Origin: Ranitomeya imitator
Taxonomy: Eukaryota
Assembly: GCF_032444005.1 (NCBI RefSeq)
Contig: NC_091288.1
Coordinates: 172,732,001 to 172,796,000 of the forward strand
DNA length: 64,000 nt
Direction: 5' to 3'
Numbering within the stretch: the stretch's first letter is position 1; every line of letters starts with the position of its first letter. Under the pieces are notes generated by a model that saw only the letters and a list, made by a program, of their open reading frames with translations, was not told where the DNA came from and searched no databases. The position numbers were made by a program, and so were the translations under genes. Of this stretch, positions 1 through 64,000 are shown piece after piece.

Positions 1-80
1 ATTATTTTGGGTTATTGTCAGTTCACTGTATGTGCTCTGACCTCCATGTCCATTGTGATTCTGAATTGCCTTTCATAACA
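1..80 (+). mobile_element. 3' end of an LTR, same family as the solo LTR at 56159-56977
   Basis: 1-80 (…GGTTATTGTCAG…CCATTGTG…CTGAATT…TTCATAACA) aligns by eye with 56900-56977 and ends in the same TTCATAACA terminus; truncated by the window start. Confidence 0.75.
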
Positions 81-357
81 TAAGCCCTCCCGGTATGGTC
101 CAAGTTTCCCACCCACTTGCTCTGTCAGCTGTAACTCCAAAACCTTTGATTGGTCATAACTTCTCTATGGAAGGTCATAGGGTGGTGGTTTTGGCACCAT
201 CAGATCCAACTGGGCCCCTGGTACACTTGGAGACCAAGCACGGCTTTGATACCTGGCTTCTACTAACTGTGCTAGGTATCTCTCTGAGTGCTAGAACGGG
301 TCCAGACCCCGGTTGGCGTTCGGCCCGTTCCTGAGATCTCAAAAATGTATCTGGTAT

Positions 358-850
358 TGTTACAGAACTGCAACACAGAACTAGGATAGAAGGGGGAAAA
401 CTGACCCTGCACTGAGACTAGGCTGAAACCCTACGATGGAGTGGGCGACCCATTCCTTGCGAATAGACCCACCGACGATCTTAGGTTAAGCTCAGCGAAG
501 ACCTATAGATGGGGAAGAAGGTTCCTGAAAGATCTAAAGACTGGGTATAAAAACAGGTCACTTCTTAATAGAAAACACAGAGATGGCTGCAGAAACCAAC
601 TGAAAACAGAAACTAAAGATAGCAGAACCAGAGATCCCAGAACTACACAATATCAAACACAGAAAGCTATCAAAGCACCGAGCCAGAACTCTAGCGGATT
701 AACACTGTTGTCCAGCAAGGAATGGGAGGCAGGTGCTGGGTAATAAAGGGTGATACAATCACCTGACCTAAGGCAACCCAGCACCAGGGGAAAAGACCAG
801 CAGCCAGAAAACCACAACAAGATGGCGGATGGTCAAAAACAAAACAGATT
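358..850 (-). mobile_element. Probable LTR fragment of a second family
   Basis: Starts with TGTTAC (…GTAACA on the minus strand) and has LTR-like composition. Distal boundary not resolved. Confidence 0.35.
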
Positions 851-854
851 CTAA

Positions 855-1282
855 AGCCCCCGTCACACACAGCGAGATCGCTAGCGAGATCGCTGCTGAG
901 TCACAAGTTTTGTGACGCAACAGCGACCTCAGTAGCGATCTCGCTATGTGTGACACGTAGCAGCGATCAGGCCCCTGCTGTGAGATCGCTGGTCGTGTCG
1001 GAATGGTCTGGGCCATTTTTTGATCGTTGAGGTCCCGCTGGGTAGCACACATTGCTGTGTTTGACACCTTACCAACGACCTCGCTGACAGGACGTCCCAT
1101 TGAATCGTCATGAAATAGGATCGTTCTACAGGTCGCTACAGGTCGCCGCATCGCTGCTGCGTTGTTGGTGAGATCTCACTGTTTGACATCTCACCAGGGA
1201 CCACATAGCGACGCTTGAGCGATCCCTGACAGGTCGTATCGTTGTCGGAATCGCTCAAGCGTCGCTATGTGTGACAGGGCCT
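855..1282. mobile_element. Palindromic MITE with TAA TSD (PIF/Harbinger- or T2/Kolobok-type)
   Basis: TIRs AGCCCCCGTCACAC / GTGTGACAGGGCCT; TAA at 852-854 and 1283-1285; internal repeated AGCGA/TCGCT palindromes. Confidence 0.75.
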
Positions 1283-2521
1283 TAACAGGTATACTTCTAG
1301 GACATACCATAAGTCCATCACTCCTTATGAAATTACTGCTCTGTCCAGCTGGGGGAATTCTTTCATCAATTAATTAGCTTTACACTCTCAATAGGGATCC
1401 ATCCTGCCAGGAATAGCTTGGTCCCAGATATCTGCTGGAGGTGTGAACTTAGCTTGGCCACCTACTGAGAATGGTTTCCTGTCTCAGCTTCACACTTTGT
1501 AAGAGGATGTATGATCTTGAACCGGATATGATAGTTGATCAACAAGAAATTACAGCCCCTATATTCTTCACAGACCTCTTTAATTATTATCTTGTAAAAT
1601 TATACAAGCTCATTATTGAGATTTGGCTGGAATACTTTGATCCATTTTTATACGTGTATTTTCTAAAACTAGGTAGGGGTGTGTAAGAGTAGTATTGTTT
1701 TGTTCTTAAGCCACCCATGCCACCCAAATGTACCTTTTCAGTTTTGTGTGTTGTTATGTTTAAGTAATTTACTTCCCCCATGTGTGAAGATCCAGACCAG
1801 TTGTTAAAAGCGAATGGTTAATAGCGTGATGGACACTGGCTGTTACTTTGTACATTTGCTTGGTGATCTACTAAGCAGACTGTTCCCAGACTACTGTACT
1901 GTATATTGTTTTTGCAGGCAGTACTATGAGATGTAGCAAGAATGTGTCAGTGCTATAATGTTCAGGGTATTTAGTGAGTCAGGAAGAATATGTAATATTG
2001 TAAGATTAAACGCCTTGTGGTTAACATGCTTTTCAGACTAAACAATTATGCCCTAGGCTCTCTTTGCTTAGAGGGTGGGTGAGATCTCAGCTATGACATA
2101 TAAAACAATTCCATCATTGAATAACTAAAGCAGACATCTAGTAATACTGATCATGGAAAAGCTAGCCCATATGGTATTAATGGCTTATATACCGGATGGG
2201 AAACAGCACATCAAGTGAATATAAACCATTGCTTTTATCAGTCTGTCATGGGTTTTCCATTGAAACGGAAATATATTCACACTGAAATCTTCCAACACCT
2301 ATGTCTTCAAAGTTTGACAAAGAGCACTGTCTGTTAGGACTTATACACGGCAGCGTCCAGTGCACACAGCCCGTAGGATAGTGGTGTAGGCTTTATGGCA
2401 CCCTAGTGGGATTGGCCTCCATGTGTTACAGTACACCCTTGGATGCCATATGTACAGAGACAGTGTTAATACTTCTTGGGGATAATTCCTATTTACCCAT
2501 ACCCCCATATGAAGTCAAGAA

Positions 2522-2734
2522 TAGAGTTGAGCGAATTTGTTCAGATTCTGTCGCCAAATTTGAATTTGCCATATTGGTACCCTATTCGTGCCGAATTTAT
2601 GTTCCGGACATATTCGGTAACTTCTACTTCCATTGACTCTAATGACGTTCGGCTGTGTTCGACGAATACTGCAAAAATAATATTAGCTGCCGATCGTAAT
2701 CGGAACCGAATTTTGAAAAATATGCTCAACTCTA
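2522..2734. mobile_element. hAT MITE, 213 bp
   Basis: Termini TAGAGTTGAGCGA…GCTCAACTCTA; perfect 8-bp TSD GTCAAGAA at 2514-2521 and 2735-2742. Confidence 0.9.
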
Positions 2735-3320
2735 GTCAAGAAATAATATTCAACTTTAGAATTCCATATATCGTTTTTTTTTGCTTTTTTACAAAACTGA
2801 GCTTACATTAGCATAACATGTTAAAGCAGGTATGATTCTATAAAAAAATATGCTATATAATATAGCCTTATAAGTTAGATGTTTGTGCCAACGGGAAATC
2901 AGGCACCTTTTTAGACCACGCTTTTTTTTGGCAGACTACTCCCAGTTAGACTCCCTCCCTCATCCGTAAAAATGGTAATAGTAAGAAAAGCTAAAGGCAT
3001 ATTTTCGTGTAGTCCTATATATTACCACGAGTAACACACATCGATACTTCTTAGAATACTAATAATATAGTAGGTGTTGTACAAACATTCCAAGAGATTA
3101 CAAAAGCTATACAATGGACAGCACAAGGAAGTCAGACTCCAATGGTTTTGCCCAAGGCTAAATACAACAGTTCAATGTTCTTGACATACAGTGGCATGTA
3201 AAAGTTCGGGCACCCCTGTTCAAAATTACTGTTTTTGTGAACTGTTAAGCAAGTTGAACACGAAATGATCTCTAAAGGGCCTAAAGTTAAAGATGACATA
3301 TTTCCTTTGTATTTTAGGAA

Positions 3321-3373
<53 letters not shown>

Positions 3374-3630
3374 TTTTACATTTTAAAAATTCCGAAAAGG
3401 AAAATGGGCAGGTGCAAAAGTTTGTGCATTCTGTATGGTTTATACCTAGTAGCACTCCCTTTTCAAAGTATCACAGCTTGTAAACGCTTTTTGTAGCCAG
3501 AAAAAAAGTCTTTCAAATTTTGTTTGAGGGATTTTCATTCATTCTTTCTTGGAAAATTCTTCAAATTCTGTGAGATTCCTGGGTCTATTTTGAGGTCTAG
3601 CCACAGATTTTCAATGATTGTTTTATACAA

Positions 3631-4777
3631 TACGATCTCACGCCTGCCTTATTAGAAAACACCAGTGATTGTCTTACCGCTGTCTCTAGCATCATGTCCT
3701 CCCTCTATCTGAAACTAAACCTGTCAAAAACTGAACTCCTCGTGTTTTCTCCCTCTACTAACCTACCTTTGCCTGACATTGCCATCTCCGTTTGCGGTTC
3801 CACCATTACTCCAAAGCAACATGCCCGCTGCCTTGGGGTCATCCTTGATTCTGACCTTTCATTCACCCCCCACATCCGATCACTGGCTCGCTCTTCTTAC
3901 CTGCATCTCAAAAACATTTCTAGAATTCGCCCTTTTCTTACTTTCGACTCTGCAAAAACTCTTACTGTTTCACTTATTCATTCTCGTCTGGACTATTGTA
4001 ACTCTCTACTAATCGGCCTCCCTCTTACCAAACTCTCCCCGCTCCAATCTGTCCTGAATGCTGCTGCCAGGATCATATTCCTCACCAACCGTTACACCGA
4101 TGCCTCTACCTTGTGCCAGTCATTACACTGGTTACCCATCCACTCAAGAATCCAGTACAAAACTACTACCCTCATCCACAAAGCACTCCATGGCTCAGCA
4201 CCACCCTACATCTCCTCTCTGGTCTCAGTCTACCACCCTACCCGTGCCCTCCGCTCCGCTGATGACCTCAGGTTAGCATCCTCAATAATCAGAACCTCCC
4301 ACTCCCGTCTCCAAGACTTTACACGTGCTGCGCCGATTCTTTGGAATGCACTACCTAGGATAATACGATTAATCCCCAATCCCCACAGTTTTAAGCGTGC
4401 CCTAAAAACTCATTTGTTCAGACTGGCCTACCGCCTCAATGCATTAACCTAACGATCCCTGTGTGGCCTATACTAAAAAAAAAAAAAAAATTAATTAACT
4501 GGTTCATGCAGCTTTACATGAACACCCAAGCCTTACACTATGGCTGGTCCGAATAACTATAGCAATTGTTACCATCCACCTCTCGTGTCTCCCCTTTTCC
4601 TCATAGTTTGTAAGCTTACGAGCAGGGCCCTCACTCCTCTTGGTATCTGTTTTGAACTGTATTTCTGTTATGCTGTAATGTCTATTGTATGTACAAGTCC
4701 CCTCTATAATTTGTAAAGCGCTGCGGAATATGTTGGCGCTATATAAATAAAATTATTATTATTATTATTATTATTAT
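3631..4777 (+). mobile_element. 5'-truncated L2-clade LINE
   Basis: ORF2 C-terminus; 3' end …GCGCTGCGGAATATGTTGGCGCTATATAAATAAA(ATT)n; TSD TATACAA at 3624-3630 and 4778-4784. Confidence 0.9.
3694..4452 (+). pseudogene. L2 ORF2 C-terminal fragment, 252 aa open
   Basis: [36 protein letters not shown] and LHWLP motifs typical of L2 ORF2 downstream of the RT core. Confidence 0.9.
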
Positions 4778-5223
4778 TATACAAGAAGATCTGAGTCCAT
4801 TGTATATAACAATTTAAAGATTTTATTAATACAAAAAATATATCAAAAACGTACATTAACAATATAAAATTTTATGTGGGTACAAAAAGTTTTGATCCAA
4901 AGGTGAAAGAAAAGCAGTGGCCGGAGGCTATGGTCAGGATGACATAATTATGATGCGAACCACCAATTAATTGTGTGAAAGCAGAGAGTTCCACAGCAGA
5001 TACCAGCACACAAAAAAAGTGGTCCTATGCCTGATTGTTCAGTATAGGACTCTATACATAAACATGGCAAGAGGGCAGTCGTAACAGAAATGCTATTATG
5101 TGGAGTCTACTGTGAAGTGTCACATATGTTTCTGGTGTGCGCTGTACATATAAATCCAATTATAGAAAATAAAAGGTTAATCACTCATTTAGTAATGGAT
5201 CCTGCCAAGACTGTGACCACGTA

Positions 5224-5264
5224 CCCCGACACGCATTTTGCGTGAATGTCGCTTCTTCAGGGGG
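5224..5264 (-). ncRNA. Degenerate type I hammerhead ribozyme motif
   Basis: Minus strand reads CCCC-CTGAAGA-A-GCG acattca CGC-AAAA-T GCGT GTC-GGGG. GAAAC has become AAAAT, consistent with CpG decay. Confidence 0.55.
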
Positions 5265-6829
5265 TGCCCTGACTCAGATCCTCCTTTTTAAAACAATTTA
5301 GTGCAAGAGTCAATAAGTTGAAGGGTACATTGTTAATTTTGGAACTACTATTTCTTATCTTATCCTAGATTTTCAATGATGTTTAGATAAGGGGACTGTG
5401 AGGGCTATTGTGAAACCTTCAGCTTGCACTTACTGAGGTAGTCTATTTTGGATTTTGACATGCGTTTAGGATCATTATCCATTTGTAGAAGCCATCCTCT
5501 TTTGAACTTCAGCTTTTTATTTTTTTACAGATGGTGTTATGTTTGCATATGTTTGCATCAAGAATTTGTTGAATTTTTTTCTCCACACATACCTTTGATC
5601 ATTTTAGCTAAAGAGTTCTATTTTAACCTCACCGGTCCATGGGACTTGTTTCCAAAATGCATCAGGCTTATTTAGATTTTCTTTTGCATACTTCTCACAC
5701 TGAATTGTATTATGAGAACACAGAATGACTCTTCCATGAAGGCCATATTTGTACAGGTGACTCTGAACAGTAGAACAATGTACCACAACTCCAGAGTCCG
5801 CTAAATCTTTCTGAAGGTCTTTTGCAGTCAAGCGGTGTTCTTATTTGCCTCTCTAGCAATACTACGAGCAGCTTTCACTAACATTTTGCTTGGTCTTCCA
5901 GACCTTATCTTGGCTTCCACTGTCCTGTTAACTTCCATTTCTTAATTACATTTCAAACTGAGGTAAGGGAAGCTTGAAAATGCTTTTAAATCTATATATA
6001 ACCTTCTCTTGCATTGTGGGCCTCCATCATTTTCATTTTCAGAGTGCTAGGTTGCTGCTTAGAAGAACCCATGGCTGTTTTTTGGCACAAAGTTAGAGGA
6101 AGCTGCGTTTTTATAGAGCTTGAAAAAATTGCATGACCTGGCCTTTCCTATTGATGATACTGAACAAGTCATAATCCTAACTGGCTAATTCAAGTTTGAA
6201 ACCTAGGTTAAAGTTATTTGAGCACACAAATCTCTAAGGGCATCCAAACCTTTGCATCAGCCCATTTTCCTTTTTGTAATTTTTAAAATGTAAACAATTA
6301 CTATTTTTCTTGCCCCCAAAAATAAACAAAATGTGTCAATTCTAACTTTAGGCATGTTAGAGATCATTTCATCTTCAGCTTGCTTAACTGTTCGCAATAA
6401 AAGTAATTTTGACCAGCGGTGCCCAAACTTTTACATGCCACTGTAAATACAGATGAATACAGCACAAGAAACACCATTAGTGTATAGCTCTCACCCATCA
6501 TCTGTACATTAATATTGTAACAGTTCTATCATCAGTAAATAGCACCAGAATCATCATCAGTACAGTAATACAGCACCAGAATAAAACATTAGTAGACGAA
6601 TACAGCACCAGAACAGCCATCAGTACATGAATTCCGCACCAGAACCCACATCAGTACATGATTACAACACCAGAACCATCATCAATATAATCAATATTGG
6701 GTTGACTAAGGACAGAAGCTTCAGAGAAAACAGTCTTGTGGGCAGCAAAAGCATCAACAACCTCAATAGACCAAGAGGACAAATATGTACCTTTCTTGGT
6801 CATATCAGTAAGAGGTTTGACTATAACCA

Positions 6830-8030
6830 AAAAGTTCTTAATTAACCTAAGATAAAAATTAGCAACCCCTAAGAACCTTTATAAGGCTTTACAATTAGTT
6901 GGTTGTACCCAATCAAGGACGGCTTGTACCTTCATGGTATCCATCTGAACACAATCATAAGACCTATGCAGGAGAAGAACTTCACCCTCAGTCTCAGAAA
7001 AAAATATCCTCAGAATCCTGAACCAAATCGGGAGGAGGAGATCTCATAGATGACAGGGATTTAGATAAACATTTGGAATACAGATATTCCACCCAGACTT
7101 AACTTCTCGAGTCTAACAATTGTTGTTAGGATTGTGTTTCCTCAACCAGGGCACACCCAACACAATTTTAGCTGGCAAAAAAGGAAGAACCATTAATTCA
7201 ATGGATTATGTGTGTAACACACCCACTTTCATGCACACATTCGCAGCCTTAGAAGTAACATGAGTCTGGGTAAGGGGAGAACTATAAATTGCGGCAACAA
7301 ACAGGATGACCAAGAGCCACGACTCTGTACCCACACTCGACAGCAAAAATACTGTTAATGAGATCTAAGGCAGAACCTGAGCCAACAAATGCAGAGGTAA
7401 CTATGACTCCAGATTTGGTTGCCAAAGACACTTGTAAAAACAACCAGTAGTTTGCATGTGAGAAAACCTCAAACCTTTATAATTAATGTCCTTACATATT
7501 AGTGGCTTTTTTTCCTTTTCCTTAGCTTTAAGAAATTCATTATTGAATCTGAAACACTAAACCATTACATGACCCGTTCTACTACAGTATAGACAGAAAC
7601 GAGCAGGTGTTTCAAGTTTTACTCCCTCCTTGTAAGCTCTGCAGGCCCCAATCTGCATCGGTTCTCCTGCTTGAGTAGGATGAGAGGGAGAAGTCACAAA
7701 AATACCTCTTATCCCTAAGATGTAGGTCCAAACGTACTGACAGTGACATTGTCTCATTCAGTGATAACGGAGAGAGGGACTATAAGCCATCATATCGCAT
7801 ATCTGACTAGTAAGACCCTGGCAAAATTGACTGCGGAGAGCTGGGTCATTCCAGGTGGTCCTCACTGTCTGAACTGAGAGCAATTGTCCTGTACATTACG
7901 TTTTCCCTGATCCAACCTGCGGATTTTTGATTCCGCAATCGTCACTTTATCGGGGTCATCATAAATAAAACAATGAAACAATAATGGAGTAGAGGAGTCG
8001 GGAAACAAGTTTACAACTGTTTTATTTTAT
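6830..8030 (-). pseudogene. Ty3/Gypsy gag-protease remnant
   Basis: Minus-strand translation gives YDDPDKVTIAESKIRRLDQG and WNDPALRSQFCQGL, then EPMQIG and zinc knuckle CLYCSRTGH (ORF 7557-7757), and a DSG-like protease motif near 7400. Frameshifted; boundaries approximate. Confidence 0.75.
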
Positions 8031-10636
8031 TCTATTTGCAGTTGTTCCTAATTTTTGTAGACGTTGGATGGTAATGTTCTGTTTTTGTGTCTTTTTTCTT
8101 TAAAGCATGGTTTCGTAAAGCAAAGTCAAAGATTCAGTTTGCTTACCTATACTTATATATGTACTTCCCTTGGCTTGTTGGAGTCCCCTGAAGAAACCAA
8201 GACCCCATGTTTCACCTAGTTATGCCCCTGCTTTAAGGTGTTGTCTCAAAGCAATCATATAAAAAGTAGAATAGAAGATGTTCGATTGTGAAATTGATAC
8301 AATGGCACAGCGTAACTCAATTCTGCATGTTGATGAGGATATTACACTTATCAACATTTTTGTAAGATTCATCAAAGGAAATATTTATTCAAGAGCTACG
8401 GTTATTTTACCTACAGCAAAGTGAAAAAAGCATAATTGCTTCATGAAACCAAGCATGACATGTTCTGCCTTTTTTTTTCTATTGTAGAAGATGTAAAGGA
8501 GTTAAACGCAGAAAGATTTGGGAAACCGGTCGTAGAAACATAACTTATCAGCAGTCTGACTCCTATCCTATTATATATGTATTTATGTATGTGTATTTGC
8601 ATTTATATAGCTTTTCCAAGCTACATCGAACTTTACAAGATAGACAGTAGAATATGGGTAATTTTCATATAATGGGTTCTTCAAACATAAAAATGCATAA
8701 TAGAAATATAAATCGCACCCTTACAGCCTGTAAAGTGAGCACTCTTTACACAGATTTCAATGGACAGAATATTAGAGATTTTTAATAATATCTTCAACTG
8801 AGGCCGACTTTCACCCGTGACTGTAAAAAATTAGACTATTCTTCAAAGTTCACAATTGTGTTATTTCTTGTTTAGCTACTGTGCCTTTTTTTCTATAAAG
8901 TACACAAATCTTCTATAATGACATAAAAATGTCTCATTGTAAAAGTATTGAAGCAAATGCACAGGCCCAACGGCAGCATGAACACGCACGCAAGTTGTGT
9001 TCAAATAATGGTATTAATGTGTTTTGTGAGTGGGCACAGAGTGTGTACAAAGCCATATTAGACAACCATTGAAGGGTATGAGGCTTTATCGTGTCTCCAT
9101 ATGCCTCTAATTTTATATATAGGCAAATAAAAACTTGTTTCATTGCATGCCCATAGGTGGATTAAAATGAGGGCAATCTCGGCTACCACCCGTAGCCAGA
9201 CCTCTGATTGTTGCCAATGGCCAGATTTACCTTATTATAATATTTTGTGCGCCTCCAACACGGTGCTTATTCCTTGGCAGAGAGCTCTCCCGAATCTTCA
9301 CTGCCAGTAATAGTGAATGGCGGCGTAGCTCGAGGGGAGCTGCTCCCATCGCCTTTCCTGTGACTTGCTTCAGCTGACACGATGGCGCCATCACGCCAAC
9401 ATGTATGCGATGGCCACAAGAAGAAGTGGAGCCGCAGGAGGTTGTATGGAGAGGTAAATAGAAAAAAAATGTTTTTTACCATAAAATGAAATGGGGGTGG
9501 GAGGGAGGAAATTATAATGTATTAAGGGTGGGGGGCGGGAGAGAGGAAATTATATAATTATGAATTGAGGGTGGAGGGTGAAAGAGAACGGGTCATAATG
9601 AGTTTGAGGAGCGCTTCATGTAAATATAATGAATTGGCGAGTCATATAATTATAACGAATTGGGGTGCACAGTAGTGGGGCGTTAATGATGTCTGAGAGT
9701 GACTGGTAATGGATTGGAAGACAGAGTGACTAATTTATTTATATATTTATAGGGCAGAGGAAAAAGTGGCTAATTATAGTTTATAGGGGCACAGTGGTGG
9801 ATTATCGATTTATGTTTGTAATGGTGTGTTACATAATAGCTAATTATATATTACTTGTGGGAGCATGTCTGTATTCAGTGGTTCTTGGGGGGGGGATTTC
9901 TTATTCAGGAAATATTGTTCTGTTTAATTTTGTGCTACTTTCGATTTTTAATTGTTTTGTTTGTAGATTCCACAAAATAACACAAGAACACAAACATAAA
10001 AAATAAAATAACAACGACACAAAATGACACAGAAAAAACAAAATTACACAAAAAAGTTGTAAAGAATGAAGACACAAAAATACATGCAAAACAATTAAAA
10101 CACAAAACACACAGAAAGCAACACAAAATAGAAAAAAAAACACTACTTATTTTTCTGTCTTGTGTGCACAAATATTCCTGCCTGGAGACCACGAAGAGCT
10201 GGCTGCTGTTTACAGTACTTTCTGTGGCTTTTAGCGTTGACTTATGTTTTATACTTCTATGTTTGTACTAGGAAAAATGTTGATTAAAGGAGTATTTCAA
10301 ATGTTATTCAGGGCAGAGACAGCAGAACATTAGAGCAGGAGTTCCCAGCAATATAGCACGGCTGGCTTTGTCACACGGTCCAAAGCAGAGCAGGTCAGTG
10401 GTATAGCAAACTTACCCAGCCATAAAGCAGAGCTGAGTGGGTCAAAAAGTTCAGTATAGCATAAGCTGGCCAATGATAAAGCAGAGTTGATTCAGTGATG
10501 CAGCAGAGCTGATTTAGTCTCAGAGTCTGGAATAGTAAAGGCTGACTAGTGGTATAGTAGAGTTGAGACTTGTAGCAGAGCTGATTTTGACGCAGAAAAG
10601 CAAAGTTGGCAAAGTGATATACTACAGTTACCTTTT

Positions 10637-11306
10637 TATAGAACCAAAAACACATGGGCTACTTGCACAGTGAACAACTCTGTAGGAACATGTTCACACA
10701 CCACCAAGAAACTTGAAGACACAAAAAGAGGACAGTGAGGTCAAAAATACTCTGTTGTAAAGAAGTCACAGTAAATAAGCAAGTGCTAGTCAAAAAATTA
10801 AAAAAATACAGGGTATTTAGTTAATATGTTTTTTTTTTTTGCAAAAAAATGTATATTAAGCTGCTCTACCAATCGTCAAGATATACCCATAATAGAGCAG
10901 TCCTATCTAATGTATATAATCCCTATCTGATGTATTTAAAAACCTGATCATCTGTATAGTACCTGTATAAGCAGGGTTCAGAGAGGGAATATCCATGTGG
11001 ACATGCAGGACGGAACAGCTTGAGTGCAAATGACCCACAGAGGAGTGGTGGACTCCCCAGTCTTGTAGAAACAAGGGAACAATTATAGAACCAAAAACAC
11101 ATGGGCTACTTGCACAGTGAACAAGTCTGTAGAAACCTGTTCACACCACCAAGAAACTTGAAGACACAAAAAGAGCACAGTGAGGTCAAAAATACTCTGT
11201 TGTAAAGAAGTCACAGTAAATAAGCAAGTGCTAGTCAAAAAATGAAAAAAATACAGGGTATTTAGATAATACGTTTTTTTGCAAAAAATTGTATATTAAG
11301 CTGCTC
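10637..11306. mobile_element. Non-coding insertion of about 1.5 tandem copies of a ~446-bp unit
   Basis: 10637-10865 repeats at 11083-11306; flanked by 12-bp TSD CAGTTACCTTTT at 10625-10636 and 11307-11318. Confidence 0.75.
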
Positions 11307-12222
11307 CAGTTACCTTTTGATGTACCAGTGATAAGCAGGGACATGTTTTGCATAAAGTCCAAGAGAAAAATCAGTTTATATTAGCAACAAGGATGTCAAG
11401 TACTTGAATACTCAAGCGGCAAGCCTGCCACCTGACATTACCTATGAAGCCTCAACACGTGACATCATAGGAGCGCAGTAAGTCAACATGGCATCATCAT
11501 GCACAGAAAAGCAGAGGGAGCTGGCTGAGGCAGGAGGAGGTTTTGGATGCAAGAGAAGTGAGTAACAGTAAGCATCAAATGGAGTCTTTTAGATCTTTTG
11601 GAACCATTTGTTCATTAGAGCCTGGAGACAGGATACTCAAGTACCTTAAAGGGAATCTGTCACCAGATGTTTGCTACTTCATCTGAGAGCAGCATGATGT
11701 AGGCAAAGAGAAGCTGAATTCAACAATGCATCACTTAGTTTACTGAGCACAACAGTTTTGATACCATCAGATTCAGTATTCTTAGATTTAGCATGTAGCA
11801 GAATTCAGAAATCTTCCCCCCACCCTCACCACAGCCTTTTATGTCCATTGTATATTGACAGTAAGCTGCTTATCAGAAGAAGGGGCGTGTCTGGACTAGC
11901 AGTCACATGAGCTGTGGTCCAGGCAGTGATAATGTCCTGCTGATAAAACCTCTTGTGTAGAAACCACAGCCCAGAAACTAATAAGTGACACACCGCTGAA
12001 ATCTGTGTTTCAGTCTCTTCATCATGCTGTCCTCACATTGCATAACAAATACCTGCTGACAGATTACGTTTAATTACAAAGACTTCCCTCCATACACTTT
12101 TTATTATCTTTGGATCAGTTCCTTTCATTGATGTTTGCAAATAATGTTGTACCTGTGAAAAAGTGACATGACCACAGCTTGGCACCATATACCTGAATGA
12201 TGGAACCTATCAGAGTAGTAAC

Positions 12223-12613
12223 TGGGGATAAGCTGATCAGATAAAATCGAATTAGGCTTGTTGGCGCATATTTTCAAGGGAAATTCGATTCACAAAGACG
12301 TTATTCTCTGTGAATTTAATGTCCCCTATTATGTTCTGGGGACTTATTCTAGGCCGGGAATGTGCAGTGAATTGCCACCAGGAGCCCCACATTAGAGTGA
12401 ACACGACAGAGGAGCGGCGGACTGGACAGCAGGTGGGGGAGCACTGAGGGGGTGAGCAGTGAGGTACGTTATTTTACTCTTTTTAACCTTTTGCTGGCCT
12501 TCTACTGTTTTGTAAGATGGTGGATTTGCAGAATTGGAGCGAATTACCAAAAAAATTCTGAGGAATGCATAATTTTGTAAAATCTGAGTAGAATTTAATT
12601 GCACTCATTTCTA
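12223..12613. mobile_element. Old hAT MITE
   Basis: Degenerate TAGAGATGAGC-type termini (TGGGGATAAGC…CACTCATTTCTA); TSD GTAGTAAC/GTAGTAAT (7 of 8). Confidence 0.7.
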
Positions 12614-14730
12614 GTAGTAATCACTCTCTGGTCGCAATATGCCTTTATAGTAAACTCGCACCTTTAGTTTTATCAATAGTCATATACCCCATATCACATG
12701 TGTAATAGAGGCCACACACTATAACTCACGCGAAGGTGATTCAGCCACACATACAATACAACTATGTGATTATTAATTACTCTTGATATATACATATTTT
12801 CACTGCACACAAATCAAAACAAATGAGCGATCTTATCGAAACTCATTTCCTTGACAGGTAATGTGATTCACTAAAAAGCAGACAGGGAAAACGCACTTGT
12901 AAAGCCAAACATTTGATGCCAAAATGTTGCTCCATAGAAGCTGGCAGAGAACCAGCTACCGGGGCAGCTGCCAAGAATGGATTGCTCTGTGCAGTGACTT
13001 TTATCCTGTAACTCAGCTGAAACGGCTTCTGAAACAGTTTTTTCAGGACTGGCCTTCTCCACATGAAACAGATCTGACCGTGATGAAGCAAAGTGAACAT
13101 TGAGATCATCTCATGTAGATAAGTCTCGCTGGGGTAGATTTCATGCTTCACAATATTAATCCTCACACTGACAAAATACTCTGAGAATATGATTCGAACT
13201 CAAGCGCAGACATTTTTTTTCCCCTCAGACTGAAAATATGGAGGCGACTTCATTCATTTGTTGATTGCACAGTTCGGCATTAGTCAGAGGATATAAAGAA
13301 CTTGAATGTGTTCCAGTAATTATATATAATGTCAATCCAAAGACCCGGGCAAAAGAAAAGTTTATGCCGTTTTGTCATGATATTCCTACTTAACCATTTA
13401 GCCATTCTGGAAGCAATTACATCATTGGAAGTTATGCTGAACCCATTCACGACCTTGGCCGTATCCATACGTCCAGTCACTAGTTACTTACCGACCTTGG
13501 ACGTATGGATACATGATAATGGGCGATCGGCGTCGAATGTTAGCAGATTCAGATAGCTGACACTCGGCATTCATTGCCAGGAAAGGTGCCGCACCGCTCC
13601 CGTCACTTTAATCCCCTAAATACTAGCGATCACAGCATATAGCAGGTATGTAGAGGGAGGAAGCCACCTCTGCACTCCGATCAGTGCGCGGTGCTGGTGC
13701 ATTGCAATGCATTAGAACTGCAGTCAGACTGCAAAAAGTGAAAGTCCCATAGATGGACTTACTAAAAAAGTTAAAAGAAGTTTTTAAAAAAAAAAATTGT
13801 AAAAATATTTTTTTTAAATCACCAAATAGTAATAAAAAATAAAAAATATATTGTACCCATAAATAAATATTTTTACGAAAAAACAAAAAAAGTACACATA
13901 TTTGGTATTGCTGCGACCCAACCTATAAAACTCTCCTGCCAATTAACTCTTTCAGTGAGCACTGTTAAAAAAAAAAAAAAAGTGAAGCAAAAAATGCTGC
14001 TTTTTCATTATACCACCGAACAAATAGTGGAATAAAACGCAATAAAAGAGACAAATGTTTATAAGAAAGGAGCTGCTGAAAACGTCATCTTGTCCCGCAA
14101 AAAACAAGCCGCCATACAGCTCCATCAGCAGAAAAATAACAGTCATAGCACTCAGAATAAAGCGATGCAAACGTAAGTATCTTTTTATATAAAATAGTTT
14201 TCATTGTGTAAAAGCGCCAAAGCATAAAAAATTATATAAATGTAATATCGCTGTAATCGTACTGACCAGAACAATAAAGCTGCCTTATCAATTTTACCTC
14301 ACACAGAACGGCATTAAAAAAAAATTCCTGCATTGCTGGTGTTTGTTGTTCATTCTGCCTCCTAAAAATCGGAAGAGAAAGTGATAAAAAAATGTCATGT
14401 GCCCGAAAATGGTACAAAAAAACCCATCAACTCGTCCCACAAAAAAACAAGGCATCACATTACTCTGTTGGTAGAAACATAGAAAAATTATAGCTCTCAA
14501 AATATGGCTATACAAAAACTTGTTATTGCAAAAAAAAAACAGTCTTTTAGTATGTGACAGCAGCCAAACATAAAAATCCTATATAAATCTGGTATCGCTG
14601 TAATCGCACCGACCCGAAGAATAAAGTCATCTAATCACTTAGACCAAATGAGGAACGGCAAAAAAAATAAATAAAAGCATTTCTTCACCTGCTGTTTATT
14701 TTTTCATTCTGCCTCCCAAAGATAACACTA

Positions 14731-15115
14731 AGGCTTGGCGCAAATTTATCTTGAGCTCTATGCTGAGCGCTTGCACTGGGGTTTCCGTGTACATTTCTGA
14801 AACACGTGATTCAGACGGAACCCCCTGTGGAAAATTCCCTATAATGAAACAGATGGAGACACTGTTGATGCCGTCTGGCCTGTGCTCCGGGGATGACCAT
14901 CTTTTTAAGAATGAATAAAAGTGCCGTCAGTCACAGTTTTGTTCACCTCTGAAAAGAAGGACAAATCTGAACAGAGGCCAGACGGAGTCCAGAGTAACTC
15001 TGCTGCCACATTATAGTAAATGGATCCCTTGGGGTTTCATCTGAATCACTAGAAGATTTAGATGGAAACCCCATTGTAAGTGCTCAGCGCAGAGCACAGG
15101 GTAAATGTGATCCCA
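14731..15115. mobile_element. Palindromic MITE
   Basis: Inverted arms GCTCTATGCTGAGCGCTTGCAC…/…GTAAGTGCTCAGCGCAGAGC; TA/TAA flanks. Confidence 0.6.
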
Positions 15116-16404
15116 TACGTTATGGAAAATGTTCCTAGCAAAAGCCTCAAATCAATATGCAAAAATAGAAAGTCCTCACTCAGGTCCATTATCTGTCAAT
15201 GCAAATATAGGGGGCTTCAAAGTTACTGATAGTACCAAGGGTGTGGAAAAACAAAATGGCTCCTAACCCCCCAAAAGAAATGCAGTGAATTCTGTGCTTC
15301 CAAATCCAAATGCCCTTCTCCCTTCTGAGCCCCAGTGTGCCTAAACCAATTTTAGTGTCCACATCTTTGGCATTTTTGTAACAATGAGATCTCGCTTAAT
15401 TTACCAGTATAGGTCTCCAGATGCAAAAGCTGGGCACAATGTACTGGTTACTCCAACGAACTGGTCACTACAATGGCAGTTTGCAAATTTCACTCAGCAA
15501 CATCCACTACTGCTTGTTTATGGAAAACATCCATGGAGTCAAAATCATCACTACATCTGTATATAAATTGCCAAAGGGGTATAATTTCCCAAATGGGGTC
15601 AGTTGAAGGGGGATTCTGCACTTCTAGCACTTAGGGGCTCTGTATTTGGAGTCTCCAAACTATTCTAGGAATATTTGTACTCTAGGAGGCGAATAGCTTG
15701 CCGTCCCTCTTAAGTCTCGCCATATTGCTAAGCAGTACTGTACAGCCTCATATGGTGTATTTCTACATTCAGCAGAAATTGTGGGACACATTTTGGTGCC
15801 ATTTTTACCCATTTTCCAGTGTGAAAATATAAATTCTGGGACTAAAACAAAAGTTTGGTGGTATAAATGTAGTTATTTTTTTCTTCACAGCCCAATCATA
15901 CAAAATTCTGTGATCCACCTGTGGTGTCAATATGATCACTGCACACCTAGATACATTTATTGAGAGGTGTAGTTTGTAAAATGGGATCTCCTGTAGGCAG
16001 GCTCGGACTGGCCCACCGGGGAACTGGAGGATCCTCCAGTGGGCCCTGGCACTGACACCTGCTGGCAGGGCCCCCAGTGCTCCAGGCCCCCCCCCAGCGA
16101 TGGTCTCGGCGTCTGCACTGCAGCTTGTCCTGAACGAGCGGTCACGTGACACCGCTCATTAAGGTAATTGAATATGCGCATATTCATGACCTTAAATGAG
16201 CTGTGTCACATGACCGCTCAAGCAGGAAGAAGGTGCTGCGCCGGCGCCGCCGCCTGGAGTCGGGACAGAGCGCAAGGGATGTCGGCACGGCCATGCAGTG
16301 GGACAGGTGAGTATGAGGGAAGGGGGGACGGGGGGACGGAGGGGGGATGAAGGAGGAACGAGGACATAAGCCGGCGCGCCGCGCAGGAGCGGGTGCGGAG
16401 AGAT

Positions 16405-17110
16405 AAGCCTGCATACAGGGGGGAATATGAGCCATGCATACAGGGGGAATATAAGCCATGCATACAGGGGGGAATGTAAGCCATGCATACAGGAGGGGGG
16501 AATATAAGCCATGCATACAGGGGCGGAATATAAGCCATGCATACAGGGGCGGAATATAAGCCATGCATACAGGGGCGGAATATAAGCCATGCATACAGGG
16601 GGGAATATAAGCCATGCATACAGGGGCGGAATATAAGCCATGCATACAGGGGGGAATATAAGCCATGCATACAGGGGCGGAATATAAGCCATGCATACAG
16701 GGGCGGAATATAAGCCATGCATACAGGGGGGAATATAAGCCATGCATACAGGGGGGAATATAAGCCATGCATACAGGGGCGGAATATAAGCCATGCATAC
16801 AGGGGGAATATAAGCCATGCATACAGGGGGGAATATAAGCCATGCATACAGGGGGGAATATAAGCCATGCATACAGGGGCGGAATATAAGCCATGCATAC
16901 AGGGGGGAATATAAGCCATGCATACAGGGGCAGAAATAAGCCATGCATACAGGGGCGGAATATGAGCCATGCATACAGGGGCGGACTATGAGCCATGCAT
17001 ACAGGGGGGGGGATATGAGCCATGCATAGGGGGGGAATATGAGCCATGCATACAGGAGGGGTAATACGAGCTATGTATATGGGATGGGAGGGAGATGAGC
17101 CATGCATACA
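16405..17110. repeat. ~24-25 bp minisatellite (GCCATGCATACAGGGGGGAATATAA)n
   Basis: Directly visible tandem unit with variable G-run length. Confidence 0.95.
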
Positions 17111-17119
17111 GGAGGGGGG

Positions 17120-17605
17120 TCATTATACAGTATTGAGCATCATGTGTGGCCGTTATACAGTATGGAGCATCACGTGTGGCCATTATACAGTATGGAGCAT
17201 CATGTGTGGCCATTATACAGTATGGAGCATCATGTGTGGCCATTATACAGTATGGAGCATCATGTGTGGCCATTATACAGTATGGAGCATCATGTGTGGC
17301 CGTTATACAGTAAGGAGTATCATTTGTGGCCATTATACAGTATTGAGCATTATGTGGGATCATTATACAGTATGGAGAACTGTATGGCCGTTATACAGTA
17401 TGGAGCACTATGTGTGTCTGGCCATTATACACTATGGAGCATCATGTGTAGCCATTATACAGTATGAAGAACTGTGTGTGGCCATTATACAGTATGCAGC
17501 ATCATGTGTGGCCATTATACAGTATGGAGCATAATGTGTGGTGGCCGTTATACAGTATTGAGCATCATGTGTGGCCATTATACAGTATGGAGCATTGTGT
17601 GGCCA
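17120..17605. repeat. 30-bp minisatellite (GGCCATTATACAGTATGGAGCATCATGTGT)n
   Basis: Tandem unit; 10-aa periodicity in the ORF track. Confidence 0.95.
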
Positions 17606-18029
17606 TATTTTTGTTTGCTTATAATTATTGTATATAAAACAGTGTGATCAGCAGTGCTAAATGGCTGCGGTTGGGACGTGGATATGGGTGTGACTAGTTG
17701 TGAAATGGGTGTGGTCAGAGGCGTGGCCTAAAATTTGCGCGCCGCAAACTTTATGCCTCCTTCCCTTCTTCAAAAGTTGGGAGGTATGGTACCGCATTTG
17801 CCAGATCACCGCAAGTGCCGCAAATCCCATAGGGAATGAATGAGGCCGAACGCAGTGTTGCCATAAGTGATCTGTTACGCGGCAGATGCAGAAAAACTGC
17901 CAGATCTGCTGCAAAAGGCGACTTTCACATCAGCGATTCTTGCCAAAGTCACTGCCGATAGTGTCATACTCACCAAAAGGGGAGGCAGCGCTAAAAGTGC
18001 CTAGGGCAGCAGAAACTCTAAATACGGCC

Positions 18030-18385
18030 CTGGGTGGCTACATTATATTCTGTGGGGGGACTGCATTATACTCAGGGTACTACATTATATTATGGGGGGC
18101 TACATCATACTATATGAGGGGTTACAGTATACTCTATGGGGGGCTGCATTATATTCTGTGGTGGAACTGCATTCTCTCAGGGGACTACATTATATTCTGT
18201 GGTGGGTGGCATTATACTATATGAGGGGGGCTGCATTATACCCTATGGGGTGCTACATTATATTCTATGGTGGGGACTGCATCATACCTGAGAGGGTTGC
18301 ATTATATTTTGTGGGGTGCTGCATTATATTCTATGAGAGGGGACTGCATTATATTTTATGAGGGGGCTACATTATGTTCTGTGAG
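18030..18385. repeat. Degenerate ~21-bp minisatellite (CTGCATTATATTCTATGGGGG-like)
   Basis: Recurrent CATTATATTCT…GGG unit. Confidence 0.8.
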
Positions 18386-19089
18386 GGGACTACCCCAACC
18401 CTTGCTACATTATTAAGACGTGAACTACCTTATATTATACCCTGATATTAGCGCTTTTTACCGCATAATTGGTAGTCTTGTATTTATTTCTATGTAGCTA
18501 CATAGTGGGCCCCAAGAATGATTTTCTCTGGTGGGCTCAAGGTGCTCCAGTCCGACGCTGCCTGTTCTGGCACCTTAGGGGCTCTGCCAATATGACATGG
18601 CTCCCTCAAACCAGTCCAGGAAAATCTGAACTCCAATATGGCACTTCTTTCCCTTCTGAGCTGTGTACTTTGCCTCACAAGTAGTTTTCGACCATATATT
18701 TGATATTGGCATACTCAGGAGAAATTGCACAACAAAGTGACAAAATGCGGGGCTAAAACAACATTTTCGTGAATTTTTTTCTTCTCATTTTTGCAGTTCA
18801 ACATTGTAAAATTCTGCGAAACACTTGTGGGTTCAAGTTGCTCACCAAATATCTAGATATTTCATTGAGGGGTCTAGTTTCCAAAATGGGGCACTTGTGG
18901 GGGGTTTCCACTGTTTAGGCACATCAGGGGCTCTCCAAACGCAACAAGACACCGGCAGACCATTTAATCAACGTTTGAGTTCCAAAACATCATTCCATCC
19001 TTTCTGAGCCCTGCTGTGCACCCTGACAGTACTTTTTATACCGCATATTGGGTATATGCGTACCTAGGATAACTTTTCATCTCTTCTTT

Positions 19090-19610
19090 CTAAGGCGGAG
19101 AGGTCTTCTGAAACTGTGCTATATCAGAAGGCCATTGTGAAAAATATGTTGAAAAAATTCCCATCAGACAACACTAGCAATAGGGAGCAAGCTTCCTAGC
19201 CCAACTCAGGAGGAAAAGTGAGGGAGACAGACACCAGGTACAGCAGAGGCAGGGGTACACTGTCAAAGGCTTTGTCCAATTTCATGACATGCTACCAGCA
19301 TCCATGCCCTCATGAACAGGTATTTTTGATAAGGAGGGAAAAGTTTAAAAAGATGGTCAAGCATTACCTGGCTGACCAAACTAGTGTACTCCCTAATTCA
19401 TTTGCGACCTTCAGCTATTGGGTCTAAAAGTTGGACACCTGGCATGAGCTGTCCCTCTATGCATTGTAAGTCTTGTGCTGCCCTGCCACTAGCTTCTTGT
19501 CTGAGTGGATTTTTAGTAGGGGGTCATAACAGACATACGCTTTCGCCTGGTAACAGAAAATGCTAACAGGCTCACTCTGATAACAATGAAAAATGCCTGG
19601 CTTAGACCCA
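19090..19610 (+). pseudogene. hAT transposase C-terminal (hATC) remnant
   Basis: FSYWV*KLDTWHELSLYAL*VLCCPATSFLSEWIFS parallels FDYWASKLDTWPELAEYALQELACPAASVLSERVFS of the intact ORF at 41949-45524. Confidence 0.8.
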
Positions 19611-21519
19611 ACTTTTACATACCACTAGATGATATCAACACATAAAGTGTTTTGAATGTTCTTTATTTGAACGAAGCCGGCCAGTTGTTGCCTTCTAGGG
19701 TCTATGGATGAACCTGCTTATAATTTTTTTCCTGGCTTTGCTCTTTGTGCAAAGCCTTTATGAGTGTAGGAATGCCACAACTACACTTTGTTCACAATAT
19801 TTGATTCAGGCAATGCAGTTGGTGCCTTCAAGTGTGTATGAATGACCCTGCTTGTAATTTTTGGCAGGATTTGCACTTAGTGCATATCCTTTATGAGTCA
19901 GTGAATACCAATAGATGCCAATTTGAATAGAATGTGTATGAGGCTCTACTTTCTGTCTAATACAGGGTGTATCTGAGCCCTCTGAGTCCCTAATTTTTGG
20001 CAGTTCTTGCTTCCTTCATAAATTAGATTGAAATTTCCAATTTTCTTTTGTAAAAAAATCAGTTTTCTTAAATTACATATTTTTAAAATTCTTCTTAAAT
20101 AATTTGCCTTATATCAAGTCATTATAAAGGAAAACATGTTTCTTATCAAAATTTTCCCTGTAAAATACAATTTCTCGCCAATTTGGAATATGTTATTGTC
20201 ATTCCTTAAAGTAGAGTAAAAGTGTGACACCATTGTTCTCAGAAGCGATCTGGGATTCAGAGATGCTTCCAAGGGTCTAACCCATCCTGTTCTCCTTCCA
20301 TTCAGCATTTTATCCATCGATTTCAACGTTTTCACTGCCCCCAGACTTCTTTTGTAAGGTCTGCTGGAAAAATGCTTGGATTTCCCATTGACTCCCATTA
20401 TACTCGTTACTTGAAATGAGCATTTGAGCATTAGGAATTGCTCGGTTCGAGGATATCTAGAATATTATGGTAGCTTATTATTTTACTTTTACCTGAGTGA
20501 ATGAAAGATTTTTTTCTGAAATGAATATAGTAGAATTAAAATAGAACAGGTCTAATACGGTACAAGTCAAAATCAAGGCTTTACAAGCAACTATGTCAGA
20601 ATAGTAAGCATTTAATTTTGAATCCACAACTATAGGCAGATTTCCAGGACAGTGTAGTTTTTAATCCACACAAGACGTTTCTTGCATCATATTGCTTCTT
20701 GAGCGACATGAATTTTCTGGGACAAACTCAGCATTGTTGACCATTGCATAATCTCTCCTTCCAATTTTGACTCAATTGTGGTTAGTGTGATAATCCTATA
20801 ATAATACAATTACATAGGTTATGGCCTTTTATTTAATGCAATGGTGATAAAATGATATAATTATCAAAGCAGTACAATACATAGATGCACACATTATTTG
20901 GTAGAATCAGAATTACTTCAAAAAGCATTTTCAAGCTGTGATACTTTCAAAAGACAGTGCTTCTACAAGTGCTTCTCACAACATTAGAATATCATCAAAA
21001 AGTTATTTTATTTCAGTTCTTCAATACAAAAAGTGAAACTCATATATTATATAGAGTCATTACAAACAGAGTGATCTATTTCAAGTGTTTATTTCTGTCA
21101 ATGTTGATGATTATAGCTTACAGCCAATGAAAACCCCAAAATCATTATCTTAGTAAATTAGAATACTTTACAACACCAGGTTGAAAAATTATTGTAAAAT
21201 CCAAAATGTTGACCTACTGAAATGTATCATTATTATTTATTATTATTGTGCAATTTATTCCATGGTGCTTTACATGTGAGGGGGGGGGGGGGGGGTGAAT
21301 ATATAATAAAAACAAGTACAGTAATCTTAAACAATACAAGTCCCGACTGGTGCAGGATGTATGTTCAGTAAATGCACTCAATACTCGGTCAGGGTTCCTT
21401 CTAATCCTTCTGCATCAATTACTGCATCAATGCGGCGTGGCATGGAGGCAATCAGCCTGTGGCACTGCTGAGGTATATTATATGGATGACTATGGTGGTG
21501 CACTATAAATGGAGGGCTA

Positions 21520-21785
21520 TGGGCTGTGCATTATACTATATGGAGGATTATGGGCTGTGCATTATACTATATGGAGGATTATGGGCTGTGCATTATACTA
21601 TATGGAGGACTATGGGCTGTGCATTATACTATATGGAGGATTATGGGCTGTGCATTATACTATAGGGAGGACTATGGGCTGTGCATTATACTATCTGGAG
21701 GATTATGGGCTGTGCATTATACTATATGGAGGATTATGGGCTGTGCATTATACTATATGGGGGACTATGGGTTGTGCATTATGCT
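21520..21785. repeat. 31-bp minisatellite (TGGGCTGTGCATTATACTATATGGAGGATTA)n, about 8 copies
   Basis: Directly visible. Confidence 0.95.
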
Positions 21786-21800
21786 ATATGTATGGTATTG

Positions 21801-23115
21801 TAGAATTTACAATGGATATCACTTATGTAATTTAAGACGTAAGTGAAATCTTTGGCATTGTACTATACCTATATTTCTGCCATATCTGGGCATCATGAAT
21901 TGTGTTATGTGTTAAGACTCTTTTGCCCAGGGCTCACGAAAACCTGGAGCATGCCCTTCCTGCGACTGCTAGGCTTTTGGAAAGAGAGAGTTCAGCCTTG
22001 GTTGGTCTCATCATCTTTGTTACTGCACCGACTCCCATAAGAATTTCAGACATCTGACTTAGAACATCGCATAGCACTTGGACCAGTGTTATTCTATGGC
22101 GCAGTTCAGATCTGCGATTCGGCAATGATAAGACAATTACAGCATGCTGCAATTGCATCAGAGAATCAGATCGCACTCACCCATACAAGTCCATGGGTGC
22201 GTGTCAAACACCAGACTATACTTGGACATCATCCGAGAGCAGTCCAATGATAGCAGATGCCAGGTAATGGAGGAGATGGAGAAATTACTTTCTCTGTCTC
22301 CTTCGCACCTGTGTGAGATAATCAGATCACAGTGCACTGACGCTTGGCTCAAGTTCTGACTGAGTTTGAGCTGTGTGTCGTTTGCATAATCGGCCCGATT
22401 CTGTTGCACGAGACACCATATGTTCATGTGACTGCAGCCTTACTGTCATCTCCCGAGATCTCGGGACGAGATCTGAATCTGAGCATGCGCCGCCCCCAGC
22501 GGCCATTTTCTCAGAGGCCACCGCATCGCAGCAATGGAGCTGCTGGTGCCTCCGGGCTTTGAGGAATTGGGAAATGCTGGAGGAGCCCCGACTCTGCATG
22601 AAGATACACCGCCCCACAGCACAGAGCCCTGACGCTGCACGAAGAGGAGCCGTCTCCCCACAGCACAGCACCCACGCGGCACAAAGAGGAGCAGCCGCCG
22701 CCGCTCCCCAGCACAGAGACCCCACGCTGCTACAATGAGGTAATAGGGGGATACTCCACTCACACTTTCCTGAGAGACGCCCCTTCTTCGTCATCGGGAC
22801 CACTTTCCCCCACCCACCATATACACATTGGTCTGCACCCGGCGTACAAGACGACACCCGGCATATAAGACGACCCCCAACTTTTAAGAAGATTTTCAGG
22901 GGTTAAAAAGTCATCTTATATGCCGGAAAATACGGTACTCCAGAAGCACAGCCCATCTAACATGTTTTATCCAACTGGATCCACTAAAAAGATCATAAGG
23001 CATCTTTATTACAAAACCAATAATGAGACAGAGATATATAGCCTGAATTGTATATTTAAATACATACTTTAGCAAAAAAAAAAATCAATTACTATATATA
23101 GTAAAAGGTAACATA
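21801..23115 (+). repeat. Local segmental duplication, copy 1 (contains the empty hAT site)
   Basis: Aligns with 33848-34838 plus 49993-50117; single ATCATAAG at 22992-22999. Confidence 0.9.
22451..22935. mobile_element. One-ended Tc2/pogo-type MITE
   Basis: Ends …GCCGGAAAATACGG|TA (CCGTA-type terminus). Absent from copy 2, which instead has about 290 bp (34490-34775) missing here. Confidence 0.65.
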
Positions 23116-23402
23116 TATTGTATGGTAAATTATAAAGGCTATATGAGCATTGCTATACGGAGACCAACAATGTCAATAGACAAGGGGAAGAAAGAGGTAT
23201 GAGTAAGAGTCCGTTAAGACTGAACAATCAGCAGCATGATACGACCGCCGATTGGTAAAATGTATACTGATCGCAAGTCGTTTGAATGCCTGTTAAGACA
23301 GGCAGACTAAAGGCAATAATGTTCGTTGAGCGATCTATGCTGGATTGCTCAAATGCCCCCTAAGATAGCACTATAATGCTATATAAAGTATAAGTACATT
23401 TT

Positions 23403-23540
23403 CAGTGGCATATAAAAGTTTGGGCACCCCTGGACAAAATTACTGTTATTGTGGACAGTTAAGTAAGTTGCCAATCAAATGATCTCTTAAATGTCTAAAG
23501 TTAAAGATGACATATTTCCTTTGTATTTTAGGCAAAAAAA

Positions 23541-23560
<20 letters not shown>
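23403..23560. mobile_element. Tc1 terminal inverted repeat fragment, same family as 3189
   Basis: CAGTGGCATATAAAAGTTTGGGCACCCC… matches 3189-3325. Confidence 0.85.
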
Positions 23561-23580
<20 letters not shown>

Positions 23581-23585
23581 TACAT

Positions 23586-24454
23586 AATTGTCTAAGAGGT
23601 ACTTCCGTCTGTCTGTCTGTCCTTCTGTCACGGATATTCATTGGTCCTGGCCTCTGTGTATCATGGAAATCCAAGTCGCTGATTGGTCGCCGCAAAACAG
23701 CCACGACCAATCAGCGACGGGCACAGTCCGGAAGAAAATGGCCGCTCCATACTCCCCGCAGTCAGTGGCCGGTGCCCGCTCCCCGCACTCACTGTCCCCA
23801 GCGTTGGATCCCAGGAAGCGGCGAGATGGGACGCTGAAGAGCAGTGTGTCCAGCATATTGCCCCAGTGCCCGGCAATCTGCCCCAGTGTGTCCAGCATTG
23901 CCCCCAGACATTGTGTCCAGCAATCTGCCCCAGTGTGTCCAGCAAATTACCCCCAGTGTGTCCAGCAATCTGCCCCAGTATGTCCAGCATATTGCCCCAG
24001 TGTCCAGCAATCTGCCCCAGTATGTCCAGCATTGCCCCCAGACAGTGTGTCCAGCAATCTGCCCCAGTGTGTCCAGCATTGCCCCCAGACAGTGTGTCCA
24101 CCAGCAATCTGCCCCAGTGTGTCCAGCATATTGCCCACCGACCGTGTCCAGCATTCTGGCCCGCCTGGGCCCCCCGGATTGCCGTTAGCAAAAAAAAAAA
24201 CCAGAGTTCTCCTCTCCCTCCAGCAGCGCGCACTCGCCAGCGACTGACAATGACGTCAGACGCCGGCGACGTGTGCCCTGCGCCTGTGGCTGACTTCAGC
24301 TGCCAGCCTCCAATTGGCTGGCGGCTGTTGTTAACTATTGACGTGCGGGCGTTGTTGAAGACCAACAACTGCACAGCCTGCTTCAGTGCCACTTTACCTT
24401 TCCGGCCAGGATCCCTATCACTGCCCAACCTATTTAGGGAGGGTAAGATACTAG
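23586..24454 (+). mobile_element. Helitron-like non-autonomous element with a CCCCAGTGTGTCCAGCA minisatellite at 23840-24150
   Basis: Begins in a (TA)n tract, ends …CTAG|T, no TIRs or TSD seen. The expected 3' hairpin is weak. Confidence 0.45.
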
Positions 24455-24479
24455 TAGTTTTTGACATCAGGGGTTAGGG

Positions 24480-25330
24480 ATATAGATGTTATTGGCTATT
24501 ACTTGAAGGAAAATATTTTCTTGCCATCATCTGTTTCCACTTGGACCCCCTGCTTAGGGAGTATTATCATGTGTGCCTGGATGTAATCCAGGATCCTGGT
24601 TTTGGTGGTATGGGTGGTAGTTGATCTTATTTACATTATGCCCATATGCTGGCAATACTGACTCTGGTATTTATTTACTGTTGCATATGAGCTGTACAAA
24701 GTTGTTCACTATGCCACTGCATTTATCTGTTATTTTGTATTGACCCGTCACCCCAGGTCACATTATGGGGTTTTTAAGTGTTTTTATGTATTTTTTCTAA
24801 AGTTCCCTTAATAAAGTTTTATTTTGTGTACTATTGTTGTATTATTGTGGTGATCCCAATCTTTATGCATACACTTCTCTCTTGTTTGGTCTTTTGCAAA
24901 TTAATCACTTGTAAGCACACAGTGCTATACAATATGATGATTAACACAGCCTCTCGAGGAAGCTCACCACGCAAAATGCGCGTCGGGGCTGTGGCAATCA
25001 TGCTCATCATCCCACATGGGTAAGCACCTTATGATAGCACTGTTTATGGCACTTTATGCATATCATTAGTACTTAGTTTTACATCACATGCTAGGTTGTG
25101 TGGGAGGATTATTGTCGCATGGACCTTCCCCCTTAAAGCGACAAGAGTCTCTTCACAACCGTTTGATACATGACCATTCAACTTGTACATGACTTACCTT
25201 GTACCTGCCAGGTTGATTTTATCATGACATGAGCTATCTGTGATATACTGTTTTTGCCATGTCTTCACCATTTAAACCCATTTTTTATGATGTCTCTTTT
25301 GTTTTTTGTGTGCGTGAGAACTTCATAAAC
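24480..25330 (+). mobile_element. Penelope-like fragment with a decayed hammerhead motif at 24948-24990
   Basis: AGCCTC-TCGAGGA-AGC tcaccac GC-AAAA-TGCGC-GTC-GGGGCT; AT-rich context with AATAAAG. Boundaries approximate. Confidence 0.45.
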
Positions 25331-26909
25331 TTCTCATATTGATATGAAAACATGGTGTTTCTCATCTCAGTGGATTTCTGGGGCATTTAGTTCTAATTCT
25401 TTGTAGGACTCTATAATATGATAATTGCAATATATTAAGAGAAGAAAAACATTGATGGGAGGAGGAGTGCTTCTTTAATAACTCAATGCCCACATTTAGC
25501 TTTAAATAATAATAATAACAATCTACCTGTTCTTACTGCTATGTGCAAGTAGCTCTCAAAGTAGTTGAGTATTATAAAAGTAAAAGACGGGCATCTCTAT
25601 AAAAAAGAAGAAATGGTAAAGCCCTTAACAGTGAAAGGCCAACTCTTGAAACCCTAGCATCTATTTTATGTGTCAGAATAATAAATGTTATTATCTTTAA
25701 AGGAAAAAAAAAATCTAGTGTCTCAAGACAAACATAGATATTAAGTGCAGCGTTACTGCACATGAGACTCTTGACTTTAGCAGATACTGTTATTATGAGC
25801 TTTGGGGGATGAGTATAGACTTTATTTGCAATTGTTTAGTGTCTTATAACTTTTATTGTGAGTCATTTCTCAAAGAAAGAGTCGTTTCCCAATTCAGTGT
25901 CATTGTTCATGGGAACTCTACATCCCACACCTGCTTTTTGCTTTCCGAAGAAAAGATATTCAGGTTAATTCTGTAGAGATGAAGCTTAACTTAAAGGCTA
26001 GAAACCGAATTTTGAATCATGAGAACAATGGAGGATTTAATTTGACATCTTCTGATGTTTTATCTGATTGTTGTATTCAACCCTAGACTTAAATATACTT
26101 AAATGTCTACAGTGAAAGTTACTGTCACAGGAGACGATCACAGTATGCGCCATACTTGCTGCTGAGTTTTCCGCATCCTTCTTGTGGCATTTCTGGAGTA
26201 ACAAATGCAGATTTTAGTTATACATGCAATTTATTCTGCACAAAGTATTGACATGGTGTGGATTTTTAAATCTGCACAGCAATTTCATTTCTGAAATGTG
26301 TGAATGAGATTTGTCGATTAGTTTCGATGAGTGGCGTAATCCACTTAGATGGTGATTTATTATGATGTCGATTTTCGGCAAACAAATCCTCGCAAAAATC
26401 TGTAATAAATAAATATGTAATGTGTAAACATAAGTCTAAAGAAATGAACTGGAGTATGTAAGTTGGTATGCATGCAACGTGTAGGCGTATGTTCACATAA
26501 AACATAACATAGAGCTCCCCATAGACTTTAGATAACTGTCAGCAGAACCATTGTCCGGCTGTCCGCATTCTTGCCCGACTCTCCCATACACATGAGCACT
26601 TGCTCCACTGAGCACTCTTGTGTTCTCCATGAGAAAGCCATTACCAGACTCCTCTGATGGCAGCCTATGTCATGGAAAACGAAAAGATTGGCAGTATGAA
26701 ATCAGAGATGCTTGATTCTTATGCCCCTCAACATCCCCTGTCATGGGGAGAGTCGGGGGGGGGGCCTCCACGTACATTAGACTGCCCCACCGAACCTGGC
26801 TATATCGGTGGGTTCGTCCGACGCTAGTCTAATGTCTGTTTGTATAACACTTTTTTCATATAGAAAGGGAATTTAAATTGTGAACCCCAATGGTGACAGT
26901 GATATTAGC

Positions 26910-27135
26910 TAGAGTTGAGCGAATATGTTCGGAATCGGTCACTGAATCTGAATTTGCCATATTCGTGCCGTATTGATATCCTATTTGTGCCAAACTTATG
27001 TTTGATGATCGGTTCCGAACATATTCGTTCATTTCTACTCCCATTGACTCCAACGACGTTCAACAAATATTGCAAAAACAATATTCGATGCCGATCATAA
27101 TCGGAACCGAATTTCGAAAAATTCGCTCAACTCCA
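26910..27135. mobile_element. hAT MITE, same family as 2522-2734
   Basis: TAGAGTTGAGCGAA…TTCGCTCAACTCCA; shared internal CCATTGACT motif; TSD degraded (ATATTAGC/ATGTTAAT). Confidence 0.8.
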
Positions 27136-29006
27136 ATGTTAATGTTTGAGGTTATGATGGCATTATATAAGCAAAGTGTAATAAATAGTTTGCTCAAGAC
27201 TACTTGCAATGGTTGCTTCATTTTAGATGCATTAGAGCAATGAAAAAGAGGTTGACAATAAACATATCGTCTATAGATTTGCTTAGAAAACGTAGTTTAT
27301 AGCTTCCACGGTAATTCAATGATTTTGTATCTCATGCTTCCCATGTGACTTGTCTTAAGTTTTTGATGACATTTAATCTTGGGCGAGAATGTTCAACATA
27401 TTATACCGTTCTATGGCAAACAGTTGACATATATGAATTGTATAAGACATTTCAAGGCAAAAATTCCATAGTGTTTGACAATGTTATTTCTATGGAACAG
27501 GATAATAGCTGAACTTTTAAACGTGACATTTGCCGGATTTTTCTGGCCTTTTATTGGGCAATATTTGTAGAAAGTTTATGTTTTATTTTAGTTCCTTAAG
27601 TGATAAAAAACAAGACTCCCTTAGTCCTTTCCTCTCCAACTTTGTCACTTGCTTGTAATATTAATTTTTATAGTGATCTTAGCGTGAGTGTGAATGCTGG
27701 CATCATAGGTGACATTTCCATGCCCGCTCTCTACTAGATTATGTTATTTGCTGGCTGGTTGAATCTATCACGCCTATTGATGTTCTCTTATTCACTGGGA
27801 CTTTAGATAATCGTTCTTGGGCTGTAAACAGAATAAGAATTTATACAGGACCAAATGTGGAAAAGAGAGGATATTGCAACTCTTTCCTTACCTCTGTGCT
27901 CTGAAACATACAATTTATTTTTGGTGAATTTAACTCCATCCTGGCTTGGCGATTTTCCATTTTTGCACTTTTGTTTTTTCCTCCCCTTCTCCAAGAACCA
28001 ATACTTTTCATTTTTTTTCCATCAACAGAGCCCTTTGAGGACTTATTTTTTACGGGTTTACAGGTCGAGTTGTAATTTTGAACAACACAATTACTTTTAC
28101 CATACATTGTATTGAAAAAAGGGAAAACAAATTCCAAGTGCTGTGAAACTAAAAAAATCCCAACAACCTTGAAATTGTTTTTTGGGGGTTTTGTTTTTAT
28201 GGAAGATCATTACAATTACGGCAGTACAAGGTGATAAAAACGGTTAGGAAATTTGTAAAAATAAAAAAAAATTGTTTGTGTCGTTATCTTATGAGACGTG
28301 TAACATTTTTCTTTTTCTTTTAGCTGAGTGAGAGCTTGTTTATTACACTTTTTCATGGATACAATTTGGGGTAGATATGATGTTTTGACCTCTTATTAAT
28401 GCATTTTTTATACCGTGACTGAAAGACCACAATTCTGATATATCATTTTTTTATCTTTACGGTGTTTACTGATCAGGTTATCTAATTTTGCATTGCGATA
28501 GTTCATATTTTTACAAATAAAGCAATACTATACAGTATGTGTTATTTTTATTTTATTTTTATTTTTAATTAAGGAAAAGGGAAGTTAATTGGGCTTGAAC
28601 CTGAGATCATCTATTGACCTGTTCTATATGCTGCAGTCCCCGGGTGCTGTGATAACCTATCTGACACTCATGATCTCGTGGTGGCAGATTGAGGCCAATG
28701 CATGTGCGCACTGGCAATAGCACTGTTTGAATGCCGCTGGCAGTAACTTAAAATGGTTAAACTGCAGCTATCAAAGCTGTTGTTAGAGGAAGAGGTTGAT
28801 TGTGTATCACAGCTGGCACCTACCGGGTTTCATAGTTTCAAAATTTTTAAGGTTGAAGATAGACATAAATCCATCCAGTTCAATCTATAGCCTAACATTA
28901 ATCCATATGAAGGTTAAAACCCCATAAGGCAGAAGCTAATTGTCCAATATTAGGAAACAAATTCCTTCCCGACTCCACAAACGGATCAATATCATCCCAT
29001 TACAAA

Positions 29007-29309
29007 TAGTGATGAGCGAGTATACTCATTGCTCGGGTTTTCCTGAGCACGCTCGGGTGATCTCCGAGTATTTGTTAGTGCTCGGAGATTTGCTTTTCAT
29101 CGCCTCAGCTGCATGATTTACGGCTGCTTGACAGCCTGAACATATGTGGGAGTTCCCAAACAAACAGGCATTCCTCACATGTACTCAGCCTGTCTAGCAG
29201 CCGTAAATCATGCAACGAAAACTAAATCTCCGAGCAATCAGAAATACTCGGAGACCACGCGAGCGTGCTCGGGAAAAGCCCGAGCAACAAGTATACTCGC
29301 TCATCTCTC
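29007..29309. mobile_element. Palindromic hAT MITE
   Basis: TAGTGATGAGCGAGTATACTC…GTATACTCGCTCATCTCT; long internal inverted arms; TSD ATTACAAA/CTTCCAAA (6 of 8). Confidence 0.85.
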
Positions 29310-29394
29310 CTTCCAAATATTATCTGCATGTGAATCTGCACCCTACTACTCATCTGTCTCCACACCCTCCATGCACATAACTGCATTTGATACT

Positions 29395-29670
29395 TGACTA
29401 TTGCACTTAAACACACGGGCTGATGACCAGATCATGCAGCTTTATATGAAAATCCCTAATTTATTATAATTGCCAGACCTGAAATAACAAGCACTTTTCA
29501 CCTATTGTGTCCCCCCCATTTCCTTGTAGATTGTAAGCTTGCGAGCAGGGACCTCACCCCTAATGTCACTGGTTAAATTGTCTTAACTTGTACTGAATTT
29601 ATTGTCTGTACATGTCCCCGCTTATTGTAAAGTGCTGCGGAATTTGTTGGCGCTATATAAATAAAAATTA
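29395..29670 (+). mobile_element. L2 3'-end fragment
   Basis: …TTGTAAAGTGCTGCGGAATTTGTTGGCGCTATATAAATAAA matches the tail at 4710-4752. Confidence 0.85.
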
Positions 29671-30761
29671 CAAAATCAATTACCCATAACCTGTAATATT
29701 ATATTTGTAATGAAACGCATCCAGGCCCTCCTTGAAACTTTTGTATTAAATCACCTATTACAACATCTTGTGACAGAAAGTTCCATTGTCTCATTTCTCT
29801 TACAGTAAAGAATCTGCATATGTGATGATTAAACCTTCTTTATTCTGAATGTAGACCATGTTACCATTACAGGCTTGTTATAAAAAGATACTTAGAAAGA
29901 TCTCTTTTCTGTCCAATAATAACCTTGGTTGCTTTTCTCAAGCTCAAGCCCTTCTAACTTTGGTTGCATCTACTCAAGTTCAGTTATGTCTTCCTTATAG
30001 ACTGGAGACCAAAATTGTACACAGTATTCTAACTGTGGACGCACTAGTGACTTGTATAGAGGCAAAATCACATTCTTGTCATGGGATGCCTCTTTTAATG
30101 CATCCCATGATTTTATTTGCCTTGGAAGCAGCTGCCTGGCACTGGTCATTAAAGTTGAGTTTGCAATCCACCCATACGCTCAAGTCTTTTTCAGTGACAG
30201 TTTTACCCAGTGTTCTACAATTCAGCACAAAATTATACACTTAATTTCCTCTGCAAAAGAGAGCATAGCCATGCATTAATCTACATTAAACTTCTATTGC
30301 CATTTCTCAACTCAAGCCTCCAGCTTATACAAATAATCCTGTAACATTAAATTATCCTCCTCTGTGTTTACTACCTTGAAGAGTTTAGTATAATCTGAAA
30401 TATTGCAAATTGGCTCTTCTGAGAGGCATATTTGCATATGTAATTTTCCAGAAAAGCATTGCAAGGCTTATAAGCCTCCTCACCTTGGCATGCCAGGGTA
30501 GGCATGTCACTCTTCACAAGGATGGACATTACCCCTTAGATCCCACTGAAAATATTGAAATTCTATATGCCCTGTTTAAGGTCATTAATAAGTATGATAA
30601 AAAGAAGAGGGCACAATACTGACCCCTGTGGTACCCCACTAACATAGTAACATAGTAACATAGTTAGTAAGGCCGAAAAAAGACATTTGTCCATCCAGTT
30701 CAGCCTATATTCCATCATAATAAATCCCCAGATCTACGTCCTTCTACAGAACCTAATAATT

Positions 30762-31479
30762 TTATTTATCCAAAATATGATCCAACTATAATTTGTGCTA
30801 TAAGCTAACTATCCATTCCGTCCATATCACATATAACTGTTAACCAGTAGTGACACAGAAAAGCACAACCATCATTATTTAACCCAATAAAATCATTTTT
30901 ATTAAACAATTGAAAACATACATCATTAAAAATAAGACAAAAAAACAGTCCACACTTCTTCAGGGGGCGAAGAAGAAGTGTGGACGAAACGTGCGTCGGG
31001 TTAGAGTGACCGGACACTCTTCCTTACACTCAGCAGTAAGTATTGTGTTTTCTTACTGCCGCCCGGCAATATATCAATATTTAGTTCATTCAATTAGGAG
31101 AACAACACTTAGAATTTTGGAGGTTATTGTCGCAGCGGTGGTTATCTTACTTTACATGTAGCAGACATGGGCGGGTAATACCCTATTATAATGTGGATTT
31201 CTTGTAGTCAATACCACGGATACCTAAGAGGGTGATTTGATTCCAGCGCCCAGCTGAGTAGTTTGAAGCTTACTGTTGTATAAATACATGCTGTGTGGTT
31301 TATGAGTTGAGTAGTTCATAGGTCCCTCACATTTGAGATACCTGTTTTTTTGTCTTATTTTTAATGATGTATGTTTTCAATTGTTTAATAAAAATGATTT
31401 TATTGGGTTAAATAATGATGGTTGTGCTTTTCTGTGTCACTACTGGTTAACAGTTATATGTGATATGGACGGAATGGAT
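30762..31479. mobile_element. Penelope-like insertion with inverted arms
   Basis: 14-bp TSD AGAACCTAATAATT at 30748-30761 and 31480-31493; 30809-30947 is the reverse complement of 31343-31481; hammerhead-like motif at the inversion junction. Confidence 0.75.
30945..31002. ncRNA. Hammerhead-like motif split across the inversion junction
   Basis: The inverted arm gives CCCC-CTGAAGA-AGTGTGGAC and the forward arm gives GAAGAAGTGTGGAC-GAAAC-GTGC-GTC-GGG. Together they reconstruct a minimal type I hammerhead. Confidence 0.55.
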
Positions 31480-31757
31480 AGAACCTAATAATTGTATGAT
31501 ACAATATTGTTCTGCTCCAGGAAGACATCCAGGCCTCTCTTGAACCCCTCGACTGAGTTCGCCATCACCACCTCCTCAGGCAAGCAATTCCAGATTCTCA
31601 CTGCCCTAACAGTAAAGAATCCTTTTCTATGTTGGTGGAAAAACCTTCTCTCCTCCAGACGCAAAGAATGCCCCCTTGTGCCCGTCACCTTCCTTGGTAT
31701 AGGAAGGATAGATGCCCTGCTTAAAAACCAGTGTCATACAATGACAGCGGTATTCAA

Positions 31758-32590
31758 CCCCTTCACGACCTTGAGATTTTCCATTTTTGCATTTTCATTT
31801 TTTTCTCCCCTTCTTCCCAGAGCCATAACTTTTTTATTTTTCCATCAATATGGCAGTTTGAAGGCTTTTTTGGGGGGAACGAGATGCACTTTTGAATGAC
31901 ACCATTGACTTTACCATATAGTGTACTGGAAAACAGGAAAATAAATTCCAAGTGCGGCAAAATTACAAAAAAGTGCAATTCCACATTTTGTTTTACTTTG
32001 CTCTCTAAATGTGAAAAGTAACTTGCCATTATGATTCTCCAAATCATTATGAGTTTGCAGATACCAAACATGTATAGGTTTTTTTTAATTTAAGCAGTGA
32101 AAATTAAAATTCCAAAGTTTGTATAAAAAGCAAAATAAATGGTGCCATTTCTTAGACCTGTAGCATCTCCATTTTTCAGGATCTGGGGCTGGATGAGGGC
32201 TTATTTTTTGCATGCCGAGCTGGCTTTTTTATTGATACCATTTTAATTGTCTGTTATTGCATTTCATTGCAATCTTGAGAGAGCCAAAAATATGTAATTT
32301 TGGCAGTTTGATTTTTTGTCAATGTGCTGTTTTTATATTTACATAAATCGGGCGTTTCTGAATGCAGCGATAGCAAATATGTGTATTTTTAATTTTTTTA
32401 TTGTTTTAATTTGAATGAGGCAAAAGGGAGGCATTTGAACTTTTATTTTTTTATATTTTTAAAAACCTTTTTTTCTACTTTTTTTTTACTTGTTAGTTTC
32501 TTTAGGAAACTTGATGCTGTGATCTTTTGATCCCCTCTGCTACACATAGCAGGGCTTCAACCCTGCTATGTGTAGTATAAATCATCATCT
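31758..32590. mobile_element. TTAA-CCC (piggyBac-like) non-autonomous fragment
   Basis: TCAA|CCCCTTCACGACC start; internal sequence resembles 27940-28560. Confidence 0.5.
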
Positions 32591-33758
32591 TCAGTGATTA
32601 TTTAATACAATTTCTTACTAATTTTTGCATGCAGGTTGTCTTATCCTTTTTTTTAACGCAAAGAAGAGTCCTAGCCACCAAATATGTCACATAATAGTAT
32701 GCAATGAAAAAGCACCATGACGCCTGCTCAGGAAGAAATTATATTAGTCATGTAAAGAACTTGTTCTTATGAAAAAATTATAATTCATACAGATGACACT
32801 TCTCCTAATTTTACAAAAGTAGTGAAACATGTGACTACAAAAAACTAAAAATACAGTAGATGTATAATGGCAGCATCCCTCTGACAAATATAGTAATATC
32901 TGAGAAAGTTTAGATGTTCTTTATTATTCACTTATCTCTTTGTCAAACTGTTATATGAATGTTGTAGTCTTTTTCGTATCGGTCTCAATCAACCTTTCCA
33001 TAAGTAAGAAAATTCATGCTAAAGAATGGACTCCCTACCAGTTCTAATACAGCCGGCTAGTTAATTTAGCTTACAAGAGTGAGCGTATGCCTGTTTCGAT
33101 TTTGGTAATTGATTGATGTGTCTTGTTTGTTAACTTTAATTTAAAAAATTCAATACGAGCTTATCGATTTTTCAAAAAGAAAGATTTGAAGATAACTGAT
33201 TTGGAGTCAACAAAATAAATGAATCAGTTAAGAGAAGAAGAATCCTCGTCGCTTTCAATTTAAGCCCCATCCCAAATTATGAAACTTTGCCATGACTGCA
33301 GATTACCAACATACACAATGCTGACTGAATAATACCACTATACAAGAGCAAAATCATTCACCACACCATGACCATTTATTATGTTATGTGCCCTAACACA
33401 GTGTCTGAATATTACCCTCATCCTATTATTGAACAAAGCCCACTCCAATGAGATAAATAGACCATTTATACCACATACAAAGGAGAAATAAAAACCCTTC
33501 CTGACCACAAACTACTACCCATATAATATTACCATAGCTATAAAAAAAACCACATGATTAAGACCAATATTGTCCCCATACCTTGACCATCTAGTGATCG
33601 ATACCAGTTATATACAGGCGATATGTATCTAGTATAAGTGTATACAGTAGAGGTAAATCCAGTGACTTCTTCCAGCCAAGACTTGTCACATCTCTAACTG
33701 ATTATTTCTAAAGCACCTGCCCCACTAATAACACCAGTTCTACACATATTAATATATA

Positions 33759-33836
33759 CAGTGCGAAAGTATTCGGCTCCCTGGAACTTTTCAACCTTTT
33801 CCCACATATCATGCTTCAAACATAAAGATACCAAAT
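33759..33836 (+). mobile_element. Tc1 left-TIR fragment, same family as 50118
   Basis: TA|CAGTGCGAAAGTATTCGGCTCCCTGGAACTTTTCAACC…GATACCAAAT is nearly identical to 50118-50200. Confidence 0.9.
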
Positions 33837-35922
33837 TCACTATAAGATAGAATTTACAATAGATATCACTTATGTAATCTAAGAAGTAAGTGAAATCTTT
33901 GGCATTGTACTATACCTATATTTCTCTGCCATATCTGGGCATCATGAATCGTGTTAAGACTCTTTTGCCCAAGGCCTACAAAAACCTGGAGCATGCCCTT
34001 CCTGCGACTGCTAGGCTTTTGGAAAGAGAGAGTTCAGCCTTGGTTGGTTTCATCATCTTTGTTTCTGCACCGACTCCCATAAGAATTTCAGACATCTGAC
34101 TTAGAACATCGCATAGCACTTGGACCAGTGTTATTCTATGGCGCAGTTCAGATCTGCGATTCGGCAATGATAAGACAATTACAGCATGCTGCAATTGCAT
34201 CCGAGAATCAGATCGCGCTCACCCATACAAGTCCATGGATGCGTGTCAAACACCAGACTATACTTTGATGTCATCGGAGTGCAGTACAATTATAGCAGAT
34301 GCCAGGTAATGGTGGAGATGGAGAAATTACTTTCTCTGTCTCCTTCGCACCTGTGTGAGATAATTAGATCACAGTGCACTGACGCTTGGCTCAAGTTCTG
34401 ACAGAGTTTGAGCTGCGTGTCATTTGCATAATCGGCCCGATTCTTTTGCACGAGACACCATATGTTCATGTGACTGCAGCCTTACTGTCATAAAAGGAAA
34501 AATCAGGCACCACAATGGAAGAAACCAAAACACAACTAAAAAGATCATGAAAAAATCTAAAATGTGGGGAATAGAGAGCACAATAGGGCGTTACCCTATA
34601 CATGGAGACTAGGTAAGCGTTTGTCTAGCTCTCATCTGGTGACAGGCACAATTACTATGTAGGCATGAATTAAAACAGCTGCTTCTGCCCTGTGGCTGGT
34701 GGATAGATCCTCCAGAAAATACTGGATACTATGAATAAGAAAACCTTAATATTATCATTGTTGAATAATTGGTTTACTCCAAAAGCACAGCCCATCTAAC
34801 GTGTTTTATCCAACTGGATCCACTAAAAAGATCATAAGTAGAGTTGAGCGACCTTGACCTTTTTAGAGTCGAGCCGGGTTTTGCGAAACCCGACTATGTC
34901 CAAAGTCGGGTCGAGTGAAATCGGCCGATTATGACGTAAAGTCGGGATCGACCGAAACACGAAACCCAATGCAAGTCAATGGGGCAGCATAGTCGGCAGT
35001 GAGTGGGGGCCAGGAAAACACCTAGAGTGGCCATTTTAATGTCAAAACCATCCATTCTTCTTAATGAAGCTTGTCAAGCGTAATTTACCTTATAATAATT
35101 GGAAGGCATTTGAAATTGGGGGTCATTTGGCTAAAGTTGTGGGGGGTAGGGCTGGTTCAAGTAATTAGTGGGCCCAGGAAATCTGGACCACGTCACGGCA
35201 GTGGAGCAGGGAGAGGTAAGTATTTCAACTTTGCAAGTGCTGTGAACCTGAGCAAGCAGGGGGGGCCCACTCGTTGGCATTGGCACTGGCACAGGGCCCC
35301 TCAAAGTACAGCGGTGTGTTTGCACGGCGGGGGCGCCTCCCACCGGCAGCAACACTTTTGCGTACTATGAGAGGCCCTGTGCCAGTGACGTCGCCAACTA
35401 GTATTCCTCCCCCCACCTGATGAAGGAACCTGCACTTTCATCTGCACCTTCCTCTTTGTCCCCGTGTAAGGTGGTATGGTATGCGGGAAGAGCAACCTGA
35501 CTTTCAGCAGGGTCACAATGTTGTTGTGTAGCGTGCACGGGGAATGTTGCGTTATGGGTCAATGTACCAGCAGACTCATCTATCACTGGCTGGGCAATGG
35601 GCACGATGAAGTGGAAACACAGATATAGGCCCAAAGAAGAAAGTGGGCTAAATGCAGTTCAAAATTGGTAACACAGGAATAACCAGGGGGCATTGCAGTG
35701 GAGGACAACTGGAATGAGAGGCTGACACAGAGAGTAGGGCCAAATCAGTAAGTAGTCGAAATGCAGTTCAAAATTGGCAACCGTAGTAAACAGGCGGCAC
35801 AGCTTTGTTCAGTGGAGGAGAACAGCAAGGAGTGGCAGACACCGATAGTAGGCCCCAAACCAACTAGTACGCCAAATGCAGTTGTTCCATTTAACCACAA
35901 TTTAATGAGAGCCTGAAGATAG

Positions 35923-38028
35923 AAGCTCAGGAAAGGCAACCTGGGGAACACCTTGGAGTGTAACACACCATCTCTCTCCACCCCATACCCATTTTGTATG
36001 GCCTAATGCAGTGTACTTTTCTACAACTACTAAACGAGAGTCGGAAGACCGAAGCAATGGCAAGGAAACCTGGGGAACACCTTAGAGTGTAACACACCCT
36101 CTCTCTACACCCCATACCCAATTTGAAGGTCTAATGCAGTGTAGTTTCCAAGAACTACTAAACGAGAGCCGGAAGATCGAAGCTCAGGAAAGGCAACCTG
36201 GGGAACACCTTGGAGTGTAACACACCCTCTCGCTACACCCCATACCCAATTTGAAGGCCTAATGCAGCGTAGTTTCCGACAACTACTAAACGAGAGCCGG
36301 AATATCGAAGCTCAGGAAAGGCAACCTGGGGAACACCTTGGAGTGTAACACACCCTCTCTCTACACCCCATACCCAATTTGTAGGCCTAATGCAGCGTAG
36401 TTTCCGACAACTACTAAACGAGAGCCGGAATATCGAAGCTCAGGAAAGGCAACCTGGGGAACACCTTGGAGTGTAACACACCCTCTCTCTACACCCCATA
36501 CCCAATTTGAAGGCCTAATGCAGTGTAGTTTCCAAGAACTACTAAACGAGAGCCGGAAGATCGAAGCTCAGGAAAGGCAACCTGGGGAACACCTTGGAGT
36601 GTAACACACCCTCTCGCTACACCCCATACCCAATTTGAAGGCCTAATGCAGCGTAGTTTCCAACAACTACTAAACGAGAGCCGGAAGATCGAAGCTCAGG
36701 AAAGGCAACCTGGGGAACACCTTGGAGTGTAACAAACCCTCTCTCTACACCCCATACCCAATTTGTAGGCCTAATGCAGCGTAGTTTCCGACAACTACTA
36801 AACGAGAGCATGAAGATCGAAGCTCAGGAAAGGCAACCTGGGGAACACCTTGGAGTGTAACACACCCTCTCTCTACACCCCATACCCAATTTGTAGGCCT
36901 AATGCAGCGTAGTTTCCGACAACTACTAAACGAGAGCCGGAATATCGAAGCTCAGGAAAGGCAACCTGGGGAACACCTTGGAGTGTAACACACCCTCTCT
37001 CTACACCCCATACCCAATTTGAAGGCCTAATGCAGTGTAGTTTCCAAGAACTACTAAACGAGAGCCGGAAGATCGAAGCTCAGGAAAGGCAACCTGGGGA
37101 ACACCTTGGAGTGTAACACACCCTCTCACTACACCCCATACCCAATTTGAAGGCCTAATGCAGCGTAGTTTCCAACAACTACTAAACGAGAGCCGGAAGA
37201 TCGAAGCTCAGGAAAGGCAACCTGGGGAACACCTTGGAGTGTAACAAACCCTCTCTCTACACCCCATACCCAATTTGTAGGCCTAATGCAGCGTAGTTTC
37301 CGACAACTACTAAACGAGAGCATGAAGATCGAAGCTCAGGAAAGGCAACCTGGGGAACACCTTGGAGTGTAACACACCCTCTCTCTACACCCCATACCCA
37401 ATTTGTAGGCCTAATGCAGCGTAGTTTCCGACAACTACTAAACGAGAGCCGGAATATCGAAGCTCAGGAAAGGCAACCTGGGGAACACCTTGGAGTGTAA
37501 CACACCCTCTCTCTACGCCCCATACCCAATTTGTAGGCCTAATGCAGCGTAGTTTCCGACAACTACTAAACGAGAGCCGGAATATCGAAGCTCAGGAAAG
37601 GCAACCTGGGGAACACCTTGGAGTGTAACACACCCTCTCTCTACACCCCATACCCAATTTGAAGGCCTAATGCAGTGTAGTTTCCAAGAACTACTAAACG
37701 AGAGCCGGAAGATCGAAGCTCAGGAAAGGCAACCTGGGGAACACCTTGGAGTGTAACACACCCTCTCGCTACACCCCATACCCAATTTGAAGGCCTAATG
37801 CAGCGTAGTTTCCAACAACTACTAAACGAGAGCCGGAAGATCGAAGCTCAGGAAAGGCAACCTGGGGAACACCTTGGAGTGGAACACACCATCTCTCTAC
37901 ACCCCATACCCAATTTGAAGGCCTAATGCAGAGTAGTTTCCAAGAACTACTAAACGAGAGCCGGAAGATCGAAGCTCAGGAAAGGCAACCTGGGGAACAC
38001 CTTGGAGTGTAACACAACGTCTCTCTAC
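35923..38028. repeat. 128-bp tandem array, about 16.5 copies, inside the hAT
   Basis: GAAGCTCAGG recurs at 36179, 36307, 36435 … 37971; identical ORFs at 36617 and 37129 show a 512-bp (4-unit) higher-order repeat. Confidence 0.97.
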
Positions 38029-38481
38029 ACGACGGAAGGGCTGATTCTTAGGAAGGAAGGCTGTTGGAAATAAGCATTGCGCGTCCGAGGGTGATTATAT
38101 TCTTATTAGGTATATACTCACCCTCGGACGCGCCCTGCTTCTTTATTTGGAATGAATGTTTATTTGCAATGTGGTGTTGACTTTCTCTATTATTTTGGTA
38201 ATTAATGATTTTATTATTTTCATTATTTTGCATCTTCTCGGCAATAATATAAAGAAGACGCGACAGGACAACACTCGGTGGATGCCATATGTGTGTTTTC
38301 AATTTAAAAAAACTTTCAGTTAACTACTTGCAGGAGAAAGTAATTGTAGCTGGTGGCCATTTTTAGTACTGTACCAGATTTTAGTTGTGTGTTTGTTTTT
38401 AATGTTAAAATGTCTGCATTTGATATCTCACCAGTATTTTCTTTTTTATAAGCAAAATACTTATTTTTATATTTTCTGATG

Positions 38482-41400
38482 TTGGTTCCAGGGGTACACG
38501 GCCAGCAGTGCCCTGGTCAGTGTAGTAGTAGTTGAAAGAATGGACCGCAGACAGGCATCGAAGGCCTAAAATAATAACACATGGCTGTAGGCAATTTTAA
38601 ATTGGTTCCAGGGGTACACGGACAGCAGTGGTGTGGTCAGTGGAGGCCTAGTGGAAGGAGTGACCGCAGACAGGCATCGAAGGCCTAAAATAATAACACA
38701 TGGCTGTAGGCAATTTTAAATTGGTTCCAGGGGTACACGGGCAGCAGTGACCTGGTCAGTGTAGTAGTAGTTGAAAGAATGGACCGCAGACAGGCATCGA
38801 AGGCCTAAAATAAAAAAATTGGGCTGGCTGTAGGCAATTTTAAATTGGTTCCAGGGGTACACGGGCAGCAGTGGTGTGGTCAGTGGAGGCCTAGTGGAAG
38901 GAGTGACCGCAGACAGGCATCGAAGGCCTAAAATAATAACACATGGCTGTAGGCAATTTTAAATTGGTTCCAGGGGTACACGGACAGCAGTGGTGTGGTC
39001 AGTGGAGGCCTAGTGGAAGGAGTGACCGCAGACAGGCATCGAAGGCCTAAAATAATAACACATGGCTGTAGGCAATTTTAAATTGGTTCCAGGGGTACAC
39101 GGACAGCAGTGACCTGGTCAGTGTAGTAGTAGTTGAAAGAATGGACCACAGACAGGCATCGAAGGCCTAAAATAAAAAAATTGGGCTGGCTGTAGGCAAT
39201 TTTAAATTGGTTCCAGGGGTACACGGACAGCAGTGGTGTGGTCAGTGGAGGCCTAGTGGAAGGAGTGACCGCAGACAGGCATCGAAGGCCTAAAATAATA
39301 ACACATGGCTGTAGGCAATTTTAAATTGGTTCCAGGGGTACACGGACAGCAGTGGTGTGGTCAGTGGAGGCCTAGTGGAAGGAGTGACCGCAGACAGGCA
39401 TCGAAGGCCTAAAATAATAACACATGGCTGTAGGCAATTTTAAATTGGTTCCAGGGGTACACGGACAGCAGTGACCTGGTCAGTGTAGTAGTAGTTGAAA
39501 GAATGGACCGCAGACAGGCATCGAAGGCCTAAAATAAAAAAATTGGGCTGGCTGTAGGCAATTTTAAATTGGTTCCAGGGGTACACGGGCAGCAGTGGTG
39601 TGGTCAGTGGAGGCCTAGTGGAAGGAGTGACCGCAGACAGGCATCGAAGGCCTAAAATAATAACACATGGCTGTAGGCAATTTTAAATTGGTTCCAGGGG
39701 TACACGGACAGCAGTGGTGTGGTCAGTGGAGGCCTAGTGGAAGGAGTGACCGCAGACAGGCATCGAAGGCCTAAAATAATAACACATGGCTGTAGGCAAT
39801 TTTAAATTGGTTCCAGGGGTACACGGACAGCAGTGACCTGGTCAGTGTAGTAGTAGTTGAAAGAATGGACCGCAGACAGGCATCGAAGGCCTAAAATAAA
39901 AAAATTGGGCTGGCTGTAGGCAATTTTAAATTGGTTCCAGGGGTACACGGACAGCAGTGGTGTGGTCAGTGGAGGCCTAGTGGAAGGAGTGACCGCAGAC
40001 AGGCATCGAAGGCCTAAAATAATAACACATGGCTGTAGGCAATTTTAAATTGGTTCCAGGGGTACACGGACAGCAGTGGTGTGGTCAGTGGAGGCCTAGT
40101 GGAAGGAGTGACCGCAGACAGGCATCGAAGGCCTAAAATAATAACACATGGCTGTAGGCAATTTTAAATTGGTTCCAGGGGTACACGGACAGCAGTGACC
40201 TGGTCAGTGTAGTAGTAGTTGAAAGAATGGACCGCAGACAGGCATCGAAGGCCTAAAATAAAAAAATTGGGCTGGCTGTAGGCAATTTTAAATTGGTTCC
40301 AGGGGTACACGGGCAGCAGTGGTGTGGTCAGTGGAGGCCTAGTGGAAGGAGTGACCGCAGACAGGCATCGAAGGCCTAAAATAATAACACATGGCTGTAG
40401 GCAATTTTAAATTGGTTCCAGGGGTACACGGACAGCAGTGGTGTGGTCAGTGGAGGCCTAGTGGAAGGAGTGACCGCAGACAGGCATCGAAGGCCTAAAA
40501 TAATAACACATGGCTGTAGGCAATTTTAAATTGGTTCCAGGGGTACACGGACAGCAGTGACCTGGTCAGTGTAGTAGTAGTTGAAAGAATGGACCGCAGA
40601 CAGGCATCGAAGGCCTAAAATAAAAAAATTGGGCTGGCTGTAGGCAATTTTAAATTGGTTCCAGGGGTACACGGGCAGCAGTGACCTGGTCAGTGTAGTA
40701 GTAGTTGAAAGAATGGACCGCAGACAGGCTTAGAAGGCCTAACATAACAAACTTGGGCTGGCTGTAGGCACTTTTAAATTGGTTCCAGGGGTACACGGGC
40801 AGCAGTGGTCTGGTCAGTGGAAGTCTAGTGGAAGGAGTGACCGCAGACAGGCTTCCAAGGCCTAACATAACAAACTTGGGCTGGCTGTAGGCACTTTTAA
40901 ATTGGTTCCAGGGGTACACGGGCAGCAGTGGTCTGGTCAGTGGAAGTCTAGTGGAAGGAGTGACCGCAGACAGGCTTCCAAGGCCTAACATAACAAACTT
41001 GGGCTGGCTGTAGGCACTTTTAAATTGGTTCCAGGGGTACACGGGCAGCAGTGGTCTGGTCAGTGGAAGTCTAGTGGAAGGAGTGACCGCAGACAGGCTT
41101 CCAAGGCCTAACATAACAAACTTGGGCTGGCTGTAGGCACTTTTAAATTGGTTCCAGGGGTACACGGGCAGCAGTGGTCTGGTCAGTGGAAGTCTAGTGG
41201 AAGGAGTGACCGCAGACAGGCTTCGAAGGCCTAACATAACAAAATTGGGCTGGCTGTAGGCACTTTAAATTGGTTCCAGGGGTACATGGGCAGCAGTGTA
41301 TGGTCAGTGGAAGTCTAGTGGAAGGAGTGACGGCAGACAGTCTTCGAAGGCCTAACATAACAAAATTGGGCTGACTGTAGGCACTTTTAAATTGGTTCCA

Positions 41401-41490
41401 GGGTAACACGGCCAGCAGTGGCCTGGTCAGTGTAGTAGTTGTAGAAAGAAGGGACCGCAGACAGGCTTCGAAGGCCTAACATAACAAAAA
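38482..41490. repeat. 119-124 bp tandem array, about 25 copies, inside the hAT
   Basis: TTGGTTCCAGG spacing cycles 119/124/119 (362-bp trimer) to about 40655, then switches to a 120-bp variant block. Confidence 0.97.
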
Positions 41491-41948
41491 TGTCAAAACA
41501 ATGGTATTGTCAGTGCCAGGCATTGAAGGATGTCAGCGGCTAGACTACACATTGGTGAAGCTGTGAGAGATAATTTTGCTAGTGGTAGAGCACTGTTTGA
41601 GCTGGGGGGGGGAACTGTCTTGTGGCCGGCGGTACAGGCACAGGGCCCCTCATATTACAACGGTGTGTCTGACGTTGGGTGCGCACCACCACCGCCAGAG
41701 ACACTTTATTGTACTATGAGGGACCCAGTGGCAGTGCCGTCGACCAAAAGCGGCCACACCCACCTCTTCAGACAAACAGCACTCTCAAGGGTCCAAGCGC
41801 AAAGTGGCGATAGCACGGCCCCGTGTGGGGAGTTTGGCCATTTCGTGAGGTGGAAACATGTCGTATGCTGGACAATCAGGTGAAGAAAATTACGAGATTG
41901 GAAAAGTCATTCAGAATAGTCCACAGGCAAGACCTTTTCATAGGAAAG

Positions 41949-44900
41949 CTAGGTGTCAGCCGGGCAGGGTGGGGCAAAAGATTTTGAAATCCAGTTGTGG
42001 TTCATTTTAATGAAGGTTAGATCATCTACATTTTGGGTAGCCAGACGAGTCCTTTTTTCTGTTAGTATTGAACCTGCAGCACTGAATACTCTTTCTGATA
42101 GGACACTAGCTGCCGGGCAAGCAAGCTCCTGCAATGCATATTCTGCCAATTCTGGCCAGGTGTCTAATTTGGATGCCCAGTAATCAAATGGGAATGACGG
42201 TTGAGGGAGAACGTCGATAAGGGATGAAAAATAGTTTGTAACCATACTGGACAAATGTTGTCTCCTGTCACTTTGAATTGATGCTGCAGTACCTGTCCTG
42301 TCTGCGGTCATAGAAAAATCACTCCACAACCTGGTCAGAAAACCCCTCTGTCCAACGCCACTTCTGATTTCTGCCCCTCTAACACCTCTGGTCTGCTGGC
42401 CCCTGGAGCTCGTGTGAGAACGATCACGGGCGCTGTGTGCAGGGAATGCCAGAAGCAAACGGTCAACAAGAGTTGATTGTTTTGTTGCTAATATTAGTTC
42501 CAAGTTCTCATGTGGCATAATATTTTGCAATTTGCCTTTATAGCGAGGATCAAGGAGGCAGGCCAACCAGTAATCGTCATCGTTCATCATTTTTGTAATG
42601 CGTGTGTCCCTTTTGAGGATACGCAAGGCATAATCCGCCATGTGGGCCAAAGTTCCCGTTGTCAAATCTGCGGTTGTGCTTGGTTGAGGGGCAGTTGCAG
42701 GCAAATCTACGTCACTTGTGTCCCTCAAAAAACCAGAACCCGGCCTTGCCACGCCACCAATTTCCCGTGCCCCCGGGAAAGCTTCCTCATTAAAAATATA
42801 CTCATCCCCATCATCCTCCTCATCCTCCACCTCCTCTTCGCCCGGTACCTCGTCATGTACACTGCCCTGACCAGACAATCGCTGACTGTCATCAAGGCTT
42901 TCCTCTTCCTCTGGTGCAGACGCCTGATCCTTTATGTGCGTCAAACTTTGCATCAGCAGACGCATTAGGGGGATGCTCATGCTTATTATGGCGTTGTCTG
43001 CACTAACCAGCCGTGTGCATTCCTCAAAACACTGAAGGACTTGACACATGTCTTGAATCTTCGACCACTGCACACCTGACAACTCCATGTCTGCCATCCT
43101 ACTGCCTGCCCGTGTATGTGTATCCTCCCACAAAAACATAACAGCCCGCCTCTGTTCGCACAGTCTCTGAAGCATGTGCAGTGTTGAGTTCCACCTTGTT
43201 GCAACGTCTATGATTAGGCGATGCTGGGGAAGGTTCAAAGAACGCTGATAGGTCTGCATACGGCTGGAGTGTACAGGCGAACGGCGGATATGTGCGCAAA
43301 GTCCACGCACTTTGAGGAGCAGGTCGGATAACCCCGGATAACTTTTCAGGAAGCACTGCACCACCAGGTTTAAGGTGTGAGCCAGGCAAGGAATGTGTTT
43401 CAGTTGGGAAAGGGAGATGGCAGCCATGAAATTCCTTCCGTTATCACTCACTACCTTGCCTGCCTCAAGATCTACAGTGCCCAGCCACGACTGCGTTTCT
43501 TGCTGCAAGAACTCGGACAGAACTTCCGCGGTGTGTCTATTGTCGCCCAAACACTTCATAGCCAATACAGCCTGCTGACGTATGCCAGTAGCTGCCCCAT
43601 AATGGGAGACCTGGTGTGCAACAGTGGCAGGTGCGGATGGAGTGTTTGTGCGACTGCGGTCTGTGGACGAGCTCTTGCTTCTGCAGGAGGACGAGGAGGA
43701 GGAGGAGGAGGGGGTGCGAACGGCTACAGACAACTGTTTACTAGACCGTGGGCTAGGCAGAACTGTCCCAAACTTGCTGTCCCCTGTGGACCCTGAATCC
43801 ACCACATTTACCCAGTGTGCCGTGATGGACACGTAACGTCCCTGGCCATGCCTACTGGTCCATGCATCTGTTGTCAGGTGCACCTTTGTGCTCACAGATT
43901 GCCTGAGTGCATGGACGATGCGCTCTTTAACATGCTGGTGGAGGGCTGGGATGGCTTTTCTGGAAAAAAAGTGTCGACTGGGTAGCTCGTAGCGTGGTAC
44001 AGCGTAGTCCATCAGGTCTTTGAAAGCTTCGCTTTCAACTAACCGGTAGGGCATCATCTCTAACGAGATTAGTCTAGCTATGTGGGCGTTCAAACCCTGT
44101 GTACGCGGATGCGAGGCTAAGTATTTCCTTTTTCTAACCATAGTCTCATGTAGGGTGAGCTGGACTGGAGAGCTGGAGATCGTGGAACTAGCGGGGGTGC
44201 CGGTGGACATGGCAGACTGAGAGACGGTGGGAGATGGTATTGTTGCCGCCGGTGCCCTAGATGCAGTGTTTCCTACTACGAAACTGGTGATTCCCTGACC
44301 CTGACTGCTTTGGCCTGGCAAAGATACCTGCACAGATACAGCAGGTGGTGCGCTAAATGGTGGTCCTACACTGCCGGAAGGGATGTTGCGTTGATGACTA
44401 GCTTCATTGGCCGAGGGTGCAACAACCTTAAGGGACGTTTGGTAGTTAGTCCAAGCTTTCAAATGCATGGTGGTTAAATGTCTATGCATGCAACTAGTAT
44501 TGAGACTTTTCAGATTCTGACCTCTGCTTAAGGAAGTAGAACATTTTTGACAGATGACTTTGCGCTGATCAATTGGATGTTGTTTAAAAAAATGCCAGAC
44601 TGCACTCTTTCTAGCATCGGATACCTTTTCAGGCATTGCAGACTGAGCTTTAACCGGATGGCCACGCTGTCCTCCACCAGGTTTTGGCTTTGCCACGCGT
44701 TTTGGGCAAGATACGGGCCCGGCAGATGGAACCTGTGGCGATGTTGATGCCTGCTGCGGCCCCTCCTCCTCCTCTGCTTCAGAACTGCTGCCGCCTGCAC
44801 CCTGTTCCCCCAATGGCTGCCAATCGGGGTCAAGAACTGGGTCATCTAATAACTCTTCTTGTACCTCCTGCGCAACTTCGTCTGTGTCACCGTGTCGTTC

Positions 44901-45524
44901 GGTGGTATAGCGTTCGTGATGGGGCAACATAGTCTCATCAGGGTCTGATTCTTGATCAGCACCCTGCGAGGGCAATGTTGTGGTCTGAGTCAAAGGACCA
45001 GCATAGTAGTCTGGCTGTGGCTGTGCGTCAGTGCACTCCATGTCAGATTCAATTTGTAATGGGCATGGACTGTTAACTGCTTCACTTTCTAAGCCAGGGA
45101 CGGTATGTGTAAAGAGCTCCATGGAGTAACCCGTTGTGTCGCCTGCTGCATTCTTCTCTGTTGTTGTTTTTGCTGAAGAGGACAAGGAAGTGACTTGTCC
45201 CTGACCGTGAACATCCACTAACGACGCGCTGCTTTTACTTTTACCAGTTTCACGAGATGAGGCAAAAGAGCTAGAGGCTGAGTCAGCAAGATAAGCCAAA
45301 ACTTGCTCTTGCTGCTCCGGCTTTAAAAGCGGTTTTCCTAATCCCAGAAAAGGGAGCGTTCGAGGCCTTGTGTAGCCGGACGACGAACCTGGCTCCACAG
45401 CTCCAGACTTAGGTGCAATATTTTTTCCCCCACGACCACCTGATGCTCCACCACTACCACTACCCTCATTACCAGCTGACAATGAACGCCCCCGGCCACG
45501 ACCTCTTCCACTAGACTTCCTCAT
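41949..45524 (-). CDS. hAT-superfamily transposase (BED zinc finger, DDE RNase H-like core, hATC dimerisation domain), 1191 aa
   Basis: BED: SAVWHFF…CQKC…HRHLTTMH; catalytic motifs LTTDAWTS, VSDNGRNF and SERVFS; CLAH (CxxH); TRWNS; uninterrupted ORF. Confidence 0.97.
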   Translation of the reverse strand: MRKSSGRGRGRGRSLSAGNEGSGSGGASGGRGGKNIAPKSGAVEPGSSSGYTRPRTLPFLGLGKPLLKPEQQEQVLAYLADSASSSFASSRETGKSKSSASLVDVHGQGQVTSLSSSAKTTTEKNAAGDTTGYSMELFTHTVPGLESEAVNSPCPLQIESDMECTDAQPQPDYYAGPLTQTTTLPSQGADQESDPDETMLPHHERYTTERHGDTDEVAQEVQEELLDDPVLDPDWQPLGEQGAGGSSSEAEEEEGPQQASTSPQVPSAGPVSCPKRVAKPKPGGGQRGHPVKAQSAMPEKVSDARKSAVWHFFKQHPIDQRKVICQKCSTSLSRGQNLKSLNTSCMHRHLTTMHLKAWTNYQTSLKVVAPSANEASHQRNIPSGSVGPPFSAPPAVSVQVSLPGQSSQGQGITSFVVGNTASRAPAATIPSPTVSQSAMSTGTPASSTISSSPVQLTLHETMVRKRKYLASHPRTQGLNAHIARLISLEMMPYRLVESEAFKDLMDYAVPRYELPSRHFFSRKAIPALHQHVKERIVHALRQSVSTKVHLTTDAWTSRHGQGRYVSITAHWVNVVDSGSTGDSKFGTVLPSPRSSKQLSVAVRTPSSSSSSSSCRSKSSSTDRSRTNTPSAPATVAHQVSHYGAATGIRQQAVLAMKCLGDNRHTAEVLSEFLQQETQSWLGTVDLEAGKVVSDNGRNFMAAISLSQLKHIPCLAHTLNLVVQCFLKSYPGLSDLLLKVRGLCAHIRRSPVHSSRMQTYQRSLNLPQHRLIIDVATRWNSTLHMLQRLCEQRRAVMFLWEDTHTRAGSRMADMELSGVQWSKIQDMCQVLQCFEECTRLVSADNAIISMSIPLMRLLMQSLTHIKDQASAPEEEESLDDSQRLSGQGSVHDEVPGEEEVEDEEDDGDEYIFNEEAFPGAREIGGVARPGSGFLRDTSDVDLPATAPQPSTTADLTTGTLAHMADYALRILKRDTRITKMMNDDDYWLACLLDPRYKGKLQNIMPHENLELILATKQSTLVDRLLLAFPAHSARDRSHTSSRGQQTRGVRGAEIRSGVGQRGFLTRLWSDFSMTADRTGTAASIQSDRRQHLSSMVTNYFSSLIDVLPQPSFPFDYWASKLDTWPELAEYALQELACPAASVLSERVFSAAGSILTEKRTRLATQNVDDLTFIKMNHNWISKSFAPPCPADT

Positions 45525-45789
45525 TGTTTTAAAAACGTAACCAAACTAACGTTATTTGTTGCAGTCACACAACTTACACGGTGAGCTATAACTTCAGTAT
45601 GATTTAGCTACCCCTTTACAGGTTGGTGAGACCACAGCGAAAATCAGGCCCAATGTTACACACTCTTTTTTTGGTGGCTGCAAATTAGAGAGATGCCCCA
45701 CACGCAGGACTGTCACTGAAGCACAAATGTTAATATTAATGTCACACTATTATTTTTTTTTTATTTTTATTTTTTTCAGGAACACTTTA

Positions 45790-46905
45790 GAAACCCCCCA
45801 AAAAAAAAAAAATAGATTTTTGCAGGGAGAATTTAGAAAACAAATGTAACAAACTATATGCTTTCTATGGGCCACTGAGTGAGAGATGACGCACACAGGA
45901 ATCAGGAGTGGCACACAAGCCCAGAGGCCAATATTTTTCTACCAATGATTGATGGAGTTATTTTCTCTGGTAGATTTTGGAACCCAAATCAAGGAAAAAA
46001 AATGTAGGCTTTCTATGGACCACAATTGGAGAGAGAGAGAGAGAGAGAGATGGCACACCCAGGAGTCAAGACTGGCACACAAGCAGAAAGGCCAATATTA
46101 ATCTCCCACTGTTTTTTTTGGTTGTTTTTTTTTTTTTTTTTTCAGGGAGACTTTAGAAAAAAAAATAATAAAAAAAATATGATTTTATCAGGAAGAATTT
46201 AGAAACCAAATAAAATAAAATGATTTTTTCAGGGAGAATTTATAAAACAAATAAAACCAAAAATAGGCGTTCTATGGCCCACTGACTGAGAGATGACGCA
46301 CCCAGGAGTCAAGACTGGCACACAAGCAGAAAGGCCAATATTAATCTCCCACTGTTTTTTTTGGTTGTTTTTTTTTTTTTTTTTTCAGGGAGACTTTAGA
46401 AAAAAAAATAATAAAAAAAATATGATTTTATCAGGAAGAATTTAGAAACCAAATAAAATAAAATGATTTTTTCAGGGAGAATTTATAAAACAAATAAAAC
46501 CAAAAATAGGCGTTCTATGGCCCACTGACTGAGAGATGACGCACCCAGGAGTCAAGACTGGCACACAAGCAGAAAGGCCAATATTAATCTCCCACTGTTT
46601 TTTTTTTTTTTTTTCAGGGAGACTTTAGAAAAAAAAATAATAAAAAAAATATGATTTTATCAGGAAGAATTTAGAAACCAAATAAAATAAAATGATTTTT
46701 TCAGGGAGAATTTAGAAAACAAATAAAACCAAAAATAGGCGTTCTATGGCCCACTGACTGAGAGATGACGCACACAGGAGTCAGGAGTGGCACACAAACC
46801 CAGAGGCCAATATTTTTCTACCAATGATTGATGTAGTTATTTTCTCTGGTAGATTTTAGAACCCAAATCAAGGAAAAAAAATATAGGCTTTCTATGGACC
46901 ACAAT

Positions 46906-46948
<43 letters not shown>

Positions 46949-47280
46949 CACCCAGGAGTCAAGACTGGCACACAAGCAGAAAGGCCAATATTAATCTCCC
47001 ACTGTTTTTTTGGTTGTTTTTTTTTTTTTTTTTTCAGGGAGACTTTAGAAATAAAAATAATAAAAAAAATATGATTTTATCAGGAAGAATTTAGAAACCA
47101 AATAAAATAAAATGATTTTTTCAGGGAGAATTTAGAAAACAAATAAAACCAAAAATATGCGTTCTATGGCCCACTGACTGAGAGAGAGAGAGAGATGGAA
47201 CGCTTAGTACTGGCACACAAGCCCAAAGGGCAATATTAATCTCCCTTTTTTTTTCCAGGGAGAATTTCTGAAACCCAAAA
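45790..47280. repeat. Irregular A/T-rich tandem repeats (~240-bp blocks) inside the hAT
   Basis: GGAGTCAAGACTGGCACACAAGCAGAAAGGCCAATATTAATCTCCC recurs near 46062, 46304, 46548 and 46955. Confidence 0.9.
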
Positions 47281-49130
47281 AAAAAATAAAATAGGCTTTC
47301 TATGGCCCACTATTTGTGAGAGAGATGGGACGCTCAGGACTGGCACAGATGGCACGCTCAGGACTGGCACAGAAGCCCAGAGGCCAATATTAATCTCCCT
47401 TTTTTTCTGGGAGAATTTATAAAACCAAAAAAATATTTAAATAGGCTTTCTATGGCCCACTATTTGTGAGAGAGATGGCACGCTCAGGACTGGCACAGAT
47501 GGCACGCTCACAACTGGCACACAAGCCCAGAGGCCAATATTAATCTCCCTTTTTTCAGGGAAAATTTATAAAACAAAAAAAAAAATTAAATAGGCTTTCT
47601 ATGGCCCACTATTTGTGAGAGAGATGGCACGCTCAGGGCTGGCACAGATGGCACGCTCAGGACTGGCACACAAGCCCAGAGGCCAATATTAATCTCCCTT
47701 TTTTTCAGGGAGAATTTATAAAACCCCCAAAAAAAATAAAATAGGCTTTCTATGGCCCACTATTTGTGAGAGAGATGGCACGCTCAGGACTGGCACAGAT
47801 GGCACGCTCACAACTGGCACACAAGCCCAGAGGCCAATATTAATCTCCCTTTTTTCAGGGAGAATTTCTAAAACCCAAAAAAAAAATAAAATAGGCTTTC
47901 TATGGCCCACTATTTGTGAGAGAGATGGGACGCTCAGGACTGGCACAGATGGCACGCTCAGGACTGGCACAGAAGCCCAGAGGCCAATATTAATCTCCCT
48001 TTTTTTCTGGGAGAATTTATAAAACCAAAAAAATATTTAAATAGGCTTTCTATGGCCCACTATTTGTGAGAGAGATGGCACGCTCAGGACTGGCACAGAT
48101 GGCACGCTCACAACTGGCACACAAGCCCAGAGGCCAATATTAATCTCCCTTTTTTCAGGGAAAATTGATAAAACAAAAAAAAAAATTAAATAGGCTTTCT
48201 ATGGCCCACTATTTGTGAGAGAGATGGCACGCTCAGGGCTGGCTGGCACAGATGGCACGCTCAGGACTGGCACACAAGCCCAGAGGCCAATATTAATCTC
48301 CCTTTTTTTCTGGGAGAATTTATAAAACCAAAAAAATATTTAAATAGGCTTTCTATGGCCCACTATTTGTGAGAGAGATGGCACGCTCAGGACTGGCACA
48401 GATGGCACGCTCACAACTGGCACACAAGCCCAGAGGCCAATATTAATCTCCCTTTTTTCAGGGAAAATTGATAAAACAAAAAAAAAAATTAAATAGGCTT
48501 TCTATGGCCCACTATTTGTGAGAGAGATGGCACGCTCAGGGCTGGCTGGCACAGATGGCACGCTCAGGACTGGCACACAAGCCCAGAGGCCAATATTAAT
48601 CTCCCTTTTTTTCTGGGAGAATTTATAAAACCAAAAAAATATTTAAATAGGCTTTCTATGGCCCACTATTTGTGAGAGAGATGGCACGCTCAGGACTGGC
48701 ACAGATGGCACGCTCACAACTGGCACACAAGCCCAGAGGCCAATATTAATCTCCCTTTTTTCAGGGAAAATTTATAAAACAAAAAAAAAAATTAAATAGG
48801 CTTTCTATGGCCCACTATTTGTGAGAGAGATGGCACGCTCAGGGCTGGCACAGATGGCACGCTCAGGACTGGCACACAAGCCCAGAGGCCAATATTAATC
48901 TCCCTTTTTTTCAGGGAGAATTTATAAAACCAAAAAAAAAAATAAATAGGCTTTCTATGGCCCACTATTTGTGAGAGAGATGGCACACTCAGGACTGGCA
49001 CACAAGCCCAAAGGCCAATATTAATCTCCCACTGTATTTTTATCAGGGAGAATTTATACACCCCACAAAAAAAAATACAGAAAAATGAAAAGGCTTTCTA
49101 TGGCCCACTATGTGAGAGAGATGGCACACA
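47281..49130. repeat. ~150-bp tandem array, about 13 copies, inside the hAT
   Basis: ATAGGCTTTCTATGGCCCAC at 47291, 47441, 47590, 47741, 47891, 48041 and onward. Confidence 0.95.
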
Positions 49131-49674
49131 CAGGGATGGCACTCTAGCAGAAATGCCAAATTGCCAATCTTAATCTCCCACCAAAAAAAAAAAAAAAAAA
49201 AAAACAGGGAATGTCCTACAATTACTATCTCCCTGCCTGCAGTAATCTCAGCCAGGTATGGCAGGCAGCTACTATCTCCCTGCCTGCAGTAATCTCAGCC
49301 AGGTATGGCAGGCAGCAATAAGGAGTGGACTGATGCACAAATGAAATAAAAAGTGTGGACAAACAAAAAAGATAGCTGTGCAGAAAGGAAGGAACAAGAG
49401 GATTTGTGCTTTGAAAAAAGCAGTTGGTTTGCACAGCGGCGTACACACAGCAATGCAGCTATCAGGGAGCCTTCTAGGGCAGCCCAATGAGCTACAGCGC
49501 TGAGGGGAAAAAAAAAAAAAAAAAAACTTCCACTGTCCCTGCACACCGAGGGTGGTGTTGGACAGTGCAAATCGCTGCAGCACAAGCGGTTTTGTGGTTA
49601 ATGGACCCTGCCTAACGCTATCCCTGCTTCTGACAAAGCGGCAGCAACCTCTCCCTAAGCTCAGATCAGCAGCA

Positions 49675-49830
49675 GTAAGATGGCGGTCGGCGGGAACGCC
49701 TCTTTATAGCCCCTGTGACGTCGCAGACAGCAAGCCAATCACTGCAATGCCCTTCTCTAAGATGGTGGGGACCAGGACCTATGTCATCACGCTGCCCACA
49801 CTCTGCGTTTACCTTCATTGGCTGAGAAAT
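49675..49830 (-). promoter_or_regulatory. Candidate Pol II promoter of the transposase
   Basis: On the minus strand: CCAAT elements (~49816, 49735), CRE-like GTGACGTC (49715-49722), TATA-like CTATAAAG (49702-49709), YY1 motif CCGCCATCTT (49677-49686), all pointing toward the ORF. Confidence 0.55.
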
Positions 49831-50501
49831 GGCGCTTTTCGCGTCATTGAAACGCGACTTTGGCGCGAAAGTCGCGTACCGCATGGCCGACCCCGCACAG
49901 GGGTCGGATCGGGTTTCATGAAACCCCGACTTAGCCAAAAGTCGGCGACTTTTGAAAATGTTCGACCCGTTTCGCTCAACCCTAATCATAAGGCATCATT
50001 GAAAAGGCATTTACAAAACCAATAATGAGACAGAGATGTATAGCCTGAATGGTATATTTAAAATACATACTTTGTTAGCAAAAAAATCAATTACTACATA
50101 TAGTAAAAGGTAATATACAGTGCCTTGCGAAAGTATTCGGCTCCCTGGAACTTTTCAACCTTTTCCCACATATCATGCTTCAAACATAAAGATACCAAAT
50201 GTAATTTTTTGGTGAAGAATCAACAAGTGGAACACAATTGTGAAGTTGAACTAAATTTAATGGCTATTTTAAATTTTTGTGGAAATTCAAAACCTGAAAA
50301 GTGGGGCGTGCAATATTATTCGGCCCCTTTACTTTCAGTGCAGCAAACTCACTCCAGAAGATCATTGTGGATCTCTGAATGATCCAATGTTGTCCTAAAT
50401 AATAATAATAATAATCTTTATTTATTTAGCGCCTACATATTCCGCAGCGCTTTACAGCTTAACAGTTTCAAACACAACAGTCATAAGTAATAACGTTAGC
50501 A

Positions 50502-53500
50502 CAGAGGCGTAGCTAGAGCTTTTGCCGCCCGGGGCTGTTCCCGAGTTTGGCGCCCCCCCCCCCTTCCCGTCTCAATACACACAAAGGTTCCCAAAAACGG
50601 TTTTCCTGTTTTGTAGAACTTAAACTGGGCCTAATGGTGTCACCCCCACATGCCACACCTGTGACTTAATACCACCACACCATGACCAGGCCACATAGTG
50701 ACCGAATAATACTACATACAAGGGACAAATACCACAACACCATTTCCAGACCACATATTACCACCACATAGTGACTGAATACTACAATACTGATCAGTAA
50801 TAAAAAAAAAAACCACAATACTATCACCATAAGTGCCAGTATTCACAGGAGATCTGTACTTAGTATGCAGTATCTGTGTAGAGGTAATACAGAGATCACT
50901 GGTGACATTATACACAGGACCTCTATATAGTATACAGTGTATAGTGTCAGTGTATAGGTAACACTGACTCACCAGTGACGTCTCTAGGTGAAGTCCTTCA
51001 TCTTTCATCCAGCACAGACCGCCATCATTCCTTCCAGCCAGGACTCGTTTCTGCAGGAAATAACACAGTTATCTCGAGCTCCGCTTGCAGAACACATTAC
51101 TTAATTTTTCACAAGTTCTACATTACATCACATGAAGAAAAAAAGGTGATATAGTGTCACTCTGCACAGTAACAGGACCGCCCCCCCATTTAAAACAGTA
51201 TACTCAAAAAATAAAATAAATACATCACTGCAGTAATAATATCCCTTAATTAGCCCCTATGGTAATAATATTCCCCACCCTGGCCCCGTTTCTCATTCCT
51301 GGCTCCAGCCATATGTTCTCGCATCCTGCCCTCATGAGTATCCATTCTACCCCATATGATCTCCACATCCTGCCCCACCAGCCTCCATCGTATCCGTCCT
51401 GCCCCATGATCCAATCCTGCCCCGTGTCTCCAATCATGCCCCGTATCTACATTCTGCCCATGCCTCAAGTCCTGCCCCCAGTGTGTCCAGCATATTACCC
51501 CCATGTTGTCCAGCAATCTGCCCCAGTGTGTCCAGCATATTACCCCCATGTTGTCCAGCAATCTGCCCCAGTGTGTCCAGCATATTACCCCCAGTGTGTC
51601 CAGCAATCTGCCCCAGTATGTCCAGCACTGCCCCCAGTGTGTCCAGCAATCTGCCCCAGTGTCCAGCCTTTCCCCAGTGTGTCCAGCAGTCTGCCCCAGT
51701 GTGTCCAGCATATTACCCCCAGTGTCCAGCATTGCCCCAGTGTGTCCAGCATATTACCCCCAGTGTGTCCAGCAATCTGCCCCAGTGTCCAGCATTGCCC
51801 CAGTGTGTCCAGAAGTCTGCCCCAGGGTCTCCAGCATTGCCTCAATGTGTCCAGAAATCTGCCCCAGGGTCTCCAGTATTGCCCCAGTGTGTCCAGCATT
51901 CTGCCCCATGGTCTCCAGTATTTCCCCAGTGTGTCCAGCATTCTGCCCCATGGTCTCCAGTATTGCCCCAGTGTGTCCAGCAATCTGCCCCATGGTCTCC
52001 TGTATTGCCCCAGTGTGTCCAGCATTCTGCCCCATGGTCTCCAGTATTGCCCCAGTGTGTCCAGCAATCTGCCCCATGGTCTCCTGTATTGCCCCAGTGT
52101 GTCCAGCATTCTGCCACATGGTCTCCTGTATTGCCCCAGTGTGTCCAGCATTCTGCCCCATGGTCTCCAGTATTGCCCCAGTGTGTCCAGCAATCTGCCC
52201 CATGGTCTCCTGTATTGCCCCAGTGTGTCCAGCAATCTGCCCCATGGTCTCCTGTATTGCCCCAGTGTGTCCAGCATTCTGCCACATGGTCTCCTGTATT
52301 GCCCCAGTGTGTCCAGCATTCTGCCCCATGGTCTCCTGTATTGCCCCAGTGTGTCCAGCAATCTGCCCCATGGTCTCCAGTATTGCCCCAGTGTGTCCAG
52401 CAATCTGCCACATGGTCTCCTGTATTGCCCCAGTGTGTCCAGCATTCTGCCACATGGTCTCCTGTATTGCCCCAGTGTGTCCAGCAATCTGCCCCATGGT
52501 CTCCAGTATTGCCCCAGTGTGTCCAGCAATCTGCCCCATAGTCTCCCGTATTGCCCCAGTGTGTCCAGCAATCTGCCCCATGGTCTCATGTATTGCCCCA
52601 GTGTGTCCAGCATTCTGCCCCATGGTCTCCAGTATTGCCCCAGTGTGTCCAGCAATCTGCCCCATGGTCTCCTGTATTGCCCCAGTGTGTCCAGCAATCT
52701 GCCCCATGGTCTCATGTATTGCCCCAGTGTGTCCAGCAATCTGCCCCATGGTCTCCTGTATTGCCCCAGTGTGTCCAGCAATCTGCCCCATGGTCTCCTG
52801 TATTGCCCCAGTGTGTCCAGCATTCTGCCACATGGTCTCCTGTATTGCCCCAGTGTGTCCAGCAATCTGCCCCATGGTCTCCAGTATTGCCCCAGTGTGT
52901 CCAGCAATCTGCCCCATAGTCTCCCGTATTGCCCCAGTGTGTCCAGCAATCTGCCCCATGGTCTCATGTATTGCCCCAGTGTGTCCAGCATTCTGCCCCA
53001 TGGTCTCCAGTATTGCCCCAGTGTGTCCAGCAATCTGCCCCATGGTCTCCTGTATTGCCCCAGTGTGTCCAGCAATCTGCCCCATGGTCTCATGTATTGC
53101 CCCAGTGTGTCCAGCAATCTGCCCCATGGTCTCATGTATTGCCCCAGTGTGTCCAGCAATCTGCCCCATGGTCTCCAGTATTGCCCCAGTGTGTCCAGCA
53201 TTGCCCCAGCCCCAGACAGTCAGACATAAAGAAAAAAAAAAAAAAGTAAAATCCTCACCTCTCCCGTTCCTAGCGCAGGTCCAGTGCAGTCAGCGTCTCT
53301 CCGGCTCTGCGACCCTCAGGACAGAGAGGCAGAGCGGCGCGCACAGTAGTGACGTCATCGCGCCCTCTGCTCTGAGACGTCGCAGAGTCAGAGGACGCTG
53401 CAGCTGCCGGCACCGCAGGAACCAGGAGAGGTGAGTATAGAGCGGGGGGCGGGGTCCGGTGGTGGGGGGAGCTGGCCCTGGTCGTGGCGGCGGACGGCGC

Positions 53501-53617
53501 CGCCCGAAGATTTAAAGGGGCGTCTTTTTTTTTTCTTCTCCTGCAGCGCCGGCCGCCCCCCGCATTGTGCCGCCCGGGGCGGACCGCCCCCCCCGCACCC
53601 CCCTTCCTACGCCACTG
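50502..53617. mobile_element. Non-autonomous hAT, 3116 bp, carrying a 42-bp minisatellite
   Basis: TIRs CAGAGGCGTAG / CTACGCCACTG; perfect 8-bp TSD CGTTAGCA at 50494-50501 and 53618-53625. Confidence 0.92.
51480..53210. repeat. Minisatellite: irregular 21-24 bp units maturing into a 42-bp unit (CCCCAGTGTGTCCAGCAATCTGCCCCATGGTCTCCTGTATTG), about 31 copies
   Basis: 14-aa periodicity in the ORF track; unit directly visible. Confidence 0.97.
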
Positions 53618-53846
53618 CGTTAGCAATACAATAATTAAAGCAAAATAAGACGACCCTGCTCGTGAGAGCTTACAATCTACAATGAGGTGGGGGAGATACA
53701 AAGTACAGGTGTGCATTTACAATGATGTATTTACAATGATGGTCCAGCCATCTTCAGGGGGTGGGGGATAGATGGGGACAGTGAATGGGCTACACACACA
53801 CACAAACATAACATGACTTTGATTAGGGAATGTCATAGGCCGCTCT

Positions 53847-56800
53847 TTACAAATGTATTTTGAGGGAGCGCCTAAAACTATGTAAATTGTTGATGGTCCT
53901 AATATCTTGGGGTAGAGCATTCCAGAGGATTGGCGCAGTGCGGGAGAAGTCTTGGAGTCGGGAGTGGGAGGTACGGATTAGTGCAGAGGTTAGTCGAAAG
54001 TCATTTGCAGAGCGCAGAGGTTGGTTAGGCCGATAGACCGAAATGAGGGAGGAGATGTAAGGGGGTGCCGCACTGTGGAGAGCTTTGTGGGTGAGAACAA
54101 GTACTTTGAATTGTATCCTGTAATGAATAGGCAGCCAGTGTAACGACTGACAAAGAGCAGATGCGTCCGAGTAACGATTAGCTAGATGGACAACCCTGGC
54201 TGCTGCATTTAGGATAGACTGGAGAGGGGAAAGTCGAGTGAGGGGGAGGCCAACTAATAGAGCATTACAGTAGTCCAGGCGGGAGTGGATCAAGGCGACA
54301 GTGAGGGTTTTGTTGTTTCCATGGTGAGAAAAGGATGGATTCTAGAGATGTTCTTTAGGTGTAAGTGGCATGAGCGGGCAAGAGTCAAACATTGGAGTCA
54401 AACATAACACCCAGACAGCGCGCCTGTTGCCAGGGTGTTATTATGGTGCCACCTACGGAGAGGGAAATGTCAGATTTATGGAGGGTGGTAGATGGCGGGA
54501 GCAGAAGAAGTTCAGTTTTGGAGAGGTTGAGTTTCAGATAGAGAGCGGACATGATGTTGGAGACTGTGGACAGACAGTCACTGGCGTTCTGTAGTACAGC
54601 GAGAGTAAGGTCAGAGGATGATGTGTCTAGTTGTGTGTCATCAGCATAAAGATGGTACTGAAAGCCAAATCTACTAATGGTCTGTCCAATTGGGGCCGTG
54701 TAGAGGGAGAAGAGAAGGGGGCCAAAGACTGAGCCCTGAGGTACCCCGACAGTGAGAGGAAGAGGAGATGAAGTGGAGTCAGAGAGCAGAACACTGAAGG
54801 AGCAGTCAGAAAGATAGGAGGAGAACCAGGAGAGAGCAGTGTCCTTAATGCCTAGAGAGTAGGAGAGGGTGGTCAACAGTGTCAAAAGCTGCAGACAGGT
54901 CGAGAAGAATGAGCAGAGAGTAGTCACCGTTACATTTTGCTGTCAGAAGGTCATTGGTCACCTTGATGAGTGCCGTTTCTGTCGAATGTAGGGGACGGAA
55001 ACCAGACTGTGAAGGGTCTAGGAGGGAATGAGTGGAGATGTAACGGGTACGGCGGGAGTAGATCAGGCGCTCCAAGAGTTTGAGATGAAGGGGAGATTGG
55101 AGACTGGTCTGTAGTTGTTTGTGCAGGATGGGTCGAGGGTGGGTTTCTTTAGTAATGGAGTAATGATAGAGTGTTTGAAGGAGGAGGGGAAAATGCCAGA
55201 GGAGAGGGAGAGATTAAAGATTGTAGTTAGGTGAGTTGTGACTACTGGAAAGAGAGGCTGGAGGAGATGTGAGGGAATGGGGTCGGTAGTGCATGTAGTC
55301 GGACGAGAAGAAGAGAGGAGCCTGGAGCCTTCTTCTTCTGTGATGGGATCGAATGTGGAGAGTGAGCCAGGGGAAATGCAGGGCTGTTTTACTCTGTGCT
55401 TGGAGTTTCTGAGGGTGAGGGGCGCTACTTGGTCCAGGGTGCTTCTAAGAGTGTCATTGTAGTGATGTACAGCCAGATCAGGACAGGAAAAAGAGGAGAT
55501 TGGGGACAATGATGAGGGAAGGGAGTCTGAAAGTGAGTGAGGGTTGATAGCATGTAGATTTCTGAATGTGTGGTAGGTAGGAGGGTGCTGGGGTGGGCGA
55601 GGAATTGTGAGTGTGAAGGAGAGAATGTTGTGGTCAGAGAGGAAAAGCGGTGAGTTATCTTGATAAGAGATTGAACAGAGCCAGATGAAGACCAGGTCAA
55701 GGGTGTTACCATCTTTGTGTGTTTCAGAGGTTGAGAGCTGTGAGAGGACTAGGGAAGTGGTTAGTGATCTGGGATGCAGATGTAGAAGTGGGGCTGTTTA
55801 TGGGGATGTTGAAGTCTCCCAGAATAAGGGTTGGGAGTTCTGAGGACATGAAGTGCGGCAGCCAGGCAGAGAAATGGTCCAGGAAGTGGGTGGGTGAGCC
55901 TGGGAGCCGGTATATGACCGTTACTCTGAGGAAGAGGGGACGAAAGAGCCTGATAGTGTGGACCTCAAAAGAAGGGAATGAGAGTGATGGAGCTGGGGGG
56001 ATGACCTGGAAAGTGCTTTGTGGGGACAAGAGTATGCCGACTCCACCACCATGTCTGTTAGTAGGTCTCGGGGAATGTGAGAATTGTAAGCCACCATGGG
56101 AAATGGCAGCAGGAGAGACAATGTCGGAATCCTGAATCCAGGTTTCCGTGAGGGCCAATGTTGTGAATTCTGTGGTCGAGCACCCTCCTGTGGTCACAAG
56201 TGGTACTTCGGCTGATTCTGTCTATGGGCTTCCGTTGGTGGATGTGAGTGGTACTGCGGCTTCGTAGTTTCCTTCCTCAGGTGATGAGGTTAACTCGTTA
56301 GGTGCTGCTCTATTTAACTCCACCTAGTGCTTTGATCCTGGCCTCCAGTCAATATTCTAGTGTTGGTCTTGCTTCCTCCTGGATCGTTCCTGTGGCCTGT
56401 CTGCCCAGCATAAGCTAAGTTCTGCTTGTGTTACTTTTGTTTGCTATATTTTCTGTCCAGCTTGCTATATTGGTTTTTCTTGCTTGCTGGAAGCTCTGAG
56501 ACGCAGAGGGAGCACCTCCGTACTGTTAGTCGGTGCGGAGGGTCTTTTTGCCCCTCTGCGTGGTTGTTTGTAGGTTTTTGTGTTGACCGCAAAGCTATCT
56601 TTCCTATCCTCGGTCTATTCAGTAAGTCGGGCCTCACTTTGCTAAATCTATTTCATCTCTGTGTTTGTATTTTCATCTTAACTCACAGTCATTATATGTG
56701 GGAGGCTGCCTTTTCCTTTGGGGAATTTCTCTGAGGCAAGGTAGGCTTATTTTTCTATCTTCAGGGCTAGCTAGTTTCTCAGGCTGTGCCGAGTTGCATA

Positions 56801-57262
56801 GGGAGCGTTTGGCGCAATCCACGGCTACCTCTAGTGTGGTGTGATAGGATTAGGGATTGCGGTCAGCAGAGTTCCCACGTCTCAGAGCTCGTCCTATGTT
56901 TTTTGGTTATTGTCAGGTCACTTTGTGTGCTCTGAACTTCAAGGTCCATTGTGGTTCTGAATTACCTATTCATAACAGGCCAATAAATTAAGAGAGTTTT
57001 TCAGAAAGTAATTGTGTACGAAAGGAAGCTTGTTACATACAGACCGTGGATTCCAAAGGGCACAATTAAAAGGAGATGAAGGAGTGCAAATAATATTAGT
57101 AAGATTATTAAGGTTTCGATGTGAGGTAGGGTAGGGGTTGAGGTTGGGGGATGGTGGACCAGGGCTGGGGGAGATGTCCCCTGAAATCAGTAGGAGTAGG
57201 AAGATAAAGAGCAAGTAGTTTTTGTAATTGTCTGAAGTTTTTTGTGCAGTGTGTTTGGGCAA
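53847..57262 (-). pseudogene. L2 ORF2 (endonuclease-reverse transcriptase), frameshifted and split by a solo LTR
   Basis: ORF pieces at 56966-57262, 55724-56197, 55063-55509, 54845-55075, 54385-54927 and 53847-54293 are collinear. Confidence 0.92.
56159..56977 (+). mobile_element. Solo LTR, 819 bp
   Basis: TGTTGTGAA…TTCATAACA inverted termini; GGCCAA duplicated at 56153-56158 and 56978-56983. Confidence 0.9.
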
Positions 57263-58161
57263 GATGGGCTGCGGTTTTTCAGGAATGTGAGAAGTGCATG
57301 GGAGCTATACATGGGAGAGGGAAGGAGTGAGGAGCTGTGTATATGAGTCGTGATGGAGGGGGGATGGGCTGTGAATGTGGACTGCAAGGGAACATAGGAG
57401 GATAGGAATAAAGCACATGGATAGAAGGGAGAGCAGAGTGTTGGTTACCTGACTCCTGCCCTGACTAACTGCCATGGAATAACTGCTGTATCATGACGCT
57501 TATCTTCATGACGCTTTGCTTCAGGATGCTTGCGTGCACCCCCACATGCATGCACCCCTAAGGATGTTTCTAAATTTATAGTTCAGAATGCTGGGTCAGA
57601 AGAGATGGATTGTGGGCACTGATTGGAGATAATTTGGCAGCTAGGGCTAGCACACCAAGGGTGATTAAATGATCAAACACATTGTGGCTTGCAACATCTA
57701 TATGCTATAACACCTTCAACAAGATGATATCTAGAGTGACCACAGTCATGGGTATACATCAAACAGTGAGTAAAACGTACAATGCAACAAATGAATTATA
57801 CCAATCATTAAGCAGGCGCATTAAAATATGTTGCTAGAAGGTAGAGTGGCAGATGACAGACAGCAGACAGCAAGCAGGGGGAATTTTTACCATTAGAGTC
57901 TATTGCAGCAGATGAGACCGGAATCAGAGGTGGGAAGTTGTACCATTTGAATATATTGCAGGAGACAGCAAGCAGAGGGAATTTTTACCTGTGTGAAGAG
58001 AGAAGATGGATTTTAGTTCTGTGCCATGGAATAACTGTTGTATAACGACGCTAAATGCCTAATGATGATAAATATAATCCACCTGTGTGTAATCAAGTCT
58101 CCGTATAAATGCACCTGCTCTGTGATAGTCTCAGGGTTCTGTTTGAAGCACAAAGAGCATC

Positions 58162-61100
58162 ATGAAGACCAAGGAACACAACAGGCTGGTCCATGATACT
58201 TTTGTGGAGAAGTTTAAAGCCGGATTTGGACACAAAATGATTTCCAAAACTTTAAACATCCCAAGGAGCACTGTGCAAGAGATCATATTGAAATGGAAGG
58301 AGTATCATAACACTGCAAATCTACCAAGACCCGGCCGTCCCTCTAAACTTTCATCTCAAACAAGGAGAAGACTGATCAGAGATGCAGCCAAGAGGCCCAT
58401 GATCACTCTGGATGAACTGAAGAGATCTACAGCTGAGGTGGAACAGTCTGTCCATAGGACAATAATCAGTCATATGCTGTGCAAAAAAGAAAAAAAAAAA
58501 AAAAAGAGCATGAACCGCACATCCCAAAATCATACGTTGATCTAAAGCCGCTAGGCAAAAATTAATATAACTGAATATGAGGTTTTCAGTTTAACATTCT
58601 GATCAGACTGTATGAAGCCCACTGCCCCTTCACGGCAAACCTCGTAGTGGGTCCTAACGCTCTAACGGAGCGGAGCCGTGCAGCGCCCACCGCCACAGCG
58701 GCCATGCACCAGCAGGGCGGACGGCCTGTTGCCCCACAGCACCCATGCTGCAAGACTGAGTCCCCAAGACTCCAGACCGTGCCACCCCACCAGCACAAAG
58801 CAACAGCAACAATGGCCGCCACACAGCACCAACACCAAAATGAAAGGAGCACTTAAACTCACCTTCCTCCAGCTCTTCAGTGAGAGCCAAAATGGGCTAG
58901 ACCCCTTACTTTGCAGTCTCCTGCTAATTAAAATCACCTGAGCCAAATGGGAGGAGTGCTGGTCCAAGAAGAAGACTAGAACATGCTTTGCAAAAAAGAA
59001 AAAAAAAAAAAAGAGCATGAACCGCACATCCCAAAATCATACGTTGATCTAAAGCCGCTAGGCAAAAATTAATATAACTGAATATGAGGTTTTCAGTTTA
59101 ACATTCTGATCAGACTGTATGAAGCCCACTGCCCCTTCACGGCAAACCTCGTAGTGGGTCCTAACGCCCTAACGGAGCGGAGCCGTGCAGCGCCCACCGC
59201 CACAGCGGCCATGCACCAGCAGGGCGGACGGCCTGTTGCCCCACAGCACCCATACTGCAAGACTGAGTCCCCAAGACTCCAGACCGCGCCACCCCACCAG
59301 CACAAAGCCACAGCAACAATGGCCGCCACACAGCACCAACACCAAAATGAAAGGAGCACTTAAACTCACCTTCCTCCAGCTCTTCAGTGAGAGCCAAAAT
59401 GGGCTAGACCCCTTACTTTGCAGTCTCCTGCTAATTAAAATCACCTGAGCCAAATGGGAGGAGTGCTGGTCCAAGAAGAAGACTAGAACATGCTTTGCAA
59501 AAAAGAAAAAAAAAAAAAAAAGAGCATGAACCGCACATCCCAAAATCATACGTTGATCTAAAGCCGCTAGGCAAAAATTAATATAACTGAATATGAGGTT
59601 TTCAGTTTAACATTCTGATCAGACTGTATGAAGCCCACTGCCCCTTCACGGCAAACCTCGTAGTGGGTCCTAACGCCCTAACGGAGTGGAGCTGTGCAGC
59701 GCCCACCGCCACAGCGGCCATGCACCAGCAGGGCGGACGGCCTGTTGCCCCACAGCACCCATGCTGCAAGACTGAGTCCCCAAGACTCCAGACCGCGCCA
59801 CCCCACCAGCACAAAGCCACAGCAAACAATGGCCGCCACACAGCACCAACACCAAAATGAAAGGAGCACTTAAACTCACCTTCCTCCAGCTCTTCAGTGA
59901 GAGCCAAAATGGGCTAGACCCCTTACTTTGCAGTCTCCTGCTAATTAAAATCACCTGAGCCAAATGGGAGGAGTGCTGGTCCAAGAAGAAGACTAGATCA
60001 TGCTTTGCAAAAAAGAAAGAAAAAAAAAAAAAAAAAAAGAGCATGAACCGCACATCCCAAAATCATATGTTGATCTAAAGCCGCTAGGCAAAAATTAATA
60101 TAACTGAATATGAGGTTTTCAGTTTAACATTCTGATCAGACTGTATGAAGCCCACTGCCCCTTCACGGCAAACCTCGTAGTGGGTCCTATCGCCCTAACG
60201 GAGCGGAGCCGTGCGGCGCCCACCGCCACAGCGGCCATGCACCAGCAGGGCGGACGGCCTGTTGCCCCACAGCACCCATGCTGCAAGACTGAGTCCCCAA
60301 GACTCCAGACCGCGCCACCCCACCAGCACAAAGCCACAGCAACAATGGCCGCCACACAGCACCAACACCAAAATGAAAGGAGCACTTAAACTCACCTTCC
60401 TCCAGCTCTTCAGTGAGAGCCAAAATGGGCTAGACCCCTTACTTTGCAGTCTCCTGCTAATTAAAATCACCTGTGCATGGGTGCTGTGGGGCAACAGGCC
60501 GTCCGCCCTGCTGGTGCATGGCCGCTGTGGCGGTGGGCGTCGCACGGCTCCGCTCCGTTAGGGCGATAGGACCCACTACGAGGTTTGCCGTGAAGTGGCA
60601 GTGGGCTTCATACAGTCTGATCAGAATGTTAAACTGAAAACCTCATATTCAGTTATATTAATTTTTGCCTAGCGGCTTTAGATCAACGTATGATTTTGGG
60701 ATGTGCGGTTCATGCGCTTTTTTTTCTTTTTTGCAAAGCATGTTCTAGTCTTCTTCTTGGACCAGCACTCCTCCCATTTGGCACAGGTGATTCTAATTAG
60801 CAGGAGACTGCAAAGTAAGGGGTCTAGCCCATTTTGGCTCTCACTGAAGAGCTGGAGGAAGGTGAGTTTAAGTGCTCCTTTCATTTTGGTGTTGGTGGTG
60901 TGTGGCAGCCATTGTTGCTGTGGCTTTGTGCAGGGGGGTGGCGCGGTCTGGAGTCATGGGGACTCAGTCTTGCAGCATGGGTGCTGTGGGGCAACAGGCC
61001 GTCCGCCCTGTAGGTGCATGGCCGCTGTGGCGGTGGGCGCCGCACGGCTCAGCTCCGTTAGGGCGATAGGACCCACTACGAGGTTTGCCGTGAAGTGGCA

Positions 61101-63461
61101 GTGGGCTTCATACAGTCTGATCAGAATGTTAAACTGAAAACCTCATATTCAGTTATATTAATTTTTGCCTAGCGGCTTTAGATCAACGTATGATTTTGGG
61201 ATGTGCGGTTCATGCGCTTTTTTTTCTTTTTTGCAAAGCATGTTCTAGTCTTCTTCTTGGACCAGCACTCCTCCCATTTGGCACAGGTGATTCTAATTAG
61301 CAGGAGACTGCAAAGTAAGGGGTCTAGCCCATTTTGGCTCTCACTGAAGAGCTGGAGGAAGGTGAGTTTAAGTGCTCCTTTCATTTTGGTGTTGGGGGTG
61401 TGTGGTAGCCATTGTTGCTGTGGCTTTGTGCTGGGGGGGTGGCGTGGTCTGGAGTCATGGGGACTCAGTCTTGCAGCATGGGTGCTGTGGGGCAACAGGC
61501 CGTCCGCCCTGCTGGTGCATGGCCGCTGTGGCGGTGGGCGCCGCACGGCTCCGCTCCGTTAGGGCGATAGGACCCACTACGAGGTTTGCCGTGAAGTGGC
61601 AGTGGGCTTCATACAGTCTGATCAGAATGTTAAACTGAAAACCTCATATTCAGTTATATTAATTTTTGCCTACCGGCTTTAGATCAACGTATGATTTTGG
61701 GATGTGCGGTTCATGCGCTTTTTTTTCTTTTTTGCAAAGCATGTTCTAGTCTTCTTCTTGGACCAGCACTCCTCCCATTTGGCACAGGTGATTCTAATTA
61801 GCAGGAGACTGCAAAGTAAGGGGTCTAGCCCATTTTGGCTCTCACTGAAGAGCTGGAGGAAGGTGAGTTTAAGTGCTCCTTTCATTTTGGTGTTGGTGGT
61901 GTGTGGCAGCCATTGTTGCTGTGGCTTTGTGCAGGGGGGGTGGCGCGGTCTGGAGTCTTGGGGACTCAGTCTTGCAGCATGGGTGCTGTGGGGCAACAGG
62001 CCGTCCGCCCTGCTGGTGCATGGCCGCTGTGGCGGTGGGCGCCGCACGGCTCCGCTCCGTTAGGGCGATAGGACCCACTACGAGGTTTGCCGTGAAGTGG
62101 CAGTGGGCTTCATACAGTCTGATCAGAATGTTAAACTGAAAACCTCATGTTCAGTTATATTAATTTTTGCCTAGCGGCTTTAGATCAACGTATGATTTTG
62201 GGATGTGCGGTTCATGCGCTTTTTTTTCTTTTTTGCAAAGCATGTTCTAGTCTTCTTCTTGGACCAGCACTCCTCCCATTTGGCACAGGTGATTCTAATT
62301 AGCAGGAGACTGCAAAGTAAGGGGTCTAGCCCATTTTGGCTCTCACTGAAGAGCTGGAGGAAGGTGAGTTTAAGTGCTCCTTTCATTTTGGTGTTGGGGG
62401 TGTGTGGTAGCCATTGTTGCTGTGGCTTTGTGCTGGGGGGGTGGCGTGGTCTGGAGTCATGGGGACTCAGTCTTGCAGCATGGGTGCTGTGGGGCAACAG
62501 GCCGTCCGCCCTGCTGGTTCATGGCCGCTGTGGCGGTGGGCGCCGCACAGCTCCGCTCCGTTAGGGCGATAGGACCCACTACGAGGTTTGCCGTGAAGTG
62601 GCAGTGGGCTTCATACAGTCTGATCAGAATGTTAAACTGAAAACCTCATATTCAGTTATATTAATTTTTGCCTAGCGGCTTTAGATCAACGTATGATTTT
62701 GGGATGTGCGGTTCATGTGCTTTTTTTTCTTTTTTGCAAAGCACAATAATCAGTCATACACTGCACAAATCTGGACTTTATGGAAGAGTGGCAAGAAGAA
62801 AGCAATTTCTCAAAAATATCCCTAAAAGTGTGGTTTAAAGTTTGCAACAAGTCACCTGAGAGACACACCAAACGTGTGGAAGAAGGTGCTCTGGTCAGAT
62901 GAAATCAAAATCGAACTTTTTGGCAACAATGCTAAATGATATGTTTGGTGTAAATGCAACACAGCTCATCACCCTGAACACACCATCCCCACTGTCAAAC
63001 GTGGTGGCAGCATCATGGTTTGGGCCTGTTTTTCTTCAGCAGGGACAAAGAAGGTGGTTAAAATTGATGGGAAGATGGATGGAGCCAAATACAGGACCAT
63101 TCTTGAAGAAAACCTGTTGGAGTCTGCAAAAGACTTGAGACTGGGACGGAGATTTGTCTTCCAACAAGACAATGATCTCAAACATTAAGCAAAATCTACA
63201 ATGGAATAGTTAACAAATAAACATATACAGGTGTTAGAATGGCCAAGTCAATGTCCAGACCTCAATCCATTCGAGAATCTGTGGAAAGAGCTGAAAACTG
63301 CTGTTCACAAACGATCTCCATCAAACCTCACTGAGCTCGAGCTGTTTGCCAAGGAAGAATGGGCAAGAATTTCAGTCTCTCGACGTACAAAACTGACAGA
63401 GACATACCCCAAGCGAGTTGCAGCTGAAATCGCAGCAAAAGGTGGCGCAACAAAGTATTAA
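58162..63461 (+). pseudogene. Tc1 transposase, interrupted at 58475-62758 and frameshifted
   Basis: HTH region (ISKTLNIPRSTV, PRPGRP) at 58162; DDE motifs WSDE (~62895), QQDND (~63165) and PDLNPFENLW (~63260). Confidence 0.92.
58475..62742. repeat. Fold-back insertion: two inverted arms of a ~500-bp tandem unit (about 3.9 + 4.5 copies)
   Basis: 16-bp TSD ACAATAATCAGTCATA at 58459-58474 and 62743-62758; periods 507/509/517 (left) and 500/501/501 (right); inversion junction at about 60476. Confidence 0.95.
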
Positions 63462-63859
63462 GTTAAAGGGGGTCGAATAATATTGCACGCCCCACTTTTC
63501 AGTTTTTGAATTTCCACAAAAATTTAAAATAACCAATTAATTTCGTTCAACTTCACAATTGTGTTCCACTTGTTGTTGATTCTTCACCAAAAATTTACAT
63601 TTGGTATCTTTATGTTTGAAGTATGATATGTGGGAAAAGGGTGAAAAGTTTCAGGGAGCCGAATACTTTCGCAAGGCACTGAACTTACCTTGTAATGTCT
63701 TCACATCCTGTTCCGTCCAGATGTGTCCGGATCCCAGAATTCCAAGCGCGGCAGAAGTTCACCGACCTCCATATTGGGACACCCAAGTTGTGGGTGTCTC
63801 AATATGGAAACTTCTGGTGGTACCAGCCTCTTGTGCAGTACCACCAGTGGTACACATTC

Positions 63860-64000
63860 GCACCACACACACACACACACACTGCATATGCCATATGCAC
63901 CATAGACACACTGTATATGACGTATGCACCATACACACACTCTGTATATGCCATATGCACCACACGCTCACACACACACTGTATACGCTGTACACAGCCT
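63860..64000. repeat. (CA)n plus a short degenerate minisatellite (…TATGCCATATGCACCA…CACACTG)
   Basis: Directly visible; runs off the window end. Confidence 0.7.

What the first reader, a model, noticed from the sequence alone, without database searches (positions are those of the whole stretch)
34831..49992. Giant, apparently intact hAT transposon with its empty site preserved in a nearby paralogue
Seen: perfect 8-bp TSD, near-perfect TIRs, CpG-rich subterminal palindromes still intact, and an uninterrupted 1191-aa ORF. The paralogous block has a single ATCATAAG at 22992-22999, which confirms the boundaries and dates the insertion after the local duplication. Known: autonomous hATs are usually a few kb, so 15 kb is very large. 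Inference: a young and possibly active element.
Basis: partly seen in the sequence, partly recalled or inferred. Interest (0 to 1): 0.8.

Follow-up and report, generated by a model that had tools for sequence, protein, structure and literature searches.

The report
Giant young frog hAT transposon
This is one intact 15-kb copy of a cut-and-paste (hAT) jumping gene that has very recently spread to roughly 20,000 almost identical copies in a poison-frog genome; more than half of its length is its own internal tandem repeats.

Summary
Window 34839-49984 is a 15,146-bp element with a perfect 8-bp target duplication (ATCATAAG), 13-bp inverted ends (12/13) and a 1191-aa open frame. A local paralogue keeps the unfilled site at 22992-22999.

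The protein is a complete hAT transposase. It has a BED finger, the D553/D694/E1144 triad, W778, CxxH and a hAT dimerisation domain, and its predicted fold matches only Hermes.

The size comes from four internal tandem arrays (about 8.7 kb, 57%), not from captured genes.

The host is Ranitomeya imitator (5.96-Gb assembly). The genome holds about 20,500 exact left ends and about 20,800 exact ORF 35-mers (divergence about 0.4%). At least 39 further ORFs encode the identical protein. Sixty of 60 end pairs tested on one chromosome have matching, mostly distinct target duplications with the Ac-family nTnnnnAn signature. Their median length is 13.1 kb (7.6-22.6), so this copy is typical of its family.

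Domestication and artefact are excluded. Recent mass transposition is shown. Present-day activity and transcription are not shown, because the RNA evidence was inconclusive.

hAT abundance in this species is published only at superfamily level. This scan has noted giant hATs elsewhere in this genome.

The parts
34831..34838 (.). Left copy of the 8-bp target-site duplication ATCATAAG
   Evidence: It fits nTnnnnAn. The paralogue has a single copy at 22992-22999.
34839..34851 (+). Terminal inverted repeat at the end downstream of the transposase gene (TAGAGTTGAGCGA)
   Evidence: 12/13 match to the other end. The 27-nt terminus occurs 20,491 times exactly in the genome.
34852..35000 (.). Subterminal region with repeated AGTCGG/AAGTCG motifs and the palindrome CGGGTTTTGCGAAACCCG. 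These are presumed transposase-binding sites.
   Evidence: AGTCGG or its complement occurs 4 times here. CpG o/e is 1.05. The binding function is inferred.
35907..38030 (.). Internal tandem array 1 (128-bp unit x 16.6, 95% matches)
   Evidence: A 35-mer from the unit occurs 109,043 times genome-wide, and all 100 listed hits lie inside element copies, 1-10 per copy.
38482..41489 (.). Internal tandem array 2 (119-bp unit x 25, higher-order 362 bp x 8.3). The 195-aa ORF at 40650-41237 is a repeat artefact.
   Evidence: The Pfam hits of that ORF have no significant stretch.
41490..41948 (-). 3' untranslated region with AATAAA at 41705-41710
   Evidence: read from the sequence. pi is 0.27% among 31 copies. 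Use as a polyadenylation signal is inferred.
41949..45524 (-). Transposase gene: a single 1191-aa ORF with BED finger, DDE RNase-H-like core, insertion domain and hAT dimerisation domain
   Evidence: At least 39 other loci encode the identical protein.
45525..45704 (-). 5' leader next to the ATG. It holds a splice-acceptor-like TTTGCAG near 45680.
   Evidence: No splice joint was seen in the laid contigs, so splicing is not shown.
45705..47250 (.). Internal tandem array 3 (about 243-bp A/T-rich units)
47193..49162 (.). Internal tandem array 4 (150-bp unit x 12, higher-order 303 bp), related to array 3
   Evidence: Many unit-to-unit joints appear in DNA contigs, showing array length variants among copies.
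49650..49830 (-). Promoter-like region: CCAAT 49817-49821, inverted CCAAT 49735-49739, GACGTCAC 49715-49722, TATAAA 49703-49708
   Evidence: read from the sequence. Promoter function is inferred and not tested.
49831..49971 (.). Subterminal region at the end upstream of the gene, with AAGTCG repeats and the palindrome GGGTTTCATGAAACCC
   Evidence: AAGTCG or its complement occurs 5 times. CpG o/e is 1.17.
49972..49984 (-). Terminal inverted repeat at the end upstream of the gene (TAGGGTTGAGCGA on the minus strand)
   Evidence: The 25-nt terminus followed by nTnnnnA occurs 6,317 times exactly.
49985..49992 (.). Right copy of the target-site duplication ATCATAAG
22992..22999 (.). Unfilled target site in the local paralogous block

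Best explanation
Window 34839-49984 is a complete, autonomous-type DNA transposon of the hAT superfamily (Ac-like branch) in the genome of the mimic poison frog Ranitomeya imitator. Its one gene encodes a 1191-aa transposase. By analogy with Hermes and Ac, the transposase is expected to bind the repeated AAGTCG-type motifs near both ends, cut the element out at the 13-bp inverted ends, and reinsert it with an 8-bp staggered cut at nTnnnnAn sites. That staggered cut produced the ATCATAAG duplication here.

The element is 15 kb because four tandem arrays (about 8.7 kb) sit in its non-coding parts on both sides of the gene. The arrays travel with the element and change in unit number between copies.

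This copy belongs to a family that amplified very recently to about 20,000 near-identical, mostly gene-bearing copies. By a rough estimate (copy number times median length) that is about 1-4.5% of the assembly. This copy inserted after a local segmental duplication.

Shown here: the anatomy, the catalytic residues and fold, the copy number, the homogeneity, and the distinct TSDs with a target preference. Inferred: the chemistry of transposition, promoter use, the way copy number rises (transposition during replication or repair from the sister chromatid), and that the family is still moving today.
For: Structure:
- TSD, TIRs, ORF and arrays are confirmed.

Transposase:
- Pfam gives zf-BED (E 9.8e-10) and Dimer_Tnp_hAT (E 7.3e-11).
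- The sequence matches Hermes and aligns SDNG, CxxH, TRWNS and SERxFS.
- Across 37 homologues D553, W555 and C713 are invariant, and D694, H716, W778 and E1144 are at least 90% conserved.
- The AlphaFold model of residues 470-1191 has pLDDT 80.5 and pTM 0.81. Its only significant PDB matches are Hermes transposase chains (E 1e-15, target TM 0.65-0.71).

Family size and age:
- 39 of 39 scored genomic matches encode the identical protein.
- 23 of 31 ORFs are identical in DNA and the rest differ by 1 nt.
- The left-end 27-mer occurs 20,491 times exactly.
- One ORF 35-mer occurs 20,829 times exactly and 23,658 times with up to 1 mismatch, giving d of about 0.39%. A second ORF 35-mer occurs 20,654 times exactly.
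- 65 of the first 100 gene-bearing copies keep the two 35-mers exactly 1300 nt apart.

Transposition:
- 60 of 60 end pairs on contig C1 (0-76 Mb) share the TSD interior, giving 57 distinct 8-mers with consensus GTnnnnAC.
- About 68% of TAGAG ends carry T at -7 and A at -2. I estimate roughly 9% by chance from base composition (not computed).
- Element lengths have a median of 13.1 kb and a range of 7.6-22.6 kb.

Host and timing:
- A 100% protein match to R. imitator, and the 5.96-Gb assembly size equals GCA_027410445.1 (PMC12822217).
- The empty paralogous site is confirmed, and the paralogue differs from the filled block by 3-9%.
Against: No direct evidence of current activity was obtained. 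The runs guessed to be RNA cover arrays and ends as evenly as the gene. They showed no 5'-UTR splice joint and no defined transcript ends, so the signal may be DNA or read-through. No empty allele of this insertion exists elsewhere in the assembly.

The 39 identical ORFs were picked as the best matches, so the share of intact genes among about 20,000 copies is only extrapolated.

Copy counts rest on 27-35-nt words and may include sister subfamilies. Two left-end variants exist. Only about 10,400 right subterminal 35-mers (up to 1 mismatch) were found, against about 19,600 for the left.

The Ser-rich and acidic low-complexity insertions in the catalytic region (pLDDT below 50) are untested for their effect on activity, although distant relatives share them.
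Confidence: 0.9

Rival explanations
1. The family burst recently but is now silenced or extinct. This copy is then an intact-looking fossil that no longer moves, for example because of piRNA or DNA-methylation control.
For: Neither transcription nor polymorphism could be shown. About 35% of sampled copies already lack one 35-mer or show length changes in the last third of the ORF. ORF CpG o/e of 0.58 is compatible with some methylation-driven decay.
Against: The modal ORF is identical over 3576 nt in 23 of 31 copies. Non-coding pi is only 0.27%. Shared variants define several source lineages. The terminal CpGs are undecayed, with o/e above 1.
Confidence: 0.3
2. The ORF is a domesticated hAT-derived host gene (ZBED4/6-like) and not a mobile-element gene.
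For: Automatic annotation names its relatives 'zinc finger BED domain-containing protein 4/6-like'. The protein is unusually long (1191 aa).
Against: It sits between TIRs with a TSD. About 20,000 copies lie at different sites, each with its own TSD. The full catalytic triad is kept. The site is empty in the paralogue.
Confidence: 0.01
3. The many identical copies are an assembly or segmental-duplication artefact and not the result of transposition.
For: The genome is highly repetitive. Three of the 60 TSD 8-mers recur.
Against: 57 of 60 TSDs are distinct and 60 of 60 are matched at both ends. Element lengths differ. Runs from 8 studies and at least 3 organism labels hold the ORF. The few recurring TSDs are plausibly chance, given only four free positions under a GTnnnnAC preference (not computed).
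Confidence: 0.01
4. The internal arrays are functional parts of the element (extra transposase-binding sites, insulators or decoys against silencing) and explain why full-length copies, not short derivatives, dominate.
For: Arrays are present in every sampled copy and are confined to elements. ORF-bearing copies are as numerous as ends, and no MITE-sized pair occurred among 60 complete copies. Earlier notes from this scan suggest that other giant hAT families in the same genome share the layout; I did not check this.
Against: Array unit numbers vary widely (1-10 exact units per copy in the sample, 16.6 here) and element lengths range 7.6-22.6 kb, as expected for neutral slippage. The subterminal AAGTCG motif was examined only in the terminal 300 bp. 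No functional test was done.
Confidence: 0.15

Closest known systems
Hermes (Musca domestica) and hobo/Ac: the Ac family of hAT transposons
   Same: It shares the 8-bp TSD with the nTnnnnAn (GTnnnnAC) preference, short TIRs, repeated subterminal motifs, a BED finger, a DDE core with an insertion domain, and the hAT dimerisation domain. Hermes is the only significant structural match. The TSD rule for the Ac family is cited in PMC8961557, after Arensburger 2011.
   Different: Only 15-16% identity to Hermes. The transposase is about twice as long (1191 versus 612 aa), with a roughly 300-aa disordered N-terminus and low-complexity insertions. The element is 13-15 kb rather than about 3-4.6 kb (sizes of the reference elements from my own knowledge). 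Copy number is in the tens of thousands.
Tol2 of medaka (vertebrate autonomous hAT with near-identical copies)
   Same: It is a vertebrate hAT whose copies are almost identical and mostly full length, which implies very recent spread (from my own knowledge, not checked here).
   Different: Tol2 is about 4.7 kb with tens of copies and a multi-exon gene. This family has about 20,000 copies of about 13 kb and a single-exon ORF flanked by arrays.
Frog 'ZBED4/ZBED6-like' hAT transposases (Anomaloglossus, Leptodactylus, Hyperolius, Ranitomeya variabilis)
   Same: They show 35-41% identity (73-84% in R. variabilis) over most of the length, and P0006 and P0008 share the long N-terminus and the Ser-rich insertion. 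This points to a frog-wide lineage of long hAT transposases.
   Different: Those entries are gene-model annotations with no element context. Whether they sit in array-rich giant elements was not examined.
Tandem-repeat-bearing transposons (Tetris foldback of Drosophila virilis, PMC4079207; DTC84 MITE of Donax, PMC3879986)
   Same: These are mobile elements that carry internal tandem arrays which vary in unit number and are spread by transposition.
   Different: They are a foldback element and a non-autonomous MITE. Here an autonomous hAT carries four arrays around an intact gene, and none of the 100 listed hits of the one array tested lay outside an element.

Membership tests
hAT superfamily | 8-bp target-site duplication | tested here: met
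   ATCATAAG lies on both sides, and 60 of 60 other copies have matching TSDs.
hAT superfamily | Short terminal inverted repeats (about 10-25 bp) | tested here: met
   13 bp, 12/13, TAGRGTTGAGCGA.
hAT superfamily | Transposase with an N-terminal BED zinc finger | tested here: met
   PF02892, E 9.8e-10, residues 307-354. C325, C328, H349 and H354 are invariant.
hAT superfamily | RNase-H-like DDE catalytic core interrupted by an alpha-helical insertion domain with a conserved Trp | tested here: met
   D553, D694, E1144, W778 and C713/H716 are conserved in 37 homologues. The model matches Hermes at E 1e-15 and TMt 0.65-0.71.
hAT superfamily | C-terminal hAT dimerisation domain | tested here: met
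   PF05699, E 7.3e-11, residues 1110-1174.
hAT superfamily | Cut-and-paste excision with hairpin formation on flanking DNA | not testable with these tools
   This needs an excision and footprint assay.
Ac family of hAT (versus Buster and Tip) | Target consensus 5'-nTnnnnAn-3' | tested here: met
   10,386 TAGAG ends carry T....A. Of the first 75 TAGAG ends, 51 do (68%). Positions 1 and 8 favour G and C. The rule is cited in PMC8961557.
Ac family of hAT (versus Buster and Tip) | Phylogenetic grouping with reference Ac-family transposases | not tested
Only Hermes was compared, by sequence and fold.
Domesticated ZBED gene | Single or low-copy orthologous locus without TIRs or TSD | tested here: not met
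   About 20,000 copies have TIRs and their own TSDs, and the site is empty in the paralogue.
Autonomous (versus non-autonomous) element | Complete transposase ORF between functional-looking ends | tested here: met
   The 1191-aa ORF has no stop and all catalytic residues. Activity itself was not tested.

The most novel reading that the evidence does not exclude
This single autonomous hAT family is still transposing in Ranitomeya imitator. It moves 8-22-kb units as a matter of course, and it has reached about 20,000 full-length copies with almost no short derivatives. To my knowledge that is an unusually large burst for an autonomous cut-and-paste element in a vertebrate. The array-rich architecture or the long transposase would confer a cis-preference or escape from silencing. 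The element would then be a natural high-cargo vertebrate transposon system and a driver of recent genome growth.
Probability: 0.2. Interest if true: 0.85.

Novelty: new member of a known kind. Interest (0 to 1): 0.6.

Why it matters
Frog genomes are large and rich in transposons, yet hAT elements in this species are reported only as a superfamily total. That total is 97 Mb in the first assembly paper and 1.1 Gb in a later comparison (PMC8457190, PMC12822217).

This report gives an element-level picture. One family of 13-kb autonomous elements could alone account for tens to hundreds of megabases, and it has barely diverged.

Such a family is a candidate for a naturally active vertebrate hAT with a large natural cargo. 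It is a source of dispersed tandem arrays. It also offers a convenient set of young insertion markers for population work in a model of mimicry. If activity is confirmed, it would allow direct study of how a cut-and-paste element multiplies to this extent.

Tried and rejected
I therefore checked TSDs with end patterns anchored on the T and A of the target consensus.

2. Transcription could not be shown. All holders are assembled contigs whose RNA status is a guess. Laid on 45400-49992, they cover arrays and ends alike. The only joints are array-unit variants that are also present in DNA, and no 5'-UTR intron joint was seen. This counts neither for nor against expression.

3. A search for an empty allele of this insertion in the assembly found nothing, which is uninformative.

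4. NCBIfam gave no hit, as expected for a library of bacterial and archaeal families.

5. The 195-aa ORF at 40650-41237 was rejected as a by-product of the 119-bp array.

6. The idea that the 'paralogue' is just another copy of a common repeat was rejected, because the junction-proximal flank matches only the local block.

7. I looked for short MITE-like derivatives. None occurred among the 60 complete copies (shortest 7.6 kb), but no direct genome-wide search was possible.

8. The share of intact ORFs genome-wide could not be measured. Only a proxy is available: 65 of 100 copies keep two exact 35-mers at the right spacing.


Full report
**1. Observation**

The window reads ...AAAAAG ATCATAAG TAGAGTTGAGCGACC... 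at 34831 and ...TTTCGCTCAACCCTA ATCATAAG GCATC... at 49985. The element therefore spans 34839-49984 (15,146 bp).
- It is flanked by a perfect 8-bp duplication.
- Its 13-bp inverted ends differ at one position, TAGAG versus TAGGG.
- Both subterminal regions carry repeated AGTCGG/AAGTCG motifs and a CpG-rich palindrome.
- CpG o/e in the terminal 300 bp is 1.05-1.17, against 0.48 in the flanks.
- The only long ORF is 41949-45524 on the minus strand, 1191 aa.

The paralogous block reads ...CCACTAAAAAG ATCATAAG GCATC... once, at 22992-22999. An alignment shows left-flank and right-flank homology running straight through that single octamer.

Block identities are 95% (33848-34491 versus 21801-22449), 97% (the last 64 nt) and 91% (the first 107 nt on the right). 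Genome-wide, the junction-proximal 64 nt match only this local block. Other parts of the flank hit old 70-84% repeats. So this is a true local duplication, and the insertion came after it.

**2. What the protein is**

- Pfam finds zf-BED (307-354, E 9.8e-10) and the hAT dimerisation domain (1110-1174, E 7.3e-11).
- phmmer against PDB sequences finds only Hermes transposase (E 2e-16). The alignment pairs VVSDNGRN with FVTDRGAN, IPCLAHTLN with INCSSHLLS, TRWNST with TRWNST, and SERVFS with SERTFS.
- In an alignment with 36 homologues at 26-45% identity, D553, W555 and C713 are invariant. D694, H716, R777-W778-N779-S780 and S1143-E1144-R1145 are at least 90% conserved (full-length numbering is alignment position + 469).
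- The BED ligands C325, C328, H349 and H354 are invariant in a 7-sequence alignment.
- An AlphaFold model of residues 470-1191 has pLDDT 80.5 and pTM 0.81. Confidence is low only in four low-complexity insertions.
- Foldseek against the PDB returns twelve Hermes chains (E 1e-15 to 1e-11, target TM 0.58-0.71). The next match is at E 0.1.

The protein is thus a complete hAT transposase with all known catalytic features. Relatives P0006 and P0008 (41% and 33% identity) share its long disordered N-terminus and the Ser-rich insertion. Other relatives at 35-41% identity are annotated 'ZBED4/6-like' in the frogs Anomaloglossus, Leptodactylus and Hyperolius. The library search found 10,915 homologues at E up to 1e-3, and 485 at E up to 1e-30.

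**3. Why it is 15 kb**

Tandem Repeats Finder and self-BLAST show four arrays:

| Coordinates | Unit | Copies |
|---|---|---|
| 35907-38030 | 128 bp | 16.6 |
| 38482-41489 | 119 bp (higher-order 362 bp) | about 25 |
| 45705-47250 | about 243 bp | - |
| 47193-49162 | 150 bp (higher-order 303 bp) | about 12 |

Together they make up about 8.7 kb, or 57% of the element. No other protein-coding cargo was found among the long ORFs. The 195-aa ORF inside array 2 is a repeat artefact.

In gene orientation the layout is:
- TIR, then the subterminal motifs;
- a promoter-like block (CCAAT, inverted CCAAT, GACGTCAC, TATAAA at 49703-49708);
- arrays 4 and 3, then a 180-nt leader;
- the ORF, then a 3' UTR with AATAAA at 41705-41710;
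- arrays 2 and 1, then the subterminal motifs and the TIR.

**4. Host and family**

The protein matches a Ranitomeya imitator database entry at 100% over the shared part.

A six-frame search of the genome scored 39 candidates, and all 39 encode the identical 1191-aa protein. Among the window copy and 30 fetched loci, 23 ORFs are identical over 3576 nt and 8 differ by one base. Leader and 3'-UTR diversity among these copies is 0.27%. Shared variants mark at least two or three source lineages.

Whole-genome word counts (the reversed-pattern control was 0 in every case):

| Word | Mismatches allowed | Hits |
|---|---|---|
| Left-end 27-mer | 0 | 20,491 |
| Left 35-mer | up to 1 | 19,567 |
| Right subterminal 35-mer | up to 1 | 10,361 |
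| ORF 35-mer at nt 2101 | 0 | 20,829 |
| ORF 35-mer at nt 2101 | up to 1 | 23,658 |
| ORF 35-mer at nt 3401 | 0 | 20,654 |

The ratio of one-mismatch to exact ORF hits gives a mean divergence of about 0.39% per site for that CpG-free 35-mer. Of the first 100 gene-bearing copies on contig C1, 65 keep both ORF words exact and exactly 1300 nt apart. The 128-bp array word occurs 109,043 times. All 100 listed hits lie inside element copies, at 1-10 per copy.

**5. Proof of transposition elsewhere**

Full sister copies could not be fetched. I therefore searched for the ends with the flank anchored on the T and A of the hAT target consensus.
- T....A. + left end gave 10,386 hits.
- Right end + .T....A gave 6,317 hits.
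- Pairing by coordinate on C1 (0-76 Mb) gave 60 complete elements. In all 60 the four free interior TSD positions agree between the two ends (chance 1/256 each).
- 57 of the 60 octamers are distinct. Position 1 is G in 57% and position 8 is C in 55%, giving GTnnnnAC.
- About 68% of TAGAG ends have the T/A pair (51 of 75 in the sampled stretch). My rough estimate from base composition, not computed, is about 9% by chance.

nTnnnnAn is the Ac-family signature (PMC8961557, citing Arensburger 2011).

The 60 elements have a median length of 13.1 kb, an interquartile range of 12.1-15.0 kb and a range of 7.6-22.6 kb. None is MITE-sized, and 31 of the 35 that could be checked carry the exact ORF word. 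This window's copy is therefore a typical family member. Multiplying roughly 5,600 to 20,000 copies by about 13 kb gives 70-270 Mb, or 1-4.5% of the assembly. This is an estimate, not a measurement.

**6. Other samples**

The ORF's 31-mers are held by 20 runs from 8 studies. Shares are 0.80-0.98 under the organism label that includes the likely source sample, and 0.72 and 0.37-0.55 under two other organism labels. Near-identical copies therefore exist beyond one individual and probably in congeners. R. variabilis database proteins are 73-84% identical.

Contigs of two runs guessed to be RNA, one unclassified run and one DNA run were laid on 45400-49992. They covered everything, arrays included. 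The only joints were array-unit variants that were also present in DNA. No intron joint between the promoter region and the leader was seen. Expression is therefore neither shown nor excluded. No empty allele of this locus occurs elsewhere in the assembly.

**7. Interpretation**

- The anatomy and the family data establish an autonomous-type hAT (Ac-like) element from a family that transposed on a massive scale very recently.
- Domestication and artefact are excluded.
- The chemistry (hairpin-mediated cut-and-paste with an 8-bp staggered integration) is inferred from Hermes and Ac.
- The rise in copy number is presumably by transposition during replication or by repair from the sister chromatid.
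- Array length differences among copies are most simply explained by slippage or unequal exchange. A function for the arrays is possible but untested.
- Whether the family moves today is the main open point. I put it at about 0.6-0.7.

**8. Novelty**

The literature held here gives only superfamily totals for this species. hAT is put at 97 Mb (1.37%), with 25% of the genome unclassified, in the first assembly paper, which is marked retracted (PMC8457190). A later comparison puts it at 1.1 Gb (PMC12822217). Neither these nor the papers on Oophaga and Dendrobates describe the element.

Earlier notes of this scan report giant array-bearing hATs in other windows of the same genome. Those notes served as leads only.

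This is a new, well-defined member of a known kind. It is unusual in size, in the share of full-length copies and in copy number.

Noticed in passing
window 51472-53208 and 23842-24162: A 42-bp satellite has about 40.6 units next to block B but only about 7-8 units at the paralogous place in block A. The array apparently expanded after the local duplication.
   Followed up: partly
window 30809-30948 and 31342-31481: A perfect 140-bp inverted repeat (100% identity) has a 393-bp spacer. It looks like a foldback or MITE-type element.
   Followed up: no
window 33762-33836, 50126-50200, 63599-63673 (also 50107-50334 versus 63460-63691): A Tc1-like end sequence (CAGTGCCTTGCGAAAGTATTCGG...) occurs as an exact 75-bp direct repeat just outside both edges of paralogous block B, and again inverted at 63.6 kb.
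   Followed up: no
window 16403-17066, 17121-17606, 18031-18391, 21474-21790: A cluster of short-unit tandem arrays (26/51, 30, 109 and 31 bp) lies upstream of paralogous block A.
   Followed up: no
G000 contig C1, lists: The family has two left-end variants, TAGAG (about 75%) and TAGGG (about 25%). In the few cases checked, copies with TAGGG ends lacked the right subterminal 35-mer of this copy, which suggests a sister subfamily with different right-end sequence.
   Followed up: partly
G000 contig C1, about 41.855-41.864 Mb: One element end lies about 1 kb inside another copy in the opposite orientation. This looks like a copy nested inside another copy of the same family.
   Followed up: no
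window 35282-35397 and 41631-41747: Two 79%-identical segments bracket arrays 1 and 2, and the first also forms an internal hairpin (35259-35309 / 35362-35412). The 3' non-coding region may have been duplicated before the arrays grew.
   Followed up: no

Follow-up and report, generated by a model that had tools for sequence, protein, structure and literature searches.

It has long been asked how satellite repeats reach new places on chromosomes, and what role the hammerhead has in Penelope-like elements (PLEs) and retrozymes. Metazoan retrozymes are abundant in amphibians and are believed to depend on PLEs (PMC7229834; bioRxiv 10.64898/2026.07.22.740005), and by the definition of Li, Clavereau & Pollet (2026; bioRxiv 10.64898/2026.07.22.740005) each repeat of an active retrozyme holds an HHR. 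PLE insertion characteristically leaves 5'-truncated copies in tandem and inverted arrangement, and multi-copy head-to-tail insertions are made by non-autonomous PLE partners (PMC8557442; PMC3846280), including the Chlamys elements of green algae, which belong to the PLE clade with an N-terminal endonuclease (EN) and have 3' ends in common with known autonomous families (PMC8557442). In vitro, a PLE protein from the anole, a lizard, cleaves and extends both target strands, starting reverse transcription at a fixed, internal position that is non-homologous to the target and is the same for both strands (PMC11167929).

Results

Target site and host gene

Within the window (the whole 64-kb stretch of DNA analyzed), an insert of 4,268 bp at 58475-62742/3 interrupts a Tc1/Sleeping-Beauty-type transposase ORF, with the following features on either side:

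58162-58474, plus strand: 5' part of the interrupted Tc1/Sleeping-Beauty-type transposase ORF, up to and including the left copy of the target-site duplication (TSD), from translation and Pfam
58459-58474, no strand: TSD, left copy, ACAATAATCAGTCATA, identical to the right copy at 16/16 positions and single in uninterrupted Tc1 contigs
62743-62758, no strand: TSD, right copy, matching the left at 16/16
62759-63400, plus strand: 3' remainder of the decayed Tc1 transposase, with frameshifts and stops downstream; its frame continues over the reconstructed empty site

One base at each junction can be assigned to either the unit or the target, and the TSD is therefore 15 or 16 bp long. Deletion of the insert and one TSD copy yields a continuous Tc1 reading frame, ...VHRTIISHTLHKSGLYGRVARRK, and in contigs of uninterrupted Tc1 copies position 58458 is joined directly to 62743 with the duplicated letters present once, bearing out the clean interruption described in the initial annotation. 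The left Tc1 piece matches Pfam HTH_SB (53.3 bits vs. a cut-off of 43), a match to HTH_Tnp_Tc3_2 is broken off by the insertion at profile position 36 of 72, and the DDE-region translation of the 3' remainder is recognizable in frame 2. The earlier statement that the insert has no TIR-type ends is not strictly true, since its ends are terminal inverted repeats by construction.

Arms, start points, and unit variants

The insert consists of two head-to-head arms of a ~500-bp unit, 2.0 and 2.3 kb long and 96-98% complementary, which together hold ~8.5 copies; the earlier estimates of ~3.9 and ~4.5 units were reproduced as 3.94 and 4.53. The array escaped TRF because its period limit is 500.

58475-60476, minus strand: left arm, 3.94 units (509, 507, 510, and 476 bp), with the A-rich strand on plus and the putative RNA sense on minus
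58475-58489, plus strand: outer start of the left arm, TGCTGTGCAAAAAAG, the putative first cDNA bases from the top-strand nick
60475-60478, no strand: central head-to-head inversion junction (60476/60477), with 2 nt (GC) common to both sides
60477-62743, plus strand: right arm, 4.53 units (264, 500, 501, 501, and 501 bp), with plus as the U/G-rich, putative RNA sense
62729-62743, minus strand: outer start of the right arm, (T)GCTTTGCAAAAAAG in minus-strand reading, the putative first cDNA bases from the bottom-strand nick

Both arms start at the same base of the unit, within ±1 nt, at TGCT(G/T)TGCAAAAAAG, as had been noted from the outer ends, which read inward as TGCTTTGC...; the fifth base of the left start, G, is private to that unit, and the first T of the right start is common to the TSD (a 1-nt ambiguity). 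All seven internal unit boundaries fall at this same position, exactly and without extra bases. The short microhomology to the target that had been proposed amounts to 1 nt at each outer junction; the unit start agrees with the displaced flanks at 6/11 and 3/11, which is not significant. At the central joint, unit position 476 (sense) abuts position 264 (antisense), with no palindrome, spacer, or duplication.

Six fixed substitutions and the length of an A-run (15-19 on the left vs. 8 on the right) distinguish the arms, which are thus independent copies and not a self-copied hairpin. Units L1-L3 of the left arm represent the genome-majority variant, and at three alignment columns (190, 215, and 475) unit L4 has the states of the right arm. 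The right arm is a minor variant of the family, distinguished by the 8-A run and the six substitutions, and within it units R1 and R3 share states, unlike R2 and R4, at columns 312, 325, 352, and 362. Three candidate origins were rejected on this variation: a monomeric circular template and a technical palindrome, because the arms differ at fixed sites and each mixes unit variants, and snap-back copying, because of the substitutions and A-run length that separate the arms together with the mixed variants.

The insert is non-coding, as first described: it holds no credible ORF, the mechanical ORFs reach at most 144 aa and have no Pfam match, and no homologue was found for one of 126 aa. An ORF for a reverse transcriptase (RT) with a GIY-YIG domain is absent from the insert, which would thus be non-autonomous if related to PLEs, and no PLE ORF occurs in the 64-kb window.

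RNA fold and ribozyme search

The two arms imply an RNA of one polarity, and folding was compared between that strand and its complement. The hairpin is exemplified by two units:

59179-59337, minus strand: hairpin domain of unit L2
61892-62055, plus strand: strand-specific long RNA hairpin of unit R2, with ~60 pairs, about one-third of them G·U; one such hairpin is present in every unit

The implied RNA strand folds at -202 and -209 kcal/mol (z of -4.2 and -5.7 against shuffles, with 0 of 100 shuffles folding equally well), whereas the complementary strand, at -136 kcal/mol, lacks such a margin over shuffles (z -1.35). The polarity of the fold is the same as that implied by the geometry of the insertion. 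In the hairpin of unit L2, G·U pairs number 40 and A·C mismatches are absent, and this marked G·U excess on one strand indicates that RNA of that polarity exists as a stage or has a function; if the RNA is indeed retro-mobilized, the 40:0 ratio could reflect selection on it, or A-to-I editing fixed via reverse transcription.

Rfam cmscan of the whole 64-kb window gave nothing at gathering score, no Rfam ribozyme was found on the insert or a single unit at E<=10, and the sole CUGANGA core lacks a GAAA partner. Without a hammerhead or other Rfam ribozyme the insert falls outside the definition of a retrozyme, and without a self-cleavage motif it has no evident route to unit-length circular RNA. 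A long U-run lies just upstream of the putative start site and would stop RNA polymerase III, so that Pol II or read-through transcription must be assumed.

The repeat family beyond the locus

In Logan contigs, whose RNA or DNA nature is uncertain, the unit belongs to a high-copy, mostly tandem family found in runs of 11 studies labelled as three organisms; the analysis covered 5,843 contigs of one run (X1), and in another (X4) the unit assembles into a contig of 539 nt, which corresponds to roughly one unit with the word overlap added, and its depth is comparable to that of the Tc1 family. In this the unit behaves as satellite DNA, a high-copy tandem family common to related genomes. Further sense-to-antisense joints of the family occur in contigs at varied unit positions and roughly single-copy depth, with short sides of 20-38 nt. 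In the 64-kb window the unit matches nothing else, including a small fold-back that lies 27 kb from the main one:

30748-31493, no strand: small PLE-type fold-back insertion, with a 14-bp TSD at 30748-30761 and 31480-31493

The inverted arms of this small insert (30762-31479) are 140 nt long and 100% complementary, with a 47-nt extension on one side only. It had been described as a hammerhead-bearing insert of like architecture; the TSD and inverted arms agree with that description, but the hammerhead is a partial Hammerhead_1 match that, at 14.5 bits, does not reach the gathering score of 34.

Discussion

Probable priming on both target strands

Read 5' to 3' inward from either TSD copy, both arms show the A-rich strand, as expected if the two target 3'-OH ends were extended on templates of a single polarity. 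Tandem and head-to-head inverted, 5'-truncated copies lie inside one TSD, with the unit 5' ends meeting centrally at 60476/60477, and the start of reverse transcription would be fixed, non-homologous to the target, and common to both strands (TGCT ±1 nt), as in PLEs. The insert probably arose in one event, in which PLE enzymes (GIY-YIG endonuclease and reverse transcriptase) retro-inserted a tandem repeat that is non-autonomous, non-coding, and ribozyme-free; here we infer the RNA intermediate, its transcription, the dependence on PLEs, and the number of templates.

In such an event, the endonuclease would nick both strands of an AT-rich site in the Tc1 copy, 15-16 bp apart, and both free 3'-OH ends would be extended by reverse transcription from one fixed site of a U/G-rich repeat RNA. 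The start site, …CUUUUUUGCAAAGCA, would lie in a U-rich linker adjoining the large folded domain, with the GCAAAGCA site as the initiation point on the unit RNA and no use made of target homology. Each cDNA would copy about four units of a multi-unit template, either from two different RNAs or from two stretches of one heterogeneous array transcript, after which the cDNA ends would join head-to-head via 2-nt microhomology and repair would leave the TSD. The initial annotation had both strands priming at one site of a multimeric or circular RNA with Penelope machinery; with a multimer as template this is the best-supported explanation, through the geometry, the PLE biochemistry, and the fold, whereas a monomer circle fails on the mixed and differing variants. 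A more specific version, offered tentatively, is that a structured, ribozyme-free satellite RNA of ~500 nt is retro-mobilized as multimers by a Penelope-like RNP, with its own template RNA for each target strand, one per dimer subunit.

Alternative origins

DNA-templated repair, an improbable alternative, would proceed without RNA or RT: a staggered break in the Tc1 copy would be filled from both 3' ends by microhomology-mediated or break-induced copying of extrachromosomal circular DNA or a satellite array. Its strand geometry equals that of twin priming, an abundant tandem family is a good source of circles, and the outer and central joints carry just 1-2 nt of microhomology. However, two independent microhomology invasions would not be expected to share a start base (in a 507-bp unit, random starts would coincide to within ±1 nt with a probability of ~0.006), 15-16-nt 3' overhangs would themselves call for a retroelement-type endonuclease, and the G·U excess on one strand bespeaks RNA.

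The RT of another retroelement, either a LINE (by L1-type twin priming) or an R2-like enzyme, is about equally improbable. A TSD of 15-16 bp is within the L1 range. L1 is known to undergo twin priming, which produces inversions flanked by TSDs (PMC2837659). Yet neither TSD is abutted by poly(A) or a LINE-type 3' tail, the A-run inside the cDNA-sense start is not on the strand that poly(A) priming would require, the nick contexts (GTCATA|CAC and ATTATTGT|CC) are not TT|AAAA, and products that are both tandem and inverted typify PLEs and not SINEs driven by LINEs. In a sub-variant, monomer-length RNAs with a defined 3' end would be copied in succession as the enzyme jumped end-to-end between templates, and jumps between different RNA molecules would also account for the mixture of variants within an arm; the ABAB order of two variants would arise by chance about 1 time in 8. 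Against this, none of the seven internal boundaries has gained a base, and there is no ribozyme or terminator to make the GCA 3' end, the U-run ending 9 nt upstream of GCA.

Considerably less likely still is a foldback-type DNA transposon such as Drosophila FB or Galileo, in which the arms would be long TIRs of tandem units and a transposase would recognize their common termini. Formally the insert does have long terminal inverted repeats of tandem units, their 15-bp termini are identical, nothing inside is coding, and its family has other inverted joints. The duplication, however, is too long for the short, fixed-length TSDs of such elements. FB makes a TSD of 9 bp and cut-and-paste families 2-11 bp; to our knowledge, 15-16 bp exceeds the TSD of any known cut-and-paste superfamily (3-11 bp). 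In addition, the arms are made of whole units from their very first base and lack a terminal sequence of their own, they differ in subfamily variant, and a strand-specific RNA fold plays no part in this model.

The least probable origin is an artefact, either of sequencing (a palindromic chimera read) or of assembly (a satellite array joined wrongly): 2-kb inverted repeats with zero spacer are difficult to assemble, and contigs break at the A-runs, but a technical palindrome would give perfectly complementary arms in place of fixed-site and length differences, and a mis-join would not give a perfect TSD that restores the Tc1 reading frame.

Implications

The insertion is a clean natural product, with an intact TSD, a common start nucleotide, and unit variants that record the templates copied. 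If PLE enzymes did make it by priming on both strands, it would lend in vivo support to two-strand initiation at a fixed site, so far seen only in vitro, and a ribozyme or hammerhead would be dispensable for the PLE-driven spread of tandem repeats. One retrotransposition event would then have seeded a ready, multi-unit fold-back satellite array, and families of this kind would be overlooked by hammerhead-based retrozyme pipelines.

Comparison with known systems

L1 twin-priming inversions resemble the insert in that both target 3'-OH ends prime on RNA and the products are inverted, TSD-flanked, and microhomology-joined. In L1, however, poly(A) serves to prime one strand, while microhomology selects the internal site for the other, which varies, whereas both strands of the insert start at one specific site and copy several tandem units.

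PLE insertions (Penelope/Poseidon, Neptune, and PAc in vitro; PMC11167929, PMC8557442, PMC3846280) share with the insert head-to-head inverted and tandem copies, a TSD, an AT-rich target, priming on both strands, and one fixed, non-homologous RT start. Unlike PLEs, the insert has no RT/EN ORF, pLTR-ORF organization, or hammerhead, nor the one-sided 30-40-bp tail, which is optional according to the literature, as both of its ends start at one base; the whole insert is a short unit repeated ~8.5 times, and the likeness is one of architecture. Chlamys elements, such as MRC1 of Chlamydomonas (PMC8557442), are likewise non-coding, ribozyme-free, and multi-copy, and no vertebrate counterpart of these PLE partners was found in the literature searched.

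Metazoan non-LTR retrozymes (PMC7229834; bioRxiv 10.64898/2026.07.22.740005) are, like the insert, non-coding tandem units of a few hundred bp that form TSD-flanked, dispersed arrays, with TSDs well over 4 bp and highly self-paired RNA. The insert's 500-510-bp units, in 8.5 TSD-flanked copies, fall within the ~50-1000 bp of retrozyme repeats, but retrozymes carry a type I hammerhead in each unit, whereas the insert has no Rfam ribozyme on either strand of any unit. Retrozymes are further characterized by expression as unit-length circular RNA and by sequence relationship to the pLTR of a PLE. The initial reading of a non-autonomous, retrozyme- or satellite-like element thus stands as to retrozyme-like behavior, although by definition an element without a ribozyme is not a retrozyme, and the preferred view of the insert is that it hitch-hikes, as a relative of animal retrozymes without their ribozyme.

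Insertion site and target-site duplication

The 4,268-bp insert is a fold-back of a non-coding ~500-bp unit within a Tc1 transposase ORF, and its units are numbered from the outside of each arm (L1-L4 on the left; R1-R4 plus a partial fifth on the right):

58475 to 62742/3, insert, interrupting a decayed Tc1 copy
58475-60476, left arm, units of 509, 507, 510, and 476 bp, A-rich strand on +
60477-62743, right arm, inverted, units of 501, 501, 501, 500, and 264 bp from the outside

On translation, the transposase frame (...AEVEQSVHRTIISHTLHKSGLYGRVARRK) was restored once the insert was removed together with a single ACAATAATCAGTCATA copy. The Tc1 piece upstream of the insert matched the Sleeping Beauty HTH profile (53.3 bits; cut-off, 43), and a second HTH match, of Tc3 type, broke off precisely at the insertion point (profile position 36 of 72). 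In uninterrupted Tc1 contigs from other sequencing runs, position 58458 was joined directly to 62743 and the duplicated letters were present once; thus, the 16-mer is a true target-site duplication (TSD), its length being 15 or 16 bp, with one base at each outer junction assignable to either unit or target. The fold-back insertion described in the initial annotation, splitting a Tc1 ORF between TSD copies, is real and clean, with the frame restored and a perfect TSD. A short tandem array (three copies of a 29-bp unit, 63875-63962) lies just downstream of the Tc1 copy.

Start points of the arms and central joint

Both arms start with TGCT(G/T)TGCAAAAAAG, and all seven boundaries between units inside the arms keep this phase. 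The first base of each arm is the T, or its neighboring base, of ...AACA/TGCTTTGC..., and the chance that two randomly placed starts would agree to within ±1 nt is ~0.6%. At the central joint, unit position 476 (sense) meets position 264 (antisense), with two bases (GC) in common and neither a palindrome nor a spacer found there. The short microhomology to the target previously noted at the arm ends amounted to only 1 nt per outer junction, and the likeness of the unit start to the displaced target flanks (6/11 and 3/11) was not significant (background of at least 7/11, 0.011); microhomology-guided targeting was rejected on these grounds. At 58479, its fifth base, the left arm carries a G (TGCTGTGC) where the other eight units carry T; a G also occurs at that offset in the displaced target sequence (CACTGCAC). 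The G may have arisen by chance mutation or may preserve a trace of the way in which the opening bases were added.

Unit variants and the template

Outside the A-run, the number of differing positions between units was 4-8 in the left arm and 4-10 in the right arm, against 9-20 when units of different arms were compared. Fixed between the arms were six substitutions and the length of the A-run (15-19 A on the left versus 8 A on the right); following a fixed AAAAAAG, the left-arm runs varied by unit (14, 16, 16, and 3+G+19; 58992-59010 and equivalents), whereas the right-arm run was a constant 8 (62720-62728 and equivalents). R1 and R3 had common states at four columns, differing there from R2 and R4, and at three columns L4 departed from L1-L3 and carried the right-arm state. 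Because of this pattern, the arms are read as independent copies and not as a self-copied hairpin, and a monomeric circle, whether RNA or DNA, is impossible as the template, which removes that part of the circular-RNA option originally put forward. Snap-back self-priming and a technical palindrome were likewise rejected, since the arms differ at fixed sites. It follows from the variants that the templates of the two strands would have been separate molecules, or else widely spaced parts of a single heterogeneous multimer. Since chance alone would place two variants in ABAB order about one time in eight, a dimeric, higher-order template appears likely.

Strand polarity and RNA folding

Both arms, read inward 5′ to 3′ from each TSD copy, display the A-rich strand. 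With a 3′-OH at each staggered nick, the newly made strand would be the A-rich one, and the template would therefore be of U/G-rich polarity, with 5′ ends meeting centrally; such a head-to-head layout with central 5′ ends is usual for Penelope-like elements (PLEs) (PMC3846280). The strand-specific fold independently agrees with this predicted polarity: with z-scores from shuffles made by the folding tool itself, the U/G-rich strand folded at -202.4 kcal/mol for R2 (z -4.16, 0/100 shuffles as good) and -209.4 kcal/mol for L2 (z -5.69), and the complementary strand at -136.2 kcal/mol (z -1.35). The unit fold includes a hairpin of ~60 pairs, one third of them G·U, and in the L2 unit as a whole, 40 G·U pairs were counted against zero A·C mismatches in symmetric loops, an excess to be read knowing that the folding algorithm itself favors G·U. 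Both kinds would be expected at equal frequency in a decaying DNA palindrome; hence, this bias points to an RNA with U/G-rich polarity, which may be under selection or altered as RNA. Among the near-identical units of the insert there was no covariation, and among unit variants there were no compensatory changes, the differences in pairing being one-sided, from G-C to G·U, and of a kind that CpG decay also yields. An A-to-I editing footprint in recent variants was rejected (7 A/G versus 9 C/U on the RNA-sense strand, no bias).

The putative reverse transcription start site on the unit RNA, GCAAAGCA, lies in a U-rich linker next to the folded domain. A local hairpin there (CAUGC...GCAUG) is in the minimum-energy fold, yet it was no better than shuffles (z +0.5) and was rejected. 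Just upstream of the start site, the predicted RNA has a U-run of at least 8, which would terminate RNA polymerase III.

Coding and ribozyme content

No Rfam family reached its gathering score in the whole window, and scans of the insert and of a single unit at E ≤ 10 revealed no ribozyme. A search for the hammerhead-core pattern gave nothing credible, the sole CUGANGA motif being without a GAAA partner. ORFs of the insert reached at most 144 aa, with no Pfam match, and one of 126 aa had no match in a large protein collection, in keeping with the absence of an ORF initially reported. Two other ORF-bearing regions of the window were recorded:

41949-45524 (-), intact ORF of 1,191 aa with a BED zinc finger and a hAT C-terminal dimerisation domain, belonging to a large hAT element
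51259-53434 (both strands), several ORFs of 350-656 aa that overlap and lack a Pfam match

When both strands carry open ORFs, the cause is generally biased or repetitive composition and not a gene.

Family copies beyond the locus

A BLAST search of the unit against the window with 7-nt words recovered A-run matches only, and one scan of metagenome contigs for an exact 31-mer of the unit gave 0 matches. The unit's words were present in runs of 11 studies, labelled as three organisms, seen here as assembled contigs that break at the A-runs of the unit. In one run with a very small data set (X4), a contig of 539 nt corresponds to about one unit plus the word overlap, as expected of a tandem family, with a depth near that of the Tc1 family (45.6 vs. 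36.7). One-unit contigs of X4 and of a second run, X8, had the left-arm state at all fixed sites; thus, the left arm is the family's majority variant and the right arm a minor one. In a third run (X1), 5,843 contigs aligned at 90-100% identity, and the same run has contigs with sense-to-antisense joints at 110>263, 135>53, 145>235, 183>237, 246>174, 361>146, 416>116, 473>398, and 363>158, with depths of 21-63, near those of apparently single-copy joints. These joint-bearing contigs, in which the short sides span 20-30 nt, are only suggestive of fold-back joints recurring at variable inner positions in the family.

Mode of insertion

Priming of both nicked strands at one RNA site by Penelope machinery, as initially proposed, is the best available explanation once the monomer circle is removed and the term retrozyme qualified, and a PLE-type insertion is considered moderately probable. 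Synthesis from both ends on a DNA template during repair, with no RNA involved, would produce the same geometry, but it is unlikely, as the shared start base and the strand-specific RNA signal would both go unexplained. Equally improbable is reverse transcription by a LINE-type enzyme, or a switch of template from one monomer RNA to the next: mixed unit variants would be accounted for, but there is no poly(A)-type end, no motif that would give the RNA a 3′ terminus at GCA is present, and the internal unit boundaries are all exact. The inverted termini would suit a foldback DNA transposon, but a 15-16-bp TSD does not fit one, leaving it very improbable. An assembly artefact, with which neither the perfect TSD nor the differences between arms fit, is the least likely.

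Comparison with known systems

The window holds a second candidate for PLE-type insertion:

30748-31493, small fold-back insertion, 718-bp insert at 30762-31479 with a 14-bp TSD (AGAACCTAATAATT)

Its two 140-nt arms show 100% complementarity, and only the left side has an extension, of 47 nt, which resembles the PLE "tail"; AATAAT occurs in the TSDs of both inserts. A 14-bp perfect stem beside GAAAC yields a hammerhead match that is partial and just 14.5 bits, so that the claim of a hammerhead-bearing insert of the same architecture stands for the TSD and inverted arms and is weakened for the ribozyme. The small insert shows that insertion in the PLE style has taken place in this region.

Purified lizard PLE protein, for which a dimeric state is predicted, cuts both strands and extends each from start sites that are alike on the two, prefers AT-rich DNA for cleavage, and inserts unaffected by hammerhead mutants (PMC11167929). 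A typical PLE insertion consists of a partial tandem with an adjacent inverted, 5′-truncated copy, and ribozyme-free non-autonomous PLE partners in algae form multi-copy head-to-tail insertions (PMC8557442). The insert would be valuable chiefly as a naturally occurring record of two-strand, fixed-site priming and, additionally, of a tandem array seeded independently of a ribozyme. Animal non-LTR retrozymes, tandem repeats bearing hammerhead ribozymes and flanked by TSDs of >4 bp, are now argued to be non-autonomous derivatives of PLEs (PMC7229834; bioRxiv 10.64898/2026.07.22.740005), and an active retrozyme is defined by a hammerhead in all its repeats (bioRxiv 10.64898/2026.07.22.740005). The non-coding insert behaves like these elements, as initially suggested, yet its repeats have no ribozyme and so fall outside that definition.
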